From a virus, in the UHGV virus genome UHGV-0176771: a stretch of 64,000 nucleotides of DNA. One strand, given 5' to 3'. Position numbers and translations under genes: made by a program. The notes under the pieces are model-generated. The model did no database searches. It saw nothing but the letters and a program-made list of their open reading frames with translations, and had not been told where the DNA came from. How positions within the stretch are numbered: the stretch's first letter is position 1; the number at the start of each line of letters is the position of its first letter. Shown piece by piece: positions 1 to 64,000 of this stretch.

Positions 1-2437
1 CCATTTCTCGATCAACAAAAATAACTTTTCCAGTAGTCCATTCTTTTCCAACATCAAGTTCTACACCATTTTGTCTTCTATAATATTTATACGTTCCTTT
101 TGGAAGATCCTCGTCAGAGGCATCCTCCCATGTAGCTCCATTATATTTTTTTAATTTCACAGTTTTTGCTACCTTGTCAATATGATAATAGAAGTCATTT
201 TCTACTGCCGTTTTTGGGGCTGTAACAGAGAATGTTGTTGATTTGATAGGATCAATTTCCTTACCATTTAAGTACGCAATCGTATAAACAGCACCATATG
301 TTGTTTCATTAGTGAGCTGATTACCGATGGAGCATAATACCTGTAAATCAATTGGGTCATTTTTATCGGTTACTGTCCAATATGCAATATATTGTTTTCC
401 GCCATAGGTAGCCTCACATTTAAAAGATGCGAGAGATTCCACCATAGAAGGAGTAACAGTAAGTTTATTTTTAGTTTCGCTATCTAAAACATCGTATCTT
501 CCATCAGTAAATTTATACCATTTGTATGTAATACCAGATTCAATAATTGCGCTTCCGTCTGTAAGTTGTGTTGTAAGCTCAACACTATTTGCACCATTTA
601 CAATGACATCTCCTTGTGGGGCGTAAATCTGAAGCAACACAGCATTTGTTGCCTGTATGCTTTTTGTCCATCCAAATTTCTTCACTACAGATACACCTTC
701 CACTGTAAATGTAAGCGAAAATGTTCCTGACAAATCAGATGCTGAACCAAGTGCATTTCCGGCAGGAATACTAATAACTAACAACCCATCATTAGACGCA
801 GTTCCAGCAGTATTCGTTCTTACAGTAACACCAGATGGTAAACTTCCTGGTGTACATTTTGCAGCCACACGACTTAATCCCTTATAAGCATAAAAAGGTA
901 TATTAAGCTCTTTTGCAATCTTTACTGTTCCATCTGAATTACATGGAATAACTTCTGCTTCATTTCCAAGAATAACAGAAATAGAATCTTTGCCAGGTGC
1001 TCCGTCACCACCGTCTTGACCGTCAACTGTTACCATTACAGTTTGAGTATCTAATTTTGTAGTTGTACCACCAGATGCATATAATTCACATCGTATTGCT
1101 CTTACCGTAATATTGGATGGAGTATACACCTTACTTGATTCATCACTTGCAGACGTATATTTTGCAGTGCCAAAACTTAATCCATCTGTGGACTCAAAGA
1201 TTTTAAATCTTCCATTATATACCGTTTGACTTACTGCAGCACCTACTTGCTTTGCAGCAGAAAACGTAACATTTGCTGGGAGAAAGGCATTATTTTTTCC
1301 AAGATTCATAGATAAAGTGGATGTCTCAAGAGAATAAATTACCGCATCAGAACCGTCAACTCCGGCACGTTGTTTAATAAGAGAAAATCTCTTTTTTAAG
1401 GCTGTAGATTTCAAAGTGCATGAAAATTCAACATGACCAACGTCTACATTGTCATCCATTTTTGTAACAGTATATTTGTTGCCAATAAATGTTCCTTGAA
1501 TACCTTCACTAGGAACGGCACTTATAGCCCATTTTGATGTCACATCAATTCCGCCTTCAAAAACACTTACGCTCGTTTCAGCTCCTTTATATCCTGTATC
1601 TGGGTTTATATAACCACTTGAATTACACGGAAGAGTATGACTTTCATTACTTAATACTACTGCGACTGTACTATTACCCGCAGCACCATCTCTAATTTTT
1701 GTAATCGTATGGATATCATAGACGGAAGAGTCATTTGTAACCAACTTGATAACTGCTGTATCATTTGTAAATAATGCATTTTCAGAGGCTTTAATTACAA
1801 TAGATGCTCCATTAATGGATGGGTTATGTGTTGTAGTCATTGCAACAAATTCACCTGTAGCACTTTTATACTGCCACTGAGAAATGCTTACATTTGTACA
1901 ATTTGCTGTTAATGTGATTGTGTCTACACCGACAAGGGCTTGTGAAGAATTGTACAAAAAGACAGACTCACCAGAAATTGAACAATACTTTGCTTCCGTA
2001 GCCTGTTTTGATAGAGAAAATGTCATTTGAGCCTGTGTCTCTATAGTAATATTCGTGTTTGTATCTGTATATTGCACATTTGCAATATATGTCAAAATTC
2101 CACTTTGAATTGTACTTAAAAAATTCTGAGATACGGTCAAGGTTCCATTTTTAACAGTTTCTCCTGCTTTTAATTCTTCAGCAGGATTTGACCCTTCTTG
2201 CCTTTTCCATGTCACAGATAATCCTGTTTTTGGAAAAGTTAATTGTTCATCATTTAAATATACAACTGGGGTCAAAACCAAATTATTTTTGCTCCAATCT
2301 GGGGTATATACTGTTTCAACCCCATTTGGATTTTCAATAACAGTCTGTGGAAGACTGCTTGTTATATATAAATTTAAGCGACCTACATCTGTAGCGTCTG
2401 TAATAGTAATCGAACTATATGCTTTTGCTAAAGCCAT
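1..2437 (-). CDS. Tail fibre / receptor-binding protein with Ig-like repeats, partial (C-terminus beyond window start)
   Basis: Open minus-strand frame from ATG at 2437 (AGGAGG 6 nt upstream) through coordinate 1. Last gene of the TMP-Dit-Tal-fibre order. N-terminus MALAKAYSSITITDATDVGRLNLYI... Confidence 0.55.
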   Translation of the reverse strand, partial: MALAKAYSSITITDATDVGRLNLYITSSLPQTVIENPNGVETVYTPDWSKNNLVLTPVVYLNDEQLTFPKTGLSVTWKRQEGSNPAEELKAGETVKNGTLTVSQNFLSTIQSGILTYIANVQYTDTNTNITIETQAQMTFSLSKQATEAKYCSISGESVFLYNSSQALVGVDTITLTANCTNVSISQWQYKSATGEFVAMTTTHNPSINGASIVIKASENALFTNDTAVIKLVTNDSSVYDIHTITKIRDGAAGNSTVAVVLSNESHTLPCNSSGYINPDTGYKGAETSVSVFEGGIDVTSKWAISAVPSEGIQGTFIGNKYTVTKMDDNVDVGHVEFSCTLKSTALKKRFSLIKQRAGVDGSDAVIYSLETSTLSMNLGKNNAFLPANVTFSAAKQVGAAVSQTVYNGRFKIFESTDGLSFGTAKYTSASDESSKVYTPSNITVRAIRCELYASGGTTTKLDTQTVMVTVDGQDGGDGAPGKDSISVILGNEAEVIPCNSDGTVKIAKELNIPFYAYKGLSRVAAKCTPGSLPSGVTVRTNTAGTASNDGLLVISIPAGNALGSASDLSGTFSLTFTVEGVSVVKKFGWTKSIQATNAVLLQIYAPQGDVIVNGANSVELTTQLTDGSAIIESGITYKWYKFTDGRYDVLDSETKNKLTVTPSMVESLASFKCEATYGGKQYIAYWTVTDKNDPIDLQVLCSIGNQLTNETTYGAVYTIAYLNGKEIDPIKSTTFSVTAPKTAVENDFYYHIDKVAKTVKLKKYNGATWEDASDEDLPKGTYKYYRRQNGVELDVGKEWTTGKVIFVDREM

Positions 2438-2448
2438 AAAAATCCTCC

Positions 2449-5400
2449 TTAGAAAACTGCTCTTGCGAGTTCTTTATCTTCATTAAAAAAGGAACAAGTG
2501 AAACTTGCCCCGCCAAATACATCTTCGTTTGTAATATGCAAACCTTTTGTTCCGTTTGCATGTGCCATATTCCAATAATGATCACCATCAGAGTCTGGAG
2601 ATTGCCTCGTCCATATAAAATGCGTTTCATCGTACATATCTGTTACATTGCTCTGACCAAGATATAACGTTGGTGAGAGAGTGGTGTTTATCATACCTGG
2701 TCTAAAAACAACTCCGTTTGATGAATATATACTCATAGTATATGGTGTAGAAACTTTAATTCCGTCAATCTGCGTCTGCATATTTGAAAACTGTTTTTCA
2801 ATAGTTGTGAACGATGCATTGATTCCTTCACCGTTTACAACAACATCAGATACATGAATTTTCCCATCTGCATCTTGTTCTACAGCTTGAAAAGCCAGTT
2901 TATCCTTTGCAATTGTATTATTTGCGATCATATCGTTTTTAATTAAACCATCTTCGATTGCAGAATCTTTAATACCTGTAGAATCTATCAGAACACCTTT
3001 TCCAGTTTCGTCATATAAACAAAATGTGAAATTATCATTATTATCTCTTCCTATTTGAATACGTACAACGTTATTTTTATCTTTAAATTGCATTGTGTTT
3101 TCTACAATAGAAATGCCACCATCATCTGATCCAATCTGAAATTGGTCTGTTGATATTTTACTCGCTTTCAACATATCAACCGTAATACGAGCTGCAATCA
3201 ACTCACTAATGACCGCTTCATCAATCACAACATTCTGTGCTGTAAGTTTGATAATATGTCCAAGTTCAGCAGACACGTTTCCTGAAATCAAATTGTCAAT
3301 ATTTGCAACATAAGCAGCTAACTTTTTGAAATCACCAGATTGAGCAACAATCTGTCCAGCAGAAATAAGTTCCGCCTGTAAGTACTGGAAGAAACCATTT
3401 TCTGCATGAATGTTGATACACTTGATCATTTCTGCTTCAAGCGTTCCCGGAGTAATATAATCACCGCCACCACCACCGATGATACTTCCGCCAGAACCAT
3501 TTACGATATTCTGTACTTTATTTGTAAAAGCAGAAGACTGTAACAGTTTCTGTAAAATCTCATAAATGTTATCATCTGTGATTTGCAGATTTCCTACATA
3601 ATTGTTTCTGGCTCCGCCACCTCCAAGATTTGATCCTGTCCCAAGAATTGAGATAAAATCATTTCTTTTAGACCTTGATTTGATCATATTTGAAAATGTA
3701 ATAGTAAAATTGTTGTCAAATAGAAATGGGTTATAAGAAATATTCATCACACGTAATTTTACAAAATAATCATCTCTGATTCCGAGCCAAATAAAATTCC
3801 CGAAATCTAAAGTTCTTGCATGTAATTCTGTTCCAGATGCAGAAATTAAATTGTCTGTATCAGTTGAATATATGACTTGTGGAACAGAAGAGGCTTCTAA
3901 TTCCTCTAACGCAATACGGCATAGTTCCTGTTGTACAGTTACAATATCCCTAAGTGAATCCTGTGTACTTATAAAAATGTTTTCATTTGTGTATGTCGTA
4001 GGATTAGTGATGTGATAAAGTTCTGCCAGTTCCTCTTTGGTAAAACCACCTAATTCATTGTCAGCCCATGTTTCTAATGCCATGTCTTGACCAAGAGCAG
4101 TACGTTTCTTGCCAAGTTCTTTCTGTTTTTCTTCCTCTACCTTTGCCTCTTCTCTACGTTTCTTTAATGCTGCAGCACAAGAATCTGCATTTTTCTCGTC
4201 AAGTTGATATGCGTTCTTTTCATAAATTTCATGTTTTCCTTTAAACCCATCTTCTGTTAAAGGTGGATATTTTTCTGGATCTTCTTTTGAAAGTTCTTGA
4301 TATCTTTCCCACGTTAAGTCATAGTGACTTTTCTGCAACAACTTAACTTGATCCTGATATGCAGTTAATTTTACTTCCAGTTCATTGATTCCATAATATT
4401 CCCATGTTGTTTCATAATCTTCGATAAAATCCATTTCACCTTCAGACGTTGGTAATTTTCGATTATCGAATTCAATTTGAATATTAGGGAGAATTGTATC
4501 CACGATTTGATGATAGATATTTGCGTCTGGAGATGCATTAAGAGCATCGATATCAAATTTCCCGTCCTCATCTACATATATTTTTTCGTAACCAAGTTTC
4601 TGTGCTTCGTATTCTTTTTTCAGAGCAGTTAGTGCTTCATCTGATAATTTATGCCAGTTACTTGGATCACAGTCTCCGGTAGGAATTCGAATATAAATCT
4701 CAGTGATTTTATCTTGTAATTCATTCCATTCTTTTGACATCTTTGTATAATCAATTCTTGCCTGTACACAAAAATCAAACCATGCTTTATATTTTTTAAT
4801 CGTAGAATCGGAAAGATATTTATTATTTAGCCAGAACCGATCAAGATAAAATAAATTATTATTTCCGCCATTTACCTGTTCAATTCCTAAATCGTTTGCG
4901 CCGGATACACGATATTTAGTATAAATGTGTTCATCATCTACTGATACATCAGCAGAATTCTGGACATTACGATATCCGATTGTAATGTTTGTTTCTTTCC
5001 CAAAATTTTCTACACGATAAAAGTTCACAACAAGATTCTTAAAGTCAAATTCTACAATACAGTTAAAAAACTTTTCAAAATCTTGCGTTAAAAATGTATA
5101 CGTATCTTTATAGTCAACATCAAAAGTTCCGATTTCATCTTTTAGATAAACCAGCTTCTTTTTAATTTCTCCATTTTCAATTGTTTCGTATTCTTTTGGG
5201 ATATTGTCGATATGACCGATTTTCCATCCAGGAACTTTTTCAATTAAGATGTTTACAAGACTAAGTTGAGGTGTTAGCTCATTGTAAAATTTGATCTGTT
5301 CTTTTGCAAATTCTACACCATCAACTTCTTCCACATTACCTTCAACCAGCATTTCAAGAGAATCTGTAGTTCCGCAATTCACTTTCCAACCATCAAGAGG

Positions 5401-5751
5401 AATCTGCCCGTATTCTCCTTGTGCAGAATTTGCAGTTACAGTTTTATATTCTCTTGTACCTATACCATGTGTTTCTGGGCTGTCCATAATGAACCATCCA
5501 AGAGTAGAAATATAAATCTTCATATATTTAGATAACCAGTTATAAGCAGAAGATTCTATCATTCGTCCATCATCTGTTTCTATGTACTGATTCACATCAA
5601 AAGTGATAGAAGAAACATCGTTGCACACCCCTTCAAAATTCACTGTTGAAATATCTATTCCGTTAATTGCACAAAGAAAAATTCTACTTGGAGTTGCAAG
5701 GTACGCGACTGGCTGTTCATGTCTTCCATATAAATCATAATTCAGTTGCAA
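2449..5751 (-). CDS. Tail-associated protein Tal (prophage tail endopeptidase-like N-terminal region, Gly-rich segments), 1100 aa
   Basis: 1100-aa ORF immediately downstream of the Dit-like gene. Size, position and glycine-rich stretches are typical of siphovirus Tal/minor structural proteins. Confidence 0.55.
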   Translation of the reverse strand: MQLNYDLYGRHEQPVAYLATPSRIFLCAINGIDISTVNFEGVCNDVSSITFDVNQYIETDDGRMIESSAYNWLSKYMKIYISTLGWFIMDSPETHGIGTREYKTVTANSAQGEYGQIPLDGWKVNCGTTDSLEMLVEGNVEEVDGVEFAKEQIKFYNELTPQLSLVNILIEKVPGWKIGHIDNIPKEYETIENGEIKKKLVYLKDEIGTFDVDYKDTYTFLTQDFEKFFNCIVEFDFKNLVVNFYRVENFGKETNITIGYRNVQNSADVSVDDEHIYTKYRVSGANDLGIEQVNGGNNNLFYLDRFWLNNKYLSDSTIKKYKAWFDFCVQARIDYTKMSKEWNELQDKITEIYIRIPTGDCDPSNWHKLSDEALTALKKEYEAQKLGYEKIYVDEDGKFDIDALNASPDANIYHQIVDTILPNIQIEFDNRKLPTSEGEMDFIEDYETTWEYYGINELEVKLTAYQDQVKLLQKSHYDLTWERYQELSKEDPEKYPPLTEDGFKGKHEIYEKNAYQLDEKNADSCAAALKKRREEAKVEEEKQKELGKKRTALGQDMALETWADNELGGFTKEELAELYHITNPTTYTNENIFISTQDSLRDIVTVQQELCRIALEELEASSVPQVIYSTDTDNLISASGTELHARTLDFGNFIWLGIRDDYFVKLRVMNISYNPFLFDNNFTITFSNMIKSRSKRNDFISILGTGSNLGGGGARNNYVGNLQITDDNIYEILQKLLQSSAFTNKVQNIVNGSGGSIIGGGGGDYITPGTLEAEMIKCINIHAENGFFQYLQAELISAGQIVAQSGDFKKLAAYVANIDNLISGNVSAELGHIIKLTAQNVVIDEAVISELIAARITVDMLKASKISTDQFQIGSDDGGISIVENTMQFKDKNNVVRIQIGRDNNDNFTFCLYDETGKGVLIDSTGIKDSAIEDGLIKNDMIANNTIAKDKLAFQAVEQDADGKIHVSDVVVNGEGINASFTTIEKQFSNMQTQIDGIKVSTPYTMSIYSSNGVVFRPGMINTTLSPTLYLGQSNVTDMYDETHFIWTRQSPDSDGDHYWNMAHANGTKGLHITNEDVFGGASFTCSFFNEDKELARAVF

Positions 5752-6825
5752 TTAGATCAGTGCTCCTTTCCTTGGCTCCAAGTAAGAAATATTTAAAGTT
5801 ACATTTCCAAACACTCTAAAAGTGTTATGTCCATGAATCAACCGCACCCAGTAAATATTGTCTTCCGCTTGAATACCAACACGTTCAAATACTACTGGTC
5901 TATCAAGTTCATCATAGAATGCTAAATTTTTACAATCCAATTTCAATTCCAAGTCACGCTGAGTCTGGCAGTAGAAAAATCCGCCCTGAAAAATATAATA
6001 CTGCCCGTTTTCAATATAGTACGCGCCATACTTATTCTTCACTCCGTAAGAATCAGTAAGATAGAATAGGATAGCAGTATTATTGCATACAGATACCACA
6101 TGACTATCTTTGTCATATACATATTCAAGAGTACACCCATTCATTTTTGCGTAATTTTCAATTTTATTCATCAATAATTGTAACGTCAATTTGTTTGTGG
6201 ATTGTAATGAGATTGTGCCAGATTCAAGTGTTTTACTGTCTGACAGATTATGGATATAGATTTGTTCTGTTGCTTTGGGATAAATATTAATAACTGGATA
6301 TACATATCCGTATTTGTCGCTGCTTGTATTTTGCAACATAAAGTTTTTACTACGTGTAATGATTTGTTGATCTTGTTTTTCTACATAAGAAAATGGCGAA
6401 TTGCATGTGAATGTACATCGTAAACCGTAACAAATTCCCCAATTCTCATATGGAGTGACAGAAGAGAAGTAGCCTTTTACTTTTACAATCTCGTCCTGTT
6501 GTGTTGTAATTTTTAACCATCTATGTTCTTGAGGTGATGTGAGCCATGAAACTGTCTCCTCGTATTCTTCTGTAGATAATTCTAATTCTTCCTGAGATGT
6601 ATTTACCTCGTAATCTTTTGTGATGTGTATTTCAAATACAAGTGTTTCTGTATATGTTGTTCCGAATCCAGTCACCTCTGGTCGATATTTATTCATTGTA
6701 GTAGATTCCATTTCTCTCACAATAGACGATGGAAGAGAAGTATCGTCATCAAAATTAACAGAAGAAAGATTCTGTTGCTTCAATGTTTGCTCATCAAATT
6801 CAAAATCTTTACATACTAGAATCAT
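5752..6825 (-). CDS. Distal tail protein (Dit)-like, 357 aa
   Basis: Lies between the tape measure gene and Tal. Its start abuts the Tal gene (5751/5752). Confidence 0.45.
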   Translation of the reverse strand: MILVCKDFEFDEQTLKQQNLSSVNFDDDTSLPSSIVREMESTTMNKYRPEVTGFGTTYTETLVFEIHITKDYEVNTSQEELELSTEEYEETVSWLTSPQEHRWLKITTQQDEIVKVKGYFSSVTPYENWGICYGLRCTFTCNSPFSYVEKQDQQIITRSKNFMLQNTSSDKYGYVYPVINIYPKATEQIYIHNLSDSKTLESGTISLQSTNKLTLQLLMNKIENYAKMNGCTLEYVYDKDSHVVSVCNNTAILFYLTDSYGVKNKYGAYYIENGQYYIFQGGFFYCQTQRDLELKLDCKNLAFYDELDRPVVFERVGIQAEDNIYWVRLIHGHNTFRVFGNVTLNISYLEPRKGALI

Positions 6826-7080
6826 ATAAATTCACCTCAACTTTCTTAAATTTTTATATCAAAAAAGGAGCTGAGAAAATTCTCAACTCCTTGTGTATTC
6901 GTTATTTATAAAGGGCAGGAATATTCGTTTGACAGAATATTCCAAATTATTTATAATGTAGGTTAGAGAACAGAATCAAACATTTTTATTCCAGGCTAGA
7001 TAGAGATGGTAGGCGGTTTGAGTCACGTCTGGATGGTGACATCTAGTTTATCGTATAGATACCCTTGCTAAGAAAGGAGG

Positions 7081-7182
7081 GTGATACAACGTGATAATTT
7101 GCGAACTTATTGCAGACATTGTGATTGGAGTCATTTCCTCTTACATAGTCAAGTTTATCGATAAGAAACGCAAAAATAACCG
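7081..7182 (+). CDS. Small hydrophobic peptide (33 aa, GTG start), type I toxin-like
   Basis: AAGGAGG at 7064-7070, GTG start 10 nt downstream. VIICELIADIVIGVISSYIVKFIDKKRKNNRHE: hydrophobic helix plus charged tail. Followed by a 9-bp-stem hairpin (AATAACCGC...GCGGTTATT). Confidence 0.3.
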
Positions 7183-7947
7183 CCATGAGTAAAGCGGTTA
7201 TTCTTGCTAATTGTTTAGTTTATTAGCCTTAATTCCACTAAAGGCTCAACCGTCTATAGGATTCTGGTCTCTTTTATTTTGCACACATCAATGTGCATTC
7301 ATTCAACCTATAGATAAAACCGCATTAACGGCTTCTTACTTTCTTTTATACTCACCTATTATAGCTTATTTTACTCGAAAAGTAAATATAAAACAAATAT
7401 AATTGCAATGTTTCTTTGTTGCACATCGCAAAGCATATTTTAAATAACAAACAATGTTTAATGGCACATTGCGAAACCAAATATAATTTGAACCCCAGCC
7501 TTTTATTAGCCACATACTGGGTAGCGGAAATAATTTAACCCCGTACCTTCTTTTTGACTGCTGATATATACGGTCACAGCAAATAATAGAATAGAAGAGT
7601 CACTGGTGATGACCTTTCTATTCATTTAAGGACTTTCTTTCAGAACATAGTTCCTAGTTAGGCTATGGGAAATCCTCGCACCTTTGTAAATCTCCATGTA
7701 AACCGGTTCCTAACCCGGCGTACACTTCAAAGATTATTTATAGCAGTCATATTACGCTGCATCACACCAGATTTTACTTAATTAGACAGCGTCCTGATAA
7801 AGCAGGCTATTCTATGGTAGTTTATCGTCCCCCAATAGAGAAAGTGAGCCGTCTCTTTCACTTTTACTTTTGGATATCCAAGGCATCTCTCCTATATTCA
7901 TATTCTCTTAATCACAAGCGGCAGGATAATAAATCCCACCGCTTATT

Positions 7948-10900
7948 TTAAAATGATCTGTGTACACCAGCTCTTTTGGCTTCTTTGGTAAATTCCTTTG
8001 TGACTCCTTCAATTACTTTCTTCATGCCAGGATAGGTTTCCTTGTCAATACTTCCTTGAACTTCTATCATCTTGTCATAGTAATTATTTGTTACATTAGG
8101 TCTTTCACCAAGGCTGTTTGCAATGTTCAGTGAACTATAAATATCATCTTTGTGTTCACCAAGATCCATAATGTTCTTTGACAGTCTTGCATTTACAACA
8201 GCATCACCATAAGTAATTGTCGTAGCTGTTCCTGTCAATGCACCACGCCTAACCATCATTTCAGGATTGTTTCCTTCATTGATACGAACAATTTCTGAAC
8301 CATTTACAAATTTCTTTGTTCCAGACGCATAACCTCTTAACTGGTCAAGACTTACCCAACCAAGGTCACGCTCTCCGAAACGAGGTGTTCTACTAATATG
8401 ATATTTCTTCTGTGCCCAATTAGCATTATTAACACTGGTAATATATACTTCCTGACCACGCATTTCATTTCCAGCAGGGGACTGACCGTCAGAAGAGTAG
8501 TAGTAATCTCCACTTGCGAATATTACTTTGTCTCCAACATTTGGTACTCCGTCTCCGCCACCATTATTACTCGGTGGTGGTGTAGTTGGTTTTGGTGGTT
8601 CTGGTTTTGGTGTGACAGTTACTGCACAACTATTTGTTGAAGTAGCTCCTCCACCATCTGTTGCAATTGCACTAATGGTAGTGCTACCTGCTTTGACAGC
8701 ATGAACAGTTCCATTTGCAACTGTAGCAACATTTGGATTTGATGACACCCACTGCAAGCTTTTATTTTTTGCATCATTTGGTCTGATTGTTGCCGAAACT
8801 GTGCCTGTAGAACCTTCCTGTATAGAAAGTGTCCCCGGACTTAATGTAATTTCTGCAACTGGTCTGTTTGATAAGTCTGGATTCTTACTGATATCACCTT
8901 GAATCTGGTCATTCTTATCCTGTGTTGTTCCGTTCTGAATCTGACCGGTATTCACATCCGTCCAATCATCCGGTCTATAATTAGGAGCATTAGTCATACT
9001 ATTGTCAACTTGATCTTGTGCTCCATTACTTGTACCAAGATTTCCAAGATTATTGGATAAATCTTTATTCGGTACAAATCCTGTACTGTTAATGATTTGC
9101 TGAATTTTGTCATAAGCCTGTTGGTAGTTTCCAACAATATTTCCAAGCATTTGAGATATTACTTGTTCCTGCTTTTCAGCATTTCGAGTAACATCATATA
9201 ATGTTTCCTCCAGCTGCTTATCGAGATCCTCACTCAAACCGTCCAGACCATTCTGGTGAACATCATATTCATGGTCATCACGGGTGTCTTGCATTTCTTC
9301 TTCGGCATCTCTAAGTTGTGCTTTTAACCTCTTTAATTCAGCCTGTGCACTCGCATTATTCGTGCCTTCGAGTGCAGCAATCTGAGCTTTCAATGTATTC
9401 ACATCTCTAGCCTGTTTACGCAGAGTCTTATTGTAATCAGCATTTTTCTTTTTGATATCCAATAATTCCTTCTGCTTATCAATCGATTTTTGAGCAACTT
9501 CATTCTCTTGCTCAAGCATCTTTGTATACAGATCAACAATAGAATCTTTGTAGTCTTCTACAATATTAACAGAGCTTGAAATCTGATTGAGAAATTCTTT
9601 TTGCTGCTCCTTATATTCACTTGTTGAGATATTCCCGTTCTTTAAATCCTCATCAAGCTTCTTCAATGCCTCTTGATAATTCTTAATCTGTTGTTTCGCA
9701 GCATTCATACCCTGACTAATCAAAGCCAAATTTGCAATACCATCAAGTGTTAATCCACCATTTTTCCCAACAAAAGCATCACTATTTAAAAGTCCTCTTA
9801 AATCATCTGTCTGGTCAATCAGATCACCTAATGCCTCCTGTCCATCAAAGAACGGTTGCCATCTTACTTCCCAGATTTTATTTTTGAGGTCTTCAATATT
9901 ATTCATTGCATCAAAGATAGCGTCATCGAGCTTTTCCATCTCTTCCGCATATTCATTATATTTGTCAGAACCGACATCATATTTTGCCTGATCTCGTAAT
10001 AGCTCTTGTCTCTTATTATAATTCGCTTGAATCTGTGCATTGGCATTATCAAGTTGCGCCTGTAAATCTTTTTCAGATATTTGTTCGCCTTTTGACTCTG
10101 TAAGGTCTGTGTTGTTCTCAAGACGTTTTGCAGTTCTGTCTAATTCATCGATTGCCTGTTGCAATTTCAATAAATCAAGTTCTCTTAGTTGGTCTTGCAA
10201 TTCGATCAATGTTGTTTCAGCTTCAGCAGCTTCTTGTCTGAATCCGTTTAATGCAGCTTGAGCTTCAAACCATTCCGTTGAGTATTCAGCCATATACCCA
10301 TTTGCCATGAGTTTATTGATTTCATCTTGATATGATTTAATCTGTGACTGTAATTTACCTGCAACATCCTGTTGATTTTTAATAGATTCTTGCAGAGAGC
10401 CATACATATTGTCGGAATATGCAGATTCTCCTTTTGCAGCCGCTAGTTCACGTAATGCTTCCTGATAATCTACAGCAGAGGACTCAATTCCAGTCATCAT
10501 ATCGATGTAATCTTCAATATTATCCAATGCTGTCTGCGCCAGTTCACTCTGTTTGTTTAAGAGGTCATCGTACTGTTTATTACAGTCTACGAGCTTATCA
10601 TAATAAGACTGTAGCTCACTGATTATTTTTTGAGTATCATCATCGTATTTTGAAATATCCATAGACCCGTTCTGAATCTGATGGACGATAAGTGGGTTTA
10701 TTCCACTCTGTCGCACAATAGAATCAAAATGACTTTGATAAGTCCCAATTGCTTGCTGAGTCCTATTCAGTAGTTCACTGTTCTTAGACATTGCCTCATA
10801 CAGTTTCTGTTGCTTATCTGGGAGGTGTGCGATACGCTCCATTTGACTCATCAATAAATCATACTGTGATTCTAGCCGTTGAAATAACACCTCAACCCAG

Positions 10901-13900
10901 TCTGTATATCCAGATACTGCTTCTGATAATTTCTCTGCCGCTTCGGATGTATCAGATGCTGCTCTTGAAAGGTTATTTGATGCGGAGTTAAGATTGTTGG
11001 AAGTAGAAGAGTTCCCAATTCCAGAAATTCCTGATTGACTTCCAGATCCTCCAATGCCAAAACTTCCGCCACCACTTCCATTTGCAAAAGCAGTTCCAGA
11101 AGCGTAAGCTCCACCCATGAAAACTTTGGCACGAGAATTTACATATCCTTTAGAAAGTAGATCTCGTGTCTGAAGGTGGTTGAAGATTATGTCTCCACGT
11201 TTTAGATTTACGAATTCTGCACCATTGTCTCCAATGGTTGTGAATTTTCCTCCGCGTACAAGAAGTTCTGTTCCTAGTTCACCAACCAAAGCACGCTCAT
11301 CTTTTTTTACACCCCAATCACCTTGGTCAAATGCGTGACCAGATTTAGGATTTACAGTTCCATCTGCATGAGCAGTTCCGTTAAAACGCGGCATCATCAG
11401 TCTGCCATTTCCTACGTTTGTACCAGTACTTACTGTTTCAACTCTATGTGTATAAATATAAGTATGTGCAGCACTTCCGTCTAAACCTGACAGCATTCCA
11501 CTTACTCCAGAAATTACCGGTGTAGCATGATCGCTAGCCTCGATATTTGTATTTGATTCATCAGGGATACTTTCGACACTTCCAGTTACATTTTCTGCCG
11601 TTAATGAAGCAGAAGCATCTGTTGCAGTAATAACAGCTGTCTTTTGTTCCGGTGTTAAAGAATTCCAAAGACCAATCACATATGTAGCTTGATCTTGTGC
11701 AGTCATTGATGTAAATTTCGGATTTGCGCTCAAACCGTTCCATAAAGTAATAATGCCTGTTGCATGGTCTTCTCCGATTAATGGAACAGATTTTTGTATG
11801 AGTTCTTTCTTATTAATATCATCAATTACAGGAGTAGCGTTATCTACGGCATCTAAATGTACAGGTACGCCAGGAAGGTTAAGACCGTGTATTGCCTTTT
11901 CCATTACGAACTGAAGATCATTATCTACTTCATAAGCAATTGTTCCATCCGCAGTTATAACAGGCTTCAATGCTTTTTCTACACCATCTATCTCAGCAGT
12001 ATAAGTAACTGTTCCGTCTTCATCCTTAACGGCTTTAACTACAGACTCAACATTAGAAACATCTGCATTGTATTTAATAGTCTGATTTGCTTGAAGATTA
12101 TTTAATGCTGTGTTCATTTCTTCTGTAGAATTGAATGTTTTAACTTCAATTTCCGGTGAAAGATTCTTTATATCTTCGAGCACTTCTTCTTTGTTTTTTA
12201 CTTTTAGTTCTGCATCAAGTTCAATGCCGTTTTCTTGTGCTAATTGACGAATTTGATCTTCCATCAAGCTAACCACTTCGTCTGTGTTTTCCCCATAGGC
12301 ATTTTCTCTGAGAATCCTATCACGTTCTTCTTTTAAACTACTAATTGCTGTTTTTGCCTGTTCAACTTGTTTTGCATAATCATCTGCAGATTTTGTTATG
12401 AGTTGACCAAGATTAGCTTGGGTTTGCTGTAAGTCAGATTCAAGTCCTTTAATCTTTTCGCGCTGCTGATCGATTGCTGTACTGTCTGCCCCAGTTGCTT
12501 CGAGCCTCGCCAATTCCGCTTTCGCATTCACGAGTTCTGTGCTTAAGTCAGATACACGTTTTGCACCCTGTTCAACAGAACCGACAAAGTTATTACTGAA
12601 GCCATAATCTTCAAGACGACCAAACATGTCCATAAAAAATTCAAAACCTACGCCCATATTTGTCGCAGCTTGCTCTAAATCTTCTATATTATATGTCCAT
12701 TGCTCTGTTCCGTCAGCAACTGTCTTAAATGCCATTCCTTTGCTTTCAAGATCAGTTAAGAAATTATGTACGCCAGATGCATCTTCTGTCAGATAGCGAG
12801 CAGCCTTAGCGTAATTTTCAGCAAAGTTTACAGCATCTTCTGCACCAGTAGGAGAGAAGTAGGCGGCTCTCTTTTTAAAGTCGTCGGTTCCGATCAACCC
12901 TTTATCAAACATTTCTTTTGCTTGCTCAAGATATGATTTTGCCTGAACATAGTCATCACCGGCATTTTTAGTTTCGTCAGCAGCACTAATTGCTTCGAAA
13001 TTTTTATTTGCTTCTAAGTTAATACCAGTCGAAGCAAGTGCTTTTGCATTTTGGATCTCAGATTTTAGTTGGTTAAATGTGCCCGTAAATTTATCATTTA
13101 CAACTAAGTCATAACCTTTTTCCAAATCTTCTAATGACAAATCTTTTGCTGCATCGCCATACAGTTCTGTTAGCTTTGCTAGTTGATCTTCAGACTCTTC
13201 AATTACTTTGTCAAAACCAAGAGATTTTTTGAACGCCTTTTGTGCTTTGCTATCATTAGGAAATGCTTTTTCAAGAGCTGTGTCAATTGTCGATATGTAT
13301 TCTCCAACATTCAACATAGATGTATCCAGAGTCAACATATCTTTAATTGCCTTTTGTCCTTCTGGTTTCATATCTGCCATAGGCTGAATAATTTCGCCAT
13401 ACATGAAAGACATAAAGTCACCACCATAGTCTTTAGCCACGGTTTCGTAATCAATATTATCAACATTACCTAAGAATGCATCTTGAATTGATTTATCTAA
13501 TTTTGTAAAAGTATCTGAAGTTTGCAGATACTGTCCGAGTGACTCTCCCATTTTAGACCATTGTTCTTCGATAAGAAGTTTTGTTGCAGCTATACTTTTT
13601 TCTGCTTCTGCATTTTCAACAGTCATTGAATTTATGGCTTCACTTTTATATTTTGACAGTGTATTTTTTATCTCATTTGCAACATTTTTATCGAATCCTG
13701 ATGTTGATATTGTCACATTGCCTGCATCATCAATAGCCTCTTGCATTGCAACGCCATTATCACTTAAAATTTTTGCGATTTCTCTCTGAGCTTTCGCCCT
13801 ATTTTCTCCATATGATTTTAAGCCTAATGTTATATCACCAGAAGAAGATAATTCGTCAGCATCAATTTCCATATCTGCCATCGCTTTATCATTTTTGTCA

Positions 13901-14868
13901 ATGGTATTTTGTAGAGTTTTAATTTTGTCTTCATATTCCTCGATTTGAGCAACTGTGCCTTCGTAATTATCCTGCAGACCTTCTCCAATCTTAACATTAG
14001 CAGATAGCATCTGCGCGTCATATAAACTCTTCAGACTTGCTGCAGCAGAATCTGCATTGCTACCAAGATTAAGAATAGCATTTCCTTGTGCGTCATAACC
14101 TTCTACGAGAGATGGGAACTGTGACGCTAACTGATTACTAATATCCAGATACTGTTGATATTCCTCAGAAGACAGTCCTTTGTTTTTATTCGTTACAGTA
14201 TCTACATTCTTGCTTAATTCACTGTATTTCTTTGCGACATTCTCTATCGCATCACCTGTCGTTTCAATATCATCTGCATTATCTGCAAATGACTGACCAA
14301 GTGTGTCCAGAGTATTCTTGCCTTTAGAGAACTCAGCAAATGTCTCATCGATAGAGCTTTTCGCTTCTTTTCCTTTGGCAATCATTTTTTCTTGACGATG
14401 AATGTAGTCATCAATCATAGTAATAACGCCTTGAATCGCTACACCGGCAAGCATACCGATACCTGCGTTTAAAAGACTTGAACCGATCATTCCTCCTACG
14501 TTTTTAAGAGTAGAAGTTACTTTACCAAATTTTGATGTGGATTTAGAAGCTGACTCGATATGCGTATCCATATCTTTAATGTTCTTCTTCCCAGAATCAA
14601 CGTCACCTAAAAATGTAATAAGTTCTTTGTCTGCGTATCCCATAGATTTTGCCCAATCAACCCATTTCTCAGGTTGATTATCGCCTAATCCTGAAATAAC
14701 TTTATTTGCTTTTAAAAACTCTTCACTTATTTGTGGAGTTTTATTTTTGTATGCATCAAATAAGCTGAACCCAGTATCCTTATCATAGTTGAAAACCGTA
14801 TAGTTTTGATGTACACTTATATTAAATACTTGCAATATTTTATATAAGGAAGAAAAATATGAGTTCAA
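7948..14868 (-). CDS. Tail tape measure protein, giant (2306 aa): N-terminal hydrophobic segment, long coiled coils, C-terminal Ig-like (BIG2-type) and SH3b-like domains
   Basis: Position immediately upstream of Dit/Tal. Coiled-coil-rich. [44 protein letters not shown] Ig-like segment; [13 protein letters not shown]3b-like. Annotated start is a TTG overlapping a divergent gene, so the true start is uncertain. Confidence 0.65.
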
Positions 14869-15332
14869 AAATTAAATTCTGCGAAAAATGTTCGCAAACA
14901 AAAAAGAATATGGAGTCAGTAAATACAAATTATTCAGATGTTGAATCGCTTATTGAATTTGGCAAAGGAATGATAATCGGATTTTCAGATGATGTAAAAC
15001 GTTGTCCATACTGCGATAACGATCTGGAAACCATCAACATGTCCACTGACGATTTCCTAACCATCCGTGATGCGTCCAATTGTAATCGAGATTTACTATT
15101 TGCAATGATAAAACTGCATGATGAAGATCCAATTGGGTATGAATTAAAAATGGCTCAATTCCGCGAGATAGCAGAACGTAAAAAAGCAGAAGATTCCAAA
15201 CCACGTTGTCCAAAATGCGGATCGACTTCAATCGCAACTGTCAACAAAGGTTATTCACTTCTCACTGGTTTCCTTGGCTCCGGTAAGCCTATGAATGTAT
15301 GCCAGAGCTGTGGACATAAGTGGAAGATATAA
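14859..15332 (+). CDS. Zn-ribbon protein (two CxxC pairs at the N-terminus, CPKCG...CQSCGH at the C-terminus), 157 aa
   Basis: RBS AAGGAAG upstream of ATG 14859. Cys motifs read directly. First gene of a plus-strand accessory island. Confidence 0.55.
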
Positions 15333-15357
15333 GAATGTGGCAGGGGAGAACAGAAGT

Positions 15358-15588
15358 TTATTTGTCGATTACTCTCTTCAATAATTTCTCATGCTCTCTA
15401 CAAATAGTATCAAGATCAAATTCTGGCGAAACATCATCTGGAAGTTTTTCTACTGTTTTGTCAGAATTAACTTGATATACATCACCGTTCCAGACAAACT
15501 GATTTTCGGAAATGTACAGCCAATCAGATTCAACGGAGTGTTTTGGATACGACAGAATAGTCATCGACTCGTCTAATTTTTGTTGCAT
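15358..15588 (-). CDS. Hypothetical small protein (76 aa), weak support
   Basis: ORF between the two plus-strand island genes; no clear RBS. Confidence 0.2.
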   Translation of the reverse strand: MQQKLDESMTILSYPKHSVESDWLYISENQFVWNGDVYQVNSDKTVEKLPDDVSPEFDLDTICREHEKLLKRVIDK

Positions 15589-15695
15589 TTTTATGTCATC
15601 AATTTTTAATTTGATTTTATATAAATCTATAACTAATTGTTTTTCGTCATCTGTTAACTTAATAATTTTAACTCACCACCTTTGGAGGAAATTTT

Positions 15696-16457
15696 ATGAA
15701 AGTATTAGATATTGTTCCATTATACTTAAAATATCAAAAAGAATACCCAAGAAATGATTATCCTGAACTATCAGTAGATAACCTTGTGTATGTTCATGAT
15801 GTTGATTTTTTCTTTCAATTTAATTCATCTAAATTATATGATAATCAATATGAATTAAAAATTAACATGGAAGCGTTTGCATTAAATGATACATATTTGA
15901 AAAGCATATTGTATCACGAATTCACGCATATATATGATTCTCTTATGTTCAAAAACAAAACAATAGATGAGTATAAAAGTATTTTGTCATATTACTCGGA
16001 AATACATTCATCGTACATCGAAATGAAAAGTAGGATAAAAGAAATATCGAATTCTATATATGTACAGGATGAAAAGATCGCAATACCAATGGATATGCAC
16101 ATACAGCAAAAATATTTAAATATTAAAAAAGAATGGTCAAATTATATTGAGTATAATCCAGAAACCATCACAGATAAAATAAAACGGCTCTGTTATTTTG
16201 TTGGACATTATAAATATCTGAAAGATAATTACGATATACCTGAATTTGAAATTGTATCACCATATTCCGAAGAAATATACAACATTATAAATGATTATTC
16301 TAATGAAGTGTATGATTTACAAGAACATTTTGATAAAATCATTCAAAAGTCAAAACGTCATAAAGACAGCCAAAATTTTGAGAAACTGCAATCAATTTTG
16401 GACGAAGATGCAATAAATCAAAATGCATTATTAAAATTATTCATAAATAAGGAATAA
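15696..16457 (+). CDS. HExxH-motif protein (putative Zn metallopeptidase, ImmA/IrrE-like by motif only), 253 aa
   Basis: GGAGG RBS before ATG. HEFTHIYD motif in the sequence. Very AT-rich codon usage, unlike the neighbouring structural genes. Confidence 0.5.
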   Translation: MKVLDIVPLYLKYQKEYPRNDYPELSVDNLVYVHDVDFFFQFNSSKLYDNQYELKINMEAFALNDTYLKSILYHEFTHIYDSLMFKNKTIDEYKSILSYYSEIHSSYIEMKSRIKEISNSIYVQDEKIAIPMDMHIQQKYLNIKKEWSNYIEYNPETITDKIKRLCYFVGHYKYLKDNYDIPEFEIVSPYSEEIYNIINDYSNEVYDLQEHFDKIIQKSKRHKDSQNFEKLQSILDEDAINQNALLKLFINKE

Positions 16458-16582
16458 TTGTTAAATGCGGATCTACGTCAATCACAGCAGGACAGAAAGG
16501 ATATTCGTTCTGGACTGGATTCTTAGGAAGTAATAAAACAGTCAATAGATGCAGTAACTGTGGTCATACATGGAAACCGTGA
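16452..16582 (+). pseudogene. Remnant of a second copy of the Zn-ribbon gene C-terminus (no start codon)
   Basis: Frame after the TAA translates to CGSTSITAGQKGYSFWTGFLGSNKTVNRCSNCGHTWKP*. This parallels [41 protein letters not shown] of the 14859..15332 product. Confidence 0.5.
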
Positions 16583-16614
16583 TGGGAGAGTAGTAGTTAG
16601 AAATAGAGGTGTTT

Positions 16615-16914
16615 CTACAACATTTCTGTTTCTAACTCACGTATCCTACACATTAGGTCATCACATGATTTTTGCTGCTTTTTCAATGTGTATTCACATG
16701 GATAATCTGTTTTGTGAAGACCAAAATTATTTTCGATTTTTTCATTAAAATCTTTATGCATTTGGTTCAATATCTTTCGATTGTTTTTGTTTAATGAATA
16801 TAAGAATATAATCATTCTACATTTTGTAAAGTGTAAGAATGTATATATTTTGTAATGCAGTAAGTGTAAATTTTTCAATTTTAGGTTCACCACCTTTACC
16901 AGTAATTTAAACAT
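16615..16914 (-). CDS. Hypothetical small protein
   Basis: ORF only; N-terminal part looks low-complexity. Confidence 0.25.
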   Translation of the reverse strand: MFKLLVKVVNLKLKNLHLLHYKIYTFLHFTKCRMIIFLYSLNKNNRKILNQMHKDFNEKIENNFGLHKTDYPCEYTLKKQQKSCDDLMCRIRELETEML

Positions 16915-17108
16915 ACATCATCTTGTATATTAAAATACTTCCAGTATGGAATATAATCAATAGTGGAACCAATATGGATGGTATCTTGTATTTTTGATGA
17001 CTCTTCTTCACTTAATTTATAGATTTCAAATATATCATCAAGTTCTAGATTTTTTGTAACACTGTTTTGCATGTGGAACTCACCTTCTTTTACAATATTT
17101 ATATGCAC
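16896..17108 (-). CDS. Hypothetical small protein (70 aa)
   Basis: ORF only. Confidence 0.25.
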   Translation of the reverse strand: MHINIVKEGEFHMQNSVTKNLELDDIFEIYKLSEEESSKIQDTIHIGSTIDYIPYWKYFNIQDDVCLNYW

Positions 17109-17502
17109 AAAAAAGAGACATCAATTAAGATGCCTCTTGATTTAAAATTATTTCACTTATGAGGGCGCAATGCCTCATCTCTCTGATAAGAATAAAACTT
17201 ATCTCTCTATCGTTTTACGACAAATCAGAGCAGTAAATATTACTATTTTTATCAAAATAAATCTCATAGTTTGGGATTATGCCATCCCAATTTTAAACAG
17301 TCATAAACCCACGAACAAATACACATCATATAAGGCAGGTAAAATAATATCATTTGTTACACTGTTGTTTGTCCATTTTTATTTAATAAAACACAGTCAA
17401 ATGTTGTTTTATCTCTAGCAATTTCACAATTACATATCAATTCATCAAGAATTAAATTATTTTCAATATTATCATTTTTCATCTCGTTTTTTTCAATTAA
17501 AA

Positions 17503-17967
17503 TCATTTCCAATTTATATTCCACCTTTTTAAAGTATCAATTGTTACATTCGGATTTAGATATTTCATAATTTCTAACCCTTTATATTTTACTTCTGTTT
17601 CGTCATGAATGTTCCAAAAATGATGTACAATTTCTTCTATATATGCATAAGTTATAATTAAAAAATTATTTGCCTTCCTTAATCTATTCATATGATAAAT
17701 GATTAATGAAAATGTAGATGCACAACATTTTTCATCTTCTTCGTCAATTATTAATTCGTCACCGCCTAAAAAAACAACACTTGCCTTTTTGATACTTTCT
17801 TTGGTTATTCCATCTTTTTTCATGACAACTGCTGCGTATTTTAACACAAGTGCAAAAGCTTTCAATTCATCTATTGACATTTCACAAGTTGATATTAATT
17901 CTATTTTGTCTTCAAATATATCTGGTTTTACAATATCGTGTATTGGAACAACATTTCTTACTCCCAT
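17503..17967 (-). CDS. Hypothetical protein (154 aa)
   Basis: ORF in the accessory island. Confidence 0.45.
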   Translation of the reverse strand: MGVRNVVPIHDIVKPDIFEDKIELISTCEMSIDELKAFALVLKYAAVVMKKDGITKESIKKASVVFLGGDELIIDEEDEKCCASTFSLIIYHMNRLRKANNFLIITYAYIEEIVHHFWNIHDETEVKYKGLEIMKYLNPNVTIDTLKRWNINWK

Positions 17968-18100
17968 ATTATTTTTCTCCTATTATTCATCATTAGTATC
18001 ATTTCCATTATATACCAATAATGAATAGAAGAGTAGTCTGAACATATGCTTCTATAAAATCAAAACATTAGCCAATATAATAGAAGAGTAGGGTTATTCC

Positions 18101-18655
18101 CTACTCTTTTATATCATCTAATTTCAGCACATACAATTCACATTTTTCGTTATAAGAATCACCAACTGCATGTTGAGTTTCTTCATTTGCCCTTTGAAAT
18201 CCAAGAGATTTATAGAATCTGATACCCTGATCATTGTCTGCGTCAACAAAAACAATTATACCATATATAGCAATTATTTTTGAAACAGTAATGATTTTTG
18301 GAACAATATAGTCTGTAAATAGAACTGTTCCGACACCACTACCTTGAATACCATATTCTACAGCAATACGTGAAATTTCTACAACAGGCAATGCTGTGTA
18401 TTCGTCAATGCATTCATCATATGTATGTATTGCATTGGCTTTGACTGTATAAAAAGCTAATATACTTGTCTTATCTTTGTCTAACAAAATATATGTATGA
18501 CCCTGTTTATCTTCCGCATAGTCAAAGGAATTATCTGATAAAAAAGTATTTAATGGGTCATCTGCTCCACAACAAAAATCTCCAACAAGCGTAAAATGTG
18601 TATTGGATTCTCTTGTTAAAAGCTCTTCAACACATTGATTCGAAAGATCGGTCAT
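18101..18655 (-). CDS. GNAT-family N-acetyltransferase (184 aa)
   Basis: QGSGVG acetyl-CoA-binding motif and FYKSLGF segment. ATGA start/stop overlap with the upstream 77-aa gene. Confidence 0.65.
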   Translation of the reverse strand: MTDLSNQCVEELLTRESNTHFTLVGDFCCGADDPLNTFLSDNSFDYAEDKQGHTYILLDKDKTSILAFYTVKANAIHTYDECIDEYTALPVVEISRIAVEYGIQGSGVGTVLFTDYIVPKIITVSKIIAIYGIIVFVDADNDQGIRFYKSLGFQRANEETQHAVGDSYNEKCELYVLKLDDIKE

Positions 18656-18885
18656 CTGTTCTTTTCTCTCAAGAATTTTGCAATAGCAGAACTTGCATTT
18701 TCCCTATCTGTGGTAGTCGCTGGAATAAATTTACTTTTCTTAAAATCATCTACGATTTTAGTAGCTGCCTTCCCTTTTAATAATGGAACAATAGCCTTTG
18801 AAACAGCCATATGTTTCCCCTCCTTTGTATGTATGGATACTTTTTTACCTAACTTCATATAATCACCCCTTAGTATTTGAAGCAA
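18652..18885 (-). CDS. Small protein translationally coupled to the GNAT gene (possible antitoxin-like partner)
   Basis: 4-nt overlap with the GNAT start. Small basic protein. Confidence 0.4.
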   Translation of the reverse strand: MLQILRGDYMKLGKKVSIHTKEGKHMAVSKAIVPLLKGKAATKIVDDFKKSKFIPATTTDRENASSAIAKFLREKNR

Positions 18886-19748
18886 TTATACATTAAAAAA
18901 ATTGAACAAAATGTCGAAATATAACGTGAGAAATAAATTAGACTATTTTTTGTGTATCTTATTATACATTTTTTATTAAATTTGTTCAACCGCTAGATAT
19001 AGTGCGGGAAAATAAAAAACACACTAATTATATAAATTTTTCCTATATATAGTTGTTTTCTCTATATTTAAAATATCTCTTGTGTTTTTGAAAGGAAAAA
19101 AATATTCTATATTATTTGTTTCCACAACATTACAAAAGGACAGGATATAATTCCCTGTCCTTACATCGTGGTGTTACGAGCTATATTATTTTTAACTCAT
19201 GTATTATTATACACTCTTTTTGTATTAAGTCAAGTAGAATGTAAACAATTTGTGTCTATTTTATCTCTATTAGAAAACGACGAGAGATGCGCCGAGTGGA
19301 ATGCCACTATAAATATCCTGTCCTGTTTTTGCAAGTCAGCAACAGGTTGTGTAGTTTGCGTCAATAGAGCAGTAGTAAATATTGTCGTATCTCATATTGA
19401 CTACCCTGGGCTTTCCCCAGGTACGGACTGTATGTTGTGTACCATATGATACAATTACGCCTGTATCACGTCATGTCTTGTCAGTCTCTCGCGCCCTATA
19501 TATGGAACTACACTTCCAGTTTTCGCTATAGTGCGTCGGGACTACCATTTTCACATTAAATGCTTATTCCTTCACGAACGTATTTCTTCTATAATAAATA
19601 CGCTTTTATTGCATCGATCCGGCACCTATATAAATAGGCTTACGGCTTCCCCCGATATTCGACAATTTAGAAAATATATTTTCAAGGATGGTCATATTAC
19701 ATTACGATATATAATATGAACACTCTCTACGTTAATTGCATGGCATTA

Positions 19749-21977
19749 TTATGCAACCTTATAGAAAGGGGCGAATTCAACTATGTTATCATTACCCAAC
19801 CCTTTTTTACTTAGAACGGTTCCAGAGAACAATCCTAATAAAGAAGAAAAGCTTCCAAATTTATTTAAAATTCCATCCAAAACACCAAGAAATGATGTTC
19901 CAGAATCAACAAGAAATCCAAATACATCTGAACTTAATAATGAAGTAGACAAGGACTGGAATTTGTTTTCAAAACCTTCAATCTTACCAGAAATAGATTC
20001 TTGATAAGCTGCATATTTCTCCATTGATTCTCCAGACGCATTGTTGGCAATGTCAATATATTTTTCAACATTTCCCCACTGCTCCATAAGAACCATAAAT
20101 TCATTCATATGATGAGTTCCGGCAAAAGCCTGAGCAACTGCTCTTTTCTGGACACCTGAGAACGTTTTCCATCCTTCCGCTGTTTCTGAAAGAACTAAAT
20201 CAAAATCTTTGAACTCATCTTGCGTATCTCTAAGTGAAATACCAACTCCTCTTAAAACAGTTTCTACATTACTAAGATCCTCACCAGTTTCATAATCTTT
20301 AAGTCGTGATAGTTTAATATTACCCATACGAGAAAAGATTGCGTTAAGAGATGTTCCAACAGAAGCCATTCCTTCCTGAGTTGTCTCTCCAATTACGGCT
20401 GCATAGCTTAAAAGATTTTGAGTTTCAACACCTGCAGTTTTAGCATTTGCAGCCACTTCATTAAAGGCAGTCGCTAATCCTCCAACATCCGTAGCACTTG
20501 CCATATCAATTGCACTAATTTGATCAACAAATCCCATAACTTGACTTTCAGCCATGTTATATGATTTCATTGCAGCAGTAATAGTCTTTGTCGCGTCTTC
20601 TGAAGACAAATCGCCTATTTTCGAAAGGATTATGGAATCCTCTGTCAATTTTGAGGCTTCCTGAATTGCCTTACCTTGTTTTAGCCATTCAGTAGATGAT
20701 TTTGCAATATCAACTCCAGTTGCTTTCAGTTTGTCTCCGAGTTCATAATATGTGTCCATCATCTTATATGCTTCGTCATTTGAAAGAGATGTAGCCATTC
20801 TCAAATCTGTCATAGCATCGTTTACAGTGATGACATTAGAAACCATTTTTCTTCCGCCATCCATAAAAACATCTTGAATTACGCCGTAAGTAGTAGCGAA
20901 TTGTCCAATCTGTTTAAATCCTCTTGTTATTTCATCAATAAAACTTTTCCCATTTAACCCTTTTAATGCAATTTCAGATTTTGCACTTGCAAATTGTTTT
21001 CTAACATTCTCGCCAGATGCAGCTCTTCTTGATAAGTCATTTAACGCATCTTCATACTCTTTTGTTAATCGAGTATTTTCTTTCATATACTTCTGAATAT
21101 CGTTGCTTAAAATTGAAGACTCTAAAGAATTTAATGTTCCTTTCACACTATGCTTTAATTCTGACATAGAATTTTCGAAGCGTTCTGCAGCTAAATTTGC
21201 TTTATTAAGGTTATCAGCCAGTTCATCTGTATCAAAAACAAAAGAATCATTGCTGTCATAATGTTTACGCAATTTATCCATCGTATTAGCGTATTCATCA
21301 ATCATAGATCGTAGACTTTTAATTTTACTTTCATCAACATCATAGGAGTCTTTAAATGAATTTAATTCAGATTTCATTTTTGCAGTGTTAGATTGCACTT
21401 TATACGAATCCAAATCATGTTGAGTCTTTTCTGATAATTTCAGTAATCTTGTAAATTCTTTTTGCTCGTTCTGTACAACCTTAATCTGATTCCTGTATTT
21501 TTCTAAATCACTTGTAAGCTTATTAAAATTAATTTCCATAATGGAATCATTTGGAGCCAATTTCACATTATTAATATCTTTATTGATGTCGGATAATAAC
21601 TTTCGAGCCTTTTCCGCGGATTTTGTCGTAAGAGATTCAAACTTTTTAAAATCTGCATTTGCCTTTGAAACATCTGCATCAATCTTTAAAGTAGAAACAC
21701 TTCGTTTCGCTTTTTCAATATCAGATAATCCTTTTTTAATTCCGGATGTATCCATATCTGCTTTAACACTGATTTTATTATTCTTCTCAATATTCTTAAA
21801 TACACCGTTGATCTTATTCAGATTCTTCATTCCCTGAACATCAAAATCAACTTTAATCTGTTTATCGTTTTTTACTAAATTATCTAATTTTTTCTGGGCA
21901 GCATCTAGTTCACTTGTATCAACATTCGTACTAACCCGTACTTCATATTCGCTCATTTTTAAAATCACTCCTCTCAA
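19749..21977 (-). CDS. Tape-measure-like protein with PhageMin_Tail-type core (742 aa); N-terminal coiled coil, C-terminal Gly-rich hydrophobic segment
   Basis: Segment GLATAFNEVAANAKTAGVETQNLLSYAAVIGETTQEGMASVGTSLNAIFSRMG... fits the conserved TMP core pattern. C-terminus FGFLVDSGTSFLGVLDGILNKFGSFSSLLGLFSG is typical of mid-TMP hydrophobic regions. Confidence 0.6.
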   Translation of the reverse strand: MRGVILKMSEYEVRVSTNVDTSELDAAQKKLDNLVKNDKQIKVDFDVQGMKNLNKINGVFKNIEKNNKISVKADMDTSGIKKGLSDIEKAKRSVSTLKIDADVSKANADFKKFESLTTKSAEKARKLLSDINKDINNVKLAPNDSIMEINFNKLTSDLEKYRNQIKVVQNEQKEFTRLLKLSEKTQHDLDSYKVQSNTAKMKSELNSFKDSYDVDESKIKSLRSMIDEYANTMDKLRKHYDSNDSFVFDTDELADNLNKANLAAERFENSMSELKHSVKGTLNSLESSILSNDIQKYMKENTRLTKEYEDALNDLSRRAASGENVRKQFASAKSEIALKGLNGKSFIDEITRGFKQIGQFATTYGVIQDVFMDGGRKMVSNVITVNDAMTDLRMATSLSNDEAYKMMDTYYELGDKLKATGVDIAKSSTEWLKQGKAIQEASKLTEDSIILSKIGDLSSEDATKTITAAMKSYNMAESQVMGFVDQISAIDMASATDVGGLATAFNEVAANAKTAGVETQNLLSYAAVIGETTQEGMASVGTSLNAIFSRMGNIKLSRLKDYETGEDLSNVETVLRGVGISLRDTQDEFKDFDLVLSETAEGWKTFSGVQKRAVAQAFAGTHHMNEFMVLMEQWGNVEKYIDIANNASGESMEKYAAYQESISGKIEGFENKFQSLSTSLLSSDVFGFLVDSGTSFLGVLDGILNKFGSFSSLLGLFSGTVLSKKGLGNDNIVEFAPFYKVA

Positions 21978-22548
21978 ATTTGGACATCAAAAAAGCCCTC
22001 ACGAAAGGAGAGCAGTAATAAAAATTATTTATAATTTATCAATATTCTGTTATAATGAAATTGGATACATATCGATTGGATCTACCACAACTAATCCGTT
22101 GCCACGGGTATGTATCTGGCAGAAGCGTCTGTGGAAGTATACACCTTGTATACGAAATGAAAACAGTACATATGGCAGAAAGGTGATTAATTATTATATG
22201 TATCATTTCTATACATCATATCTCTGCGGATTTCTTTCGCAAACACTCCCGTTCTGTATATCAAAGTACAGAAGGGTGGTGAAAAATGACAACAATTATA
22301 ATTTTAAGTCTTATTGTTATTGCATTAGTTCTTTTAATTATTCTTGTTTTTACGTTTAATACATTTTCCAAGGATGTTAAAAACGCGAAATGTAAAATTC
22401 AATTCTCCAAATATATAAAATTTGAATACTCATTGTCATTACGTAAGAACCGTAGGTAAAAATCATTTAATTAATTCTGCATATATGTCATTTAAATAAT
22501 TTCCTTTTTACAACCCCAGGATGTCACCAGCATCCTGGGTAATTATTT

Positions 22549-22950
22549 TCACTTCAAATACTTCGACATATTCCTATCCACAATTTCAGGAATTTCCGCT
22601 TCTGTTTTTGCAAAATATCCATGCCTACCAAGTGTTCCCGAATGCCCTTGTTCTGTTGCATCTATTACCTGTGCTCCAGAATATGTTCCAGTATGATAAG
22701 CAATATTTTCTTCCATTTCTGCTTTAAATTCAAAATGATTTCCGCCTCCAGAAACAGGAGTAGTGTTAGGAGATTCCAATAAAGTACCGGTTCTATCATA
22801 TATTACCGGATTCCCGACACTATAATATTCTGTCACATTATCTTCAAAGGTTGGTTCAACTTCATCCCTTGCAGCATTCATACCAGAGCGTACATTTTTT
22901 TCAATTAAGTTCTTTACTTCTAAAAAACTTGACACGACTTTTTTAGCCAT
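22549..22950 (-). CDS. Hypothetical protein (133 aa), possible tail assembly chaperone by position
   Basis: Immediately upstream of the TMP-like gene. Confidence 0.4.
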   Translation of the reverse strand: MAKKVVSSFLEVKNLIEKNVRSGMNAARDEVEPTFEDNVTEYYSVGNPVIYDRTGTLLESPNTTPVSGGGNHFEFKAEMEENIAYHTGTYSGAQVIDATEQGHSGTLGRHGYFAKTEAEIPEIVDRNMSKYLK

Positions 22951-22958
22951 AATTGTTC

Positions 22959-23747
22959 CTACTTGCTTTTATTGCGACGCTCAATCTCTTTATATTTTGC
23001 AAGAAATTCTTCTGCTTGTGTCAGCTTATGTTCAGCGGAAATAGCTGGTTCTTCTGAAGATTCATCAGAGTCCTTTACAATAGAACTTGATTCATTTTTA
23101 TTCTCTTTTAATTCTTCCATACGTTTCTCGTATTCGTCTTTCATAAACTGTTTTGCAAAATCTTCAAGAGATGAATCTGGATTGTTATATTTTTCAATAA
23201 ACTTATTTGCTTCTGACACATTTAATTCATTAGCTTTCTCAGACAGTACATTGATCAATTCAACGATTGCTTCTCCAACCATATCTTTTCTATATGATGG
23301 AGCATGAATAGCTTTCTGTTTCATATATTCAACTTTTTCTACAACATGAGACATTACGAATTTCATAACTTCCTGTGGATATGTAAGTTTTGGGTTCTTT
23401 GCGGTTGTAGTATTCTTAATGAAAAACTGATTTACAATATCATTAATTTCTTTGTCTGCAATTGCAACATCGTAAACAGATTCTTCATTTTCGAATTCAA
23501 TTCCTTCTACAAAGTAATTCATAATCGCGCAAACCTGCGCCGGTTCAATATAGTAAGGAGAGTAGTCGATAACTTCTCCATATTCGTCAAAATCAAATAA
23601 ACTGTTACAAATATATTCAATAGCATTTGCTTTATCTTCGAATGTAATGTTCTCTTTTACTTTATAATTATTTTTCTTCATATAATATATCTCCTTTAAA
23701 CAAATGTTCTGGATGTTTTTATTTTTTATAAGTAGTATAATATCCAT
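22959..23747 (-). CDS. Hypothetical protein with acidic C-terminus (262 aa), possible tail assembly chaperone by position
   Basis: ORF; acidic Ser/Glu-rich tail. Confidence 0.4.
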   Translation of the reverse strand: MDIILLIKNKNIQNICLKEIYYMKKNNYKVKENITFEDKANAIEYICNSLFDFDEYGEVIDYSPYYIEPAQVCAIMNYFVEGIEFENEESVYDVAIADKEINDIVNQFFIKNTTTAKNPKLTYPQEVMKFVMSHVVEKVEYMKQKAIHAPSYRKDMVGEAIVELINVLSEKANELNVSEANKFIEKYNNPDSSLEDFAKQFMKDEYEKRMEELKENKNESSSIVKDSDESSEEPAISAEHKLTQAEEFLAKYKEIERRNKSK

Positions 23748-23977
23748 ATGTGGGAAGCCGTGTGCGTGTGCGTAACCACGGCTGTTACGCTTCTATATAT
23801 GTAACATGTCAATAATCACCATGACTATATAATCAGTCAGAAAGATAGGTGATTGGTATATCTATTATTCTCTTTCCATTTTCAAATGAAAACGAAATTT
23901 AATTTATTGTATTTAAAAAAGAGCCGGAATAACCGACTCAATTTATTGGCATTTTTTGATTTATATTTAATGGTATT

Positions 23978-24292
23978 TTATTCTGAAACAGTTTCGTCTT
24001 TCGGAGTGGATGTTAATAACTCTTTGATTTCATCCACAGTGTATTCAGACTTTTCAATAAGTTCTGCAAGTTCATGAATACGTTCCTGTTTTTCCTGTTC
24101 CGCTTTCATTTCATCATAGATGACTTTTTCTTTTTCTAACTTTTTGATTTCATATCTTTTTTCTTTGAGTTGTATTTTTAAATCCTCAATTTGTTTTTGA
24201 ATGGAATCAACTTCGTCATTTGCTTGCTGGAGTAAAAGATCGAAATCTTTTTCTACAACAGTTTTACGTCTACGTCTTCTTTTAGCTTCCAT
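23978..24292 (-). CDS. Coiled-coil protein (104 aa)
   Basis: Heptad-like, charged sequence with a basic N-terminus. Confidence 0.4.
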   Translation of the reverse strand: MEAKRRRRRKTVVEKDFDLLLQQANDEVDSIQKQIEDLKIQLKEKRYEIKKLEKEKVIYDEMKAEQEKQERIHELAELIEKSEYTVDEIKELLTSTPKDETVSE

Positions 24293-24360
24293 GACATGTA
24301 CCTCCTTTTGTTTTATAGTACAAGCATATCACTAAATAGAAGAGTAGTAAAGATATTTTA

Positions 24361-24819
24361 TTAAGCAGATTCCGACAAAAGTTTTTTCTGCTTTTTACGT
24401 TCAGCACGTCTTTTTTTTACATATTCATAATCGCACCATTCTCCGTCTATTTTTGAATAACATATCCATTTGTAATCAACATCCGGGAACTTATACCAAA
24501 ACAATTTTCTTTTTAATAATGCGACTGAATCTGGACATCCTTTAGTATCAATAACTTCTTCATGTCCATCCTTATAAACAATAAAAAAGTCAGCCACATA
24601 CTTAATTGGCTGAACTGATTTTCCATCATGACGAAACTTTGGTTGTAATTCATATGGTTTCTGTAATTCATAACTAACCACATCACCACTCTCCACTGCG
24701 GGGCAAAGAACGTCGCGATAGTATTCCATTTCTAATATAGAATCAAATACGATTCCATTATGTGTTCGTTTACTCTTATCTTTATCTACATTAAATTTTG
24801 ATCTTGTAATTTTTATCAC
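24361..24819 (-). CDS. Putative PD-(D/E)xK nuclease-fold protein (DUF1064-like), 152 aa
   Basis: VADFF...EEVIDTKG resembles a PD...(D/E)xK motif. Basic C-terminal tail. Confidence 0.35.
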   Translation of the reverse strand: MIKITRSKFNVDKDKSKRTHNGIVFDSILEMEYYRDVLCPAVESGDVVSYELQKPYELQPKFRHDGKSVQPIKYVADFFIVYKDGHEEVIDTKGCPDSVALLKRKLFWYKFPDVDYKWICYSKIDGEWCDYEYVKKRRAERKKQKKLLSESA

Positions 24820-24866
24820 CTCTTTAAATAAGAAGAGAAGTCACCGCACGGCAACTTCTCTATTTA

Positions 24867-25568
24867 TTAATCTTCTTTTTCGTTAACTTTTTTCCATGTA
24901 AACATTTCTTTTTGTACAACACTATGCACAAAACTATTTAGCCCACCGAAAGACTCATATGTAGATATAAGTCCCTCTAATGCTTCAAATTCAATATCAG
25001 TAATCCACTTTCTTTCGTGATAGATACTGTACCGATTACTAATTTCAGCCTTTATTTTCGCCTGCTCTTTTTTATTTTGTTTTTCTTCATTGGCGTGGAA
25101 ACGCATATCTGTTTCAGCCTTCATATCATCCAATTTTTTTGAAATAACAGCAACGGATTCGGATAATTTTTTTTGAGATTCATTAAAATCTCTCTGAATT
25201 TCTCGTGATTTTTCTTTATCATTAATTCTATTTTTAGCATAAATATCCATCTGTTCTCGTTGAGCAGTAAGGGCAGACTTTAACTCTTCGACAAATTCTG
25301 AAAATTCCTGTTGCATTTTCCTATCATTTTGTGTAACACGTTCCACGTCTTCTTGATGTTGTTCTTGTAGTCTTGATAAGTTTTCAGCGGTTTTCATAAG
25401 AAGCTCGTGTTCTTCTCGTCTTTTCCTGATATGCCTAAATTCAATTCCTGTTTTCTCCCAAAACCATACAAGCAATTTGTCTAAAAACTGCCATGCAAGA
25501 AGTATGGTAACAATTGCGAGAATAATAGAAACAAAATCTAGCTCAAAAAACATTTCTAAATATTCCAT
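24867..25568 (-). CDS. Membrane-anchored coiled-coil protein (233 aa)
   Basis: N-terminal TM helix (FVSIILAIVTILLAWQF) followed by a long charged coiled coil. Confidence 0.45.
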   Translation of the reverse strand: MEYLEMFFELDFVSIILAIVTILLAWQFLDKLLVWFWEKTGIEFRHIRKRREEHELLMKTAENLSRLQEQHQEDVERVTQNDRKMQQEFSEFVEELKSALTAQREQMDIYAKNRINDKEKSREIQRDFNESQKKLSESVAVISKKLDDMKAETDMRFHANEEKQNKKEQAKIKAEISNRYSIYHERKWITDIEFEALEGLISTYESFGGLNSFVHSVVQKEMFTWKKVNEKED

Positions 25569-25570
25569 AT

Positions 25571-25840
25571 TTATTCAGTTTTCGGTTCTTTCTTTTCGAT
25601 AAATTGTGTAAATGCCTGGTGCAAACCTGTAGATGCAAGACCACTAATCAAACCGCTTAAAACAATTTCTGGGCTAAATGCAAAACCATTAATCCATGCA
25701 GCTATCACAATGCCCAATACTCCACAGATTGTTGGGATGTACTTGTTATCAACATCTTTAATCCATTTCTTGATAATATATCCGACGCAAAGGCAAATGC
25801 CAAGTACGACCGGCATCATAAATTCATTCAAAAATTCCAT
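25571..25840 (-). CDS. Small membrane protein with two TM helices, holin-like (89 aa)
   Basis: Two hydrophobic helices and a charged C-terminus. Adjacent to another membrane protein. Confidence 0.4.
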   Translation of the reverse strand: MEFLNEFMMPVVLGICLCVGYIIKKWIKDVDNKYIPTICGVLGIVIAAWINGFAFSPEIVLSGLISGLASTGLHQAFTQFIEKKEPKTE

Positions 25841-25964
25841 AATTTTTTCCTTTCATACAAATAGGAGAGTGGTAGTCCTTTAATACTATTGCCTGTGTAC
25901 TGCGTGACACTGCGCTCAAAAATATGACACCCACCTTTATATTCATCATCTTGAACAACCTATT

Positions 25965-26156
25965 TTATCTCTGTTCCCAGAACTTAGCTAAAGCAAGTCC
26001 AAGTTCTTTTGTCTTTTTGTATTTCCACACCGTCACACCATCTTCTTTTTTTACAAAGGTATATTTAATTCCGTATTCAGATAAATAACAGACTTCGTGA
26101 GAAGATTCTGTGCGGTATTCATTGTCTAACTTTCTAATTTCGAGTTCACTCCTCAC
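25965..26156 (-). CDS. Hypothetical small protein (63 aa)
   Basis: ORF. Confidence 0.35.
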   Translation of the reverse strand: MRSELEIRKLDNEYRTESSHEVCYLSEYGIKYTFVKKEDGVTVWKYKKTKELGLALAKFWEQR

Positions 26157-26244
26157 TTATTCGGAGCAGAGTAAAAAAATGGGGTAAATACCGATAATAG
26201 ATATTTACCCCTTTCTTCACACTAAATATCTATCACTCGTTATT

Positions 26245-26652
26245 TTAAGATGTAGCCATAATACCAGCTGCTTTCAAAGCGTCCAGCAAAGCTTTGAACT
26301 CAGCCTTTGTAACATTTTCTCCTGCAGCTTCAGGAACCAAAGTAGACTGTTTTACGCCTCCAAGTGTTGTTTTATTCGCAGCCGGAAGAGTGTATGTCGC
26401 ACCAGGATCTCCTTTTGCTCCTTTTAAATTTTTGAAAGCAAAATTAAATACCTTTGCTGTGTTTGCTCCACTTGCTGTTACAGTTACAGATGGAACTCCA
26501 GTATTTGCGTCAACCGTTGCAGTTGGTGTTCCGAATCCTGCGGCTGTTCCAGGTGCGCCAACCTGTTCATTTTTTACACCTTGCTCCAGCTTGTTCATCT
26601 TTTCAGCAGTAATAACATCTCCATCGCTCCATGTCGTTGGTGTATATGCCAT
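26245..26652 (-). CDS. Small tail-fibre-repeat protein (135 aa) carrying both modules shared with the 339-aa and 618-aa fibre-like proteins
   Basis: N-terminus MAYTPTTWSDGDVITAEKMNKLEQGVK parallels MEYDSTLWSDGDVISSEKMNKLEHGVK (41889..43745). YTLPAANKTTLGGVK and C-terminal KAEFKALLDALKAAGI parallel SYTLPQATDKILGGIK / KDKLNALLASLRTAGI of 38915..39934. Confidence 0.55.
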   Translation of the reverse strand: MAYTPTTWSDGDVITAEKMNKLEQGVKNEQVGAPGTAAGFGTPTATVDANTGVPSVTVTASGANTAKVFNFAFKNLKGAKGDPGATYTLPAANKTTLGGVKQSTLVPEAAGENVTKAEFKALLDALKAAGIMATS

Positions 26653-26740
26653 TTTTACTCACTCCTTATTCATTCTGATTTTCCGACTTTTGCCTTTCCG
26701 ATTTTCCCCCTGCCTATCAAGGCGAGATCTTCAGGGGGTT

Positions 26741-27508
26741 CTATTCCCCCTGTTCGTCCTCGTCCGGTAACAGAGTCAGGTCAAGCATGTTTCCATCATC
26801 GTCAACCATCATGTCACAAGTAAGTGTTACAGTACCCGGATCTCCGGAACTTGCAAAAGACAGAGACATATTAGCCTGCGGAACTACTTTATATGCCTTG
26901 AACATATATGGAAGCACATCCTCATCTGTTGTTTTCATATATGTATCGCCGTAAACAGTAAACGCTTTCGGGAAGTCAGTAGATCTAATACTGATATTGT
27001 ATACATCATTTCTGGTAGCAAGGTAGAATACAACAACTTCTGCTCCTTCTGCCTTTGAATCTTTCAATGTAATGTCCTGACCAGAAACAGTAGTTACCTC
27101 AAGTTTTGTTTCCATGTTAGAATCTGCTCCGTCATAAACCCATACATTTTCTTTTGTGAGAGTAACTTTTGTGTCAGTAATACTAACTTTATTGCTTTCG
27201 CCAACTTTTACCTTGACTCTCTTCATAATTTCTGCTGTTTTAGAACTCTTACCTCCAGTCATCAGTTCCCAAAGCTTAGGTGTCTGAATCTGCGTTTCAA
27301 TCGTAAGAGTACCAGCACGTTCTCCAGAGAATGTAATTTTCTTTGGATGACCTTTCCCACCGTATGCAAATACGTTTTCACCTGTCAATTCCTGACTTGA
27401 TGTATTTGCGTAATCACAGAAAAGAAATGGTTCTTTTGTTTTATAATCTACAAACACCATGTCACAGACTTCTCGGTTTGCCATCTGTTTTCCAAATTGA
27501 TTTGCCAT
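26741..27508 (-). CDS. Major tail (tube) protein-like, 255 aa
   Basis: True start is the internal ATG at 27508 (MANQFGKQ...) with AGGAGG 7 nt upstream; the annotated upstream extension would overlap the neighbouring gene by ~110 nt. Position and size fit a siphovirus tube protein. Confidence 0.5.
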   Translation of the reverse strand: MANQFGKQMANREVCDMVFVDYKTKEPFLFCDYANTSSQELTGENVFAYGGKGHPKKITFSGERAGTLTIETQIQTPKLWELMTGGKSSKTAEIMKRVKVKVGESNKVSITDTKVTLTKENVWVYDGADSNMETKLEVTTVSGQDITLKDSKAEGAEVVVFYLATRNDVYNISIRSTDFPKAFTVYGDTYMKTTDEDVLPYMFKAYKVVPQANMSLSFASSGDPGTVTLTCDMMVDDDGNMLDLTLLPDEDEQGE

Positions 27509-27560
27509 TTTAATTCCTCCTATATAAGATTTGTTTTTTTGCAATAAAAAAGACACTGAA

Positions 27561-28340
27561 TTACTCAGCGTCATTTTTGTTATATATATTTGAACTCCAA
27601 GCACCAAACTTGAATTTCTTTTCTTTATCTCCCCATACAGACACCTGTGTAGAAGCAATGTCATATTGATCAATTATCTGAAGCCTTTCAAATTCATTGA
27701 ATAATTGATAAATTGTAATATCCCATATATTTATCCAGTTTAATGACAAACTTCTTACAGCAACGGACGATATGATGTTAGGTAAAGACAAATCTGGATT
27801 TCCGCCAGAAGTTTTTTTGAATTCACGTTTTACCTTTTGCAACCTCTTGTATATTTTTAATCCACGTTTATTTTTGATCTTTGTAATATCAGTCACTTCT
27901 GTATTGTCCGGTGTAATATGCACTCGTTGAAGAATTATATCCAACACATTATAATAATTTTTAGAATTTATAATTCCTTTTGCTAGAAGTTCAGTATCGC
28001 CATTTTCTCTAACAATTTCCTCTGTGTATAGGAATGATTTATATTCATCAAACCATTCGAAATCCTCTACAAAGAAAAAATTGAGAGCATTTTTAATCAT
28101 ATTTCTAAAATTTGAATCATATAAAATAAGGTCAAATTTTGTATACAAATTAATATCTGGATCTTCTATTTTAAAATCTTCAATATAATCACTTGGAGTC
28201 ATTCTTAGACATGACACATATTGTGCATAGACGCAATAAGATATGTCAGCAATCTCAATGAGCTTTGGAGATTTAATTCTTCCAATTCCAATAAGATCAA
28301 GTGGGAGAGGGGAGATAAGATCAAAATAATCTAATTTCAT
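27561..28340 (-). CDS. Hypothetical structural protein (259 aa)
   Basis: ORF in the head-tail joining region. Confidence 0.45.
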   Translation of the reverse strand: MKLDYFDLISPLPLDLIGIGRIKSPKLIEIADISYCVYAQYVSCLRMTPSDYIEDFKIEDPDINLYTKFDLILYDSNFRNMIKNALNFFFVEDFEWFDEYKSFLYTEEIVRENGDTELLAKGIINSKNYYNVLDIILQRVHITPDNTEVTDITKIKNKRGLKIYKRLQKVKREFKKTSGGNPDLSLPNIISSVAVRSLSLNWINIWDITIYQLFNEFERLQIIDQYDIASTQVSVWGDKEKKFKFGAWSSNIYNKNDAE

Positions 28341-28351
28341 AATTAAAATCC

Positions 28352-28837
28352 TTATCTAAAAGTTGTAATGGTAAATTCCAATGTTTTACCATAATGGTTT
28401 TCGCCATTTGTAAAAATGTTTACATTATTCAATTCTAATTTTCCTATGCCAAAATTTCTCGAAAATTCTTCGTCTTTAATCAATATTTCCTCAATTATTT
28501 CTGCTAGAATAGTAGGTCTGTTCCCGACATATCCCTTTTTGGAATACTTAAGTAACGACTTTTCACAAAAAACCTGTATAATGAGCTTAACATTTTTTGT
28601 GCTAGAATTTATTCGTGAGACTGTTGTATCTGCACAAATATATGTTTTTGCTTCTGTTTGAATTCCTTTTATATAAAGACAATCCCATATACAATCCTCA
28701 TAAGCCTTTTGTAAATCAAAATCATTTTCATTAATTTGACTGCCAAACAGTACATCTCGGATTTCATCAGAATGCTTGAATGCTGAAATAACTTTTGATA
28801 ATACTGTTCCAAGATCTTTTATATTTTTATCCCACAA
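28352..28837 (-). CDS. Hypothetical structural protein (161 aa)
   Basis: ORF. Confidence 0.45.
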   Translation of the reverse strand: MWDKNIKDLGTVLSKVISAFKHSDEIRDVLFGSQINENDFDLQKAYEDCIWDCLYIKGIQTEAKTYICADTTVSRINSSTKNVKLIIQVFCEKSLLKYSKKGYVGNRPTILAEIIEEILIKDEEFSRNFGIGKLELNNVNIFTNGENHYGKTLEFTITTFR

Positions 28838-28849
28838 AATGACACCTCA

Positions 28850-29863
28850 TTATAAGTAAACTATTTCAAGCTCTATATTTGTTGTAACTAAATCGTCACC
28901 GAAAAATAAATTAAATTTTTCACCAATTAGATCAAATTGTTCTGTTTCTATCCATATAAACGCAGTGTTGTTTTCTGTTTTTAAATGCACTCTATCTTTT
29001 ACGTTATCGCTCAAATACCATTTTCCAACTTTGTTCTCTATCTTTTCATTTCCAGAATAAAACTCGCCCAAAAATTTCTTTTCAATATCGCCAACACCAA
29101 CTTGGTTTTTACCCTTATAAGAAATCTTGCACGTGCTATTTTTTTCTTGAGAAACATCTGATTTAATATAATCCGCTATCCAATACTTTTTTCCATCAAA
29201 GTCAACAAGCGCATCTGTTTCTTTGTTAAATGACGAGAGAGAAAGTGTAAGTTGAATAAGACCACCTCGATTAAAATATGAATTATCTGATAAAAACAAT
29301 TTTCTATTTGTTAATCGATATGTGTCTGGCTCAATCGAATCATCAAAATCAATGCAAAATCTTTTGTCGCGCCGCCAATGTTTGGTGTCATTATCAACAG
29401 GCAATGTCAATCCATATTGGTAATCCCCGACTTTAATACTTGTATTCCCTGTTTCGCCAGAAGAATACTTAGTAAAATCTTCTGAATAGCACCATTTTTG
29501 AACAAGCCTTCCATTTTCATCTATTGTATTTAGCAATAGTGTACATAAATACATATATCCAGAATGCCACGCCTTTTCATTAGGATCTAATACTGTCACA
29601 ATCCATACTTGGTTATTCCAGTAAATGTAATCTCCAAGATTAAATGGCTCACTATGTATTGATTTAATTTTCTTTTTTGAGGCATTATTATCGGTGTCTT
29701 TTACCACCATTAATTTTCTATTTTCACCATTTATAACAACATCTTCGCAATCAATATTATTCCAATGCTTTTCAGATTCCTTGTTGATTATATTAAGTTG
29801 TTGTTCTTTCTTTGACGATACACGATAACTATTCTGAATTTTTCTGAAATAATTCAAATTCAT
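28850..29863 (-). CDS. Hypothetical structural protein (337 aa)
   Basis: ORF. Confidence 0.45.
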   Translation of the reverse strand: MNLNYFRKIQNSYRVSSKKEQQLNIINKESEKHWNNIDCEDVVINGENRKLMVVKDTDNNASKKKIKSIHSEPFNLGDYIYWNNQVWIVTVLDPNEKAWHSGYMYLCTLLLNTIDENGRLVQKWCYSEDFTKYSSGETGNTSIKVGDYQYGLTLPVDNDTKHWRRDKRFCIDFDDSIEPDTYRLTNRKLFLSDNSYFNRGGLIQLTLSLSSFNKETDALVDFDGKKYWIADYIKSDVSQEKNSTCKISYKGKNQVGVGDIEKKFLGEFYSGNEKIENKVGKWYLSDNVKDRVHLKTENNTAFIWIETEQFDLIGEKFNLFFGDDLVTTNIELEIVYL

Positions 29864-29874
29864 TTTTTATCACC

Positions 29875-30378
29875 TCACTCGTCATATAAAGAATAATCAA
29901 GTACCGCTTTTAATTTGCCTGTTCTTCTATCCCTGTCTTGATAATTAGCCAATTCATCTTGCAAATTTAATTTTAGTGTTTCAATAAAATTGCGATAACT
30001 TGTTCTTTCATTTGCTGGAGAAAACACAGTTAAATCAGATGGTGTAAAATTTATTTCCATAGCGTGTAACAATGCTAAATCTCTTTCCATGTATTTAATA
30101 AACATCATATCAACAATGATTTTAATTTCTTTTGGTAATAGTTGGAAGTTTATGCGTTCAATTTCTGTGTCATAATCAGAAAAATCTACTTGCATATTTC
30201 CAAGAGATGTTAAGTCATCTAATGATTCAATAAGATATCTTTTAGACCTTTCATGTGCAATTTGAATTGCTTCTAATTCATCTACGTTATAATAATTAAA
30301 AAATTTATCATCCTTTTCTAATCGATCATAGAATCTATCACAAATTTCACTAAATGGAGTATAAGAATTTGACTTCAT
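29875..30378 (-). CDS. Head-tail connector/adaptor-like protein (167 aa)
   Basis: Size and position downstream of the capsid genes. Confidence 0.35.
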   Translation of the reverse strand: MKSNSYTPFSEICDRFYDRLEKDDKFFNYYNVDELEAIQIAHERSKRYLIESLDDLTSLGNMQVDFSDYDTEIERINFQLLPKEIKIIVDMMFIKYMERDLALLHAMEINFTPSDLTVFSPANERTSYRNFIETLKLNLQDELANYQDRDRRTGKLKAVLDYSLYDE

Positions 30379-30399
30379 GCCAAATTACCTCCCTGTTAT

Positions 30400-31050
30400 C
30401 TAATCAGACTTTTTCGGTCTTCCTGTTTTTTTAACCTGAGTATTTTCGACAGAATCAGTTTTCACCGTGTCATTTGATTTAAGCAAAGATTCCATCATCG
30501 CCTTCATTTCCTCAAGCTGTTTTTCCAAGTCTTTAACCTTCTTAGAATCTGAAGATGTATTTTCTGGGTCATCAACAAAAATGGAAGAAGATGATTTTCC
30601 CATAAACAATTCTTCTGTTCTTTTTTTTACAAGATTATTTACATCAAGAGTAATTGAATAACCTTCAAATTTTAATTTTTGAAAAATTTCACGAACTCTA
30701 TCAAAATCTGATAGCGTTTTTATTTTTAAAATTTTTTTCAGTCCATCCTTGTCTGGATGAAGTAAAATTTCTTTTATTTCTTCATATTTTAAAACATTTT
30801 CTTTTACAATCCCTAATTCGTTATAGATATCATTTTCGACATCTCCTTGGAATTCAAGTGATCCGCTTTTAAATACGTTACTGTTATTTGCGTATACAAT
30901 TTCATCCCACGTAAGCGGAAGAGTAGTTGGTGATCCATCTACTGCGGATTCAATTACACATGTTTTACCTGGCGCAATTGTAATGCATACAGAATGTTCA
31001 TTATAATTTAAAACCTGAAAATGTTTTGTGATTCCAAATTTACTACTAAT
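30400..31050 (-). CDS. Protein of unknown function downstream of the capsid gene; frame open for ~650 nt but with no in-frame ATG/GTG/TTG before the last 69 codons (possible ATT start at 31050)
   Basis: Frame opens after the TGA at 31066-31068 and runs uninterrupted to the stop at 30400. GGAGGAG sits ~5 nt upstream of the in-frame ATT at 31048-31050. The ORF track only calls the last 69 aa (TTG start). Confidence 0.4.
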   Translation of the reverse strand: MSSKFGITKHFQVLNYNEHSVCITIAPGKTCVIESAVDGSPTTLPLTWDEIVYANNSNVFKSGSLEFQGDVENDIYNELGIVKENVLKYEEIKEILLHPDKDGLKKILKIKTLSDFDRVREIFQKLKFEGYSITLDVNNLVKKRTEELFMGKSSSSIFVDDPENTSSDSKKVKDLEKQLEEMKAMMESLLKSNDTVKTDSVENTQVKKTGRPKKSD

Positions 31051-31073
31051 AAAATCTCCTCCTCTTCATAATT

Positions 31074-31099
31074 TCTATCGAAGGAATCCCTCCGATAGA
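31074..31099 (-). terminator. Stem-loop immediately downstream of the major capsid gene (attenuator/terminator-like; no clean U-tract)
   Basis: TCTATCGAAGG-AATC-CCTCCGATAGA imperfect 11-bp inverted repeat. Confidence 0.3.
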
Positions 31100-31125
31100 A
31101 ATTTAAACAATAAAAAAAGACTACC

Positions 31126-32118
31126 TTATTTCAAAGTAACCTTTGCAAAGTTTTCGATATGTGTGAGCATAAAGCCGTATGTAAAATCTTTCAACATAAT
31201 ATGAACTTTTTCACCTTGATTATTCATATCCTGATATACGTGAATTTCACCTTTCATATCCAGTGTTCCGATTTTATCTGCGATACCATAGATCCTCTTG
31301 TCTGGCAGGAGAAGCTGTCCAGTTCCAGTTTTCTTTGCTCCTGAAATACCTGCAATGCCAATTCCATCATATGTTTTTACTAAACCATATCTGTTAAAAT
31401 CGTCTTTCATAGCTCCTGACAAATACTGAGCAAAATTAGGCATACGTCTAATTGCCTGAGCATATTTATTCAAAGTAACAATAACATTATCATCACCCCT
31501 ATCATTCAGATAAAGAGATAATTTATCCATAGCCTCAAGAGTAGGTGTTGCTCCTGTAACCTCAATAAGAGCTTCTCCTCCTGTAACCGCGTTATCCGCC
31601 ATAGAAAGTGCATCGTAAAATAACGCATTCTGACAAGCTTCTTTCATAAATGTAGTTAAGGTTGCGATGGATTTAAAACCATTTTTTCTTAAATCTACAT
31701 ATGAGATATCAGTTTCAACCTGACGATTTTTCCATGTAGGTTTTACAGTTTCAATATCAATGTAAGAACGATCTACATTACCGCCTTTTGCAGCTTCATG
31801 TGCTACAAGTGTATTTTTTGGCTCCTTTGTTCCTTCTAAATCATCAAACTCTCCAACAGAACCTCTTTCAAAAATCTGATCAAGAAGTTCGTCCGGTGCG
31901 TTGTACACTTCTTCCTGTACAGTTCTAGTTACAAACTCTGCGATTTCGCAATTAGGATCCTTTCCTGTTTTACCGATTTCTCTTGCCCATGCATCGGAAA
32001 TTTCAGCAATTTCTTTTTCTTCAGAGTTAAGCTCTCTTTTATAATTTACCTTTTCAGCAACTTCAAACAGAACACCATCTTTATCCATGAGTTCTGCGAT
32101 TTCTGTTCTAATAGCCAT
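31126..32118 (-). CDS. Major capsid protein-like (330 aa)
   Basis: Position after the scaffold-like gene. Followed by a stem-loop. Size typical. Confidence 0.5.
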   Translation of the reverse strand: MAIRTEIAELMDKDGVLFEVAEKVNYKRELNSEEKEIAEISDAWAREIGKTGKDPNCEIAEFVTRTVQEEVYNAPDELLDQIFERGSVGEFDDLEGTKEPKNTLVAHEAAKGGNVDRSYIDIETVKPTWKNRQVETDISYVDLRKNGFKSIATLTTFMKEACQNALFYDALSMADNAVTGGEALIEVTGATPTLEAMDKLSLYLNDRGDDNVIVTLNKYAQAIRRMPNFAQYLSGAMKDDFNRYGLVKTYDGIGIAGISGAKKTGTGQLLLPDKRIYGIADKIGTLDMKGEIHVYQDMNNQGEKVHIMLKDFTYGFMLTHIENFAKVTLK

Positions 32119-32142
32119 CTTATCAAGTCCTCCTTATTTTAT

Positions 32143-32628
32143 TTACGCAACAGATACTGCATCAGCAACAACTTCTACGAGCACAAGTTTATGACCGTTA
32201 TCTTTCATTGTTCCTGCAAATACATATCTTGAAGTTCCTTTTGTTGCTTTTTGCCATTTTCCATCTGCTCCAACAGACATTGCGAATCCTGGTTCCGCTT
32301 CGTCTCCAAAATCAGCAGCCTTAAACTGGTCTGTTCCAAATTTTTCTCCATCTGTATAGACTTCCAGACCAACAAACTCTCCGATTTTTACTGATGTAAA
32401 ATCATCATCGTAATCAGACATTTCCTGTCTTGCTGCATTAATTCCTGTAGGAATTCTTTCTTTTGTTACAAGGTAGATATTTGTTGTTGTCTCAGCAGTA
32501 GGCAACTTTACCTCTTTTGTATTTTTTGTATCTTCTTTTACTACACCCATCCCAGTTACCATTGCAACTTTTGCTTTGTGCATTGTGTCTTTTGGCTGTG
32601 CGCCATTTCTACGAATATCTCTTAACAT
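32143..32628 (-). CDS. Hypothetical head protein (161 aa), decoration-like by position
   Basis: ORF between the scaffold-like and capsid genes. Confidence 0.4.
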   Translation of the reverse strand: MLRDIRRNGAQPKDTMHKAKVAMVTGMGVVKEDTKNTKEVKLPTAETTTNIYLVTKERIPTGINAARQEMSDYDDDFTSVKIGEFVGLEVYTDGEKFGTDQFKAADFGDEAEPGFAMSVGADGKWQKATKGTSRYVFAGTMKDNGHKLVLVEVVADAVSVA

Positions 32629-32642
32629 GTAGCCAATCCTCC

Positions 32643-34226
32643 TTAATTATGTTTTCTACCATTTAAAAATTTGCTCATAAATGACACAGAATCATCTGCA
32701 ATGTCATCAGTTTCTAAACTAGCTGTTGCGACAGACTCTTCATTTGATGTTTCCTCGAATTCTGCGACTTCTGCTGCAGCATTATCAATGCGCTCAATAT
32801 ATCTTTCAGCAATTAAATTATTGATTTCTGAAACATTTCTTGATTCAATTAATTCAGCAATTTCTGTTTCGGCAATTTCAGATTCTGTAAACAAATTACC
32901 TTTTAACATCTTGCATCTAAGAGCATCTTTTTCTTCAGCAATTTCTGCTTCAATTTTTTCTTGTTCTGCCTTTTCTACCTTTTCTTTAAAAGGTTCCAAT
33001 TCAGCAATTTTGGTTTTTAAGGTATTAATTGTTTTACCTGCGTTGATCACAGCATCATTTTTAATATCTAATTCAGCTTTTAGATTTCCAATCTCTTCAT
33101 TTTTACTTGCAATTTCCATATTTACATCTTTTACTGCAACTGTAAGCTTAACGTCTACTGGTTCAGAAACAAAAACTTCATCTCCAGAAACTTCATATGT
33201 AAATAATTTGTAATCAAGTTGGCTTTCGCTATCATCTGTTTTATACCAAACAGTATTATCTTCTGGGAACCAAAATGCGACATATCCATAAACTCTTTTC
33301 CCAATTTTTTCGTCACAAGCTTTCCTGATTTTACTTTCAAGATCCCATTGAGTCAGAGATGCAATTTCTGTTACTTCAGCATTTTCTTCTGAGATCTCTT
33401 TTGTTTCTTCTGCAACTTTTGTCTTTTTCTTTGTAGAATCTGATCCACAAGAGGCAGTTTCTTCTGTCTTTTTTTCTTTATCATCTGTCTCTTTGACAGA
33501 AGTTTTTGTATCTTCTGTCTCTTCGTTTTCTATTTTCTTTTTTGTATTTTCTGCCAAGCCTATATCCTCCTTTACATCATTTTCTTCTATATCTAAATTA
33601 ACCAAGTCCTTTTCTAAAGCCTCGGCTAATTCTGTATCAATATCTTTTTCTAGTTCAGCATATTCTATGACACCAGCGCCTGGAACGCATGGAGTTTTAA
33701 GTCTTCCCAAACATGCATTTCCAATAAATTCAAACACTTTAAGAATTGTGCAGTCACCATCTTTTTCTGAGTCAGTTACCGTCATCTCCCAAGAAGAAGA
33801 CAATTCTCCATCATCCCATAATTTATCGAACACTTTAAAATATTCGGGAAATCTACTTGTCCATAATTTGGTTTTTGCCAGGATGCATTTTTGTTTTCCG
33901 TTATATCCATCAACTTCACGTTCTTCAATCCACGAATCTGTAATGCTTCCAATAGGGAATGTATCAAAAGAAAACTTTTTTCCTTTTTTTGTTTTTGTTA
34001 TTTTCATTTCATGACCGCCAAAATCAGAAGTTGCCTTTTTTAGTTTTGCAACAAGCGGATATCCAATTATTGTTTTATGGTATTTTTTACCTGATTCGAC
34101 AGGTATAATACGATTTATCCTGTCTGGCTGGTCTAAGACGCTAATTAAAAAAACTGCCTCTTTATAATTGTCATGACTTGCAATAGAAATAGGTGAACTA
34201 GAAAATATTTCTGTTTTATTAACCAT
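32643..34226 (-). CDS. Head morphogenesis / scaffold-like protein (527 aa); acidic coiled-coil C-terminal half
   Basis: Downstream of portal. Long acidic and coiled-coil region (EEKDALRCKMLKGNLFTESEIAETEIAELIE...). Confidence 0.4.
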   Translation of the reverse strand: MVNKTEIFSSSPISIASHDNYKEAVFLISVLDQPDRINRIIPVESGKKYHKTIIGYPLVAKLKKATSDFGGHEMKITKTKKGKKFSFDTFPIGSITDSWIEEREVDGYNGKQKCILAKTKLWTSRFPEYFKVFDKLWDDGELSSSWEMTVTDSEKDGDCTILKVFEFIGNACLGRLKTPCVPGAGVIEYAELEKDIDTELAEALEKDLVNLDIEENDVKEDIGLAENTKKKIENEETEDTKTSVKETDDKEKKTEETASCGSDSTKKKTKVAEETKEISEENAEVTEIASLTQWDLESKIRKACDEKIGKRVYGYVAFWFPEDNTVWYKTDDSESQLDYKLFTYEVSGDEVFVSEPVDVKLTVAVKDVNMEIASKNEEIGNLKAELDIKNDAVINAGKTINTLKTKIAELEPFKEKVEKAEQEKIEAEIAEEKDALRCKMLKGNLFTESEIAETEIAELIESRNVSEINNLIAERYIERIDNAAAEVAEFEETSNEESVATASLETDDIADDSVSFMSKFLNGRKHN

Positions 34227-34265
34227 TTTTTCACCTTCATATATTTAAATATAAGTTAGATTTGA

Positions 34266-35951
34266 CTATTTAGATTCTCGATAATTTTTATCATATTCCT
34301 GTTTTTTCTCATTCACATCATTATCCTCGTTTGTTCCTCCCATTGGTCGTCCTGCACCAATTTCATCTGAGCCAGATGTATTGTAAGAAGTTGGATGAGG
34401 AGTCAGTATTAAATCATAACCATTCTCTTTTTCGGATTTTCTACGAACAACCTCATTATCAAAATCCATGCCAAGAAATTCATACGCTGTTTGATATGAG
34501 CAATTGAGTTTTGAAAATAGGAATTCTACAAGATCCTTTTTGATTTCAAACTCTAACATTTCTGAATCTAAAATATGTGGAGTAGGGCAATACTCTATTG
34601 GTATACCTGCTTCAGATAAGACAACTTCATACCAACGTTGCAAAATTTTTTCCTGTCTTTCTGCAATTTTGTTAATTGTTTTCATGAGTTGTTTAATAGA
34701 AATATTTGCTGTGCTTACAGTTTGTTTTCCGTCAGTGTTCAAAAATGATATGCCTAATGCAGATGTAACCCTAGACCTATATTGTGTAATCGTTTCTGTA
34801 TTAGTCATTTCTACTTTTGGTTCTACATATTCAATCTTTTCAACGCTGCCTGGTGGAGTATACAGCACAGTTTTATTTTTAAAAGCCTGTACAAGGCAAT
34901 CATGGGCATATGCCATATCCTCAAGTCCTTTTTTTTCGCCACGCTGTCCTAAAACTTCTTTTTTTAGATATTGGGCAATTATTTTTTTTGCCTTTGCTTT
35001 AGCATTAACATTGTCTGTTTTATCAAATGTATCAAGCATAATTTTAGGCTTCAACGCTTTAAAAACTGGCGAAATTCCATATTTACGATTCATATTGCCA
35101 AATCGATTTACTCCAGTCCTTTGAACATCAAGAATGGCGTATTTTTCTTTCGATGTGTAAGCTTTCGTAACTTCTTTTGGATAATTATTTTTGATCTCTT
35201 CTGCAGTATTTTTGAAAAATAAAGGTTTATTCTTTTTGCTTTTTAGCATTGTTTTCTGCAGTCTGTTTGTTAGCTCGGATGTGTCAATCAACACGTAAGG
35301 AATTGTGTTCATAGAATAGTCGCTTATTAAAGCAACTCCTAATGGATATCTATCAACAACATGATGATAAATACCTTTAGATTTTTTTGATCTCAAGTAT
35401 TGTATACAATTACCTTCGTCATATGTTGTAGTAATTGCAATAGTTACGATGTCATTTACGTTTATCTCTTTGTGAAAACGTTCAATTTCTGATTCTGCTT
35501 CGAGTTTTATTCCTTCGTCATAGTCTGATGGGAGAGTATCAAAAGATATTCTTACGTTAGAGTTAAGGTTTGATTCAACAGCCTCATGAACTTTTCCAAT
35601 TATATCGTCTTCATTTGATGCTTGCCGTACTAATGCATTTATTTTTTGTATTTTTGAAATATCACTTTGTGCGTTAAAAGCTAAATCATCAATATCATCT
35701 AATGTTGTGGTTTTTGCTGTTCCGGATGACGATTCTTCATTTAACACAACAGAATATTGACTTCCACCTTTGTCAAATCTCTGTAATGCGTCGCGCATCC
35801 AATTTGTCTCTTGTTCTGATAGCTGAACATCAAATCCTGATACAATGACGGTTTCATCGTCAGAACTGATGCTGTCTTTAATATCTGATGCGAAAGATAT
35901 TTTATAGTTTTTAATGTCATCAACTTGTGATTCGTTAATATTATCTGACAT
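34266..35951 (-). CDS. Portal protein-like (561 aa)
   Basis: Directly downstream of the large terminase. Size consistent. Confidence 0.5.
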   Translation of the reverse strand: MSDNINESQVDDIKNYKISFASDIKDSISSDDETVIVSGFDVQLSEQETNWMRDALQRFDKGGSQYSVVLNEESSSGTAKTTTLDDIDDLAFNAQSDISKIQKINALVRQASNEDDIIGKVHEAVESNLNSNVRISFDTLPSDYDEGIKLEAESEIERFHKEINVNDIVTIAITTTYDEGNCIQYLRSKKSKGIYHHVVDRYPLGVALISDYSMNTIPYVLIDTSELTNRLQKTMLKSKKNKPLFFKNTAEEIKNNYPKEVTKAYTSKEKYAILDVQRTGVNRFGNMNRKYGISPVFKALKPKIMLDTFDKTDNVNAKAKAKKIIAQYLKKEVLGQRGEKKGLEDMAYAHDCLVQAFKNKTVLYTPPGSVEKIEYVEPKVEMTNTETITQYRSRVTSALGISFLNTDGKQTVSTANISIKQLMKTINKIAERQEKILQRWYEVVLSEAGIPIEYCPTPHILDSEMLEFEIKKDLVEFLFSKLNCSYQTAYEFLGMDFDNEVVRRKSEKENGYDLILTPHPTSYNTSGSDEIGAGRPMGGTNEDNDVNEKKQEYDKNYRESK

Positions 35952-35966
35952 TATTCACCGTCCTTT

Positions 35967-37718
35967 CTAAAATGATATAGAAGAAATACATGGGGTAAAA
36001 TTTGAAAAATCTGAAGAATAGGAGTCTGTGTTAAGATTTTTTTCTAATGTTCTTAATATGTGATAATTATATCCCAAAGAACTATATCTATCTTTTCTCA
36101 TACCAGATTTTTCCTTTATTTTAATGTTTGTTCCTTCTATCTTATGCTGTAAATTTATGAGTTCATATATCAGCAATGTTGTTTGAATATATGGTGTTTT
36201 ATATTTTAACTGTTCAAAAGATTGCATCTTTGAATATGACTTAATCTTGTCTCTTAATATTTCCTCTGCTTCAAATTCTGATACAAGAAGATTGATCTTC
36301 CCATTTTGTATTCCTGCACGAAGCATAACACACATCTCGTTATTAAAAGCAGCATTGGCTTTTATCGACCATATACACGGATTTGCCGATTCGACTTTAC
36401 ATCTTTCTGCCATGTCTTTATCATTACAACAAGTAAGAGCTTTATATACATCACCTGTTTCTTGATCTAACTGATTCTTTATAATAAAATCATATACACC
36501 TAAACCAGCTCCATTTGTATCAATTACCAAATCTGTACATTTATACCTATAGAACAATCTCATGACAATAATTCCTAATTCATCAGTTGTAAGTCCTTCA
36601 TGATTTTCTAAGAATACAATATTCGAAATGTACTCATTACTTTCTGTTGGAAGAGCACTATTAATTAAAATTGAACTTGCATCATTATTCTTTGATTTAC
36701 TAGAACCCATTAATGCAATATCTACAGACATAATTCTTTTTTCATTAAGGGCTAAGTCTGGTATTTTTTTATTTTTGAAAAAATGTGTCTCCATCGGTGT
36801 TTTTATTTTTCTACATTTAGATAAATCATCAAATGTAAAAAACGAACCGTCTGTATCACCAAACCATAAACATCCCATCTCCATATCAAAAGATGTTTGA
36901 TCAAAGTCTTGCTCAGAAAATTCATCTTCAACCTGTTCTTTTGATAATAAATTTTCTTTGATTGCTATTTGATACGGTAGTCCGCAAATAAAATATTTTT
37001 TACTATTATCTAAAAAATTTACGACATATGCTTTCGCTTTTTCAAATGACCAATGAGATTTATACCATGCGCTGGACATAAATATTTCTTTATTACGCTC
37101 AGTTAGATGAGAATATTTTTTTATATTTAAATATCCTGGGGTACGCGGAGCTGTTAAGAATTTTCTAAGAACAGTATTAATGACATTTAAATCAACCATA
37201 CGAAATTCGTCTACAATTAGAATATTTGCACGTGCGCCTCGTCCACTGTCAGATGCAGTTACAACCCTTATCCATGACCCATTTTTAAATTCAATCACTG
37301 CATTATTCGCACCAACTGATTTGTACCCTATTTCATTATTTAAATTATCTGAACCCCATCCATAGTTTTTACAAAAATCATCGGTTATTTTCAAAAGGAC
37401 TTGATTCGCCTGTGGTCTTGTTGAAGAAGCAATACATATCTTGCTTCCCGGGAATAATATGCAACGAACGACGCAGAATAGAGCAGTAAGCCATGTTTTA
37501 CCCTGACCACGACTTGCAATATACATAAAATAATTATTGCACATCATTGCATATAGCAATATCTTTTGAAATAATTTGAGAGTTATATTTAAATAATCTT
37601 TACAAAAACGTTGTGGATTTTTTCTGTAAAAAGCTGCCCAGTAAGCAACACCGTTCATTAACCTTTCAGCTTTCTCATTTGCAACTTCTTGTTCTGTCAT
37701 TTTTCTCGATGTAGCCAT
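35967..37718 (-). CDS. terL: Terminase large subunit
   Basis: Walker A-like GQGKTW; Walker B-like ILIVDEF. C-terminal nuclease-like region. 583 aa. Confidence 0.7.
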   Translation of the reverse strand: MATSRKMTEQEVANEKAERLMNGVAYWAAFYRKNPQRFCKDYLNITLKLFQKILLYAMMCNNYFMYIASRGQGKTWLTALFCVVRCILFPGSKICIASSTRPQANQVLLKITDDFCKNYGWGSDNLNNEIGYKSVGANNAVIEFKNGSWIRVVTASDSGRGARANILIVDEFRMVDLNVINTVLRKFLTAPRTPGYLNIKKYSHLTERNKEIFMSSAWYKSHWSFEKAKAYVVNFLDNSKKYFICGLPYQIAIKENLLSKEQVEDEFSEQDFDQTSFDMEMGCLWFGDTDGSFFTFDDLSKCRKIKTPMETHFFKNKKIPDLALNEKRIMSVDIALMGSSKSKNNDASSILINSALPTESNEYISNIVFLENHEGLTTDELGIIVMRLFYRYKCTDLVIDTNGAGLGVYDFIIKNQLDQETGDVYKALTCCNDKDMAERCKVESANPCIWSIKANAAFNNEMCVMLRAGIQNGKINLLVSEFEAEEILRDKIKSYSKMQSFEQLKYKTPYIQTTLLIYELINLQHKIEGTNIKIKEKSGMRKDRYSSLGYNYHILRTLEKNLNTDSYSSDFSNFTPCISSISF

Positions 37719-38759
37719 TTAAAAATCCTCAAATTTCTCATCATTTCCGAAAATAGCATCAAAAAGTGCTTCATTATTTTCGTCATCTTTATATTCTGGT
37801 TTTTCAACGGTATATTTTTTCATAAATTTATTATACAAATTAGATAATCCATTTTTTAATCCCATCATTTTTGCTAAATGACCTTTGAAAAATACATCGA
37901 TATATAATCCAATTTTATCTACGTCTTCTAATTCTGGATCAATATCCGGAAGAGGTTTTTCATTTTCCCATTTTTGGATTAACGTTCCAAGAGTTTGTGC
38001 ATCTGATAATGCATTTGTGTTCTGACATGGTTTTAGATTAGCTGTATCAAGATAATTTTGAAATGTTTTATCAAGTTCTTTTGTATCTTTTCCTGCACGA
38101 GTGGTTTTTAGTATCTCTAACTGTTTGAAACAAATTCTTTTAAATACTTCTTCTTGTGTTTTAGTTTTACACTCATGACGACTTGTCCAATCGTCATATT
38201 GCTCTTGCAAATAATCATAGTCATCATCTGTAAAACCTGTTCCCCAAAATTTTACAGTCTTTATTCTTATTTTTGATTTATTTTCTTTTAAATCATCAAT
38301 GTTTTCAATTACATTGCCCTTTCTTTCTTCGTCTAATGTTGTATCAAAAGTTTTTCCCGCATACTGTCGTAAGTTAGATTTCGAAATGTAATTATGGATT
38401 CGAGATCTTGTTTTTGTAATTTTTCTACTTGCGTTTAATAGACTTACATCGTAATAAATATCATATTTTTGACAAATTATACGTATTGCCATATCTTCAT
38501 CTCCACCATAAGCTTCAGTATAATGTTCAAACAATCTGTCAAGACATTTTCTACATGTTGAAATATGATAATCCCATCCGGAGTATAATTCGCTTTGAGA
38601 TGCAGGAAAATTGCCATCTAAGTTTTTATACGGTGTCCCACAAACTGTACATTTATAAAAATCTGGTTCGTCTGTTTTGGAATATCGTATTTTTTTAACA
38701 GAGGTCGTGTCTTTTGGTGTTGTTATCGTTAGACTTCTTGTTGATTTTTCTTCTGACAA
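37719..38759 (-). CDS. Hypothetical protein with a CxxC...CxxC Zn-ribbon (346 aa); possible terminase small subunit by position
   Basis: Stop abuts the terL start (37718/37719). CTVCGTPY...CRKC motifs. Confidence 0.3.
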   Translation of the reverse strand: MSEEKSTRSLTITTPKDTTSVKKIRYSKTDEPDFYKCTVCGTPYKNLDGNFPASQSELYSGWDYHISTCRKCLDRLFEHYTEAYGGDEDMAIRIICQKYDIYYDVSLLNASRKITKTRSRIHNYISKSNLRQYAGKTFDTTLDEERKGNVIENIDDLKENKSKIRIKTVKFWGTGFTDDDYDYLQEQYDDWTSRHECKTKTQEEVFKRICFKQLEILKTTRAGKDTKELDKTFQNYLDTANLKPCQNTNALSDAQTLGTLIQKWENEKPLPDIDPELEDVDKIGLYIDVFFKGHLAKMMGLKNGLSNLYNKFMKKYTVEKPEYKDDENNEALFDAIFGNDEKFEDF

Positions 38760-38800
38760 AATTTATCCCTTCTTTCTCAACTAATTTATATATTAATAAA

Positions 38801-38871
38801 AGCTCAGACCCAGATTTGAACTGGGAACAATTGATTACAAGTCAATCGTTTTTCCATTAAACTATCCGAGC
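38801..38871 (-). tRNA. tRNA-Thr (anticodon UGU)
   Basis: Manual cloverleaf: acceptor GCTCGGA/TCTGAGC (one G-U); D-arm GTTT/AAAC; anticodon stem ATTGA/TCAAT with loop CTTGTAA; T-arm CCCAG-TTCAAAT-CTGGG. No encoded CCA. Confidence 0.7.
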
Positions 38872-38914
38872 ATAATAATAGGACGGCAGTAGCACCGTCC
38901 TGTTTTATACATAT

Positions 38915-39934
38915 TTACTGAGCAATAATCCCAGCAGTTCTGAGACTTGCCAACAAAGCATTAAGTTTATCTTTTACATCTGTATCTCCAGCGTCTGTAA
39001 CTGCAACGCCTTTTTTTGGCAATTCAGTTTTTGTTGCATATTTCTTATCTGCATCAACTGTCTTCATATATGCAGTAAGAGCATCAGATCCAATCTTAGT
39101 TTTCAGTGCATCTCCAACAGCTTTTGCATCCGCAGCTTTTCCTTCCACAGCAAGTGTTTTGTCAAGTTCAGCTCCTGCACCAGTTGGATAAGACGGAACG
39201 AATAATTTTCCTGTTGCAGTGTCAATTGCAACCTCCACTGTTTCATTCGTTTTTCCTTTTGCTTTAATTCCACCAAGAATTTTATCAGTTGCCTGTGGAA
39301 GAGTATAAGAACTTCCTGTCGGAATGTTAATTGTTTTTTCAACAGAACCGTCATAGTAATCTGTTACTGCACCTGTAAATTTAATCTTTTTAGGATTTGG
39401 AAGTGTAGTCGTAGTTTTTGGCAATGCACCTACTTCTGCAGCTGTATAAGTAGGTTTTGTTTCTGCTTTTGCCCATGCCGGTACAGTTGGATCAGTTTCT
39501 TTTGTAATATAAGTACCTTTCTTCTGAATACCAAGATCGTCCAAGGTTTTATTTCCAGTTAATTCAATTCCGGAAATTTGTGGCTTATTTGTTAATGCAG
39601 TATAATCAAGAGAAATATTTCCGCCTGAACCACCAATTGCAGGTTGCTCTACCCATTTCTTGCCAGACTCGTTATATTTATACACTGTACCAGTATCAAT
39701 TTCTTCATATGTGCTTCCATTGGTAATGTATGTTGTTTCGATAAATTCAACAGGTTTTTCGTCTGTAGATAATCCAGTAATCTCTAATACATTACGATTC
39801 ATGTCGCCACCAATTTTCTGTAATGTTACCATTATTTTCCCTCGCTTTCTTTTTTCTATTTTCTGCCGATATGAAACCGGCATTTCTTTTGAAAGCCGGA
39901 ATTTAAAATGACTCTTACCGCCGTGAAATGGCAA
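38915..39934 (-). CDS. Tail-fibre-repeat protein (339 aa annotated; real start probably an internal Met)
   Basis: YTLPQATDKILGGIK motif and C-terminal KDKLNALLASLRTAGIIAQ are shared with the 135-aa protein. Confidence 0.5.
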   Translation of the reverse strand: MPFHGGKSHFKFRLSKEMPVSYRQKIEKRKRGKIMVTLQKIGGDMNRNVLEITGLSTDEKPVEFIETTYITNGSTYEEIDTGTVYKYNESGKKWVEQPAIGGSGGNISLDYTALTNKPQISGIELTGNKTLDDLGIQKKGTYITKETDPTVPAWAKAETKPTYTAAEVGALPKTTTTLPNPKKIKFTGAVTDYYDGSVEKTINIPTGSSYTLPQATDKILGGIKAKGKTNETVEVAIDTATGKLFVPSYPTGAGAELDKTLAVEGKAADAKAVGDALKTKIGSDALTAYMKTVDADKKYATKTELPKKGVAVTDAGDTDVKDKLNALLASLRTAGIIAQ

Positions 39935-39994
39935 TGTCTTAGCCTCTTGACCATGGAGCCGTATACAAAAATAGGAGAGCAGTATTGCTCTCCA

Positions 39995-40471
39995 TTAATC
40001 TCTTAAATCGATTTCTGTCAATTCCACATAGTCATCTTCGTGTGTGATTCGTAGATAATCACTTCCTTGAATTAATTTTCCATCATGCTTTTTTACAATA
40101 TCTCTCATATAGTCAAATGGATGAATATGTGGAACTACCTTTTTATAATCTAAAAAAGTAATATCATAGTTATCATCCATATGTATATATACACATTTAA
40201 TTGTGGGTATGATCGAATATTTATTTTGAAAATTTTCTATATCACACAGAAAATTTGTATTCCGTTCATCTAAGATTTTTGACTCCAAATCATGAACGTC
40301 AATTGCAATCATTTTCACATATCCTGTTTTAACTAGTCTTTCCATAGCTATGCATACCTCCGGTGCTGTGATTTTCAGAAACAGTATAACATAGAATGAA
40401 AGAGTAGTGAGCTGGTAAATTATGGAATTAGAGTTAAACAAATGCATCATCAGCATCATCAGAATCTTCAC
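39995..40471 (-). CDS. Hypothetical protein (start likely internal, MERLVKTGY...)
   Basis: ORF; overlaps the integrase 5' end by 38 nt as annotated. Confidence 0.35.
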   Translation of the reverse strand: MKILMMLMMHLFNSNSIIYQLTTLSFYVILFLKITAPEVCIAMERLVKTGYVKMIAIDVHDLESKILDERNTNFLCDIENFQNKYSIIPTIKCVYIHMDDNYDITFLDYKKVVPHIHPFDYMRDIVKKHDGKLIQGSDYLRITHEDDYVELTEIDLRD

Positions 40472-41552
40472 GAATTACATATATTTGGGTAGTTTCGCTT
40501 GATTCATGCCCCAATAATTTCTGAGCTGTTTCAAGTGGGCGATGATTATACACAACTAAATTAGTTGCCCTACTTCTTCGGAGTCCGTGTGGAGTAAGCC
40601 TCTGTCCAACAATTTCTGAAAATTCATTAATGCACCAATCATTGAACACACCTTCACTTACTTGTCTTGTTTCACCATTTTTTTGTTTAATTACAAACAT
40701 ATAAGGACAATCGTCTTCTCCACGAACTTCAATCCATTTTTTTAAAGCAACCATCACATCTTCGCCAAACTGAAGCTTTCTGATTTTCCCAGCTTTACTT
40801 CGTCCTTTACATCTAATATCATGAGTTTTATATGAGACAGATTCTACTTCTTGCTCTACTCCATTTTCATCGATTATTTTTACCATTTTTCTTTTTGGCT
40901 CATAATTGATTACCTCTTTTAGCAACTGCCTAGATTCCGCGCGGCGGCAGCCTGTGGAATATGTATATTTTACGTAAGCTAATTTTTGCCACTCCTCACG
41001 TTTTTCTAATTCATTACATAGATAATCAATTTGCTCAGGAGTCAAAGGCTCTTTTGAAAATACTTTTCCTGTTTTTGGAACCTGCATTTCCGCAGTTACA
41101 AAATTACGAAAAGTTGGATATTCATCCTCATAAAAATTTTCGATAAATTTATTCATAGCACTAACAGCAGATTTTTTAAATTTAATTCCGGATTCAGAAA
41201 AGCCTCTATTTGCAAGCCAATTCATATATCTAAGAAACTCTTTCTTTTTAATATCTATGCACTTTTTATCTCGTAAATTATTTTTCACCCAAAGAAAAAA
41301 TATTCTTAAGGCTGATTTGTACGCATTTATGCTTTTAGGTGAAAGATGTGTTTGATTGTTAAGATAATCATCAACCATTTCCCTGTTAAATTCATTTACT
41401 GTTAACCAAATTTCATCTGTAATATCTTCTGATCTATTTGCTATCTTTTCATTCAAAACATCACTTCCTTTTTGAAAAACTATATTTTGGAGTTTCTTAC
41501 GATTTTCGTCAGGAGATTCCTGCTTTACAAATCCATAACCTACTATCTCCAT
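40434..41552 (-). CDS. int: Tyrosine recombinase / phage integrase
   Basis: C-terminal catalytic region RLTPHGLRRSRATNLV...LLGHESSETTQIYV (R..H-R-Y pattern). 372 aa. Confidence 0.8.
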   Translation of the reverse strand: MEIVGYGFVKQESPDENRKKLQNIVFQKGSDVLNEKIANRSEDITDEIWLTVNEFNREMVDDYLNNQTHLSPKSINAYKSALRIFFLWVKNNLRDKKCIDIKKKEFLRYMNWLANRGFSESGIKFKKSAVSAMNKFIENFYEDEYPTFRNFVTAEMQVPKTGKVFSKEPLTPEQIDYLCNELEKREEWQKLAYVKYTYSTGCRRAESRQLLKEVINYEPKRKMVKIIDENGVEQEVESVSYKTHDIRCKGRSKAGKIRKLQFGEDVMVALKKWIEVRGEDDCPYMFVIKQKNGETRQVSEGVFNDWCINEFSEIVGQRLTPHGLRRSRATNLVVYNHRPLETAQKLLGHESSETTQIYVIREDSDDADDAFV

Positions 41553-41888
41553 ATGTGTAATTTCAGATTATTCCGAACCTAGTTTTTATAATTGATATGC
41601 AATTTCCAATATTCGCTGTTTGGCGATTAATCTTGTCATTAAACTAACGAGGGTTTTCGCCATATTATAAATAGTACTAATAAACGTATTGTATTATGTG
41701 ATTATTTCTAATATCTTATCAGAGCTATAATAGGCATCTGAATCTTCTACCACCTTGTTTCGCAAATATTTAAAATTCTTGACTCCCCATATTTTCCCCT
41801 TCCTGCTTTCAAGCATAACAAAAGAGAGTTTTAAGACTACTTCGTGCAAAATTTTAAACTCAGCCAAAGTTTTCTTTAAACTGGTTCG

Positions 41889-43745
41889 TTAAATAAATCT
41901 ATCAATAAAGTCCTCTACCATAGGGGCAAGATAATTGTTATCCCAGTCTTGATTAGGATGTAAGCCATCAAATACAGGATTTGAAGCAGACCCCCCTCGT
42001 AACGTAAACATATCTTTGAAACTTTGAATATAAGGTCTAAACCCACTATTATGTGCTAAATCGAGATATGGTACTCCATAGTAGTCATATCTGTCGATTA
42101 AAGCATTGACGTATTCTGATGTGTCATTCTGCGAAAGCTCTGAATACATCCCTATTGGCAGAGGAAGCATTGCCACAAGCCTTGCTCTTGGAAAACGCTC
42201 AATCAAAGTTTTTACAGAATAATCTACCGCAGAAATAAAATTGGCTGTCTTATCCCCTGTTACAGTTCCAACCGGTATTCCTTGCAAGAAGTCGTTGATT
42301 CCTGCGAAAATAATTATCATGTCGTAGTTTCCATCGCTCGGATAATTGTCTACACGGTTACAGATGGAATCTTTTCCAACAGCAGTAGTAGTTGGTTGAA
42401 CAATAAAACCACTAGAAGATATTGCGTCTTTTGTCATATCAAAGCCTAATCTGTCTGCAAGAATATCATCCCATTTTTTCCACATTGGATTATTTTGCCC
42501 ATTTTCTTGTAATCCACGATAGTTGGACGTACTAATGGAATCTCCTATAATAAGCACTTTCTTTCCTTCCCATTTTGAAGCTCTTAACTTATAAAGAGAT
42601 AAATCGTATGGTACTGTAATCTGATTAAATTCGTCATATCCATACATAGTTTCTTCGAAAGTAAGCATGTATTTTACTGTTTTTTTTGCAACCAAAAAAG
42701 ATGGAATAACATATTTAGCACTGTTTGGAATATTATAAATAGTATTTATTATATCTCCACCACCACCATTATTAATTGCTCCGCTTCCTTGAATATATTC
42801 TTTATTCTCATCAAAAAATACAAGTGAGTACCATGTATTGTTAGGTACGCCGACATCATCACACCCATATACGTTGATTATTTTACTTTTTGAATCTAAC
42901 GAAATCATTTCTGAAACAGTAGAAAATCCACTTGCTTTTTTATACACTCCGTCTTTTCCATAGTAACCTTCGATGATCTTACTATTATCAAGCTTATTCG
43001 TACTTGTAACTAATATATTGTTTACGCTGCCGCTAGCTTCTCCGTATTCAAACCAGTTTGGTTTTCCGCTTTCATCAAGCGTTTTTATTTTTAACGCATA
43101 TCCAGCTTTGGCGTTAGAACCATCTTTAATAGCATCTATAGTTTTTAACTTTTCTACAACATTTGGTGGTTCTACTTCTTTATACGCTTCATAATTCGGT
43201 GTATCATCTCTATCAAATACCAGCATATAATTTGGTCTGCTTCCGTATTTCACTATGACAAATCTTGCATATCTAGCATTTGACGGAACAGATATGGATT
43301 GTTGAAGTGCCATATCACCATTGTTTTCATAAGAAATTAACACTTTGTCTATTGTATAGAAAAAAGTTCTAAAACATCCGCCAACAGGAACTCCAGAAAC
43401 ATCACATGTATAGAAATTTACCTTTTTAACATTCTCTAAATTTATAAATGGTGTTACTCCATAGCTTTCGGCAGCTGTTGTTTCACTCCCATCAGAGGTA
43501 GATAAATTTTTAGACCACTCTAATTTTGTAGCGTCGCAATTATTAAGCCCAACGGTATTTTGAAAAAGTTCGTGCTGTTTCTTTAACCATTCCTTTAAAG
43601 TAGATATATCATATTGATTAGTCCGTACCTGATTACTGCTCGTTGCAATCTTTTCATGTGCCTTTTTCACCCCATGCTCCAGTTTATTCATCTTCTCTGA
43701 CGAGATTACATCACCATCGCTCCATAATGTTGAATCATATTCCAC
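41889..43745 (-). CDS. Tail-fibre N-terminal module fused to an SGNH/GDSL hydrolase domain (618 aa)
   Basis: N-terminus shares the WSDGDVI..EKMNKLE motif with the 135-aa protein. GDSIS (GDSL block) and DGLHPN (DxxH block) near the C-terminus. Confidence 0.6.
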   Translation of the reverse strand: MEYDSTLWSDGDVISSEKMNKLEHGVKKAHEKIATSSNQVRTNQYDISTLKEWLKKQHELFQNTVGLNNCDATKLEWSKNLSTSDGSETTAAESYGVTPFINLENVKKVNFYTCDVSGVPVGGCFRTFFYTIDKVLISYENNGDMALQQSISVPSNARYARFVIVKYGSRPNYMLVFDRDDTPNYEAYKEVEPPNVVEKLKTIDAIKDGSNAKAGYALKIKTLDESGKPNWFEYGEASGSVNNILVTSTNKLDNSKIIEGYYGKDGVYKKASGFSTVSEMISLDSKSKIINVYGCDDVGVPNNTWYSLVFFDENKEYIQGSGAINNGGGGDIINTIYNIPNSAKYVIPSFLVAKKTVKYMLTFEETMYGYDEFNQITVPYDLSLYKLRASKWEGKKVLIIGDSISTSNYRGLQENGQNNPMWKKWDDILADRLGFDMTKDAISSSGFIVQPTTTAVGKDSICNRVDNYPSDGNYDMIIIFAGINDFLQGIPVGTVTGDKTANFISAVDYSVKTLIERFPRARLVAMLPLPIGMYSELSQNDTSEYVNALIDRYDYYGVPYLDLAHNSGFRPYIQSFKDMFTLRGGSASNPVFDGLHPNQDWDNNYLAPMVEDFIDRFI

Positions 43746-43912
43746 ATTTCCCCCCCCCTTTTTTTTAGTTATATCTTTAATTCCTTTTGTGGAAAATAAT
43801 TGTTTATCAAAATAATACAGACCTGAACTTCGTTAGCCCGTCTAAAACACAAAAAAGACCCGTAAGCTTTGACACCTACGGATCCTAAAACAATCATATA
43901 TCAAAAAGATTA

Positions 43913-44548
43913 TTACAATCCAAAAATACGAAGTAAATCCATCATATCATCATGATCAACACGTTCTGTTGAATAGAATGAAACAGAATGATAACCATCG
44001 TCATCACTTTTACTAACAGAAAAACCATGTAAGTCTTTGTTATCTACACAATCATCATCCAACAAAAAACCATACTCATCATTGTCATCATACTCGTCGT
44101 ACTCATCACAGAAGATACATCCATCACAATCATATTCCATATCATCTTCATCATTCTCATCATACAAATGCACTTCATATGCATAGTCTGCTTCAAATTT
44201 AGAGAGGACTTTCGAGTTGCAGTCATCTAATACATATACAATAGAACTGCCAGAACCGATGTAATCACCGTTACGTTTTGCTGGCTCACAAAAGATTTTA
44301 TCTTCAATAATTTCAATCAAATATTCATCAGTATATCCAGCAAACTCCGGATCATGTAATTCGCATAAAAAAAGGGAGAAGTCCATTGTACATAATTCCG
44401 AAACAATGAGACTTGCCTCATCGTATTTAGCAATAATAGAAACAATATTATTGTCATAGTTTGATTCTAGTACATCATATGTATCTACAACATCTTCACA
44501 TAATTCATAGATATTATCATATGTTTTCTTAATCATTTCTTTTTTCAA
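43913..44548 (-). CDS. Highly acidic, Cys-rich protein (211 aa); DNA-mimic/anti-restriction candidate
   Basis: Very high Asp/Glu content (e.g. DENDEDDMEYDCDGCIFCDEYDEYDDNDEYGFLLDDDCVDNKD). Confidence 0.45.
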   Translation of the reverse strand: MKKEMIKKTYDNIYELCEDVVDTYDVLESNYDNNIVSIIAKYDEASLIVSELCTMDFSLFLCELHDPEFAGYTDEYLIEIIEDKIFCEPAKRNGDYIGSGSSIVYVLDDCNSKVLSKFEADYAYEVHLYDENDEDDMEYDCDGCIFCDEYDEYDDNDEYGFLLDDDCVDNKDLHGFSVSKSDDDGYHSVSFYSTERVDHDDMMDLLRIFGL

Positions 44549-44566
44549 ATAGACACACCGCCAATC

Positions 44567-44845
44567 TTAAGCATTTACTTTATCTTTTAATTCTTTTCCT
44601 GCTTTAAATTTTACATTTTTAGATGGCTCAATGTAAATTTCGCTTCCGTCCTGTGGATTTCGTCCAGTTCTTCCAGCTCTTTCTCTTACTTCAAAACTTC
44701 CAAATCCGACGAACTGTACTTTATCTCCAGCAGTAAGTGCATCTGCAATTGAATCAAGAGTTACAGCAACAATCTCTTTTGCTTTTTCCTGTGTTACTCC
44801 GTCTACTTTTTCTGCAATTGTTTTAATTAAATCTGATCTTGTCAT
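44567..44845 (-). CDS. hup: HU/IHF-family DNA-binding protein
   Basis: 92 aa, MTRSDLIKTIAEK...GFGSFEVRERAGRTGRNPQDGSEIYIEPSKNVKFKAGKELK. Confidence 0.85.
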   Translation of the reverse strand: MTRSDLIKTIAEKVDGVTQEKAKEIVAVTLDSIADALTAGDKVQFVGFGSFEVRERAGRTGRNPQDGSEIYIEPSKNVKFKAGKELKDKVNA

Positions 44846-45046
44846 TTTATAATCTCCTAACTTTTTAAGTATTTTGTAAAATTTATTCTTCGGAAATAAT
44901 CCCGATTTTTTTCATATATTCTGTCTCTAAATCTATAATTCTCTCAATATCTGTTTTGGGATATTGACTTTTATCCATGATATAAGAAACAAGTTCTTCA
45001 TAATCCAATACTGGCAATTCATCTTTGTATTCAGTTATATACCTTA

Positions 45047-46246
45047 TTAATGAAATTTAACATCATATACACAATCTAATCCGTTGTCAGTAATAACAGA
45101 AATCAATTGCTCTGGTTTATTCTGCAATCGATTATCCAGACAATAGTTATCTGTTCCAGAAATACAACCTGATTGTAAAATTTTCACATTATAAACAGTA
45201 GACATCGCATTTACATGACGATGACCCATATATAAAATATCTGGACGTATTTGTGTCATAAGCGATAGTTTCTGCACAACCGTTTTAGGGTCATCTTTAT
45301 CTCCATGCACCGCAAAAATCTTTGTTCCTCTAACAGAAAACATTGCAATTGATTCATCAATTTTATTTTCGTGAAATTCGATATTCTTAAAGTTCTGCAA
45401 TTTGGCTTGCAAAAATGGAATAGCGAGACAGTCCATGTTCTCACCTTTTAAAGATTCTTCCTTTTTCGCATGCAACCTAGAATGATTTCCAGGACAAACA
45501 TAAACATGAACTTCATTAAATTTATAACTAAGTTCAGATAAAAATTGTGAAATACAATCCGATACGGATAAGAACTGCTCAATTAGATTTTGATTACTTT
45601 CAATACGAAGTGAGTTGTGAATTAATCCTGAAATCAGTTCACTTAGAATTACATGAATATTTTCTGATCCATGTCGCAAATAAACTTCAAAAATTTTGTC
45701 CAGATATTGTCTAAATCTGTCATACATAACATCTGTATTGTATTTATTGAACCAATTATTAATTTCTATTCCGGCGTGAATATCAGTCACAGAAATCACC
45801 ATGTCATTATTTGAATTTAAAATTCCTGTGAACTGCTTATATTTATCATAATACAGAGGCTGACCATGATATTCTGAAATCGCTCTCAAAATTTGTTCTT
45901 TATAAGATTCTTTTCGAGCCTCCTCACGAATTAATCTACGATATTCATTTCGTTCATCGCGTGTCTTGACACGTTCTTTTTCCAAAAGAATTCGTTCTTC
46001 TTTTAGTTCTTGCAACTGTGCAGCACTGTCTGTAAATTTTGACTGGTTTGCATCAAGAACCTTTTGAAAATACTGAACTTTTTTTCTGTAAGCAGATTCA
46101 GTGTAATTACAGTTAAGAAGATCGTTTAGAACCGCAGCAACATCATTCCATGTGCCGATATTTTCTTTATCATTACAGATTCTAAGAATTAACTCATCGT
46201 CACTTTCACCATCAAATCTTTTATAGTTATGTACTATAATGTCCAC
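45047..46246 (-). CDS. Calcineurin-like metallophosphoesterase with N-terminal coiled-coil region (399 aa)
   Basis: Motifs VTDIHAG, CPGNHS, AVHGDKDD, MGHRH. Confidence 0.65.
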   Translation of the reverse strand: MDIIVHNYKRFDGESDDELILRICNDKENIGTWNDVAAVLNDLLNCNYTESAYRKKVQYFQKVLDANQSKFTDSAAQLQELKEERILLEKERVKTRDERNEYRRLIREEARKESYKEQILRAISEYHGQPLYYDKYKQFTGILNSNNDMVISVTDIHAGIEINNWFNKYNTDVMYDRFRQYLDKIFEVYLRHGSENIHVILSELISGLIHNSLRIESNQNLIEQFLSVSDCISQFLSELSYKFNEVHVYVCPGNHSRLHAKKEESLKGENMDCLAIPFLQAKLQNFKNIEFHENKIDESIAMFSVRGTKIFAVHGDKDDPKTVVQKLSLMTQIRPDILYMGHRHVNAMSTVYNVKILQSGCISGTDNYCLDNRLQNKPEQLISVITDNGLDCVYDVKFH

Positions 46247-46253
46247 CTACTCT

Positions 46254-46460
46254 CTATTCTTCTGAGTCAGATGGCTCTAATAATTTAAGTTCATCTTTTA
46301 CTTTCACGTTTAATTCAATGCACTGATCAGCAAAATCAGAGAGAAGTGTTTTGATATCTTTTTCAACTCCATCAACATCAATCACCATTCTATCTGCATC
46401 AAGAATTCCACCAACTTTTAATGTTGTGGTTGTAACTTTTTTATACTGTAAATTTTTCAT
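46254..46460 (-). CDS. Hypothetical small protein (68 aa)
   Basis: ORF. Confidence 0.35.
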   Translation of the reverse strand: MKNLQYKKVTTTTLKVGGILDADRMVIDVDGVEKDIKTLLSDFADQCIELNVKVKDELKLLEPSDSEE

Positions 46461-46504
46461 ATTTCAAATTCTCCTTTAAACTAAAATAGAAGAGTAGTGA
46501 TTAT

Positions 46505-46780
46505 CTACTCTTCATCATCATAATATTCTTCAGTTTCTGGTTCATAATGAAATCCGATAGCGCATGTATCAACTTCTTCAGTCTCTGAATTTGACTGTAA
46601 CTCTTGTAATTCTGCATTGCCTTTTATAACAAGTTTTCCAGGAAGAATTTTCAGATATTCAATCCAGGAAAGAATTACATTAACTATTTCTTCTACAATT
46701 GGAAGAAATATTACGATTGTACATGCACCTAATATATATGATAATAATGTTTTATTTTTTTTCATATGCGTTACCTGCAA
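46505..46780 (-). CDS. Small membrane protein with acidic C-terminus (91 aa)
   Basis: TM helix LLSYILGACTIVIFLPIV. Confidence 0.35.
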   Translation of the reverse strand: MQVTHMKKNKTLLSYILGACTIVIFLPIVEEIVNVILSWIEYLKILPGKLVIKGNAELQELQSNSETEEVDTCAIGFHYEPETEEYYDDEE

Positions 46781-46782
46781 TA

Positions 46783-48033
46783 CTAATCCAATAAATCTGC
46801 CATTGCAGCTGTTTCGCTACGTTCTGTTTTTGATAACTGTACATATCCGAAATTTTTATGTCCTGCTAATTTCTGAACAGCTGATAATAGTCCATTATTC
46901 ATTCTATAAAGTGCATTATCAGTTTGTTTGAAATCACCATTCAGCCACAAAGAGGATCCATTTCCAATACGACCTATTAGTAATTGTACATGTTCTTTTG
47001 TCAAATTTTCTGCTTCGCTACAATATACGATTGCATTTTTCAAGTCGCGTCCTCTAATATAACCCAGATGTTCAATTTCAATATTTCCTGCCATGATTTG
47101 CATATCTAAACCAGTTTCTCCTCCCAAATGATCAGCAAGAGGCATCGCATATGGACGTAACTTCTCATCTTTTGAACCTGGTAGAAACCCGATCGCACTT
47201 GAATCTTTAACATCTACAGCGTTTCTAATGTAAATTAACTTATCAAATTTTCCCTCTTCGATAAGTTTTAATGCATTTGCAATCATTATCATATCTTTGC
47301 CTGTCCCAAATTTTCCTGAGATAACTTTAATTGTTTGCTCTTTGTTCTGCAACATATCAAAAGCAAGAACTTGTTGTGGATTAAGTGGTTTAACCTTTCC
47401 CATAAATGCAGAATTAATTTGTTTATATGAGACAGCCTTATATTCATTTCCGTCCCACTTTCTATAATCAACAACTTCTCCGTCTGATTTTTTAATAATG
47501 AGATATTCGTTCAAAATACAATCATAAATGTTTTCATTTGTATGACAATAGAAGTAACTCATTTCTTCATCAGACAATGTTAATTCTTTATATCCAAGAT
47601 ATTCGTCAAGATTTTTGACAAGGTTAATATCCGAAACTCCCTTTGTAGGAAGTTCAAAAATATTACGAGATATGAATTTACAATTTAAGTCATCAGAACA
47701 TACAAGTACTTTTGACACATTTAAATTGTAATAATAAGCAGAAGCTAAAATTATGTTGTCTGGTGTTTCAGATAAAAAATAACTATCAATTATATCTTTG
47801 ATTTTTGGAGAATATAAAACTACTTCATATTCACCATCATTCTTATCCAATAGTCTTGAAATTTGTCTGGCTTTATATTTTATTTCTCCATCTTTAGAGT
47901 TAGACACTTTGATATTTTCAATCTCTTCAAGTGTCTTTTGTGCAATAATAAATTTTTCTTTAAATGCATTTTCGCCGAGATTGAGTAATGCATTTGTGTC
48001 AAGGAATAATTTGTATTCCAATAAGGAAACCAC
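46783..48033 (-). CDS. PIN-domain + PhoH-like ATPase (YlaK-like), 416 aa
   Basis: N-terminal LFLDTNALLNL (PIN). GKFGTGKD P-loop-like. IGFLPGSKDEKLRPYAMPLADHL PhoH block. SEAENLT (DEAQN-like). Confidence 0.65.
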   Translation of the reverse strand: MVSLLEYKLFLDTNALLNLGENAFKEKFIIAQKTLEEIENIKVSNSKDGEIKYKARQISRLLDKNDGEYEVVLYSPKIKDIIDSYFLSETPDNIILASAYYYNLNVSKVLVCSDDLNCKFISRNIFELPTKGVSDINLVKNLDEYLGYKELTLSDEEMSYFYCHTNENIYDCILNEYLIIKKSDGEVVDYRKWDGNEYKAVSYKQINSAFMGKVKPLNPQQVLAFDMLQNKEQTIKVISGKFGTGKDMIMIANALKLIEEGKFDKLIYIRNAVDVKDSSAIGFLPGSKDEKLRPYAMPLADHLGGETGLDMQIMAGNIEIEHLGYIRGRDLKNAIVYCSEAENLTKEHVQLLIGRIGNGSSLWLNGDFKQTDNALYRMNNGLLSAVQKLAGHKNFGYVQLSKTERSETAAMADLLD

Positions 48034-48053
48034 CTTTCCTTCTAGTTTTAATT

Positions 48054-48299
48054 CTAGTTATTTTTGTGTTTTCTGTTTTTATGTTTCTTTGTATGTGTTG
48101 TTTCTTTGATTGACCGTGATCTAAAATTTTCTAAATCCTGCATCAATCTGAAATTTTCTGTTGCGTATTTTTTATTAGCACTTGATACTGTACGATGAAT
48201 ATGATCTCTCCATTTCCAGCCTTTGCTCAATAAATATTCGCACTCTTTGTCTGTAATAAGAACTATTTTAAACATTCCTTTCATTTCGTATTTCTCCAC
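48054..48299 (-). CDS. Hypothetical basic protein (81 aa)
   Basis: ORF. Confidence 0.35.
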   Translation of the reverse strand: MEKYEMKGMFKIVLITDKECEYLLSKGWKWRDHIHRTVSSANKKYATENFRLMQDLENFRSRSIKETTHTKKHKNRKHKNN

Positions 48300-48311
48300 A
48301 GGGGAGAGGAT

Positions 48312-48384
48312 TGCAGAGCCTGGGAGTCGAACCCAGTATTTTCAGATTATGGATCTGATGTGATAATCCGTTTCACTCGCCTGC
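48312..48384 (-). tRNA. Degenerate tRNA-like element (CAU-type anticodon loop with C33, bulged acceptor stem), possible tRNA pseudogene
   Basis: Perfect T-arm CTGGG-TTCGACT-CCCAG. Anticodon arm TCAGA-TCCATAA-TCTGA. D-arm GTGA/TCAC with GG loop. Acceptor pairs only with a 1-nt bulge. Confidence 0.35.
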
Positions 48385-48564
48385 ATATATTTGTGTTGTT
48401 TGCTCGTCCAAAACACCCATCCACAAGGACGACAAAATATATTGTTATGTGAATAGTTACATAGAACATAATAAACCTAGAGCGGCTTTCGTATTAATCT
48501 AGTGTCACCCAGATAATAATCAGCAGGTTTTTGTGCGCCACTGATTGACGGTCAGCGCAACACT

Positions 48565-48637
48565 TAAGGTGAAACAGCCCGTAGTTGATTCGAACAACTG
48601 AAATGCAGGAGTCAAAGTCCTGTGCCTTACCGCTTGG
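48565..48637 (-). tRNA. tRNA-Gln (anticodon UUG)
   Basis: Acceptor AGCCCGT/ACGGGCT perfect 7 bp. Anticodon arm CAGGA-CTTTGAC-TCCTG. T-arm AGTTG-TTCGAAT-CAACT. Confidence 0.6.
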
Positions 48638-49365
48638 CGAACGGGCTAAAATACTCCTAAGATGTTAGCAACAGCACTACCAGAACAGCAATGCTATTAC
48701 TAACTGAAAAGGAGATTAGAAATCGTCAAGTGCGCGCATAAGCACTTGATTATAAATACAAATGGAACTTCTTCCTACTCAAACATATTGTCATAATGTT
48801 CTGCCACTACTTACAAAGGGCTGAGAATAAGGGAGCTACCCTTAGACTTCCTTTGCATCTGGAAACAGTAATTGTAGTCTCGACTGGTTACGAGAAACTT
48901 TCACCCAGGTCATTCAGCAATTAACCATTTTTTATACTTGTTCTATTATCTATCTGTAATATGTATTCTTTTTCTTTTCTCACGTCACTTTGGGCTACTC
49001 GTACATTCGACAGATCTTATACTGGGATTTCTCCCGATCAACGACGCAACTGACTTATTTGGATTTCCGCTACTTATCTCTCTGTAACATTCCACCGATA
49101 CAGGCATCACGATTATTACTCCACTGGAGTCGTCTATTATGTCAGCGATCTGGCAATTGCGTTTTACGGCAATATATTATTGTACATATATTTAGTTTTG
49201 ACAGTTTCCGTCTTTCTGTTTATGATTCACATCATTCCAGAAACTGCAGTATAAAACTATCGCATTATACCGTAACTCACTATTCATATATTCTCAGCAT
49301 GGTGACAAACCAATCTGCACTGAGTTATTTGTATTTATAAGCAAGTGCTTATATTATCTACATAT

Positions 49366-49388
49366 AAAGAAAAACGGGCATGATGCCC
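49366..49388 (-). terminator. Rho-independent terminator for the minus-strand operon ending at 49432
   Basis: GGGCA-TCA-TGCCC hairpin followed by a U-run (plus-strand aaagaaaaac). Confidence 0.5.
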
Positions 49389-49393
49389 AGAAA

Positions 49394-49423
49394 CCCCGTG
49401 TTTACAAGGGTTTCAAGGGTTTT
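49394..49423. repeat. Copy A (degenerate) of the GTGTTTAyAAGGGTTTaCA motif; contains tandem CAAGGGTTT
   Basis: CCCCGTGTTTACAAGGGTTTCAAGGGTTTT. Compare the identical 23-mers at 58082 and 58182. Confidence 0.5.
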
Positions 49424-49431
49424 CTGAATCG

Positions 49432-50193
49432 TTACATGTTGTTTTCTCTATACTTTTTCACTCTAATTCTTGTTTTTTCTTTTGTAATTTCTTTTTGACA
49501 CTCATTACAATAGTTCATATTGTTGCTATTCTTTTTGAATAATTTCCCGCATAGTTTACACCTTTCAAATTTTCCTTCCCCAACAAAATTTAAATACTCA
49601 TATCCTAATTCACGAAAATCGGTTATTTTTAAAGCAGTTTCACCAGTTTTATTAACAAAATTTACTTTTAGATTCAGGTTGTCATTTTTATTTGAAAAAG
49701 AGATTAGTCCCAATTGTTCCAAATCGTTCAAATATAAAAATTTATCATTCCTATGTTTTACATGTACTCTAGAAATTTTATATATTTCTTTTATATCCGT
49801 ATTAATCCATCCATTATTTGTTTCAGATAATGTGTTGTATAATTTCGCGAAACATAACATTACAAATAAAAGCTTTCTATATTTCGTAGTGTTAACTCTT
49901 GAAATTGTGTCTAATTCAGATTGAAATATTTCAATACATTCTATTTCTCTCAATGGATATTTGTGTGCTTTATTTACAGTATTTTCAATAACATCTTCCC
50001 ATAAAGCAGCATTATAATTTTTATAATGTTTGCCCATAAAATCATTTAATTTACAAATAGTGTCTTGTTTATTTAAATTTACTTTTTGTCTATAATACCT
50101 AGATAATAGAAATAGGGTAGAAGTTGGCTTGTTGCCAACCTCCCCTTCAGAAATAAGTCTTTCTGCTTCTTTTGTCTCATTTAGTACAACCAT
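49432..50193 (-). CDS. Hypothetical protein with C-terminal Zn-ribbon (253 aa)
   Basis: CKLCGK...CNECQK. 13-nt overlap with the upstream RNAP-like gene. Confidence 0.45.
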   Translation of the reverse strand: MVVLNETKEAERLISEGEVGNKPTSTLFLLSRYYRQKVNLNKQDTICKLNDFMGKHYKNYNAALWEDVIENTVNKAHKYPLREIECIEIFQSELDTISRVNTTKYRKLLFVMLCFAKLYNTLSETNNGWINTDIKEIYKISRVHVKHRNDKFLYLNDLEQLGLISFSNKNDNLNLKVNFVNKTGETALKITDFRELGYEYLNFVGEGKFERCKLCGKLFKKNSNNMNYCNECQKEITKEKTRIRVKKYRENNM

Positions 50194-52955
50194 TCATCGT
50201 CCTCCTCGTCTTTAATACCCATATCAAATTTAATTTCTGTTGTTTCTAGTGAAAACTTTTTCCCTGCAAAATCAATATCGCCATTTATATCTTGCGTTGG
50301 ATAAGTAACCTTGTAATTATTCCTTTTAAGAAGATTTGAGATAATCATATCTCCACATATATCCCATGCAAATTGCTTGCTAGATTTACTTTTTGAATAA
50401 CATAGATCTAAAACAATATCGCATAAATATTCTTCATTGGGGCACTGTTCTAAGCACCGCCGTTTAAAATCTTCTTTTAATGTATATTTTTGAATCTGTC
50501 TTTCGTCTGATTTTATTCTTTCAGATTTTGCAAACTGCATATAGTTTGAAAGTTCTTTTTTATAACTTTCATAAATCTTTTTAATTTTATTAAACAACTG
50601 CTTAGAATAGACAACATTGCATTTCATAATAGAGTAGTCAAAATCAGAATCATTGACGTATCTTAAATCAGAAAATTTGTTTTCAATAGCCCAACATATT
50701 TTGTTAATAGTACAAGGAGACATTCCTAAAGGCATTCTTTTGTAATAACATTGTATAAATTTCTCCTCATCAAGTGTCAAAGTTTCTTTTTCTAAAAGCT
50801 CATCAAGTGTGATTCTAAACTTCATAATACATTTTTCATTATTACGCTTAATATACTCTAACATCTTTGTTTTTTCTGCAGGATAAATGTATTGCATAAA
50901 ATACGGTTTTTTATCTGCAACAAGTTTTCTATTCATCCAGTATTTTTTCTTCTCAGAAGAACTCTTTCCGTTTGAAATTTTATTTGCAATCCAATTATAC
51001 CACTCACTCGGCATAGGTTTTGACTCAATGCCCTTGGTTTTGTCGATCGAGTTCTGCTGGTATAATTGTCCACATTTAATGCGGTAATCTAGGATTCTAT
51101 ATTCACGACTATCTTTTGGGAAATTTGCTTGAACTTCAAACATGGATGTAATTTTATTTGTAACGGCACCAACTGCATTTCCAAAACTATTGATGTTAGA
51201 CTTCATGATATCGTCTTCTGTGGGAATACATTTTGGTGCTTTCCGCTGTACACATACCACCGCTGGTAATTCTTGTGTTTTTTTAACAAGCAGCGGGAGA
51301 GAAGTATTGATTACACAGTCGCCATCCTTATCGAAGCCGTTCATAGCATCTGCACATGTATCCCAACTATTGAATATTGTTGGCGTTGTCATATATTTAT
51401 AGAACTCGTCCATCTTTTCGTTATGAACCACATTTAGTTTTCTAATATTATTATGAGAGGTCATTGGCGCTCTAAAACTTACAATTTTATCAACCCCTTT
51501 ATCAATCCAATATTTAGAATAAATTTCTCCGGATTTTAATAACCCTGTTACCTTTAAACCAAACATTGATTGACATAATGAATACGGATCACCAGACACT
51601 AAAGAATAATTTGCAGGAACATTTAAAACACCAACCTTGGCATCGTCAATTCTTTTTTTGATCATAGAATAAATTTGTGATTTGACAAATGGATCATTTT
51701 TCATTTCTGGTTCAATCATTAAAGCTGTAGAAAATGAATTATCTAAATTCTGAATGGTATTACTATTCAAACCAACACCTTTTGTATACAAAATTGTTTT
51801 TCTGTAATCATCCGATAGAATATCTTGAATTTCCGTAACAGTTGGCTCAATAAGTTCTTCAATTTCACCATCACTAAAATCATAACTTTGAAGAAATTGA
51901 TAATTCATCGTTCTAATATTTTCTAATTCTTTCTCAGAAGTTTTTGTAATAGCAAAACTATAATGATTTTTTTCACAATTGTCTAAGTAGTCTTCAATAG
52001 AAGAGTAGGAGTCCCATAATTTTAACATTGATTCTGTTAATACAAGTTCTATATCACTTACATTATAAGAATTACCCCAAACATCTGTGATAGTTTCTAT
52101 GTTGTGATCATAAGCAAACTTTTGAAAATCAATTGGGAAAATCGCTCCTTTACAAAATGAATTTCTTATTACACATCCTGGTAATAAAAAATCTTCGCCA
52201 ATTTCTTCGCCCCATCTTTTCATAAGTTCCGGCATAGCTAATCCATATCCGTCGCTGTCGTTTAATTCCATTTCTTTATCTTTTATATATTTCATACTTG
52301 GTTCTTCAAGATCTGTATCGTCTAATTCAATTATATCGGATTTAAAATGTGTAATACAATCATGCACAACAACGATTCCATTTGGATATGAGACAGGGGC
52401 AGAAGAACTACAGACTAAAGCATTATATGCTTCTAATTTGGCTGGAGAAAATTCTTTTGACATATTTCTTCCATTATCAATTCTTCTTTTTAATTCTGGT
52501 AATAATTTTTCGTTTACAAAAACAATTGTATTATTTTTAACTCCACCAGTAGTTCCAAGTAATCGTCTGTATGTAATTTTATTTATTTTAAAACCGTGTT
52601 TGTACATTTTGTAATAGTCTTTATTATTATCTATAACAACACATACATAATCTTTTTTAAATTGATAAGCATCTAATTCTTCATACAGTTTTTTAATTTT
52701 TGGTCTTGATACAGATAAATTCTTTTCATATTTCAAATTTTTAATTTTAGATTTTATATCTGAAATATGTAATTCAGGATTTGTTATTCCATTCAATTCA
52801 TCTATAAATCTCATCATTTGACTTTCGCTTAATGCAATTAATTCCTTGTTTTCTCGTGCTTGTTTTATTGATAGCTGCAAATCCCATTTTGCTCTTCTAA
52901 GACGAGAAGAATGTATTTTAAAAACGTATCTTTGTGATGCTAAATGTTTACTCAA
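50181..52955 (-). CDS. YonO-like single-subunit RNA polymerase candidate, homologous to the multisubunit RNAP beta-prime double-psi beta-barrel (924 aa)
   Basis: IVSFRAPMTSHNNIRKLNV...NGFDKDGDCVINTSLP mirrors the beta-prime catalytic region VLLNRAPTLHRLGIQAF...NADFDGDQMAVHVP (RAPxxH plus the DxDGD aspartate triad). Confidence 0.55.
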   Translation of the reverse strand: MSKHLASQRYVFKIHSSRLRRAKWDLQLSIKQARENKELIALSESQMMRFIDELNGITNPELHISDIKSKIKNLKYEKNLSVSRPKIKKLYEELDAYQFKKDYVCVVIDNNKDYYKMYKHGFKINKITYRRLLGTTGGVKNNTIVFVNEKLLPELKRRIDNGRNMSKEFSPAKLEAYNALVCSSSAPVSYPNGIVVVHDCITHFKSDIIELDDTDLEEPSMKYIKDKEMELNDSDGYGLAMPELMKRWGEEIGEDFLLPGCVIRNSFCKGAIFPIDFQKFAYDHNIETITDVWGNSYNVSDIELVLTESMLKLWDSYSSIEDYLDNCEKNHYSFAITKTSEKELENIRTMNYQFLQSYDFSDGEIEELIEPTVTEIQDILSDDYRKTILYTKGVGLNSNTIQNLDNSFSTALMIEPEMKNDPFVKSQIYSMIKKRIDDAKVGVLNVPANYSLVSGDPYSLCQSMFGLKVTGLLKSGEIYSKYWIDKGVDKIVSFRAPMTSHNNIRKLNVVHNEKMDEFYKYMTTPTIFNSWDTCADAMNGFDKDGDCVINTSLPLLVKKTQELPAVVCVQRKAPKCIPTEDDIMKSNINSFGNAVGAVTNKITSMFEVQANFPKDSREYRILDYRIKCGQLYQQNSIDKTKGIESKPMPSEWYNWIANKISNGKSSSEKKKYWMNRKLVADKKPYFMQYIYPAEKTKMLEYIKRNNEKCIMKFRITLDELLEKETLTLDEEKFIQCYYKRMPLGMSPCTINKICWAIENKFSDLRYVNDSDFDYSIMKCNVVYSKQLFNKIKKIYESYKKELSNYMQFAKSERIKSDERQIQKYTLKEDFKRRCLEQCPNEEYLCDIVLDLCYSKSKSSKQFAWDICGDMIISNLLKRNNYKVTYPTQDINGDIDFAGKKFSLETTEIKFDMGIKDEEDDEWLY

Positions 52956-53059
52956 TTATCCAATACCTCCAAAAATCTAATATTTTCATTTGTGTATTTT
53001 GTTTTAAGCTGCTCCTTATCATGTGTTCCATCATAACAATTGATGATTTCGTTTCCTAA

Positions 53060-54320
53060 TTTACAAGGTGAACTACCAACGAGCTAAAGCTCGATTGGTT
53101 TCCTAGTCAATATATCTAATGATACAAGTTTACCTAGGCTATCCTCGTAGTTCCTACGATTTTATTTTCGTTATATATTCTCAAACCTTCATTGAGAATA
53201 TTTATTGCTGCATTTATATCTCTTTCATGATGTGTTCCACAAACAGGGCAGGTCCATTCTCTGACTGATAATGTTTTCTTTCCATCTTTGTGTCCACAAT
53301 TAGAACAGATCTGACTGGATGGAAACCATGTGTTAATCTTAACAATTTCTCGCCCATACCAATCGGCCTTGTATTCTAATTGTCTTACAAATTCACTCCA
53401 TGATACATCAGCAATTGATTTTGCTAATTTATGATTACTCATCATATTTTTTACTTTAAGACTTTCTAAAGCTATGACTTGATTTTCGTTAATAATTTTC
53501 TTAGACAACTTATGTAAAAAATCTTTTCTTTGATTTGTAATCTTTTCATGCTGTTTTGCGACTTTAATTCTGCATTTTTCTCTGTTCTTACTTCCTTGCT
53601 TACAACGTGATAAATCCTTTTGTAACTTTCTTAACCTTTTTTCAGATTTTCTAAGATATTTTTGGTTTTGAATCATTTCACCAGCAGAAGTAATAGCAAA
53701 TTCTTTGATTCCAAGATCAATACCAATTTTATTATTAGATTGTGGTAATTTTTCTTGCTCTTTACAATTCACTAAAACTGAAACATAATATTTACCACTT
53801 GGAGTTTTAGAAACCGTAACAGATTTAATAACCCCTTCAAAATCTCTATGTCTCTTCACTTTGACTAATCCAATCTTAGGAAGTTTGATATATCTATCAG
53901 TTACATAAATATTTCCACCTTGATTATTAGTAGTATAAGAGTAATAATTATTCTTTTTACTTTTGAATTTAGGGGAACCCACTTCCGGTCTTTTGAAGAA
54001 ATTATTATATGCAGTTTGTAAATTCATCTGTGCATTTGCTAAAGCAAGAGAATCTACATCTTTTAACCAAGGAAATTCTTTTTTATACTGAGCAGGTGTA
54101 TTATTAAGTTTCTGTTTTGTTTCTTTATAATGCTCAATCTTATCTGAAAGCATACGATTATAGATGAACCGTACACATCCAAAACATTTTGCAAAATATT
54201 CTTGTTGTTCTTTATTAGGATATAATCTATACTTATACGCTTTTAACATCTATAATCACTTCCTTTTAGTTATATATTCTCCGTTATTCATCCCGTCAGC
54301 TAAAGCTAATAGGATTTATG
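53060..54320 (-). mobile_element. IS200/IS605-family element, TnpB-only (IS1341-like), with subterminal hairpins
   Basis: tnpB ORF plus imperfect palindromes CGAGCTAAAGCTCG (53080-53093) and AGCTAAAGCT (54298-54307) near either end. No tnpA seen. Confidence 0.5.
53134..54249 (-). CDS. tnpB: TnpB (IS605 OrfB family, RuvC-like RNA-guided nuclease)
   Basis: [16 protein letters not shown]-terminus. C-terminal CSNCGH...[18 protein letters not shown] zinc-finger/RuvC-III block. Confidence 0.85.
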
Positions 54321-54358
54321 ACTAATTTTTTTAAATAACGAAGACCTCACTTTCAAAT

Positions 54359-54586
54359 TTATTTTCTATTTTCTTCTGCAAATTTCTTGATATAATAGTT
54401 ATTGTGCATAGCCTTTGACCAATTGATTGCTTTAGCAATTTTCTTGATTTTTGTTCCACCTTCTGCACATCCTCCGGTACTGAAATCACCAATGGTGATA
54501 TTATCAATCAGATATTTGTGAAATTCACTCCGATTTGGAATCTGAAGATTATGGCTTCCTGGTGTTACATATGTACTTTTTTTCAT
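54359..54586 (-). CDS. Hypothetical small protein (75 aa)
   Basis: ORF downstream of the helicase. Confidence 0.3.
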   Translation of the reverse strand: MKKSTYVTPGSHNLQIPNRSEFHKYLIDNITIGDFSTGGCAEGGTKIKKIAKAINWSKAMHNNYYIKKFAEENRK

Positions 54587-55034
54587 AAATTAAATCTCCT
54601 CTATTTTCAAAAATTTTATCTGTCATTGGACTCGCTCCTTTATTTGAAGTGATGACTATTGGTTTCATATACTAATTCTCTCTTTATTATTTTGACTATT
54701 AACAAATTGCATCATGTCTGCTATAATTACTCTCGATCTCTTTTGGATTAGAGCAGCAACCAGGAACGATCGATTCTGACTTGCCGCAATAATCCAAAGC
54801 AACCGCGGATGAAACATCCGCAAAATAACTTATGCAGTGGAAGATATTTTCTAGGGATATCTTCGCTGCAATTTTAATGTGATAGAAAATATAATTATGT
54901 TTTCATTCACATAACTCCTTTCTTTAAATGAAATTTGGTTTTTAAGTTACAAATTGCTAAATAATGTTTATTGAATGTGTGGACATATTTTAATTCACCA
55001 TTTAAAAACAACGTGTATAAAGTAGGATTACTTA

Positions 55035-56912
55035 TTATTCACCACTTATTTTTTCGTTTTTTATGATTTTAATTGTGTCTTCAATATCTTTAATAAAAGA
55101 ACTTATCAATTTTGTTTGACCATTATATAAATCAACATATGATAGATATAATTCTTTTTCTGCTCTTGTAATTGCGACATAGAATAGCCTACGTTCATCA
55201 TCAACATTTTCATTCTTATAGTGTGGCAGAATCTCTTCATTGCATCCAATGATAAACACGACAGGATATTCCATGCCTTTTGACTTATGAATTGTAAGTA
55301 ATTTGACCTTATCATTATCTTTATTTTCAATTTCCGTATTTAACTCATCTATGTATGAAACAAATTCTTTAATAGAAGAGTATTTAGAACAAATATTTTC
55401 AAAACTATTAAGGTTGTCGATTTGTTCAATATAACTTCCATCATCTGATTGTTTCCCTTTTGTAACAAATTTATCAATGCTTAATCTATTTCTCAAAAAT
55501 CTTACTAAATCTGAAATGTTAGAATTCTGATTGTTTTGTAAATAATTTATTACTTCAATAATTTCATCGATCCCTTTTTTAAATCTCCAATTTCTCCTGT
55601 CAATCGTAAACATTGAATTGTATAATGATATATTTTTTTTAAAACTGTTATCTGTTACTTCTTTTAAAAATTTTTTATCTAGCCATCGATTTGGTTTATT
55701 GTATATATAAGAAAATGATTCATTATCATTTGTGTTTAACGCAAGTTTAAAGTAAGAAATTATCAATTTGATTTCTGGTAATTCTGTAAAAGTTTTACCA
55801 TCGACAATTTCAAATGCTATATCTTCATCATGCAACGTTGACTCTAGTTTTTGTAATTGAGCATTTGTTCTGGCAAGGATAGCGATGTCGTTGTAATCGT
55901 ATCCTTTAAATTTTAATTCTCCTATTTTTGATGCAACCCATAAACATTCTTCATAATCATCAGAAAAATGTCTTAACTCAGGAATTTGAAAATTTCCTTT
56001 ATATGAAATACTCTCTACGTAATTTTTGTGTTGAGAATCAGGAATGCTTAACGCAAGTTTATTTGCTGTAGATACAATATCTTTGCTACATCTATAATTT
56101 GTATTTAGATTAATAACTTTTACATCTTTATAATCAGTATCAAAATTTAGAATAAATCTGCTATCACCACCTCTAAATGAATAAATAGCTTGAAGAGGAT
56201 CACCAACGATCATTGTATTTTTTGTGTTCAATTTTCTTAAAAGTAATGCTTGAGAAATTGAAATATCCTGAAATTCATCAACTAATATATACTGAAAAAT
56301 ATTTCGATACTTTTCTAAAGTATAATAATCAGTATCAAAAATTTTATTTGCCATGTTCAAAAAATCATCAAACTCAATAAGTGAATTGATTTCTTTATAC
56401 TTTTCATAAGTTTTGTATATTTGTCTCATATCCTCTTCTTTAAATGGGATATCAGGAGTGTAAATTAAATCATCATTTGGCATTTTCATGTTATTTTTCT
56501 GCAATGCAATAAACGATGTAATTTCGTTGTATGGAACATTATCAGAATCACAAAGTAACAAAGAGTCGCTACAAATCCATTTTATTGTTTTCTCTTTTTC
56601 CCATGAAGCTGTCCATATTTTAAATTTTTTGATTCCATACACAGAGGAGATGATCTTCAATGCAAATGAATGAAAAGTTTCTACATATACATTCGATATA
56701 TTAAGACCCATTAGTTTTTCGATTATATTCTCTTTTGCTTTTTTACTAAAGGTAATTGCCAGGATAGAAGATGGTAATATATTATGTTCTTCAACCATTT
56801 TTTTGATTCTATTCGTAAGAACAGTTGTTTTCCCGGAACCGGCAGATGCAATAACTGCCACGTTTCCTTCTATTGTGTTAATAGTTTCTTCTTGTTGTTT
56901 ATTAAAATTCAT
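55035..56912 (-). CDS. UvrD/PcrA/Rep-like SF1 helicase (625 aa)
   Basis: Walker A ASAGSGKTTVL, VDEFQD (motif II), TIHKSKGMEYPVVF (motif VI-like). Confidence 0.8.
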   Translation of the reverse strand: MNFNKQQEETINTIEGNVAVIASAGSGKTTVLTNRIKKMVEEHNILPSSILAITFSKKAKENIIEKLMGLNISNVYVETFHSFALKIISSVYGIKKFKIWTASWEKEKTIKWICSDSLLLCDSDNVPYNEITSFIALQKNNMKMPNDDLIYTPDIPFKEEDMRQIYKTYEKYKEINSLIEFDDFLNMANKIFDTDYYTLEKYRNIFQYILVDEFQDISISQALLLRKLNTKNTMIVGDPLQAIYSFRGGDSRFILNFDTDYKDVKVINLNTNYRCSKDIVSTANKLALSIPDSQHKNYVESISYKGNFQIPELRHFSDDYEECLWVASKIGELKFKGYDYNDIAILARTNAQLQKLESTLHDEDIAFEIVDGKTFTELPEIKLIISYFKLALNTNDNESFSYIYNKPNRWLDKKFLKEVTDNSFKKNISLYNSMFTIDRRNWRFKKGIDEIIEVINYLQNNQNSNISDLVRFLRNRLSIDKFVTKGKQSDDGSYIEQIDNLNSFENICSKYSSIKEFVSYIDELNTEIENKDNDKVKLLTIHKSKGMEYPVVFIIGCNEEILPHYKNENVDDERRLFYVAITRAEKELYLSYVDLYNGQTKLISSFIKDIEDTIKIIKNEKISGE

Positions 56913-56916
56913 ATAT

Positions 56917-58023
56917 CTATTTTTTTCCTTTCTTTGATGATGTGATTTTTAAGGTATAATTATCGTCAATTGTTTTTTCTCTTATTCTGTTTCCAAGATA
57001 TTCTGTATTTTTATCAATCGTTATTTCGCATAAATTTTGAAAACATAAGCTGTAGTCATTCTTTTCGGCATAAGAAAAATATTTATCCGGATTTTTATCA
57101 AATCTTTTTTCTGCATTTCCAACCAACAAATCTGTAAACTCTTTATTGAATTCACTTATTAAATTATTCATTTTGAATTTACCAAACTGTTTTAATATAA
57201 AATTACATTTATTAAGATCTACATAATATGCTTCATATGTTTTGAAAACACATTTGATTTTCTTTTTATATAGTTCTTTCTTTAATACTTCTCCAAATAA
57301 TTTTGATTTTTTACTATAATATCGTTCTCCAGCATTTTCTATTTTTGCTGCTTTATCAGCAATTGAAACACAATGAGAGTAGTAGTTCATTTCATCTTCA
57401 GATGCTTGATGACTATCAATAGAAATATCAACGTGTATATTCCCACTTTCATCAATAATATTTTTACCGCTTGATATTTCTTCGTTTACTCTATAAACTT
57501 CTCTCCAGATAACTAATCCTGCAGATTTTAAATAATCAAGTGCATTTGTTATGTACCATTCAATCATGTCGTCTGCTTTGTCATAAAATTCATTAATGGT
57601 ATCAAGAGAGCATTGTGTTTCTTTACTAGTGTCTTCTTTGTTGTATTTAACAAGGTTGTAATTTTTGTTTACCATATTTATTTCTCTAGCCCATTTACCG
57701 ACAGTAATATCAATTTTATTATTCTCATCGTGACCATTAATCAGATTGGTAAGTAATAGTGGTACAATATATTGATACAAGGATTTTGTCATCTTATTGA
57801 AATTTGATGGGAGAGGATAGTCATATACTTTTGTGATTCTATATGTTCTGTCACCTAAATCTTCAATGTTACAATATCGAGACATTTTTGTAAGTAAAGT
57901 CTTTTTATAGTTACCAATGAATCTACCATATTCTTTATAAGATTTTTTTTGTGCATCACTTCCGTATAAATCTACTAACTTTTTTTCTGAAATTTTTCCT
58001 TTTTTGATATTTAATTTGTTCAT
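56917..58023 (-). CDS. Hypothetical protein (368 aa) co-transcribed with the UvrD-like helicase (4-nt spacing)
   Basis: ORF. Basic N-terminus, no recognisable catalytic motif. Confidence 0.45.
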   Translation of the reverse strand: MNKLNIKKGKISEKKLVDLYGSDAQKKSYKEYGRFIGNYKKTLLTKMSRYCNIEDLGDRTYRITKVYDYPLPSNFNKMTKSLYQYIVPLLLTNLINGHDENNKIDITVGKWAREINMVNKNYNLVKYNKEDTSKETQCSLDTINEFYDKADDMIEWYITNALDYLKSAGLVIWREVYRVNEEISSGKNIIDESGNIHVDISIDSHQASEDEMNYYSHCVSIADKAAKIENAGERYYSKKSKLFGEVLKKELYKKKIKCVFKTYEAYYVDLNKCNFILKQFGKFKMNNLISEFNKEFTDLLVGNAEKRFDKNPDKYFSYAEKNDYSLCFQNLCEITIDKNTEYLGNRIREKTIDDNYTLKITSSKKGKK

Positions 58024-58081
58024 GTGTTTTCTCCTTAAATTAGTTTTTTTTCATTTTTTGCGCACCTAAAATGTCAATTTC

Positions 58082-58104
58082 CCCAGTGTTTATAAGGGTT
58101 TACA
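58082..58104. repeat. Copy B of the 23-bp motif CCCAGTGTTTATAAGGGTTTACA
   Basis: Identical to the copy at 58182-58204, exactly 100 bp away. Confidence 0.6.
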
Positions 58105-58126
58105 GAGTTTTCGCATCATTCCATTT

Positions 58127-58154
58127 CTCCCTAATATATATATAATATAGGGAG
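58127..58154. promoter_or_regulatory. AT-rich perfect-armed palindrome CTCCCTAATATATATATAATATAGGGAG between the two identical 23-bp repeats
   Basis: 7-bp arms CTCCCTA/TAGGGAG around an (AT)n core. Sits 100-130 bp upstream of the 368-aa/helicase operon. Confidence 0.45.
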
Positions 58155-58181
58155 ACTTTGAATGATGTTTTTCGTCACAAA

Positions 58182-58204
58182 CCCAGTGTTTATAAGGGTT
58201 TACA
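58182..58204. repeat. Copy C of the 23-bp motif CCCAGTGTTTATAAGGGTTTACA
   Basis: Identical to copy B. Confidence 0.6.
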
Positions 58205-58721
58205 AGGATTTTAGTTGAAAAAAATTATCTCTTTTATCCATAAAATAGTACGCAAAGGGGGTCTGGGGGAAATGCAAAAAAGATCATAATTCATTTAGTC
58301 GCACTAGCTGGTTGTGAGCCTTGGCGAACAAGCTGCGTAGTAAGACTTATGAATTTGGTCTTCTTTCCCCCAGTTAATAATTCTCTCTTTATAAATAATT
58401 TTTATATAAATTTGTAATTACTTATATATAGAGAGATCTAGGTAATATTGGATCCACTTCAGAAAGAGCCGCAAGCGACCCTTTCTTCGTGTCTCCGTTT
58501 CACTTTGCTTCGCAAAGTCTTTGCTGACGCAAAGATACAATTTAAATTGAAATAGAAAAAAATTTTTTATAATTTCTTCATATCGTTTCTCTTTTTATTA
58601 AAAATATTTTAACGGCTTCTTTATTTCATACATTTATTCTCTTATCAATATAAAAATATCTGTGAAAACTTACACTGTTGTGTTATTATATAAATATCAA
58701 AAGAAGTAGGAGAGTAGCGCT

Positions 58722-59237
58722 ATGAGTTTTTTAGATGAATTGAATGAAATATCAAAAACACCGGAAGAAGCTGCTGCAGAAAAGAAGATAGAATCATATA
58801 ATGATGGAAAGAAATGGGCGATAAGCACAATAGATCATATTAAAAATGTGATCAGAGAAAAGGCTAAAAATGGAGATTACGAAACAATATGTGGAAAAAA
58901 ATATATGAAATTTTATGCTGACGATTTATATCCATCTAGTTATTTATTTGGAAAATATAAGAAATATGAATATAGAGAGAATGTTGGATTTTTTAATCGA
59001 CAAGGTGATTATCGTGTGAGAGTATATTATAATATATACGATCAGGATTATTATTATGGATATATGGATACACTCAACCAGTTGTCTAAAAAAGAAAATA
59101 TTAAAGCAGAAGTAGTTGGTGTGTTTGAAGATTCGACACATAAAATTGAATTTGATCCATTAGAGGGGATTATTCTTGAAAGAAAGGTGTTTGATATTGA
59201 TTTTTCAATAAGATTAAAATGTAGCATCGAATTTTAA
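58722..59237 (+). CDS. Hypothetical protein (171 aa)
   Basis: ORF with AGGAG RBS (gtaggagagtagcgctATG). Confidence 0.45.
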   Translation: MSFLDELNEISKTPEEAAAEKKIESYNDGKKWAISTIDHIKNVIREKAKNGDYETICGKKYMKFYADDLYPSSYLFGKYKKYEYRENVGFFNRQGDYRVRVYYNIYDQDYYYGYMDTLNQLSKKENIKAEVVGVFEDSTHKIEFDPLEGIILERKVFDIDFSIRLKCSIEF

Positions 59238-59357
59238 TTTGTAGAAAATGCTTGTTATTTGTCGAAACATCTGATATTATAAATACATAGTTGCTTAAGA
59301 GAAAGCAGTTTGGTTTTCACTCCCCTTCGTGAAATCAGCCGCTTTCTCTTTTTTTGT

Positions 59358-60095
59358 TTAAGGAACTAACCAGTTACTTTCTGGTTTTGCAATCAGTCTA
59401 GCATTGTTGTAAGCCATTTCCATCGTAAGACAGGTATGACCTTGATATACATTATTGACTTTTGTAACAACAAGAGCCAAATCAGGAATGGATTCATCTA
59501 CTAAACATAGAGGAAGAAGTAATTGTATTTTACCGTTAAAGTATTGTGGAACCGCTATTTTATAGTTTGCTGTTACTTTCTTCACCATTGTATCAATAGC
59601 ACCTTTAAATATAGAATGAATATTTTTGCTATTAACGATTTCTTTCGGAATTCTGTTTCTATTATCTTCATCATCATAAATGTGTTTAAACTGCACGTTA
59701 ATTTTACAGTTTACATCAAATACAAGTTGTGACGGATCCTGAAAGTAATTTGCTCTTTCCGGCAATTCTGTGATACCAAGATTCCCTAAATCATAAGATG
59801 TGGAAAATGATTTAAACCACCAATCTTGTTTACTATCAGACAAATTTTTTTCAGCATAAATATATATCGGCTCATAATATGGTGTAAATAATCCAGTGTT
59901 GATAATACAGTAGTTGTCTGTTGTCATAATCTTATTTTCTTCTTCTAATTTTTTTGTGGTATACTTTAAGTAATTTTTCAAAATAAGGTTATTTGTTTTT
60001 TCATGAAAATTCCAGTTTTCATCTGTCATATTTGCTAAATATTCTATCTTAGCATCATAATCTCCCCAAACCATAAAATCGTATAATTCCTCCAT
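59358..60095 (-). CDS. Hypothetical protein (245 aa)
   Basis: ORF convergent with the 171-aa gene. Confidence 0.45.
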   Translation of the reverse strand: MEELYDFMVWGDYDAKIEYLANMTDENWNFHEKTNNLILKNYLKYTTKKLEEENKIMTTDNYCIINTGLFTPYYEPIYIYAEKNLSDSKQDWWFKSFSTSYDLGNLGITELPERANYFQDPSQLVFDVNCKINVQFKHIYDDEDNRNRIPKEIVNSKNIHSIFKGAIDTMVKKVTANYKIAVPQYFNGKIQLLLPLCLVDESIPDLALVVTKVNNVYQGHTCLTMEMAYNNARLIAKPESNWLVP

Positions 60096-60406
60096 CGTAT
60101 TCCTCCAGTCATAATATTTTATATCGTCTATTATAACTGAATAATTTGCTGTTTTCTAGATATATATACTTATTCACTCATGCGTTCTGCATAGGCAAGA
60201 AAATTTTATATATGTAATCTGTTGAGTAAAAACATGTTTTTAATATATAAAATCAATTTTGTATAATAATGTGGACACTTTATAGAGTAACAACATAAAA
60301 TCGAAATTTACCATTGAAAACGCTTTATAACCATACTGAACATACTTTCGATTTTGTTGTGGATAAATTTATAGCTTTCTGGTATCATAAATATTAAGAA
60401 AGAAAA

Positions 60407-61936
60407 ATGGAAGGAGTTATTGTCGTGAATAGGACATATATTGCAATTGATTTGAAAAGCTTTTATGCATCAGTAGAGTGTATAGAACGTGGACTTGATC
60501 CACTGACAACAAATCTAGTTGTTGCTGATAATAGCAGAACAGATAAAACAATTTGTCTTGCAGTAACTCCGTCTTTAAAATCATATGGTGTATCCGGAAG
60601 ACCAAGATTATTTGAAGTAGTACAACGTGTAAGAGAAATCAATGCTACAAGATTGTATAACTTAAGAAAACGTGAATTCTCTGGTTTCTCCTATAATAAG
60701 AAAGAATTGGATGATAATTTAAATCTAAAACTTGATTATATTGTAGCTCCTCCTAGAATGTCGTTTTACATGGAATACAGTACCAGAATCTATAATATTT
60801 ATTTAAAATATATTGCTCCAGAAGATATCCATGTATATTCTATTGATGAAGTGTTTATAGATGTAACTTCTTATTTAAATACGTATGGGTTATCTGCAAA
60901 AGAATTGGTACAGAAAATTATACTGGATGTGCTGCATGAAACGGGAATTACAGCAACCGCAGGTATTGGAACGAATTTGTATTTGGCTAAGATTGCTATG
61001 GATGTTGTAGCAAAGCATATTCCTGCTGATGAACACGGTGTAAGAATTGCAGAACTGGACGAAATATCTTACAGAAAACAATTGTGGGATCATAGACCGT
61101 TGACTGATTTTTGGCGTATTGGAAGAGGATATACAAAAAAGTTGGAATCTGTTGGGTTATATACAATGGGAGATATTGCAAGATGTTCTCTTGGAAAAGA
61201 GGAGGATTATTATAATGAGGACTTGCTGCGTAGAATGTTTGGCAAGAATACAGAACTTTTGATTGATCATGCTTGGGGATGGGAGCCTGTTACGATTGCA
61301 GATATTAAAGCATATAAGCCGGAGAGTAATAGTATTGGAAGTGGACAGGTTTTACACTGTGGAACTGATTTTGATAAAACGAAAATTATTGTGCGTGAAA
61401 TGACCGAGATATTGGTCTTAGATTTGGTTAGTAAAAATCTTGTAACGGATCAGATTGTATTAACGATTGGCTACGATAGAGAAAATCTATTAGATTCTTC
61501 CAGAATGAGTAAGTATAAGGGAGAGTTCTCTTTTGATCAATATGGGAGAAAAATTCCAAAACATGCTCATGGAACAGCAAATTTAGATAGTTATACGTCT
61601 TCTACTAGCGTGATTGTAAGAGCTGTGCTTGATTTGTTCAGTAGAATTGTAGACGAAAATTTACTTGTCAGAAGAATCAATATGTCTGCAAATCATGTGA
61701 TCAGCGAAAAGGAAGCGAAACAGGATAGATATGAACAGCTTAATTTATTTGATATGATTGCTGAAAAGGAAGATGCAGTAGACCAGGAACAACTTAAAAA
61801 AGAAAAAGATATTCAGAAAGCTATCTTGGATATCAAGAAAAAATTTGGGAAAAATGCAATTTTAAAAGGCATGAGTCTACAAGAAGGAGCTACTGCAATA
61901 GATAGGAATAATCAAATTGGTGGACATAAAGCATAG
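60407..61936 (+). CDS. Y-family (UmuC/DinB-like) translesion DNA polymerase
   Basis: IAIDLKSFYASVE and SIDEVFIDVT catalytic motifs. 509 aa. Confidence 0.85.
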   Translation: MEGVIVVNRTYIAIDLKSFYASVECIERGLDPLTTNLVVADNSRTDKTICLAVTPSLKSYGVSGRPRLFEVVQRVREINATRLYNLRKREFSGFSYNKKELDDNLNLKLDYIVAPPRMSFYMEYSTRIYNIYLKYIAPEDIHVYSIDEVFIDVTSYLNTYGLSAKELVQKIILDVLHETGITATAGIGTNLYLAKIAMDVVAKHIPADEHGVRIAELDEISYRKQLWDHRPLTDFWRIGRGYTKKLESVGLYTMGDIARCSLGKEEDYYNEDLLRRMFGKNTELLIDHAWGWEPVTIADIKAYKPESNSIGSGQVLHCGTDFDKTKIIVREMTEILVLDLVSKNLVTDQIVLTIGYDRENLLDSSRMSKYKGEFSFDQYGRKIPKHAHGTANLDSYTSSTSVIVRAVLDLFSRIVDENLLVRRINMSANHVISEKEAKQDRYEQLNLFDMIAEKEDAVDQEQLKKEKDIQKAILDIKKKFGKNAILKGMSLQEGATAIDRNNQIGGHKA

Positions 61937-61945
61937 GAGTGTGTT

Positions 61946-62374
61946 ATGGGTAAATACGATGATATTATTGATCTGCCACATTTTGTCTCTAAAAAATATC
62001 CTCAAATGAGTATGCGAGATAGAGCTGCTCAATTTTCTCCATTTGCTGCATTGACAGGTTATGATGCTGCGATAAAAGAAACTGCTAGATTAACAGATAA
62101 AAGGATTGAATTTGATGAGGATGTTTTAGATAGGCTGAATGAGAGATTGAGCATTTTAAGAAAATGTTTAGATGACGGTGATGTTGATCCGGATGTCAGG
62201 ATCACATATTTTGAAAAAGATTTAAAGAAAGATGGTGGAAAGTATATTACAATGAGTGGGAGAGTGAAGAAGGTACACGAATACAGAAATGTTGTAATAT
62301 TTGAAAATGGAACTGAGGTACCGGTTCATGATATTAGTGATATAGATGGGGATATATTTAATAAATATTATTGA
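61946..62374 (+). CDS. yolD: YolD-like protein (accessory partner of Y-family polymerases in Firmicute prophages)
   Basis: 142 aa immediately downstream of the polymerase. RDRAAQFSPFAALTGYD resembles the YolD RGNxKWxPFxMPEH region. Confidence 0.5.
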   Translation: MGKYDDIIDLPHFVSKKYPQMSMRDRAAQFSPFAALTGYDAAIKETARLTDKRIEFDEDVLDRLNERLSILRKCLDDGDVDPDVRITYFEKDLKKDGGKYITMSGRVKKVHEYRNVVIFENGTEVPVHDISDIDGDIFNKYY

Positions 62375-63344
62375 AGGTATTGGATGATTATAGGGTGATT
62401 ATGAATAATAGCAGTTGGTTCTTAAGGACTTATCTTAGGAATTGGCTGCTTATTTTTTTGTGTCAGTAATTTTGAAAATATGGCACTTCGGTAGAGAGGT
62501 AATTTTGTGTAATGTTTTTATACCGGGGGATGCCAGTATTTATGTGGGTACACTGAGGGATAAGGCGACGTGGTTTTCTGGATTTTGATAGTGTGTTTTA
62601 TATGTAATTTTTTGGAATATAAGTTGAGTTCGGGAAAATGCAGTAACGGCAAGAGTTTGTTTGGGGTTTGAATGGATATTGTGGTGGATTTTGGTTATTT
62701 TTGGACTGTTTAGAATGGTAGAAATGCAGTGTTTATGCTTTGTTGGTCGAGAGAGTTCCCGAAGTATTTTTGGGTAATTTTGGGGATTTTTAAAGTGGGA
62801 GATGAAAATTTTGATGTGGAAATCGGAGGTCGAAATTTTGGTAGTGAGGTGTGGATAGAACCCATACCTGCTATATTTGATATATAACATACGTCAAAAA
62901 TGTTTAATACCGCCCCTATTATGGAATAGCATAATACTACACTATTATACTATTTTATGGACTTTTGCACATTCACAATTTCTGCAATTTTTTTTGATTG
63001 CGAAGATCTGAAAACAGGGGGCGGGATATAGGGATTTTATGGACAATATGAGCGTTTTGAACAGGTGTTTTGCGTGGCAGCGACAGTTCTTTACGGGCGG
63101 TAAAATCTATGGACTGCTGAAGGATTCCTGGAAGTTCGGAATTTTAGTGAAAAATTTTAATAATAAAATAGTAATCATTACTAACAATAAAAATGCTCAA
63201 ATTACATAATATAGCTTGCGCAACTATACTATATAGTATTGCATATAACTACACGTAGTTTTTAATACTACGTATAAACTTATCCACATCATGTGTATAA
63301 CTATGCAATAATTTGTGTATAAATATACACGTGAATATATACAT

Positions 63345-63378
63345 ACAAAAAAATAGCGGCGTGACAAGTCACCGCTAC
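63345..63378 (-). terminator. Rho-independent terminator for the small minus-strand gene
   Basis: TAGCGGCGTGAC-AA-GTCACCGCTA hairpin followed by a 7-nt U-run on the minus strand. Confidence 0.5.
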
Positions 63379-63395
63379 TATAATAAAATTTTAAT

Positions 63396-63533
63396 TTAAT
63401 CTTCTAAATCCTGCTGAATATCTTCTAACATTGCATCCAATTTCTTTTCACGTTCTTTTTCTGTACAAGTTTTTAACTCTTCTAAATCTCTTTTAAACCT
63501 ACGTAGCCACGCTTTCCATTGTTTATCTGTCAT
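63396..63533 (-). CDS. Small charged protein (45 aa), below the ORF-track cutoff
   Basis: MTDKQWKAWLRRFKRDLEELKTCTEKEREKKLDAMLEDIQQDLED. GGAGG-like RBS. Followed by a terminator. Confidence 0.3.
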   Translation of the reverse strand: MTDKQWKAWLRRFKRDLEELKTCTEKEREKKLDAMLEDIQQDLED

Positions 63534-63645
63534 ACTTAATACCTCCATTCTGATTCCCTCCATTCTTTTCTGTCAGCACTTGTCATTGCCAACTATAATT
63601 ATTATAACACTAAAAACAGTGCAAAGTCAAGCACTAAAATTAGTG

Positions 63646-63873
63646 TCAGAAGTATTTTACCTTTTCCTCTTCCGTCGGTACAATCTCGATTATATCCGAT
63701 GGTTGACATCTTAAAATAAGACAGATCGTATTGATTGTATCAGTAGTAATGCCTTTACCTTGCCGTATGTTTTGCATAGTAGCCTGACTCATAATTTTAT
63801 CTTTTCGCAGTTTACTTGTATTGTATCCATGATCTGACAATGATTTTAATATATCTATTTTATATTTAAACAT
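63646..63873 (-). CDS. XRE/Cro-CI-type helix-turn-helix transcriptional regulator (75 aa)
   Basis: MSQATMQNIRQGKGITTDTINTICLILRCQPSDIIE helix-turn-helix pattern. Confidence 0.65.
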   Translation of the reverse strand: MFKYKIDILKSLSDHGYNTSKLRKDKIMSQATMQNIRQGKGITTDTINTICLILRCQPSDIIEIVPTEEEKVKYF

Positions 63874-64000
63874 GACGTATACAATCCTTTGCTTATTACT
63901 ATATAGGTATTATAGCATAGATTGACATTGATTTAAAGGCGTAGTAATAATAACGTATTACTTCCTATTATATGCGTTTTAAAAGTAAAGTATAGCCATA

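Follow-up and report, generated by a model that had tools for sequence, protein, structure and literature searches.

Whether the tape measure region of the virus genome UHGV-0176771 holds one gene or two is the question raised by the 64,000-nt stretch of DNA analyzed here (the window), in which two large open reading frames (ORFs) of the minus strand, one of 742 aa (19749..21977) and one of 2306 aa with a TTG start (7948..14868), are separated by 4.9 kb. An earlier note on this DNA had described both as tape measure-like, with the TTG of the larger overlapping a divergent gene, and the ORF list confirmed this arrangement, with an overlap of 10 nt. The tape measure core ascribed to the 742-aa protein was recovered by Pfam as PhageMin_Tail (PF10145, residues 412-619, E 1e-24) and was limited to this first half, while of the Ig and SH3b domains proposed for the C-terminus of the 2306-aa protein, Pfam returned Big_2 and no SH3b. 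The TTG at 14866-14868 had been considered the only possible start, but a second in-frame TTG is found at 14835. The locus was previously interpreted either as an ancestral tape measure gene split by a moron island or as two paralogues; the idea of two halves of one gene stood, whereas a plain gene-breaking insertion and paralogy did not. The island begins with a conserved group I ribozyme, and the sequences at its other end pair with this ribozyme, so that rejoining of the gene most likely takes place in the RNA. Judged from sequence, the locus very probably represents one tape measure gene interrupted after codon 728 by a cargo-carrying group I intron of 4997 nt with a tethered 3' end.

Comparison with island-free relatives, which the earlier note had suggested, showed that the join is spanned without a break by SPbeta yomI and by the genes of the Clostridioides phages. 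The proteins YomI and those of the Clostridioides phages ES-S-0107-01 and ES-S-0173-01 are homologous to both halves and have their PF10145 core, hydrophobic segment and coiled coils in the order seen here, but each is encoded by a single uninterrupted gene of 2041-2285 codons. Exon 1 (19794..21977, minus strand) was delimited from the ORF list, PF10145 and frame arithmetic, and comprises 728 codons from the TTG at 21977, ending in KKGLG. Exon 2 (7948..14796, minus strand) comprises 2282 codons with the N-terminus VFNYDKDTG and encodes the hydrophobic segment, coiled coils and Big_2, so that these and the PF10145 core of exon 1 would be found in one polypeptide only with splicing. The predicted intron (14797..19793, minus strand; ribozyme, cargo and 3' tail), with sites placed from P1, P10, the terminal G and the protein alignment, would upon removal join 19794 to 14796 in the sequence ...AAAGGGTTGGGT/GTTTTCAACTATGAT (peptide GLGVFNYDK) and give an in-frame protein of 3010 aa. 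In the alignment, the junction KKGLG/VFNYDKDTG corresponds to the unbroken stretches KGLG..IPNY and KRNLPIVNYNKDTG of tape measure proteins whose genes are uninterrupted. The annotated upstream ORF runs 14 codons past KKGLG into the intron, to a stop at 19749; protein conservation among relatives ends at G-[LHR]-G, whereas nucleotide conservation runs on beyond it, the 14 read-through codons being kept as nucleotides and not as protein. The first 24 codons of the 2306-aa ORF (14868-14797) show no conservation at the protein level and contain the ribosome-binding site of the antisense zinc-ribbon gene, and are therefore not considered tape measure coding sequence. The lack of a ribosome-binding site for the downstream half had been pointed out before, and neither a conserved start codon nor a Shine-Dalgarno sequence was seen there in the lineages compared; the triplet preceding exon 2 is ACG in three lineages and ATG in others.

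The ribozyme core (P1 to P9.2; 19317..19793, minus strand) was supported by RNAalifold, pair counts with controls, a covariance model built from these cores (CM R1) and the MFE z-score of the core (-2.4). A single copy is present in the 64-kb window, and 28 copies were found by nhmmer in related phage contigs. The elements assigned on the minus strand are the P10 strand CAUAGUUGAA (19785-19776), the internal guide sequence GCCC (19772-19769), P2 (19768-19721, hairpin 19758-19734), P3 (UGUC 19664-19661 with GACA 19477-19474), P4 (UCGGGG 19655-19650 with UCCCGA within 19546-19533), P6 and P6a (19535-19492), P7 (GACUG 19486-19482 with CAGUC 19430-19426), P8 (19469-19446), P9 (19421-19405) and P9.2 (19346-19317); R/S-like core sequences are also present. 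RNAalifold gave 65 pairs, 30 of them compensatory. In the model of 87 hand-assigned pairs, which spans P1-P9.2 with the P3/P7 pseudoknot, 92.7% of the cells were paired, against 30-47% with slid partners, and 37 pairs showed double (compensatory) changes, against 5-11 when slid; none of 500 shuffles attained the values of the model for pairing and double changes. Compensatory changes were numerous in P2, P5, P6, P6a, P8 and P9.2, and P3 varied from UGUC/GACA through UGCC/GGCA to ACCC/GGG, with one change within the family (L133) and more relative to introns of reductase genes. P4 and P7 are invariant across copies and thus neither support nor test the fold. P1 is formed by exon GGU with the guide GCC(C); 10/10 sequences have the U.G pair of the 5' splice site, and 9/10 have the two G-C pairs that follow. 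This short helix (3-4 bp) has an invariant GCC, so that covariation is no test of it. The GC-richer non-coding core reported earlier was also found, with a GC content of 0.38 in the first 560 nt after the coding part of the upstream ORF and 0.29 in the remaining intervening DNA.

The Rfam model RF00028 (Intron_gpI) did not match the window copy or that of L012 even at E<=10, and the link to group I therefore goes by homology through compact relatives. CM R1 matched the window at 19423-19671 with 253 bits and also matched, at full length, compact ORF-less introns of phage ribonucleotide reductase genes, with E values of 4e-11 to 7e-8. One of these, L164, gave a full-length match of 54 bits (E 4e-11); the same stretch matched model positions 1-253 of RF00028 (E 2.5e-6), its 32 bits lying under the gathering score of 50, and this alignment mapped P3, P4, P5, P6, P8, the P7 strands and P9 as in the hand assignment. 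The reductase introns (L150, L151, L160 and L164) share the core and fold, including CGAAUAUCGGGGGAAG, AUCCCGACGC, GCGCGAGAGACUGACAAG and AUACAGUCCG, but they measure about 450-560 nt, are cargo-free, have the 3' splice site directly after the P9 region and lie in a different host gene (exon ...GFNP/C.AEI). No homing endonuclease family (LAGLIDADG, GIY-YIG, HNH, His-Cys or PD-(D/E)xK) was recognized in the ORFs of the window intron.

Two pairings connect the ribozyme with the distant 3' splice site. The first 13 nt of exon 2, GUUUUCAACUAUG (14784..14796, minus strand), were found in a duplex scan to form P10 through positions 4-13 with intron positions 19785-19776, giving 10 bp in the window and 10-19 bp across loci. 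In 8/10 loci, the start of exon 2 complemented the L1 segment better than any other of the 5,000-8,000 downstream windows compared; the exon-2 site of the UHGV-0176771 locus itself ranked 6th, another intron site pairing slightly better. P10 covaries with the exon sequence in L003, L012, L133 and L145. The second pairing joins the apical loop of P9.2, ACUUGCAAAAAC (CUUGCAA; 19325..19336, minus strand), to the tail word UUGCAAGU (14828..14835, minus strand), which begins 39 nt before the 3' splice site and occurs once in the 4997-nt intron. Perfect loop-tail complements of 7-10 bp were present in 11/11 loci, 35-45 nt ahead of the 3' splice site. Loop and tail change together, giving three states (CUUGCAA/UUGCAAG, CUUGGAA/UUCCAAG and AUUUGGG/CCCAAAU), and non-cognate combinations matched only 4-5 nt. 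The last intron base was G in 11/11 loci.

The same intron was found in relatives at the same tape measure codon, always after GGT, with lengths of 993 to 5898 nt, and the helices, P10 and loop-tail pairing are maintained in lineages with identities down to 60-68%. The load changes, comprising GNAT, ToxN, MazF-like, Panacea and IS605 genes, and close relatives with ribozyme identities of 95-98% have introns of 4103, 4997 and 5898 nt with differing cargo. The earlier note would have taken two separate genes with conserved intervening genes and a clear start downstream as evidence against its proposal; the gene is indeed split at this very codon in related phages, but the genes between differ and the downstream half has no conserved start or ribosome-binding site. 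Some related contigs carry a tape measure gene with several interruptions. The sole conserved protein gene of the intron family is the antisense double zinc-ribbon ORF (14859..15332, plus strand; 157 aa), which adjoins the 3' splice site and belongs to the family phrog_2546. Its zinc-ribbon Pfam matches were below the cut-off and the single-sequence AlphaFold model (pLDDT 58) was too poor for use; homologues lie at the same place in L129, L009, L012, L133, L134, L145 and L168, being the only ORF of the 993-nt intron of L168. A GNAT pair had been proposed among the cargo, but a single GNAT acetyltransferase was identified (18101-18655; Pfam Acetyltransf_1, phrog_1758 acetyltransferase family), 17503-17967 giving no GNAT signal. 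It is preceded by a small ORF of 77 aa (18652-18885) that overlaps its start by 4 nt, a layout (18101..18885, minus strand) that resembles a toxin-antitoxin pair. No antitoxin family, DUF1778 included, was matched by the 77-aa ORF even at E<=10, and PADLOC gave no match for the GNAT module and no defence-system model for the cargo ORFs. The other cargo ORFs (15358..17967) are 17503-17967, 16896-17108 and 15358-15588 on the minus strand and 15696-16457 on the plus strand, the last with the motif HEFTH, as the HExxH protein of the earlier note.

Transcription signals were found on both strands. A promoter-like site for the antisense ORF (14789..14817, plus strand), identified by consensus scan only, has its -35 (TTGAAA) in exon 2 and its -10 (TACACT) in the intron tail, and similar hexamers were read by eye at the same place in relatives. 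On the minus strand, a promoter (TTGACT-16-TATAAT, 19233-19206; scan 11/12) is followed by a hairpin with a U-run (19160-19133), and this unit (19133..19233), conserved in close relatives, possibly gives a transcript of ~70 nt just after the ribozyme. Terminator-like hairpins of the sense strand are located in the intron at 18108-18084, 17138-17113 and 19160-19133, and together with the antisense gene they imply that a continuous 5-kb precursor is not guaranteed. The window also encodes, at 50181-52955, a homologue of the RNA polymerase YonO, which transcribes the entire SPbeta late operon and bypasses pause signals (PMC5467207).

Among the other explanations, a ribozyme relic without splicing, leaving two tail proteins (the 742-aa N-terminal part, terminating inside the old intron, and a C-terminal part whose translation would begin at a non-canonical codon), was regarded as improbable. 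Both ORFs are long and intact, the upstream stop lies 14 codons into the intron, some lineages have the ATG directly ahead of exon 2 and the sense strand bears the terminator-like hairpins; against this, compensatory changes keep the helices, P10 and the loop-tail pairing, as a dead ribozyme would not, ACG takes the place of ATG in three lineages, a ribosome-binding site is seen in none and the 14 codons are conserved only as nucleotides. Still less probable is trans-splicing, in which the ribozyme-bearing exon 1 and exon 2 with its preceding tail would be separate transcripts joined via P10 and the loop-tail pairing. At 10-19 bp and 7-10 bp, these pairings are of unusual length among group I introns, and the internal hairpins could end the first transcript; however, ahead of the tail, where the DNA is the coding region of the antisense gene, a conserved promoter on the sense strand was not seen, the 993-nt form of L168 needs no such mechanism, and a processive phage polymerase is at hand.

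A DNA element, such as a transposon or recombinase-excised insert, removed or tolerated at the DNA level with its RNA structure incidental, was given a very small chance. Cargo swaps between close relatives, one relative (L003, alone in this respect) has Y1_Tnp and OrfB_IS605 (tnpA/tnpB) within its intron along with other genes, and a stretch near the left end recurs, inverted, just outside the right end; nevertheless, the island of the window has no transposase or recombinase domain in its ORFs and no direct repeats, and the right-hand 'repeat' is a conserved piece of coding sequence that uninterrupted genes have as well. It is therefore part of the target rather than of the element, as pairing with the guide sequence predicts. 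Two paralogous tape measure genes flanking an ordinary accessory-gene hotspot, as two large tail-type ORFs in tandem might suggest, were considered extremely improbable and rejected; the halves have no mutual resemblance and align to consecutive stretches of single homologous proteins, and the PF10145 core occurs in the first only.

For the preferred explanation, an intron removed by splicing in cis, the layout would be that of catalytic helices P1-P9.2 in the first ~480 nt, then ~4.4 kb of cargo on both strands with its own promoters, followed by the antisense zinc-ribbon gene and a final tail of ~60 nt ending in G. A late transcript, probably made by the phage YonO-type RNA polymerase, would cross the whole element; the ribozyme would then fold and P1 (exon GGGU with GCCC) would present the 5' splice site. 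Its remote 3' counterpart would be drawn in by the long P10, in which the opening codons of exon 2 pair with the segment immediately 5' of the guide sequence, and by the second tether, 8 bp between the P9.2 loop and the word in the tail 39 nt before the 3' splice site. Two transesterifications would join 19794 to 14796 and give the 3010-aa protein. In the lysogen, the cargo, including the GNAT module, and the zinc-ribbon gene may be expressed from their own promoters.

The architecture is IStron-like. An IStron, of which CdISt1 and BcISt1 are examples, consists of a group I ribozyme joined to an IS200/IS605 or IS607 element (PMC4227781). In IStrons as in the window intron, the whole ribozyme is 5', followed by the ORF region and a distant 3' splice site (in the window, intron positions 1-480 and then 4.5 kb), and Clostridia with their large phages are hosts of both. 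At the sequence level, no similarity to IStron RNA was established. The ORF region of IStrons is bracketed by an inverted-repeat stem of 6-34 bp, here by the P9.2 loop/tail word pairing and P10. Unlike IStrons, which carry tnpA and/or tnpB, the window intron has no transposase in any cargo ORF and instead presents, on both strands, a variable load of 1-5 kb of genes unrelated to mobility, together with the conserved antisense zinc-ribbon gene; it is a single copy at one fixed codon of one gene, whereas IStrons are dispersed after a T-rich pentanucleotide, and it is given as 3-6 kb in length, against their 1.4-2.6 kb. Group I introns TMP-IVS1-3 of Bacillus cereus-group prophages are likewise found in tape measure genes, at several sites and with different introns per gene family, but these are compact elements, some with and some lacking a homing endonuclease gene, and neither kilobases of unrelated cargo nor the tethering of a distal 3' splice site is described for any of them (PMC2504315).

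It is tentatively suggested, at somewhat less than even chance, that the intron family acts as a platform for gene cargo, in which the ribozyme turns an essential late gene into a safe landing place for genes of toxin-antitoxin or defence type, expressed by the prophage from promoters of their own, and the two tethers allow a changing load of 1-5 kb. In that case, this would be the first group I intron known with an accessory-gene island instead of a mobility gene, and splicing, in cis or even in trans, might also gate tail production.

The ORF layout described in the earlier note was confirmed by the ORF list, with an upstream ORF of 742 aa at 19749..21977 (-), a downstream ORF of 2306 aa with a TTG start at 7948..14868 (-), and a 157-aa ORF at 14859-15332 (+) that starts at 14859, 10 nt inside the TTG-start ORF. 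Pfam searches placed PhageMin_Tail, the tape measure core, in the 742-aa ORF (E 1e-24) and a Big_2 domain within the 2306-aa ORF. The 4.9-kb insert was found to carry an HExxH ORF, a zinc-ribbon ORF, several ORFs with no family match and one GNAT gene with an overlapping 77-aa ORF ahead of it; the GNAT pair claimed earlier was reduced to this single GNAT by the family searches. The GC-richer non-coding core held up, with a GC of 0.38 in the first ~560 nt past the coding part of the upstream ORF and 0.29 in the remaining insert.

The two ORFs are probably exons of one tape measure gene, joined by the splicing of a predicted 4997-nt group I intron (19793-14797, minus strand). In a tblastn search with a chimera of the ORF ends, both ends were adjacent within single continuous genes, namely SPbeta yomI and two Clostridioides phage tape measure genes; an Rfam search of the Clostridioides phage loci gave no match, those genes being simply continuous. 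The alignment of the upstream ORF to uninterrupted proteins halts exactly at residue 728 (...KKGLG), and its last 14 residues have no counterpart. Among relatives in the protein database, the upstream proteins terminate in ..YKVA, ..IKIA or ..KKTA, and conservation of the downstream proteins begins only at VFNYDKDTG, a pattern in keeping with in-frame read-through of conserved nucleotides rather than with a conserved protein. The hypothetical join of KKGLG to VFNYDKDTG aligns to contiguous KGLG..IPNY and KRNLPIVNYNKDTG in uninterrupted proteins; at the nucleotide level, the predicted spliced junction is ...AAAGGGTTGGGT followed by GTTTTCAACTATGAT, with AAAAAAGGGTTGGGTGTTTTCAACTATGAT as its predicted 30-mer. 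An intron-less close relative was not found in the database search, in which no match of the chimeric query spans both halves. Apparent read-through in two related contigs (L138 and L142) was rejected, being due to another intervening sequence that lies a few codons off.

Among the features that the earlier note had set against a split gene, recurrence of the same split in related phages was found, with intervening genes that differ between relatives. Of the 47 protein clusters found, about 40 end at the split codon, and the contigs carrying them repeat this architecture with a different set of intervening genes. In these related loci, the exons are separated by IS605 tnpA/tnpB and others (L003), HTH, Spo0A_C and ToxN (L012), HTH and small ORFs (L007), two Panacea-domain proteins (L145), a MazF-like domain protein (L129) or, in the 95% identical L004, the GNAT module and otherwise different genes. 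Intron lengths were 993, 2955, 3145, 4103, 4438, 4543, 4787, 4997 (window), 5230, 5663 and 5898 nt. In L007 (11741-14960), L032 (9674-11946), L005 (10847-13926) and, after ...GKNNSG, L138 and L140, related tape measure genes have additional intervening sequences; those at other codons include one with an 830-aa ORF and one with a 457-aa ORF, and some genes have, at or near the same codon, non-coding cores with no similarity to the window ribozyme.

The start of the insert was found to be a conserved structured RNA. A profile built from four copies recovered, with nhmmer, 28 core copies, one in the window and most in 90-175 kb IMG/VR phage contigs, and RNAalifold on ten representatives (59-98% identical) gave a consensus of 65 pairs, 30 of them with compensatory changes. 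A group I-type model was written by hand, with P1, P2/P2a, P3, P4, P5, P5a, P5b, P6/P6a, P7, P8, P9.1 and P9.2, and P3/P7 as a pseudoknot. On the alignment of ribozyme copies, this model gave a standard pair in 92.7% of cells, against 30-47% with partners slid 1-3 columns, and 37 pairs changed on both sides, against 5-11 when slid; none of 500 shuffles reached the observed values. P4 and P7 are invariant and therefore uninformative either way. The single-sequence fold of the window core had a z of -2.4, and blastn/megablast of the region and the ribozyme against 50,697 GenBank phages gave no match.

In every copy the 5' exon ends in U, opposite the G of an invariant GCC(C) that pairs with exon GG, and the terminal intron base is always G; GAGAGACUGACAAG and AUACAGUCCG look like the classical R and S elements. 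With the conserved word CGAAUAUCGGGGGA, compact ORF-less introns of ~450-560 nt in reductase genes, at ...GFNP/C.AEI, were also retrieved, and a covariance model from the tape-measure cores alone matches these full length (E 4e-11 to 7e-8). One of them, L164, matches Rfam Intron_gpI over model positions 1-253 (E 2.5e-6, 32 bits, under the gathering score of 50), in an alignment that agrees with the hand placement of P3, P4, P5, P6, P8, the P7 strands and P9. P3 covaries in the wider family, from UGUC/GACA to UGCC/GGCA (L133) and ACCC/GGG (reductase introns). Rfam gave no group I match to the window copy or L012 (the shortest member searched), and group I membership therefore rests on structure and this homology chain. 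L150, L151, L160 and L164 are compact introns of this ribozyme family that interrupt reductase-like genes in other viral contigs; lying below the Rfam gathering threshold, they are therefore also unannotated. A group II intron was rejected, there being no GUGYG start, domain V or Rfam match, as was a split intein, the ORF ends having no intein motifs by eye.

The first codons of exon 2 find their complement in the stretch that separates the 5' splice site from the guide sequence (P10), over 10 bp in the window, 12-13 bp in L003, 14-15 bp in L012 and ~15 bp by duplexfold in L145 (18 by eye with G.U), and the intron strand of P10 varies in step with the exon sequence. When all 20-nt windows of the remaining intron and of 2 kb of exon 2 were scanned, the exon-2 start was the best P10 site in eight of ten loci, ranking 6 in the window and 9 in L129. 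The P9.2 apical loop has a perfect 7-10 bp complement 35-45 nt upstream of the 3' splice site in 11/11 loci, the test leaving out L155, L147, L165, L149 and L101, whose exon 2 was not found in the contigs. Loop and tail compensate, as CUUGCAA/UUGCAAG (window and most), CUUGGAA/UUCCAAG (L168) and AUUUGGG/CCCAAAU (L145), and non-cognate combinations match over 4-5 nt only. TTGCAA near the 3' end is accounted for by this covariation; its reading as the -35 box of a downstream-half promoter was rejected, spacing and -10 hexamers being inconsistent among loci by eye. Together, the long P10 and the loop-tail pairing would let the ribozyme use a 3' splice site 4.5 kb distant, a natural solution for splice sites several kilobases off that is relevant to engineered group I ribozymes with long inserts.

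Besides the ribozyme and the tail, the shortest intron (L168, 993 nt) contains only a hairpin and one antisense 136-aa double zinc-ribbon ORF. Zinc-ribbon homologues occupy the corresponding position in the window (14859-15332), L129, L012, L133, L134, L145 and the remnant L009, the C-terminal ribbons of the window and L145 being 76% identical; this basic unit, with cargo added between ribozyme and antisense ORF, thus seems to underlie the longer introns. The ORF belongs to phrog_2546, a family with no assigned function; a nuclease signature was not detected in it, searches of Pfam, PHROGs, PADLOC, NCBIfam and PDB sequences were uninformative, and its AlphaFold single-sequence model was too poor to use. 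Its promoter-like site (14789-14817, plus strand) places its -35 within the P10 target in exon 2 and its -10 in the tail of the intron; straddling the 3' splice junction, the same DNA would therefore be coding sequence, RNA pairing partner and antisense promoter. In L009 (8279-8935), L010 and L011, a 207-aa exon-2 fragment lies with the intron 3' tail and the zinc-ribbon gene in a human-gut bacterium, with a tyrosine integrase and host genes (alr, yjeF, rex) ~4 kb away; present on at least ten contigs, it appears to be a decayed prophage remnant.

On the tape-measure strand, the intron contains strong promoter-like sites (19233-19206 and 18989-18961) and terminator-like hairpins (18108-18084, 17138-17113 and 19160-19133), which are an obstacle to a host-polymerase precursor. 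Directly after the ribozyme, at 19133-19233(-), a near-consensus promoter (TTGACT-16-TATAAT) is followed ~45 nt on by a hairpin and U-run, kept in the closest relatives, and may yield a transcript of ~70 nt. A 924-aa ORF at 50181-52955(-), with no Pfam match, is a homologue of YonO-type single-chain RNA polymerases (42% identity to Clostridium phage c-st). In SPbeta, the entire late operon is transcribed by YonO, which is insensitive to pause signals (PMC5467207), and the window's polymerase might likewise read through the cargo. In several Enterocloster phages the YonO-type match falls in 2-3 pieces over 3.4-3.6 kb, which suggests that this gene is interrupted there too. Just downstream of the polymerase gene's neighbourhood, a full-length ROOL RNA (48745-49348(-), 325 bits) adjoins tRNA genes (48575-48647 and 48312-48384), with a further tRNA at 38801-38871(-). 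A drum RNA (7625-7735(-), 64.7 bits, above gathering) lies ~200 nt past the tape measure stop codon.

Other explanations were weighed. A dead ribozyme, with two separate proteins made, is unlikely: compensatory changes kept in the helices, P10 and tether are hard to reconcile with it, and in several lineages the triplet ahead of exon 2 is ACG, no start codon. Joining of the exons by trans-splicing is more doubtful, no conserved sense promoter being present ahead of the tail. Slightly less credit still is given to DNA-level excision of the island, which carries no recombinase; what looks like an inverted repeat on its right side is coding sequence of the target and occurs in uninterrupted genes as well. 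The earlier note had offered a split ancestral gene or two paralogues; the two ORFs are halves of one ancestral gene, continuous in SPbeta yomI and the Clostridioides phages, and paralogy, contradicted by the alignments, is the least probable explanation of all.

Group I introns are known in prophage tape measure genes (PMC2504315), and the 5' ribozyme of IStrons can remove a long ORF region 3' of it by splicing (PMC4227781). Compared with the IStron, the loop-tail pairing here plays the part of the IR stem enclosing the ORF region, whereas the window intron lacks the transposase and dispersed copies; the link to IStron/IS605 RNAs was limited to a non-significant partial match (E 0.85), with none in L003. 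A full-text literature search found no description of a group I intron with a changeable toxin-antitoxin-type cargo of 1-5 kb that has promoters of its own and lies on both strands, of one with a conserved antisense zinc-ribbon gene, or of a covarying double tether for a distal 3' splice site. Gene callers and Rfam miss the intron, reporting instead a "moron island" flanked by two tail genes; the tape measure length, and hence the predicted tail length, would thus be wrong for a clade of large gut Clostridia phages. Kilobases of exchangeable toxin-antitoxin/defence-type genes may be sheltered by a self-splicing RNA inside an essential structural gene; if true, this would add a new type of hotspot for accessory genes.

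Follow-up and report, generated by a model that had tools for sequence, protein, structure and literature searches.

The start-less Zn-ribbon fragment that follows an HExxH gene in the virus genome UHGV-0176771, of which a stretch of 64,000 nucleotides (the window) was analysed, is probably the scar of a presence/absence polymorphism, in which a 1.25-kb accessory cassette occupies a modular Zn-ribbon gene. Comparison with related loci makes it likely that this fragment (the remnant) arose by recombination and is not a frameshift product. The features concerned are as follows.

14859–15332, plus strand: ORF1, a modular Zn-ribbon protein of 157 aa, with an ATG start and AAGGAAG 7 nt upstream.
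15213–15332, plus strand: left repeat, the type-1 C-terminal ribbon module that completes ORF1; it forms the 5' part of the segment missing from locus L101.
15228–16462, no strand: segment present in the window and missing from L101, as delimited by blastn against L101 and a three-way junction alignment.
15358–15588, minus strand: 76-aa gene of the cassette core, divergent from the HExxH gene and beside it in all 12 close loci.
15696–16457, plus strand: HExxH protein of 253 aa, with GGAGGA 7 nt upstream and a TAA stop at 16455–16457.
16463–16582, plus strand: right repeat, a start-less C-terminal ribbon of allele type 2 without its first Cys; in L101 it is continuous with the N-terminal part of ORF1.
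16595–16637, no strand: hairpin with a 19-bp stem (inverted repeat; RNA fold -33.4 kcal/mol, z = -6.3).

A preliminary description of this DNA had noted two plus-strand genes with ribosome-binding sites of their own and a marked AT-richness, and both observations hold: ORF1 and the HExxH gene are each preceded by the sites listed above, and the GC content is 0.24–0.26 along the HExxH gene vs 0.34–0.43 in the flanking tape-measure gene. The accessory island as a whole interrupts the tape-measure gene. The tail genes are encoded on the other strand than ORF1 and the HExxH gene, and a tail-chaperone frameshift of the G/GT type was rejected for this reason. Promoter-like sites in the region are no commoner than in shuffled sequence. 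Megablast of positions 14000–20000 against 50,697 phage records gave no match, and full-text literature searches found no description of the ribbon/HExxH pair or of the island.

The start-less paralogue of the ribbon C-terminus, also reported earlier, is confirmed. The -1 frame past the HExxH TAA encodes GIIVKCGSTSITAGQKGYSFWTGFLGSNKTVNRCSNCGHTWKP followed by a stop codon (16451–16582) and contains no ATG, GTG or TTG; peptides from its part at 16463–16579 would include GYSFWTGFLGSNK. The remnant shares 25 of 38 residues with ORF1 residues 119–156 (E = 3e-17 in BLASTP; E = 1.7e-24 with the ribbon-family HMM), a similarity far above chance. When the two ribbons are aligned at the nucleotide level, 76 of 120 bases agree (63%); of the 44 that differ, 21 are third codon positions. 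Since 63% identity is too low for a repeat finder, the duplication was missed by that method. The homology begins exactly at AAATGCGGATC, at positions 15213 and 16463, inside the first knuckle, after its first Cys codon and before its second, and the remnant consequently lacks the first Cys. According to the ribbon-family HMM, the 64-kb window has no ribbon copies besides the ORF1 C-terminus and this fragment. Four more cassette-bearing sequences (L062, L063, L064, and L102) share the junction of the window, of which L062 is 99% identical to the window and may be the same sequence rather than an independent one. The HExxH/remnant junction is no assembly artefact.

The cassette-free allele is found in L101. 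Window positions 14821–15227 correspond to L101 3317–3723 with 97% nucleotide identity, and positions 16463–16897 correspond to L101 3709–4143 with 82% identity, the two matches overlapping by 15 nt at AAATGYGGATC. L101 has a single ribbon gene, in which an ORF1-type N-terminal part runs directly into a remnant-type ribbon and the downstream flank. Therefore, the window carries an extra segment, which counted from repeat to repeat (15213–16462) is 1250 bp long, with an 11-nt direct repeat, AAATGCGGATC, at 15213–15223 and 16463–16473. It consists of a replacement ribbon end, the conserved 76-aa minus-strand gene, and the HExxH gene. Because the incoming segment carries its own C-terminal ribbon, the gene remains complete, with the resident C-terminus moved out of it. 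The preliminary description had proposed that the HExxH gene was inserted into a second copy of the ribbon gene; the insertion stands in this modified form, while the second gene is dispensed with, as the single gene of L101 suffices. The hairpin at 16595–16637 falls in the stretch 3' of the intact ribbon gene in L101, and is probably the resident ribbon gene's own terminator, the transcription units on either side of it being convergent; having no T-run, it was missed by a simple terminator scan. In L061 and L101 the place of the HExxH gene behind the ribbon gene is taken by a trypsin-like protease.

A second pair of alleles is formed by L069 and L085. Relative to L085, L069 has an extra segment of about 1160 bp, in which a spacer separates a type-2 ribbon end from a further HExxH gene; a type-3 ribbon is displaced by it, with a 13-nt overlap. 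Empty and filled alleles occur in two independent lineages.

It appears that the cassette has moved between phages, because window positions 15338/15358–16476 are 81–93% identical to L001–L012, and the tape-measure flanks of these loci have no alignable nucleotide similarity to window positions 13000–14868. The upstream ribbon genes of L001–L012 are also of another type than that of the window. No recombinase was found in the 1.25-kb cassette, the 76-aa ORF and the HExxH protein matching no recombinase family in Pfam, NCBIfam, or PHROGs, and the transfer may be most simply explained by general recombination.

Across the clades, the junction TAATTGTTAAATG is constant and the sequence past it varies. 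It is joined to a type-2 ribbon in the window, L062–L064, and L102, and to a type-1 ribbon with a GGA to TGA nonsense codon in the closest clade (L005–L009, five samples; HExxH 91% identical), while in a third clade (L001–L004 and L010–L012) KCGST alone is left. The remnant, or at least the junction, is thus kept in relatives. The fragment of L005–L009 differs from the ORF1 ribbon of the window almost entirely at synonymous sites (10 of 11 scored differences). In the comparison of the window with L063, the remnants have a pS of 0.47, which is higher than the 0.225 for the adjoining HExxH genes; therefore, the remnants were not simply co-inherited with the cassette. The remnants in relatives would rather derive from different functional ribbon alleles.

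These observations also bear on an alternative in which no transfer takes place, namely that two complete tandem ribbon genes once flanked the HExxH gene, that the 5' two-thirds of the second was lost by illegitimate deletion, and that the L101-type allele arose later by recombination between the ribbon ends. Arrays of full ribbon and HExxH genes do exist (L001, and L048 with three ribbons and two HExxH genes), and the longest repeat identity at the junction makes a deletion crossover plausible there. The site of the junction varies among HExxH lineages (first knuckle, loop, linker, or middle domain), which points to several independent illegitimate events and so fits this alternative. However, in the window clade, and again in lineage H3, the ribbon alleles attached to one and the same junction differ and were functional until recently, the cassettes are closely similar inside phages with unalignable flanks, and no locus retains a 5' part of a second ribbon gene between the HExxH stop and the fragment. 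We regard this tandem-gene alternative as unlikely.

Under the preferred reading of a cassette inside a single ribbon gene, the resident gene would originally have consisted of an N-domain, a helical middle, a linker, a type-2 C-ribbon, and a hairpin terminator, as in L101. The cassette would comprise a type-1 C-ribbon 3' end, a short UTR, the minus-strand 76-aa gene, and the HExxH gene with its ribosome-binding site and stop, and would sit in the C-terminal ribbon at its first CxxC knuckle. The incoming type-1 ribbon would complete the N-terminal part and leave ORF1 intact, and the resident type-2 ribbon, with neither start nor first Cys, would be pushed 3' of the HExxH stop, where it would go untranslated and persist by providing the HExxH gene with a 3' UTR and terminator region. 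Any phage or prophage with a ribbon gene could be the partner in an ordinary double crossover that transfers the cassette, and recombination between the two repeats could remove it again, while repeated gain would stack the units as N-R-H-R-H-R. We infer the direction of the event, gain or loss, and L101 and L085 could instead be secondary deletions between the repeats; the longest identical stretch between the left and right repeats lies exactly at the junction. General homologous recombination would be the presumed mover of the cassette.

The layout of ribbon, HExxH gene, and displaced ribbon recurs in many gut Firmicutes phages. A survey of 102 loci yielded 75 distinct ribbon-bearing frames, of which 39 are full genes; another 15 are distinct fragments that have no start and follow an HExxH stop directly. 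All three frames (0, +1, and -1) are represented among these fragments, and stops, frameshifts, or lost Cys residues occur in several. In HExxH lineage H3 the upstream ribbon is always of type 3, and the downstream ribbon is type-1-like or type 2. The loci of L005 and L001 type have an upstream ribbon of type 4, with a 59-aa minus-strand ORF between ribbon and cassette, and in this respect the link between the cassette and a replacement ribbon that travels with it is incomplete.

Fusions of HExxH protein and ribbon, suggested earlier as something to be sought in relatives, do exist: an HMM scan found in-frame HExxH-linker-ribbon proteins in 5 of 106 family proteins (P0183, P0184, P0186, P0212, and P0223). 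Some fragments may therefore be broken fusions and not displaced ends. The fusion proteins also lend some credit to the idea of a frameshift or fusion product, raised in the preliminary description; the window locus would then make a minor fusion of HExxH protein and remnant beside the 253-aa protein, be it by a -1 frameshift, by reinitiation at the stop, or by transcriptional slippage. In lineage H9 (L077 and L080) the frame overlap contains an A8 run (at position 4623 in L077), where a +1 shift would link the peptidase to a complete ribbon, and the window remnant has no internal stop. In the window, however, the frames overlap by just 7 nt (16451–16457, GGAATAA), with neither an X XXY YYZ motif nor a homopolymer, the -1 frame has a TAA two codons ahead of the HExxH stop, and of the four Cys ligands three would be present in the fusion. 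Moreover, the remnant bears the nonsense codon in five independent samples of the sister clade and a deletion in L001–L004 and L010–L012, and elsewhere the fragments are spread over three frames, several with lesions, a homopolymer being present in one lineage only. A fusion product at the window locus is therefore highly improbable.

The same lesions count against the view that the fragment is an independent gene for a mini Zn-ribbon peptide of about 40 aa, with a non-canonical start (ATA 16454 or ATT 16457) coupled to termination of HExxH translation. An AAGGA lies immediately upstream (16449–16453), genuine ATG mini-ribbon ORFs are found directly past the HExxH stop in L069 (4729) and L091 (3426), and gene callers place ORFs of 49–54 aa at the same spot in L002, L003, and L012. 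In contrast, the spacing from AAGGA to ATT is only 3 nt, there is no canonical start, the first Cys is missing, and L005–L009 have the nonsense codon. The called ORFs of L002 and L012 retain only KCGST and cross a terminator-like hairpin, and in the compared stretch they differ by four nonsynonymous and no synonymous changes. Such a gene has very little probability. The 49–54-aa ORFs that gene callers place after these HExxH genes are probably spurious, and the start-less ribbon fragments would be scars.

The remnant of the window accordingly reads best as a putative untranslated relic, which would now form the 3' UTR of the HExxH gene. Its low dN/dS would fit selection on a translated product as well, and is tentatively attributed to selection before displacement. 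The type-1 ribbon of the left repeat has 0 nonsynonymous and 7–9 synonymous differences from its relatives, which indicates purifying selection.

ORF1 begins with a CxxC...CxxC ribbon, followed by a conserved helical middle, a charged linker (residues 103–115), and the type-1 C-terminal ribbon. It has 424 homologues (E ≤ 1e-3), the best being 92–93% identical across 100% of the length, and is a full-length member of a modular family that shares the helical middle and a C-terminal CPxCGS...CxxCG(H/Y)xW ribbon. In the family alignment, N-domain types combine freely with C-ribbon alleles of types 1, 2, and 4, and chimeric C-ribbons are also present (P0076, and L090 3449–3595); the family is a mosaic made of exchangeable modules. 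The AF2 model of ORF1 (pLDDT 86) gives only generic Zn ribbons in Foldseek and no significant match to the PDB; all Pfam matches are under their family cutoffs, and a tblastn search of phage records gave a single weak match, in Clostridium phage Maintenon. PF26788 is present in some relatives in precomputed data. The Zn-ribbon protein is found without the peptidase in L059–L060. Neither ORF1 nor the HExxH protein is named by Pfam, NCBIfam, PHROGs, or PADLOC.

The earlier term 'metallopeptidase-like' for the HExxH protein is borne out. HEFTH occupies residues 74–78, the family pattern being HEFTHxxD ... YSExHA, and H74, E75, H78, D81, and E102 are invariant in 70 sequences of a family with 99 cluster representatives (E ≤ 1e-3). 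In the AF2 model (pLDDT 93), behind a small sheet, HEFTH lies within a helix (65–84) and E102 of YSExHA in the next helix (100–113). By E-value alone, irrespective of curated cutoffs, weak library matches were obtained among the 70 members to M76 (7), SprT-like (5), and PhageMetallopep (2) families. The protein thus appears to belong to an unnamed gluzincin-like family with invariant HExxH..D..E, and is predicted to be an active Zn peptidase. The gene (pN/pS 0.15–0.30) is under purifying selection. The window protein itself has no match in Pfam, NCBIfam, or PHROG, a PDB sequence-profile search with the family gave spurious matches only, and tblastn found none in phage records. Foldseek against the PDB returned abylysin alone, which is not significant (E = 0.4, probability 0.85), and in BFVD two gut-virome peptidases match (E ~ 1e-6). 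Neither of the two outcomes that would have told against the pair, an HExxH protein of a housekeeping family and an unconserved remnant, was seen; the protein matches no housekeeping family.

The protein resembles the minimal gluzincins of the SprT-like/Wss1 and M76 (Atp23) groups in its HExxH helix, in the invariant Glu 24 residues on, and in the preceding small beta-sheet; some family members match SprT-like (best E = 1.4e-6) and M76, and Foldseek finds SprT-like viral proteins. It differs in that the window protein reaches no family's curated cutoff, in having an extra helical C-terminal half of about 130 residues without a PDB match, and in the invariant Asp 3 residues past the second His and the family-specific YSExHA. 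A likeness to ImmA/IrrE-type modules, put forward earlier, is limited to a small HExxH protein in a mobile element with a small partner gene adjoining. In contrast to ImmA/IrrE (Peptidase_M78, COG2856) with Xre-type repressors, the partner here is a Zn-ribbon protein without HTH that is able to occur without the peptidase. Peptidase_M78 (PF06114, E ≤ 0.01) was found in 0 of 70 family members, and no HTH in ORF1 or the 76-aa ORF (Pfam and NCBIfam). The suggestion of an abortive-infection pair likewise finds no support, as no PADLOC model matches ORF1, the HExxH protein, or the 76-aa ORF at E ≤ 0.01.

The homologues of the 76-aa gene are 69–91 aa long, and an upstream ATG reads ATA in the window. 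The gene (pN/pS 0.24 vs L005) is likewise under purifying selection, which marks both genes of the cassette as functional; its family is narrow (14 proteins at ≥ 66% identity), and the protein has no match in Pfam, NCBIfam, or PADLOC.

Elements that bring the replacement 3' end of their target are well known, such as e14 and phage 21 in the icd gene of E. coli, and the many phages and islands in tRNA and tmRNA genes. As in such replacement, the duplicated target 3' end flanks the cassette (15213–15332 and 16463–16582) and ORF1 is intact: the inserted DNA provides a new 3' end, the original one is moved to the far side as a start-less, decaying duplicate, and a short identical core (11 nt here) is present at both junctions. 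The differences are that the 1.25-kb cassette has no integrase or att machinery, within it or adjacent, that the repeats are 120 nt long, only 63% identical, and alleles of a protein module, and that the target belongs to the accessory genes of a phage. Phage morons and mosaic exchange of modules at conserved boundaries are known from lambdoid and T4-type phages, including shuffling mediated by promoters and stem-loops. The cassette is comparable: small, low in GC, and self-contained for expression, it occupies a hypervariable spot of a structural module, is shared by otherwise divergent phages, and is exchanged at a short conserved sequence. Here, however, the conserved linker is a coding Zn-ribbon knuckle and not an intergenic signal, a displaced gene end is left, and repeated events lead to N-R-H-R-H-R arrays.

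The peptidase and ribbon proteins may be functionally coupled, as we infer, or their linkage may be only recombinational. A speculative extension, to which we give little weight, is that the C-terminal ribbon is the cognate partner of the peptidase (substrate tag, inhibitor, or targeting module), in matched pairs of an undescribed phage conflict system. It is prompted by the linkage of lineage H3 to type-3 upstream ribbons, by the fusion proteins, and by the trypsin-like protease of L061 and L101. If true, it would mean superinfection exclusion or counter-defence, with units stacked newest-first inside one ribbon gene, so that the order of an array would record the order of acquisition, and some peptidases would carry the ribbon themselves, by in-frame fusion or possibly by slippage on the A8 run.

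The locus would provide a sequence-level example of accessory genes that are able to move between phages without a dedicated recombinase. A conserved protein-coding module would serve as both homology arms, and the cassette would repair the gene that it interrupts and leave a diagnostic displaced end. Two abundant, uncharacterised families of gut phages, the Zn-ribbon proteins with more than 400 members and the gluzincin-like proteins with about 100 clusters at 50% identity, are genetically coupled. They share a hypervariable island whose position in the tail module is fixed, so that a possible interaction between protease and ribbon could be tested directly.

The arrangement set out in the preliminary description, namely a modular Zn-ribbon gene (ORF1), a predicted metallopeptidase gene (the HExxH gene) and a start-less paralogue of the C-terminal ribbon, is present throughout as described, as its ORFs, RBSs and BLAST match show. 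A small minus-strand gene lies between the first two:

14859-15332, plus strand: ORF1, Zn-ribbon protein of 157 aa, good RBS
15358-15588, minus strand: 76-aa gene, divergent from the HExxH gene (69-91 aa in relatives)
15696-16457, plus strand: HExxH ORF, 253 aa, HEFTH at residues 74-78, GGAGGA upstream
after the HExxH TAA stop to 16582, plus strand: start-less ribbon fragment, read in the -1 frame as GIIVKCGSTSITAGQKGYSFWTGFLGSNKTVNRCSNCGHTWKP and a stop

The frame carrying the fragment (to 16582) holds no ATG, GTG or TTG. Aligned with ORF1 residues 119-156, the fragment is identical at 25 of 38 positions (E = 3e-17), and in the nucleotide alignment 76 of 120 bases are identical, with the differences mostly at third codon positions. 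The two copies become homologous abruptly at AAATGCGGATC (15213 and 16463). This point falls after the first and before the second Cys codon of the first knuckle, and the first zinc ligand is therefore missing from the fragment. No further ribbon copy occurs in the 64-kb window. The GC content of the HExxH gene is 24-26%, against 34-43% for the neighbouring tail gene. The 76-aa ORF has 91 aa in some relatives, and the upstream ATG used there has become ATA at window 15589-15640 (read on the minus strand); this makes the annotated start (15588, weak RBS) uncertain.

An empty site is found in locus L101, whose ORF1 homologue (P0011) has a type-2 ribbon. Window positions 14821-15227 align with L101 3317-3723 (97% identity) and 16463-16897 with L101 3709-4143 (82%), the two alignments overlapping by 15 nt at AAATGYGGATC. 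Thus the L101 ribbon gene is uninterrupted, running from the N-terminal part of ORF1 through a remnant-type ribbon into the same downstream flank; this flank includes a strong hairpin in the window (16595-16637, z = -6.3). Compared with L101, the window carries 1250 bp more, a segment whose boundaries are marked by an 11-nt direct repeat; in it are a type-1 ribbon end (now completing ORF1), a short UTR and the genes for the 76-aa and HExxH proteins. In a second such pair, L069 has a segment of about 1160 bp that L085 lacks (overlap 13 nt); a further HExxH gene lies in it, with a spacer and a type-2 ribbon end, and the type-3 ribbon is displaced. The L101 arrangement may be either ancestral or the product of a secondary deletion.

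The cassette is a presence/absence polymorphism inside a modular gene. Its incoming replacement C-terminus keeps the ribbon gene intact, while the displaced resident C-terminus decays. The idea of an insertion, proposed as one of the HExxH gene into a second ribbon copy, was essentially right, given the empty site in L101, with the refinement that no second ribbon gene is needed: the cassette brings its own ribbon end and displaces the resident one.

Only eight close relatives of the HExxH protein are found, all at least 73% identical, and their contigs were fetched for comparison. All keep a block consisting of the HExxH gene and the small divergent minus-strand gene (69-91 aa), which is 81-93% identical to window 15358-16476; their flanking tape-measure DNA gives no nucleotide-level alignment to the window. 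The junction after the HExxH stop is constant, and the sequence beyond it occurs in three states. The first, an open type-2 fragment, is seen in the window and four other sequences (L062-64, L102). The second, in five samples with HExxH 91% identical, is a type-1 fragment with GGA changed to TGA, otherwise identical to the ORF1 ribbon of the window at 107 of 120 positions (10 of 11 scored differences synonymous). In the third (seven loci, 73-75%), just AAATGTGGATCAAC (KCGST) is left, followed by unrelated sequence with a terminator-like hairpin. Between the window and L063, synonymous divergence is higher in the remnants (0.47) than in the adjacent HExxH genes (0.225), which fits a derivation of the remnants from different resident genes.

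To survey the architecture, 102 loci taken from genomes, viral contigs and metagenomes were translated in six frames and scanned with HMMs of the ribbon family, the C-terminal ribbon alone and the HExxH family. There are 75 distinct ribbon-bearing open frames, 39 of them full genes, and 15 distinct start-less fragments directly 3' of an HExxH stop. The fragments follow widely diverged HExxH lineages (down to ~20-30% identity), lie in frames 0, +1 and -1 relative to the HExxH gene, and start variously in the linker, first knuckle, loop or even helical middle; several have stops, frameshifts or lost Cys. In lineage H3, a type-3 ribbon is always ~220 nt upstream and the downstream fragment is type-1-like or type-2. 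The ribbon family is itself mosaic, with several N-domain types joined to C-ribbon alleles 1, 2 and 4, and with chimeric ribbons. One ribbon gene (L050 1050-1340) is broken at an A8 run, the N-terminal part (..CVECWNRKKPQKK) being in one frame and the linker with a complete C-ribbon in the next; a frameshift in a pseudogene, a sequencing error or phase variation could account for this.

A frameshift or fusion product, also proposed for the window locus, is not supported there: the frames overlap by only 7 nt with no slippery sequence, the product would be short of one Cys ligand, and the sister clade carries a nonsense codon in five samples. Elsewhere only one lineage, H9, has a homopolymer (A8) in the frame overlap. 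In its members L077 and L080, with the run at 4623 and the HExxH stop at 4652-4654, the last 12 codons of the peptidase gene also form part of the ribbon frame, and a +1 shift at the run would fuse a complete ribbon to the peptidase; the fragments of L080 and L082 are themselves frameshifted farther along. The search for fusions in relatives was positive: an HMM scan of all 106 HExxH-family proteins gave five in-frame HExxH-linker-ribbon fusions from at least three lineages (P0183, P0184, P0186, P0212 and P0223; 283-311 aa), each with the peptidase, a charged linker and a complete C-terminal Zn-ribbon. Therefore, the peptidase can carry this ribbon, and some start-less fragments elsewhere may be broken fusions.

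The HExxH gene is under purifying selection (pN/pS 0.15-0.30). An exhaustive phmmer search gave 99 cluster representatives, mostly of 230-330 aa, and an alignment of 70 sequences shows no variation at H74, E75, H78, D81 or E102. In the AF2 model (pLDDT 93), the HExxH motif is part of helix 65-84, and the long helix that follows, after a small sheet, contains E102; this modelled layout is that of a zincin. No whole-protein match to a curated family or solved structure was found. Family members match SprT-like, M76 and PhageMetallopep weakly, and Foldseek gives two gut-virome peptidases (E~1e-6) and, at low significance, abylysin. Longer members (285-360 aa) are chromosomal, in Anaerobutyricum, Eubacterium and Lachnospiraceae genomes (L015-L058; for example, L015 3839-4708 in Anaerobutyricum hallii DSM 3353); their conserved neighbourhood has ORFs resembling, by eye, gamma-glutamyl kinase and phosphate reductase genes, and no ribbon gene is near them. 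The suggested likeness to ImmA/IrrE or abortive-infection pairs finds no support, as neither an ImmA/IrrE match in the HExxH family nor a PADLOC system was obtained. Our best guess, of low confidence, is a predicted Zn peptidase acting in phage-phage or phage-host conflict; ribbon proteins or the clade-specific 76-aa protein may be its targets or its regulators.

ORF1 has 424 homologues at E ≤ 1e-3, the few source-named ones being from Mediterraneibacter gnavus and a Candidatus Metalachnospira MAG. One, 92% identical, belongs to the lysogeny region of a different prophage, where no HExxH gene is present. The ORF1 model (pLDDT 86) matches generic Zn ribbons only. In two close relatives, L061 (5682-6338) and L101 (4156-4812), the ribbon gene is followed by a gene for a trypsin-like serine protease (Trypsin_2, 218 aa) in the position of the window's HExxH cassette, a different protease class with the same ribbon family.

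The ORF1 and HExxH genes belong to a low-GC island of 4.9 kb (~14.8-19.7 kb), which lies within a phage structural module on the minus strand:

7948-14868, minus strand: 2306-aa ORF with Ig-like domain, one side of the island
19749-21977, minus strand: 742-aa ORF with PhageMin_Tail domain, other side
35967-37718: terminase large subunit

The 742-aa and 2306-aa ORFs match consecutive parts (positions 556-945 and 1024-2416) of a single tape-measure profile, phrog_4211, so the tape-measure gene appears to be split by this accessory island. Relatives (L001, L005, L010, L101) keep this split, and in them too the halves are separated by a variable island. The 742-aa part resembles TMPs from Bacillus phages of ~80-134 kb, and related TMPs of Bacillus phages are contiguous. 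Related IMG/VR contigs are of ~155-166 kb; the window also has tRNA-Thr(TGT) (38801-38871) and tRNA-Gln(TTG) (48574-48648), both on the minus strand.

Island content varies widely among relatives, and includes a PemK-like toxin, DUF723/CapR-like genes, a Y1 transposase (IS200/IS605-type, L006 9938-10261), DUF6338 membrane proteins, a trypsin-like protease, and a GNAT acetyltransferase with a small upstream ORF. The GNAT gene of the window (18101-18655, minus strand; 184 aa; Acetyltransf_1 of Pfam, phrog_1758) overlaps by 4 nt an upstream 77-aa ORF (18652-18885, minus strand) that has no family match; the pair, also in L101, resembles GNAT toxin/antitoxin pairs in layout. In these ribbon/HExxH islands, DUF6338-like proteins (160-200 aa) are repeatedly encoded on the opposite strand:

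L012 7227-7754 and L061 8535-9122, opposite strand: weak DUF6338 match, in these two only
L013 1347-1832, L048 6662-7231 and L050 4693-5292, opposite strand: assigned by eye from length, position and C-terminal sequence

No recombinase is encoded in the cassette, and ribbon-gene sequence lies to its left and right. For its transfer, an ordinary double crossover with any phage that carries a ribbon gene would be enough; the exchange on the left would fall in the conserved middle, linker or ribbon, and that on the right in the remnant. Repeat-to-repeat recombination would remove it, and repeated gain would build N-R-H-R-H-R stacks such as those of L069, L077 and L091. Integration with replacement of the target 3' end is known for e14 and phage 21 in icd and for tRNA-targeting elements. 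It is the closest analogue in logic, except that the cassette is without an integrase. The moron and mosaic-exchange picture of phage evolution also fits, the exchange point here being a coding module. The scar itself is ordinary biology; it is of note that the architecture recurs, that two unnamed families are coupled, and that the island lies within what appears to be a split tape-measure gene.

Follow-up and report, generated by a model that had tools for sequence, protein, structure and literature searches.

The 64,000-nucleotide stretch of DNA analysed here (virus genome UHGV-0176771, hereafter the window) carries on its minus strand, at positions 50181..52955, a gene for a 924-aa YonO-type two-barrel RNA polymerase, assigned from an intact open reading frame, homology to YonO of phage SPβ, and fold. 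No simpler relatives of the cellular RNA polymerases are known than the YonO-type enzymes, of which, to our knowledge, SPβ YonO alone has been studied biochemically. The family has been described before and our findings leave the current understanding intact; the window adds a well-preserved member, placed in a large gut-Clostridium phage lineage, from a clade that separates the catalytic body from a zinc-ribbon module. This separation makes the contribution of the ribbon and of a 205-residue companion testable, be it to promoter recognition, DNA binding or initiation. Taken as a whole, it is very probable that the protein is a YonO-family two-barrel RNA polymerase that would copy DNA into RNA for the late genes and work with a separate ribbon partner, a reading built on homology, catalytic residues, fold class, and the linkage and fusion of the two genes.

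Homology to YonO and the catalytic residues

The first-pass annotation had proposed an ORF with a β'-like catalytic motif at this locus and interpreted it as a YonO-type RNA polymerase. The ORF is real, with exactly these coordinates and this length; it begins with TTG, preceded at 10 nt by a GGAGG ribosome-binding site. BLASTP of the 924-aa protein against SPβ YonO gave E=7e-31 over residues 121-606 with ~27% identity, limited to the central ~490 residues, and a second, weak but collinear match at residues 822-875. The same alignment pairs RAPMT with RSPHL and FDKDGD with FDNDGD of YonO, and tblastn of the 924-aa protein against SPβ YonO gave E=4e-22. This likeness is well above what chance would give and, judged from its sequence, the protein is a true YonO relative. 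The family comprises about 1900 sequence clusters (1865 counted), and 120 homologues share 75-95% identity and essentially equal length with the window protein. Homologues with 75-76% identity occur in Clostridium sp. Marseille-P7770 and MCC344.

The stretch on which the earlier reading was based corresponds to residues 491-554; FRAPMT lies at 494 and DKDGD at 542-546. It contains the β'-like barrel motif, R495 to D546 (FRAPMT...FDKDGD; 51318..51473, minus strand), which combines an R-x-P element with a Mg-binding Asp triad. R495, P497, D542, D544 and D546 are invariant in all 97 homologues of the conservation set (21-60% identical to the window protein), and R495 and P497 have counterparts in Rpb1 (R446/P448) and QDE-1 (R962/P964). 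In bacterial β', the arginine stands ~35 residues ahead of the first aspartate (E. coli β' R425/D460). The distance from R495 to D542 is 47 residues, nearer to the 45 of QDE-1 (R962 to D1007; PMC2919709) than to β'. The earlier wording on the β' spacing was loose in this detail. The homologous triad of YonO is essential for catalysis, as seen from a 3D>3N mutant (PMC5467207).

A second, β-like motif had escaped the first-pass annotation. It extends from D235 to K269 (SDGYG...VIRNSFCKG; 52149..52253, minus strand) and provides a fourth catalytic Asp and two basic residues. D235 and K269 are conserved in 97/97 homologues, and R264 in 95/97. D235 and R264 are 29 residues apart and R264 and K269 five, the same as for D709, R738 and K743 of QDE-1 (PMC2919709). 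A profile of the 97 sequences aligns the SDGYG region to SDGIG...IRYGGYKG of RDR2 and the triad (GaDfDGD) to GGDLDGD of the same enzyme. All eight catalytic-centre residues of two-barrel RNA polymerases are found in the 924-aa protein, and both motif sets lie inside one ORF, in a single polypeptide of ~100 kDa. Together with the direct homology to YonO and the fold and profile matches to RDR2 and QDE-1 (see below), they support the YonO-type interpretation.

The zinc-ribbon partner

YonO and the window protein share the catalytic core, the eight catalytic-centre residues and the arrangement of both barrel motifs on one chain (Forrest et al. 2017, PMC5467207). They differ in length (839 aa vs 924 aa), in the N-terminal ~120 residues, which are unrelated, and at the C-terminus: YonO ends in a fused zinc ribbon (C-x2-C...C-x2-C), whereas the window polymerase lacks it and the ribbon is found on a 253-aa protein (phrog_30716; 49432..50193, minus strand). 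The ATG of this partner lies within the last polymerase codons, giving a 13-nt overlap, with GAGGAGG 7 nt upstream. Its ribbon, C212 to C232 (C-x2-C-x7-SN-x4-C-x2-C; 49498..49560, minus strand), is equivalent to the YonO C-terminal tail. BLASTP matched it to YonO 796-819 with E=9e-6, and hhalign aligned it with the YonO tail over 46 columns (probability 88.5%, E=2.8e-6). The ribbon cysteines and the SN pair are invariant among five phages. Conversely, the first ~205 residues of the partner have no counterpart in YonO; neither homologue nor fold match was detectable for these 205 residues, and searches with the partner gave nothing significant by fold (best E=0.26) and none in Pfam and NCBIfam.

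The partner gene directly follows the polymerase gene in 13/13 places examined outside the YonO clade (the window and 12 loci). A C-terminal ribbon fused to the polymerase occurs in none of 120 proteins of the window clade, as opposed to 101/104 YonO-clade proteins. The window clade makes up nearly all of the diverse full-length relatives listed in a representative search, of which 110/111 are without it. The fused ribbon is typical of the SPβ clade, although it is not a published defining feature of YonO-like RNA polymerases. One protein, P0460, is a natural polymerase-partner fusion; this single fusion is metagenomic, however, and could have arisen from an assembly error of one base where the two genes overlap. 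As the ribbon tail of YonO resides on a separate, translationally coupled protein in the window, the description of the enzyme as a stand-alone RNA polymerase is doubtful. The partner is probably a subunit or cofactor of the polymerase and may take part in binding DNA or the promoter; for YonO, the nature of the DNA- or promoter-recognition module and the contribution of the ribbon were left open by Forrest et al. (PMC5467207). It is conceivable, if rather less probable than the converse, that most of the YonO family is not truly single-subunit and depends on an obligatory coupled ribbon subunit, SPβ YonO being the derived form. The partner would then represent, for example, a DNA- or promoter-recognition module, of which SPβ YonO would have kept just the ribbon as a fused tail.

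Gene neighbourhood and putative role

The polymerase gene shares its strand with the terminase, head and tail genes, which follow it downstream as a block. Its immediate neighbours belong to DNA metabolism (UvrD helicase, PIN-PhoH, YonJ-like exonuclease and HU, with a CoiA-like nuclease in L012). The SPβ-like context described earlier is borne out for HU (44567-44845) and the Y-family polymerase (60407-61936), with the YonJ-like exonuclease gene between them; the supposed giant CwlP/YomI-like tape measure is not, as the 2306-aa ORF, checked for lytic domains, matched Big_2 only. In SPβ, yonJ and the HU-like yonN are located near yonO.

YonO performs DNA-dependent RNA synthesis and is required for late-gene mRNAs (PMC5467207). 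Its gene and that of the window polymerase are both carried by large temperate phages of Firmicutes, and both precede an HU gene and the late structural genes. By homology, DNA-templated late-gene transcription is the most likely function here, and both this role and independence of sigma factors are extrapolated from SPβ. In the proposed mechanism, D235 and the triad of D542, D544 and D546 would coordinate the two catalytic Mg ions, and R264, K269 and R495 would make contact with the NTP being added and with the 3' end of the RNA. The polymerase would copy DNA into RNA and transcribe the downstream terminase, head and tail genes independently of the host polymerase, and the 253-aa product of the overlapping downstream gene would join it as subunit or cofactor. 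Within this scheme we infer the enzymatic activity, the preference for DNA templates, the late-gene role and the role of the partner.

A repeated intergenic motif was sought as a promoter of the phage polymerase, and no candidate was kept. The sole repeated-motif candidate, the 30-nt element D3 (AAACCCTTrTAAACAC(T)GGG), occurs in three copies. It was rejected as polymerase promoter because two copies flank a σ70-like promoter heading the operon with the polymerase gene and because it is absent in relatives at ≤77% identity and from other phage loci; D3 is more likely an operator.

A two-barrel polymerase could also serve a role other than late transcription, such as priming, replication or repair, or the synthesis of one RNA, e.g. 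ROOL. We consider this unlikely. The adjoining DNA-metabolism genes, and the ROOL RNA and tRNAs downstream, would fit such a role, yet the SPβ neighbourhood is broadly similar and YonO is nevertheless needed for late-gene mRNAs. ROOL RNA is an adjacent feature of the polymerase locus: a full-length copy (RF03087; 325 bits, E=4e-74) is located immediately downstream at 48745..49348 (minus strand) and each of the three closest relatives has one at the corresponding place (331-341 bits); in the four closest genomes ROOL and tRNAs follow directly. However, ROOL is absent from L006, L009, SPβ, BUCT082, PMBT24, c-st and CB457P2, including relatives at 75-77% identity. Moreover, a sequence scan identified a terminator-like hairpin (GGGCATCATGCCC followed by a T-run; 49375..49389, minus strand), kept in L011-L013, 3' of the partner gene, between it and ROOL. 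A general association of ROOL with YonO-type genes was rejected, given that outside the window it was seen in the three closest relatives only. As a weaker extension of the two-subunit reading given above, the adjacent ROOL RNA might be a dedicated product or cofactor of the polymerase in these closest relatives.

Solved structures, template and phage relatives

Among PDB entries, overall fold and sequence profile match RDR2 and QDE-1 only, while multisubunit β' gives merely short local matches; the nearest solved relatives are single-chain RdRP-type enzymes rather than multisubunit β'. The profile match was reached with the 97-sequence profile, whereas neither the single sequence nor a 7-sequence profile matched PDB entries. 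The AlphaFold model is of middling quality (pLDDT 65, pTM 0.53), with the first barrel region at pLDDT 80-92 and the Asp-triad loop (524-551) below 50. The best structural matches (PDB 2J7N, 7Y7P, 7W84) share with the window protein the D-29-R-5-K spacing of the β-like motif, an R-x-P element ~45 residues before DxDGD, both barrel motifs on one chain, and the absence of the SBHM flap insert (PMC7824862 for the flap). Still, identity is just 11-15% and the accessory domains differ. Multisubunit β/β' and the virion RNA polymerase of the crAss-like phage φ14:2 (6VR4) follow the same two-barrel active-site design, likewise with the Asp triad on one barrel and the basic residues on the other.

QDE-1 and RDR2 copy RNA (QDE-1 also ssDNA) for gene silencing. 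That these RdRPs are the closest solved structures raises the alternative of an RNA-dependent RNA polymerase that copies or amplifies RNA and does not transcribe DNA. In line with it, the relatives from PMBT24, Perkons and TR-TP1 carry the annotation "RNA-dependent RNA polymerase" and some family members pass the Pfam RdRP model PF05183 (P0460 with 42.6 bits against a gathering threshold of 23.8). These annotations, however, go back to what the Pfam model is called rather than to any experiment. YonO, the one member from bacteria or phages to have been characterised, shows a strong preference for DNA templates (PMC5467207), and the gene belongs to a dsDNA tailed phage and is placed upstream of structural genes. 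RNA copying is accordingly improbable, slightly more so than a non-late role. The window protein itself did not match PF05183 at E≤1, which is attributed to model sensitivity as relatives do pass.

With the single protein sequence as query, Pfam, NCBIfam and PDB sequences yielded no meaningful match, and the PDB search (phmmer) was empty. The absence of any likeness to T7-like enzymes, remarked upon previously, was confirmed: neither a T7-like single-subunit RNA polymerase nor another unrelated family was matched in Pfam, PHROG, PDB or by fold. That no curated family model recognises the protein alone might suggest a fortuitous motif likeness or a decaying, non-functional remnant, but this reading is refuted by the YonO match, the 1865 clusters and the invariant catalytic residues, sits poorly with an intact ORF, its ribosome-binding site and the 120 close homologues, and retains a negligible probability next to late transcription.

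The closest annotated phage relative is that of Clostridium phage c-st (42% identity, 96% coverage), whose CST179/178/177 have been listed as a YonO-like enzyme (PMC7824862); its depositors annotated CST179 and CST177 as N- and C-terminal YonO homologues, respectively. As in the window, the polymerase gene of c-st is followed by those of the zinc-ribbon partner and HU and preceded by that of a UvrD-like helicase. The window gene is uninterrupted, whereas in c-st a 317-nt insert falls between D544 and G545 and splits the polymerase gene; in CB457P2 the junction is at IDK. A broad Rfam scan of the split genes of c-st and CB457P2 found no known introns, and a focused scan of the c-st insert returned a sub-threshold group I intron match only. 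Putative inserts of self-splicing type, recurring in relatives exactly at the catalytic triad, would mark the gene as a homing target.

Family membership and catalytic core of the polymerase

The ORF call places the polymerase gene (924 aa, TTG start) at 50181..52955 on the minus strand, in exact agreement with the first-pass annotation, and a GGAGG ribosome-binding site lies 10 nt 5' of the start codon. As the 120 closest database homologues (75–95% identical) are nearly all 920–926 aa long, and those that were aligned share the same N-terminus, the gene model is considered sound. The stretch quoted in the annotation corresponds to residues 491–554, where FRAPMT sits at 494 and DKDGD occupies 542–546.

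Using the single polymerase sequence, all Pfam matches fell under cut-off, NCBIfam gave zero matches and a phmmer search against PDB sequences came back empty; PHROGs returned strong matches to three families, all of unknown function. A search of annotated phage genomes in translation can be regarded as decisive for the identity of the protein. It gave 42% identity to Clostridium phage c-st, 38–39% to Enterocloster phages and 30% to Spbetavirus BUCT082, together with a match to yonO of Bacillus phage SPβ (E=4e-22). Pairwise BLASTP aligned residues 121–606 with YonO 133–603 (E=7e-31, 27% identity), pairing FRAPMT with LRSPHL and FDKDGD with FDNDGD, and a second, weak but collinear match was found close to the C-terminus. 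In an exhaustive homologue search, 1865 clusters (50% identity) passed E≤1e-3, of which 548 also passed E≤1e-30. Some SPβ-clade members carry the NCBI name "DNA-directed RNA polymerase YonO". YonO-like proteins of Firmicutes phages have been known since 2003–2010 (PMC2919709), a study of SPβ relatives describes YonO as a hallmark of SPβ-type phages, and c-st BAE47877.1, the closest annotated relative of the polymerase, was given as a YonO-like enzyme by Iyer and colleagues (PMC7824862). The assignment is therefore correct, but describes another member of a known enzyme type.

Conservation was assessed in an alignment of 97 family members only 21–60% identical to the polymerase. D235, K269, R495, P497 and each of D542, D544 and D546 are present in 97/97 sequences, and R264 in 95/97. 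The counterparts in QDE-1, a eukaryotic cellular RdRP with two barrels in one chain, are D709, R738, K743, R962, P964 and D1007/1009/1011 (PMC2919709). The β-like spacing D-29-R-5-K is identical in both proteins, whereas the R-to-D spacing is 47 in the polymerase and 45 in QDE-1. When the 97-sequence profile was compared with 177,635 PDB sequences, only RDR2, likewise a two-barrel RdRP (E=7e-5), and QDE-1 (E=3.5e-4) matched; sDGqG...iRnaFiKG paired with RDR2 SDGIG...IRYGGYKG, and GaDfDGD with GGDLDGD. Conservation and profile match thus show that the proposed β'-like motif is real, and that the second, β-like barrel motif, which the annotation had left to be located, is also present (D235, R264, K269; aligned to RDR2 in the profile).

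The AlphaFold2 model, built from a 33-sequence alignment, is of moderate quality (pLDDT 65, pTM 0.53), with high confidence in the first barrel region and pLDDT below 50 in the Asp-triad loop (524–551). Foldseek against the PDB gave 21 significant matches, all to RDR2 or QDE-1 with E-values between 3e-10 and 2e-5, and no other fold at E<0.1; multisubunit β' chains produced short local structural matches only. As the significant matches are all of this kind, an RDR2/QDE-1-like fold class is confirmed at the level of the predicted model, in which the triad loop is of low confidence.

A zinc ribbon on a separate, probable partner protein

YonO carries a C-terminal C-x2-C-x7-SN-x4-C-x2-C motif followed by a basic helix, a ribbon that the window polymerase lacks. 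An identically spaced copy of the motif forms the C-terminus of the partner, a 253-aa protein encoded directly 3' of the polymerase gene (49432..50193, minus strand; match to YonO E=9e-6). In a profile–profile comparison with the YonO-clade tail only partner residues 209–253 match (probability 88.5%, E=2.8e-6), and comparisons with YonO, Pfam, NCBIfam and the PDB gave no homologue of residues 1–~205. A fused ribbon occurs in 101/104 members of the YonO clade, 0/120 of the window clade and 1/111 diverse representatives. The lone bearer, the metagenomic protein P0460 (1173 aa), consists of a polymerase body fused to the whole partner: its residues 920–1169 align with partner 3–234 (E=6e-11), and it exceeds the Pfam RdRP threshold. 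This fusion could be real or reflect a one-base assembly error within the gene overlap.

The partner gene directly follows the polymerase gene, with an overlap of 1–16 nt, in the window and at 12/12 non-YonO-clade loci examined (c-st, PMBT24, CB457P2, BUCT082 and the relatives' loci L006–L013). The window copy has its ATG within the final codons of the polymerase gene, and GAGGAGG 7 nt 5' of it. The c-st depositors labelled CST177 "YonO-homolog (C-ter only)". Ribbon distribution, natural fusion and gene linkage together argue that the polymerase probably works with the partner, and the earlier description of a "stand-alone" RNA polymerase is therefore not to be assumed. No discussion of a ribbon on a separate partner was found in the literature, and the split-ribbon architecture represents a modest novelty within the known YonO-like enzymes.

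Polymerase residues 890–924 (50181–50285, minus strand; GDIDFAGKKFSLETTEIKF...) share alignment columns with the YonO ribbon and contain zero cysteines. These C-terminal ~35 residues, which include a small β-hairpin in the predicted model, could represent a ribbon that has degenerated, or the shared columns could be an artefact of the alignment.

Interruptions of the gene in relatives

Where the polymerase gene is broken in relatives, the break coincides exactly with an invariant motif. The c-st gene is split between the D544 and G545 codons of the catalytic triad (L002, 5672–5988) by a frame-shifting insert of 317 nt, with a sub-threshold group I intron match on the sense strand (20.4 bits vs GA 50). 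In Enterocloster phage CB457P2 the break falls at the invariant I637-D638-K641 motif; the insert of ~1.1 kb (L004, 2073–3180) holds an ORF of 250 aa that matches an AP2 domain weakly (23.1 bits, below cut-off) and could encode a homing endonuclease. The gene is uninterrupted in PMBT24. Interruption at the triad seems widespread, as residues 542–544 of the window polymerase mark the end of at least 11 metagenomic cluster representatives and others begin at ~545–557.

Gene neighbourhood and structured RNAs

YonO is a processive, strictly DNA-dependent RNA polymerase with an essential Asp triad, and in its absence 37 late genes (structural and lysis) are silent (Forrest et al., PMC5467207). The minus-strand unit of the window runs from a UvrD-type helicase gene through TnpB, polymerase and partner to the ROOL RNA and tRNAs, followed by PIN-PhoH, an exonuclease (close relatives' counterparts carry Pfam YonJ domains), HU, an integrase-like gene, and the large terminase, head and tail genes. 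This arrangement parallels yonO-yonN(HU)-yonK of SPβ. Both the SPβ-like HU and the Y-family polymerase noted previously are present in the gene annotation, the latter on the divergent arm. By homology with YonO, and considering gene order, it is a reasonable inference that the polymerase would transcribe the late genes.

A 30-nt element, read on the minus strand, occurs at 49394–49423, 58082–58111 and 58182–58211. It comprises two direct half-sites (CCTTrTAAAC CCTTrTAAAC AC(T)GGG) and is able to form an AAACCC/GGGTTT hairpin. Two copies, a pair also found in L012, flank a σ70-like promoter (58162–58133) at the head of the helicase–polymerase operon; the third is located in the interval separating the partner gene from ROOL. 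The element is probably an operator, and does not resemble a phage-polymerase promoter.

The TnpB/IS605 OrfB gene (53134–54249, minus strand; HTH_OrfB_IS605, OrfB_IS605 and Cas12f-like TNB domains), directly 5' of the polymerase gene, has no adjoining TnpA. Its position is occupied by a CoiA-like nuclease gene in L012 and L009, and L011 holds additional IS605-type copies with Y1 transposases. The tyrosine-integrase-like ORF (40434–41552, minus strand), two genes past HU, may encode an integrase or a regulator; L009, L012 and L013 have an integrase-like gene in a similar position, and the SPβ-type repressor reportedly has an integrase-like fold (2025 preprint, 10.1101/2025.11.27.690993).

The full-length ROOL RNA (RF03087; 48745–49348, minus strand, 325 bits) lies 84 nt past the partner stop codon, 5' of the tRNAs, a documented context in prophages (PMC5737381). 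Its position is conserved in L011–L013, the three closest relatives (331–341 bits), and it is absent from the polymerase loci of the 75–77% identical relatives, SPβ, BUCT082, PMBT24, c-st and CB457P2. A third tRNA-like gene (48312–48384, minus strand; Rfam 38.9 bits), missed by ARAGORN, corresponds in position to a tRNA of higher score in relatives. A drum RNA (RF02958; 7625–7735, minus strand, 64.7 bits) lies just 3' of a 2306-aa tail/tape-measure-like ORF. In both SPβ-type phages a DUF3800-VIII motif (RF03075, 47.5 bits; SPβ 7006–7071, BUCT082 8632–8697) is located ~260 nt 5' of yonK, and possibly corresponds to the "unannotated non-coding RNA" reported by Forrest et al. to lie 3' of the YonO-dependent transcription start (PMC5467207). 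Near the c-st polymerase locus, a RAGATH-18 RNA (L002, 9965–10025, 64.3 bits) lies just past an IS transposase OrfB gene.

Follow-up and report, generated by a model that had tools for sequence, protein, structure and literature searches.

The window analyzed here, a stretch of 64,000 nt from the virus genome UHGV-0176771, contains two adjacent genes that raise a simple question: do they form a replication module of the phage or an anti-phage defense system? An earlier note on this DNA described them as an operon of a 368-aa protein and a UvrD-like helicase, in which the former could be an initiator for the helicase or a defensive sensor or effector. The phage itself is a large SPbeta-like phage of gut Clostridia whose relatives turn up in many assemblies of human-gut metagenomes, and replication and early control in SPbeta-like phages are described as largely dark matter (bioRxiv 10.1101/2021.11.22.469490). 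Between the two readings, we infer that the initiator is the better one. The two genes belong to a conserved three-part unit, for which site-directed helicase loading or the start of replication is the most likely role, rather than anti-phage defense. The proposed parts of this phage module are a unique palindrome with flanking repeats, a 368-aa protein that would bind DNA site-specifically, and a coupled helicase of the PcrA/UvrD type.

Both open reading frames were found exactly where the earlier note had placed them (Table 1), with 4 nt between them (TAG-ATAT-ATG). Given this gap, the helicase is probably translationally coupled to the 368-aa gene that precedes it. In SPbeta terms the pair sits at the yonP-yonO position. 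A YonO-type single-subunit RNA polymerase heads the late arm, the YonJ and HU-like genes of an SPbeta-like setting (YonJ_N and Bac_DNA_binding domains) were found downstream in relatives, and the 368-aa gene heads an operon that includes the YonO-like gene in the window and in many relatives. The region directly downstream of the pair is variable, with methyltransferases, Bro-N genes, and insertion sequences. A PhoH-like protein is also encoded in the window.

Table 1. Coordinates in the window of the genes and sequence elements discussed in the text.
Feature	Position	Strand	Remarks
Large terminase gene	35967-37718		~20 kb from the module
SbcD-like exonuclease	45047-46246
YonO-like RNA polymerase ORF	50181-52955		924 aa; 44% identity to c-st CST179 (annotated YonO homolog)
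IS605-type insertion	53068-54342		1275 bp; begins ~690 nt downstream of the helicase stop
TnpB	53134-54249		Pfam domains HTH_OrfB_IS605, OrfB_IS605, zinc-ribbon TNB
SF1A helicase gene	55035-56912	minus	625 aa
368-aa protein gene	56917-58023	minus	ATG start, AAGGAG ribosome-binding site
Direct repeat, proximal copy	58082-58111	minus	22-30 nt; core GTAAACCCTTATAAACACTGGG, then TTGACA
Composite palindrome	58114-58167		54 nt; 91-144 nt upstream of the ATG of the 368-aa ORF
Direct repeat, distal copy	58182-58211	minus	other side of the palindrome
GC-rich imperfect hairpin	58263-58373	minus	~108 nt; directly upstream of the repeats, kept in close lineages
UmuC-like polymerase	60407-61936

The co-occurrence analysis that the earlier note had called for strongly supports the operon. 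Of 64 evaluable non-identical loci, 58 have a UvrD-type helicase gene behind the family gene and in the same orientation, with a start no more than 60 nt away in 48 of the loci. The pairing holds down to partner identities of 27-35% (loci L071, L078-L104, L108, L110, L111, and L114). Identities of partner and helicase to the window copies are strongly correlated (r=0.94), as opposed to those of the partner and the nearby YonO-like gene (r=0.30), and all neighbors other than the helicase are shuffled across the deep divergence of the family. The position of the pair is fixed, syntenic, and core in SPbeta-like phage and prophage genomes, outside variable islands. Exceptions were observed: one lineage (L031/L032) has kept the 368-aa protein and the palindrome and lost the helicase, L051 and L068 have a helicase gene split by a TnpB insertion, and neither helicase nor palindrome was found in L061-L063, which are weak and distant family members. 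The TnpB insertions in helicase genes were also considered as group I intron IStrons, and no group I intron was detected at Rfam gathering thresholds.

The IS605 element to which the earlier note had pointed is real, since the three TnpB domains and discrete boundaries identify it as an IS200/IS605 insertion sequence, and it carries TnpB only, as no TnpA (Y1 transposase) is present within the insert. However, it lies about 690 nt away and is missing from two relatives (L010 and L055) with flanking DNA of 96-97% identity, so its adjacency to the gene pair is incidental. It is a recent insertion.

The 368-aa protein belongs to a large family (440 clusters at 50% identity) for which every sampled context is a phage. 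Its only family match was phrog_36702 (E 2.7e-13), to which no function is assigned; Pfam, NCBIfam, PADLOC, and PDB sequence profiles returned no match, and Pfam matched none of 92 diverse members. Searches of 50,697 GenBank phages by tblastn, for which the window protein and three distant members served as queries, were likewise negative, and a literature search returned nothing on the family or its pairing with a helicase. A confident AF2 model (pLDDT 83.8 over the full length and 92.8 for residues 72-345) had no PDB neighbor in Foldseek, either as the full-length or as the core model (best E 0.17-0.18), and a fold search of BFVD returned uncharacterized gut-phage proteins only. The family is new in this sense: none of the libraries tested annotates it with a function, and the PDB contains no structural neighbor. 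Judged by the order of its secondary structure, the model suggests an N-terminal winged-helix-like unit (residues 9-66), and the rest comprises a second helix-turn-helix-like unit with the conserved motif MVNxNY, a long beta-hairpin, and a C-terminal region made of helices. Among the conserved residues, K, R, N, and aromatic ones predominate. No Tyr, His, or acidic cluster is invariant across the family, and each conserved Tyr becomes Phe or Trp in some members. For this reason the 368-aa protein is probably a non-catalytic DNA binder, in agreement with the earlier remark that it has no recognizable catalytic motif. The profile searches proposed at that time matched no known initiator family or fold. 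Specifically, the protein lacks the features of HUH Rep and Rep_trans initiators (no Pfam Rep match in the 92 members, no conserved His, and no invariant Tyr), and Pfam, NCBIfam, PDB sequence, and fold searches gave no match to Rep_3, RepA_N, lambda O, or DnaD-like proteins. Fusions to rve/Mu transposase and GIY-YIG domains in longer family members look like gene-call or mobile-element artifacts and were set aside.

The second gene encodes a member of the PcrA/UvrD/Rep group of SF1A helicases, with an N-terminal UvrD-helicase domain (Pfam E 4e-56) and a UvrD_C domain (E 6e-52) that carry motifs I-VI. The translation directly shows motifs I (AGSGKTT), II (DEFQD), III (GDPLQAIYSFRG), V, and VI, and they are intact, as had been noted before. 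The top PDB match was PcrA (1pjr, E 2e-73, over residues 2-593). The alignment spans residues 11-620 of the 724 in PcrA and the helicase itself stops at residue 625, lacking the ~100 C-terminal residues that make up the RNA-polymerase-binding domain of PcrA. It is not an ortholog of cellular PcrA, Rep, or UvrD by the NCBIfam pcrA model, against which it scored 366 bits with an equivalog cut-off of 911.

In PADLOC the helicase matched many GajB/UvrD models (best E 1.5e-84), and this is where a role in defense, superinfection exclusion, or counter-defense has to be considered, in which a sensor or effector would act with a UvrD-like helicase as in Gabija. Pairs of a helicase and an unknown partner recur in defense systems, as the earlier note argued, and the variable region directly downstream also fits such a role. 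However, the GajB matches reflect generic UvrD similarity, as phrog_1967 'DNA helicase' (E 4.5e-114) and PcrA models score higher on the same protein. In PADLOC only the helicase matched; the 368-aa protein and four other neighbors did not. Gabija includes GajA, an OLD-family ATPase-TOPRIM nuclease that is absent here according to PADLOC and Pfam; the 368-aa partner contains no ATPase or TOPRIM domain in Pfam, as anticipated from the sequence, and shows no catalytic signature. Unlike Gabija, the pair consists of a helicase and a probably non-catalytic partner, occupies a fixed syntenic position among the core genes throughout the phage group, and has a dedicated cis element, and all its contexts are phage (the window 368-aa protein had no match among 72,556 plasmids). 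With a generic helicase match and no effector, we consider the defense alternative very improbable. The locus is also a guard against false positives, given that GajB profiles also match phage-borne pairs of UvrD and an unknown protein that are no Gabija systems.

What the earlier note missed is that the upstream palindrome itself is a part of the module that is conserved and covaries. Its sequence on the gene strand is CATCATTC-AAAG-TCTCCCTA-(TA-rich 14 nt)-TAGGGAGA-AATG-GAATGATG, with outer and inner arms, a (TA)n center, and an internal bubble that is A-rich and asymmetric. It is the longest palindrome in the window and is present there once, with a DNA hairpin energy of -12.3 kcal/mol (z = -5.2). 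Compensatory changes were observed in 12 of 13 pairs (16 copies from 13 loci), although such changes cannot tell a hairpin from a dimer-binding site. A covariance model found the palindrome only immediately upstream of 368-aa family genes in 911 kb of related loci, and it is visible by eye in distant subfamilies. The palindrome is flanked by two direct repeats whose 22-nt core is exact at 58082-58103 and 58182-58203, 100 nt apart, a match seen in 0/100 shuffles; the repeat and palindrome region that had been described upstream of the pair is thus real and beyond chance. Other lineages (L034, L050/L054, and L032) have different repeat sequences at a similar spacing (100-119 nt). This is an origin-like anatomy, with direct repeats around a palindrome that has an AT-rich (TA)n center prone to melting, beside the 368-aa gene. 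The palindrome is a candidate binding, melting, or cruciform site, and the repeats are candidate protein-binding sites, either operator or iteron-like. One further idea, that the phage RNA polymerase uses the palindrome as a late promoter present in many copies, was rejected because the palindrome occurs once in 64 kb and, in the 911 kb, only upstream of family genes.

Our tentative but leading proposal is that the palindrome is the binding site of the 368-aa protein and that this protein loads or targets the helicase, probably at a replication start site of the phage. The protein would bind the palindrome and repeats beside its own gene, stabilize the melting or cruciform extrusion of the (TA)n center, and recruit or activate the SF1A helicase there; under this proposal a partner is needed because the C-terminal domain that serves to target cellular PcrA is missing from the helicase. 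The unwinding would then start or support phage replication, as an origin or as a late, concatemer-forming start site. The analysis establishes the two genes, their close and conserved linkage with co-variation, the conserved cis element, a partner that lacks catalytic signatures, and a distribution confined to phages, and from these we infer binding to the palindrome, physical contact with the helicase, and any role in replication. RepD-PcrA and gpA-Rep are known examples of partner-directed helicases. That PcrA/UvrD-family helicases are directed by partner proteins is also stated in PMC3797733 and counts for the module, as does the orthologous helicase (35% identity) of the plasmid-prophage c-st, which lies beside TubZ/TubR and ParB-like maintenance genes. 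The helicase ortholog of phi3T belongs to early cluster II, and the annotated genes of this cluster are said to point to genome replication (bioRxiv 10.1101/2021.11.22.469490).

On the other hand, several observations argue against the module. Neither in sequence nor in fold does the 368-aa protein resemble a known initiator, helicase loader, or terminase subunit. SF1A helicases are not, to our knowledge, the usual replicative helicases of theta-type origins, and the known initiator-directed ones act after a nick, whereas no nicking signature is recognizable in the sequence of the partner. The loci with a lost or split helicase, and those without helicase and palindrome, also count against it. 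In addition, SPbeta-type phages are described as having separate replication genes in cluster II (bioRxiv 10.1101/2021.11.22.469490).

Finally, the layout of a palindrome between repeats at the start of an operon is just as compatible with a transcriptional operator. The 368-aa protein could be an autoregulator or activator of the early operon, with the palindrome and repeats as its operator and with an unrelated, accessory helicase (replicative or anti-roadblock); the pair would then be co-inherited only because both genes share an early lytic operon with the YonO-like polymerase. The palindrome has a promoter-like position between the TTGACA-containing region and upstream sequence, and the 368-aa gene is the first of the operon in the window and many relatives. 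The 368-aa protein is retained in L031 and L032, in which the helicase is lost. The tyrosine-recombinase-fold gene directly upstream of the family gene in the L071 subfamily recalls the master repressor of SPbeta, which is recombinase-like. The yonO gene of SPbeta is not transcribed by YonO itself, and therefore the host RNA polymerase and regulators must drive it (PMC5467207). Against a regulator, the 4-60-nt coupling to the UvrD-type helicase has outlasted a very deep divergence in which the other neighbors were shuffled. Likewise, the palindrome tracks the 368-aa gene even when this is not the first gene of the operon (in L002-L004 another gene on the same strand lies upstream), and a multi-domain protein of 368 aa whose core is novel is bigger than one would expect of a simple operator binder. 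As a separate result, no sigma-54 or clean sigma-A promoter upstream of the 368-aa gene fitted consistently across lineages, and a scan found no more sites than in shuffled sequences. Overall, we regard the regulator as unlikely but deserving of attention.

Loading at the palindrome also has to be weighed against packaging. The genome opening point of SPbeta and its relatives is intergenic, at the head of the yonP-yonO late arm (bioRxiv 10.1101/2021.11.22.469490), and is thereby syntenic with the palindrome. If the palindrome were this pac site, the 368-aa protein would be a pac-binding factor resembling a small terminase subunit. In several independent contigs (L006, L007, L010, L038, and L072-L077) the sequence breaks off 0-370 nt upstream of the family gene, but this is weak evidence because long palindromes break assemblies on their own. 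Moreover, the opening region of phi3T has no comparable palindrome, the large terminase gene is ~20 kb away, helicases have no known role in pac recognition, and neither a family match nor any similarity links the 368-aa protein to terminase small subunits. These points make a pac site highly unlikely. The pair could also process hairpin or cruciform DNA, or strip recombinases and roadblock proteins during recombination-dependent replication, with a palindrome that is only regulatory. Helicases of the PcrA/UvrD type remove RecA and also resolve conflicts between replication and transcription (PMC7385302), and the window also encodes the UmuC-like, SbcD-like, and PhoH-like proteins. Nevertheless, recombination or repair leaves the dedicated and unique cis element tied to the partner gene unexplained, and the partner has no nuclease or recombinase signature. 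We consider this role quite improbable.

The module that we favor resembles several known systems in part. As in rolling-circle plasmids of the pT181 family, a PcrA-type SF1A helicase would depend on a site-specific partner encoded beside the origin, and the double-strand origin of these plasmids likewise has an extrudable inverted repeat flanked by binding sites. In contrast, RepC and RepD of pT181 plasmids are Rep_trans nicking enzymes with a catalytic tyrosine that use the host PcrA, whereas in the 368-aa family no Tyr is invariant and no Rep_trans/HUH match was obtained, and the helicase is encoded by the phage itself, with a genome of roughly 160 kb. In phiX174 (gpA-Rep) and ICEBs1 (HelP/NicK-PcrA), too, a mobile element replicates with the help of an accessory protein of its own that targets or activates a helicase of the Rep/PcrA type. 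Both elements depend on an initial nick by an HUH enzyme, and HelP is small, about 126 aa, while no nickase is adjacent here and no similarity was detected. Lambda (O/P-DnaB) and SPP1 (G38P/G39P/G40P) share with the proposed module an origin-binder gene beside or over repeats and an AT-rich region, with helicase functions in the same operon. However, they load hexameric DnaB-type helicases instead of a PcrA/UvrD/Rep-family SF1A enzyme, and the putative 368-aa binder, unlike theirs, falls in no known initiator family or fold. Further counterparts are found in phi3T (phi3T_72/73) and c-st (CST184/183), with orthologous helicases of 31-35% identity. In both, a partner gene abuts the helicase start, and in c-st an IS and a YonO homolog follow as in the window. 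Their partners are homologous to each other (E 1e-10) and differ from the 368-aa family in length (about 200 aa) and in their coiled coil and ORF6C domain. Homology of the 368-aa protein to them was rejected, with profile-comparison probabilities below 1%.

A compact module of a cis site, a putative binder, and a helicase is directly testable. If the binder does load the SF1A helicase at the palindrome, it would be a new class of partner for targeting PcrA/UvrD-type helicases, and the origin or control element would be useful for engineering phages of gut Clostridia. A stronger version, which we find rather doubtful, is that the 368-aa family is a class of phage replication initiator or helicase loader that had escaped recognition, with a new fold, and that it acts on a cruciform-forming palindromic origin and loads a PcrA-type SF1A helicase without nicking. 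In that case, tailed phages would have a third way to start unwinding, beside DnaB-type loading and nick-dependent Rep/PcrA loading, and nick-free palindrome loaders would occur widely among the SPbeta-like phages that are abundant in gut Firmicutes.

A further element lies directly upstream of the repeats, namely a GC-rich imperfect hairpin for which Rfam returned no match. Across five sequences, 40 pairs were predicted and two showed compensatory change, a low count because these sequences are too similar. The hairpin is a possible accessory element, either as a structured RNA or as another inverted repeat in the DNA.

The gene for the 368-aa protein and the helicase gene behind it form a conserved unit. 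Both minus-strand ORFs were recovered exactly where the earlier note had placed them, and are separated by 4 nt across the junction TAG-ATAT-ATG. The pairing was evaluated in 64 non-identical loci encoding members of the same protein family. With tblastn, a same-strand helicase start was detected at most 3 kb downstream of the family gene in 55 loci and at most 60 nt downstream in 48. Three more carried divergent UvrD-type helicases detected by Pfam or weak tblastn, bringing the total to 58/64. The pairing was kept in subfamilies of just 27-35% identity to the window protein, and the identities of partner and helicase co-varied (r = 0.94). For the partner and the downstream YonO-like gene the corresponding value was only r = 0.30, which reflects mosaic exchange of the polymerase gene. 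Among the related loci (L-numbers), the exceptions were the L031/L032 lineage, with a 277-aa ORF in place of the helicase; L051 and L068, in which a TnpB element breaks the helicase gene in two, at residue 449 or 371, and both parts are retained; and L061-L065, which hold a few weak, distant family matches in other phage contexts.

The window belongs to a large, low-GC tailed phage or prophage. Transcription diverges at 58023, and nearly all genes before that point are on the minus strand. Related contigs, derived from gut metagenomes and Clostridia or Eubacterium MAGs, measured mainly 90-210 kb and clustered around 160-170 kb. The product of the YonO-like gene resembles CST179 of Clostridium phage c-st, whose annotation names it a homologue of YonO, the SPbeta RNA polymerase, and relatives carry YonJ-like and HU-like genes still further downstream; therefore, the pair occupies the yonP-yonO position, where the late arm of SPbeta begins. 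The YonO-like gene is intact in the window and interrupted after about residue 638 in close relatives (L010 4793-7828, L055, L021) by an insertion of 1.1-2.3 kb. Likewise, yonO is split in Bacillus phage phi3T, and c-st has the N-terminal part only. Near-identical partner/helicase pairs also occur in different phages beside YonO-like alleles just 21-25% identical to one another, which indicates mosaic replacement of this gene.

Features of the gene pair and its surroundings in the window
Feature	Coordinates	Strand	Remarks
Drum RNA	7625-7735	-	RF02958, 64.7 bits (gathering score 43); just downstream of the 2306-aa ORF
2306-aa ORF	7948-14868		Longest ORF in the window by far
Large terminase gene	35967-37718		
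Tyrosine integrase gene	40434-41552	-	Inside the minus-strand arm, between large terminase and YonO-like genes
SbcD-like exonuclease and PhoH-like genes	45047-46246, 46783-48033	-	Near the integrase gene
Two tRNA genes	48312-48384, 48575-48647	-	Adjoining the ROOL RNA
ROOL RNA, full-length	48745-49348	-	RF03087 (Rfam), 325 bits (gathering score 99); just downstream of the YonO-like gene and a 253-aa zinc-finger gene
YonO-like ORF, 924 aa	50181-52955	-	Downstream of the pair; 44% identity to CST179
TnpB insertion	53068-54342		1275 bp
Helicase ORF, 625 aa	55035-56912	-	SF1A helicase domains and motifs
368-aa ORF	56917-58023	-	AAGGAG ribosome-binding site
Composite palindrome	58114-58167		91-144 nt upstream of the 368-aa ORF ATG
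UmuC-type Y-family polymerase gene	60407-61936	+	Divergent arm, as in SPbeta-type phages

By its domains and motifs, the 625-aa protein is a complete SF1A helicase of the PcrA/UvrD/Rep type, and is itself ordinary. It matched UvrD-helicase (E 4e-56) and UvrD_C (E 6e-52) in Pfam, PcrA as the top PDB match (1pjr, E 2e-73) and phrog_1967, 'DNA helicase', in PHROG (E 4.5e-114); motifs I-VI, previously described as intact, are readable in translation. In NCBIfam, its scores fell far short of the thresholds set for genuine PcrA, Rep, and UvrD. The alignment to PcrA covers residues 11-620 only and, since it stops at PcrA residue 620, the C-terminal RNA polymerase-binding domain of PcrA/UvrD is absent; it is through this domain that RNA polymerase is contacted (PMC3797733). 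A sub-threshold match to Rfam RF03531 ('Clostridioides difficile sRNA included into helicase gene') at 55130-55226 (-), where the helicase ORF nears its 3' end, scored 35 bits (gathering score 65); its probable cause is homology of the coding sequence to that of a helicase from a C. difficile prophage. The most divergent paired helicases were those of L110 (6299-8515), with a HINT (intein-like) insertion, and of L111 (7162-8943) and L114 (7180-8949), both with an N-terminal CoiA_N-like zinc-finger extension of about 100 residues. An N6/N4 DNA methyltransferase gene recurs within about 1.5 kb downstream of the helicase in these three loci and in L005.

The repeat/palindrome region reported upstream of the pair is real, and the earlier note overlooked the palindrome as a conserved cis element. 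Its outer and inner arms are separated by an asymmetric, A-rich bubble and enclose a (TA)n centre, and its only copy in the 64-kb window sits between two exact 22-nt repeats 100 nt apart. This architecture was common to every lineage examined, with differing arm sequences. Some lineages have two palindrome copies 110-146 nt apart, and others a single copy between lineage-specific repeats spaced 100-119 nt. When 16 copies were aligned, 12 of 13 pairs had undergone compensatory changes. A covariance model of these copies, run over 911 kb of loci, matched directly upstream of family genes only; the distant subfamilies L108, L109, and L115 were among its matches. The palindrome was also seen by eye in L071, L076, L078, L079, L090, L091, L098, L100, L106, and L111, and it stays with the family gene despite another same-strand upstream gene (L002-L004). 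The single-stranded DNA of the window copy has a folding energy of -12.3 kcal/mol (z -5.2). Compensatory change fits a hairpin or cruciform and a symmetric-protein site alike and does not discriminate between them. Judging from these comparisons, the palindrome is a selected, module-specific site, whether hairpin/cruciform or protein-bound. Packaging-site recognition is a quite improbable function for it: the SPbeta opening point falls at the syntenic spot (bioRxiv 10.1101/2021.11.22.469490) and several contigs stop just upstream of the family gene, but assemblies break at palindromes, and 20 kb separate the terminase gene from this spot.

Upstream of the palindrome, GC-rich, structured-looking segments (58263-58373 and about 58440-58530) interrupt an intergenic stretch that is otherwise AT-rich. 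The segment at 58263-58373 folds into an imperfect hairpin of about 108 nt (40 predicted pairs), kept in close lineages with variation too low for a covariation test. The GC-rich segments at this place in other lineages differ and frequently contain a GCCTACGGC hairpin motif; an Rfam search of such segments gave no match. In one distant subfamily, a same-strand gene for a tyrosine-recombinase-fold protein of about 250 aa (Pfam Phage_integrase) lies directly upstream of palindrome and partner (L071 345-1103; upstream regions of L079, L090, L091, L098, and L100). The SPbeta master repressor is recombinase-like, and by analogy this gene hints that the region may be a lysis-lysogeny control point.

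The partner family and its palindrome were not described in the literature and annotation libraries searched. A word-indexed search retrieved 215 clusters at 90% identity, those with a source name all called 'hypothetical protein', and an exhaustive profile search 440 clusters at 50% identity. The 368-aa protein had no match in Pfam, PADLOC, or NCBIfam. None of 92 diverse members matched Pfam, and 45 of them matched phrog_36702 (unknown function). Sequence-profile searches of the PDB found nothing, and the protein thus matched no known replication-initiator family in Pfam, NCBIfam, or PDB profiles. AlphaFold models of the whole protein (pLDDT 83.8, pTM 0.75) and of residues 72-345 (pLDDT 92.8, pTM 0.83) had no significant structural neighbour in the PDB (best E 0.17-0.18, TM <0.3), and BFVD matches were uncharacterised gut siphophage proteins only. 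By secondary-structure order, and with no confirming fold match, residues 9-66 resemble a winged helix and a second, helix-turn-helix-like unit bears the conserved motif MVNxNY. In the diverse alignment, conserved polar residues are mainly K, R, and N plus one Glu, some members have Phe or Trp at each conserved Tyr position, and conserved His residues are lacking. From this pattern we read the protein as a predicted non-catalytic nucleic-acid binder, in agreement with the earlier report of no catalytic motif.

Between the replication module and the defence system that the earlier note had offered, we tentatively favour the former, in which the 368-aa protein would bind the adjacent palindrome and repeats and target or load the SF1A helicase there, most likely to start or sustain phage DNA replication. 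This helicase-loading reading draws on the anatomy (binder gene, repeats, AT-rich centre, and helicase), on the tight coupling and co-variation of the two proteins, and on a helicase devoid of a targeting domain in a family that relies on partner proteins (PMC3797733). Furthermore, the c-st orthologue adjoins TubZ/TubR and ParB-like maintenance genes of this plasmid-prophage, and the phi3T orthologue lies in early cluster II (bioRxiv 10.1101/2021.11.22.469490). Against it, initiator similarity is absent and some phages do without the helicase; SF1A enzymes usually require a nick or a 3' tail, and a nickase signature is missing from the partner. The palindrome could also be a mere operator; that the 368-aa protein is an operator-binding early regulator, with an accessory helicase acting separately, is somewhat unlikely. 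A role of the pair in recombination or repair is improbable. A defence or counter-defence pair is very unlikely, as PADLOC gave only generic GajB similarity with both GajA and an effector absent, and the position of the pair is fixed in the core and comes with a cis element of its own, in a phage context in every case sampled. The narrower form of the loading reading, a nick-independent, cruciform-recognising SF1A helicase loader with a new fold, is rather doubtful.

Mobile-element proteins that steer a PcrA/Rep-type helicase to a specific site are known in rolling-circle plasmids, phiX174, and ICEBs1. The kind of system is thus already known, and what is new here is the partner family with its dedicated palindrome. 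In phi3T and c-st, the orthologous helicase gene is instead abutted by a different partner of about 200 aa (phi3T_72, L008 5391-5993; CST184, L009 5403-5999). These two are mutually homologous (E 1e-10), CST184 has an ORF6C domain, and they represent a second partner family of the same helicase clade, unrelated to the 368-aa family. A partner gene directly 5' is therefore a general trait of the clade.

The IS605 element noted beside the pair is real, and its adjacency is incidental: it is a discrete insertion with TnpB only, starting about 690 nt past the helicase stop and absent from L010 and L055, whose flanking DNA is 96-97% identical. No group I intron (IStron) was detected in the TnpB elements at Rfam gathering thresholds. 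IS200/IS605-family TnpB elements recur at or in the helicase gene in independent lineages (the window, L051 12458-14270, L068 3574-5334, and L009 8203-10165); L009 is the c-st locus, where ISCbt2 lies right behind the helicase.
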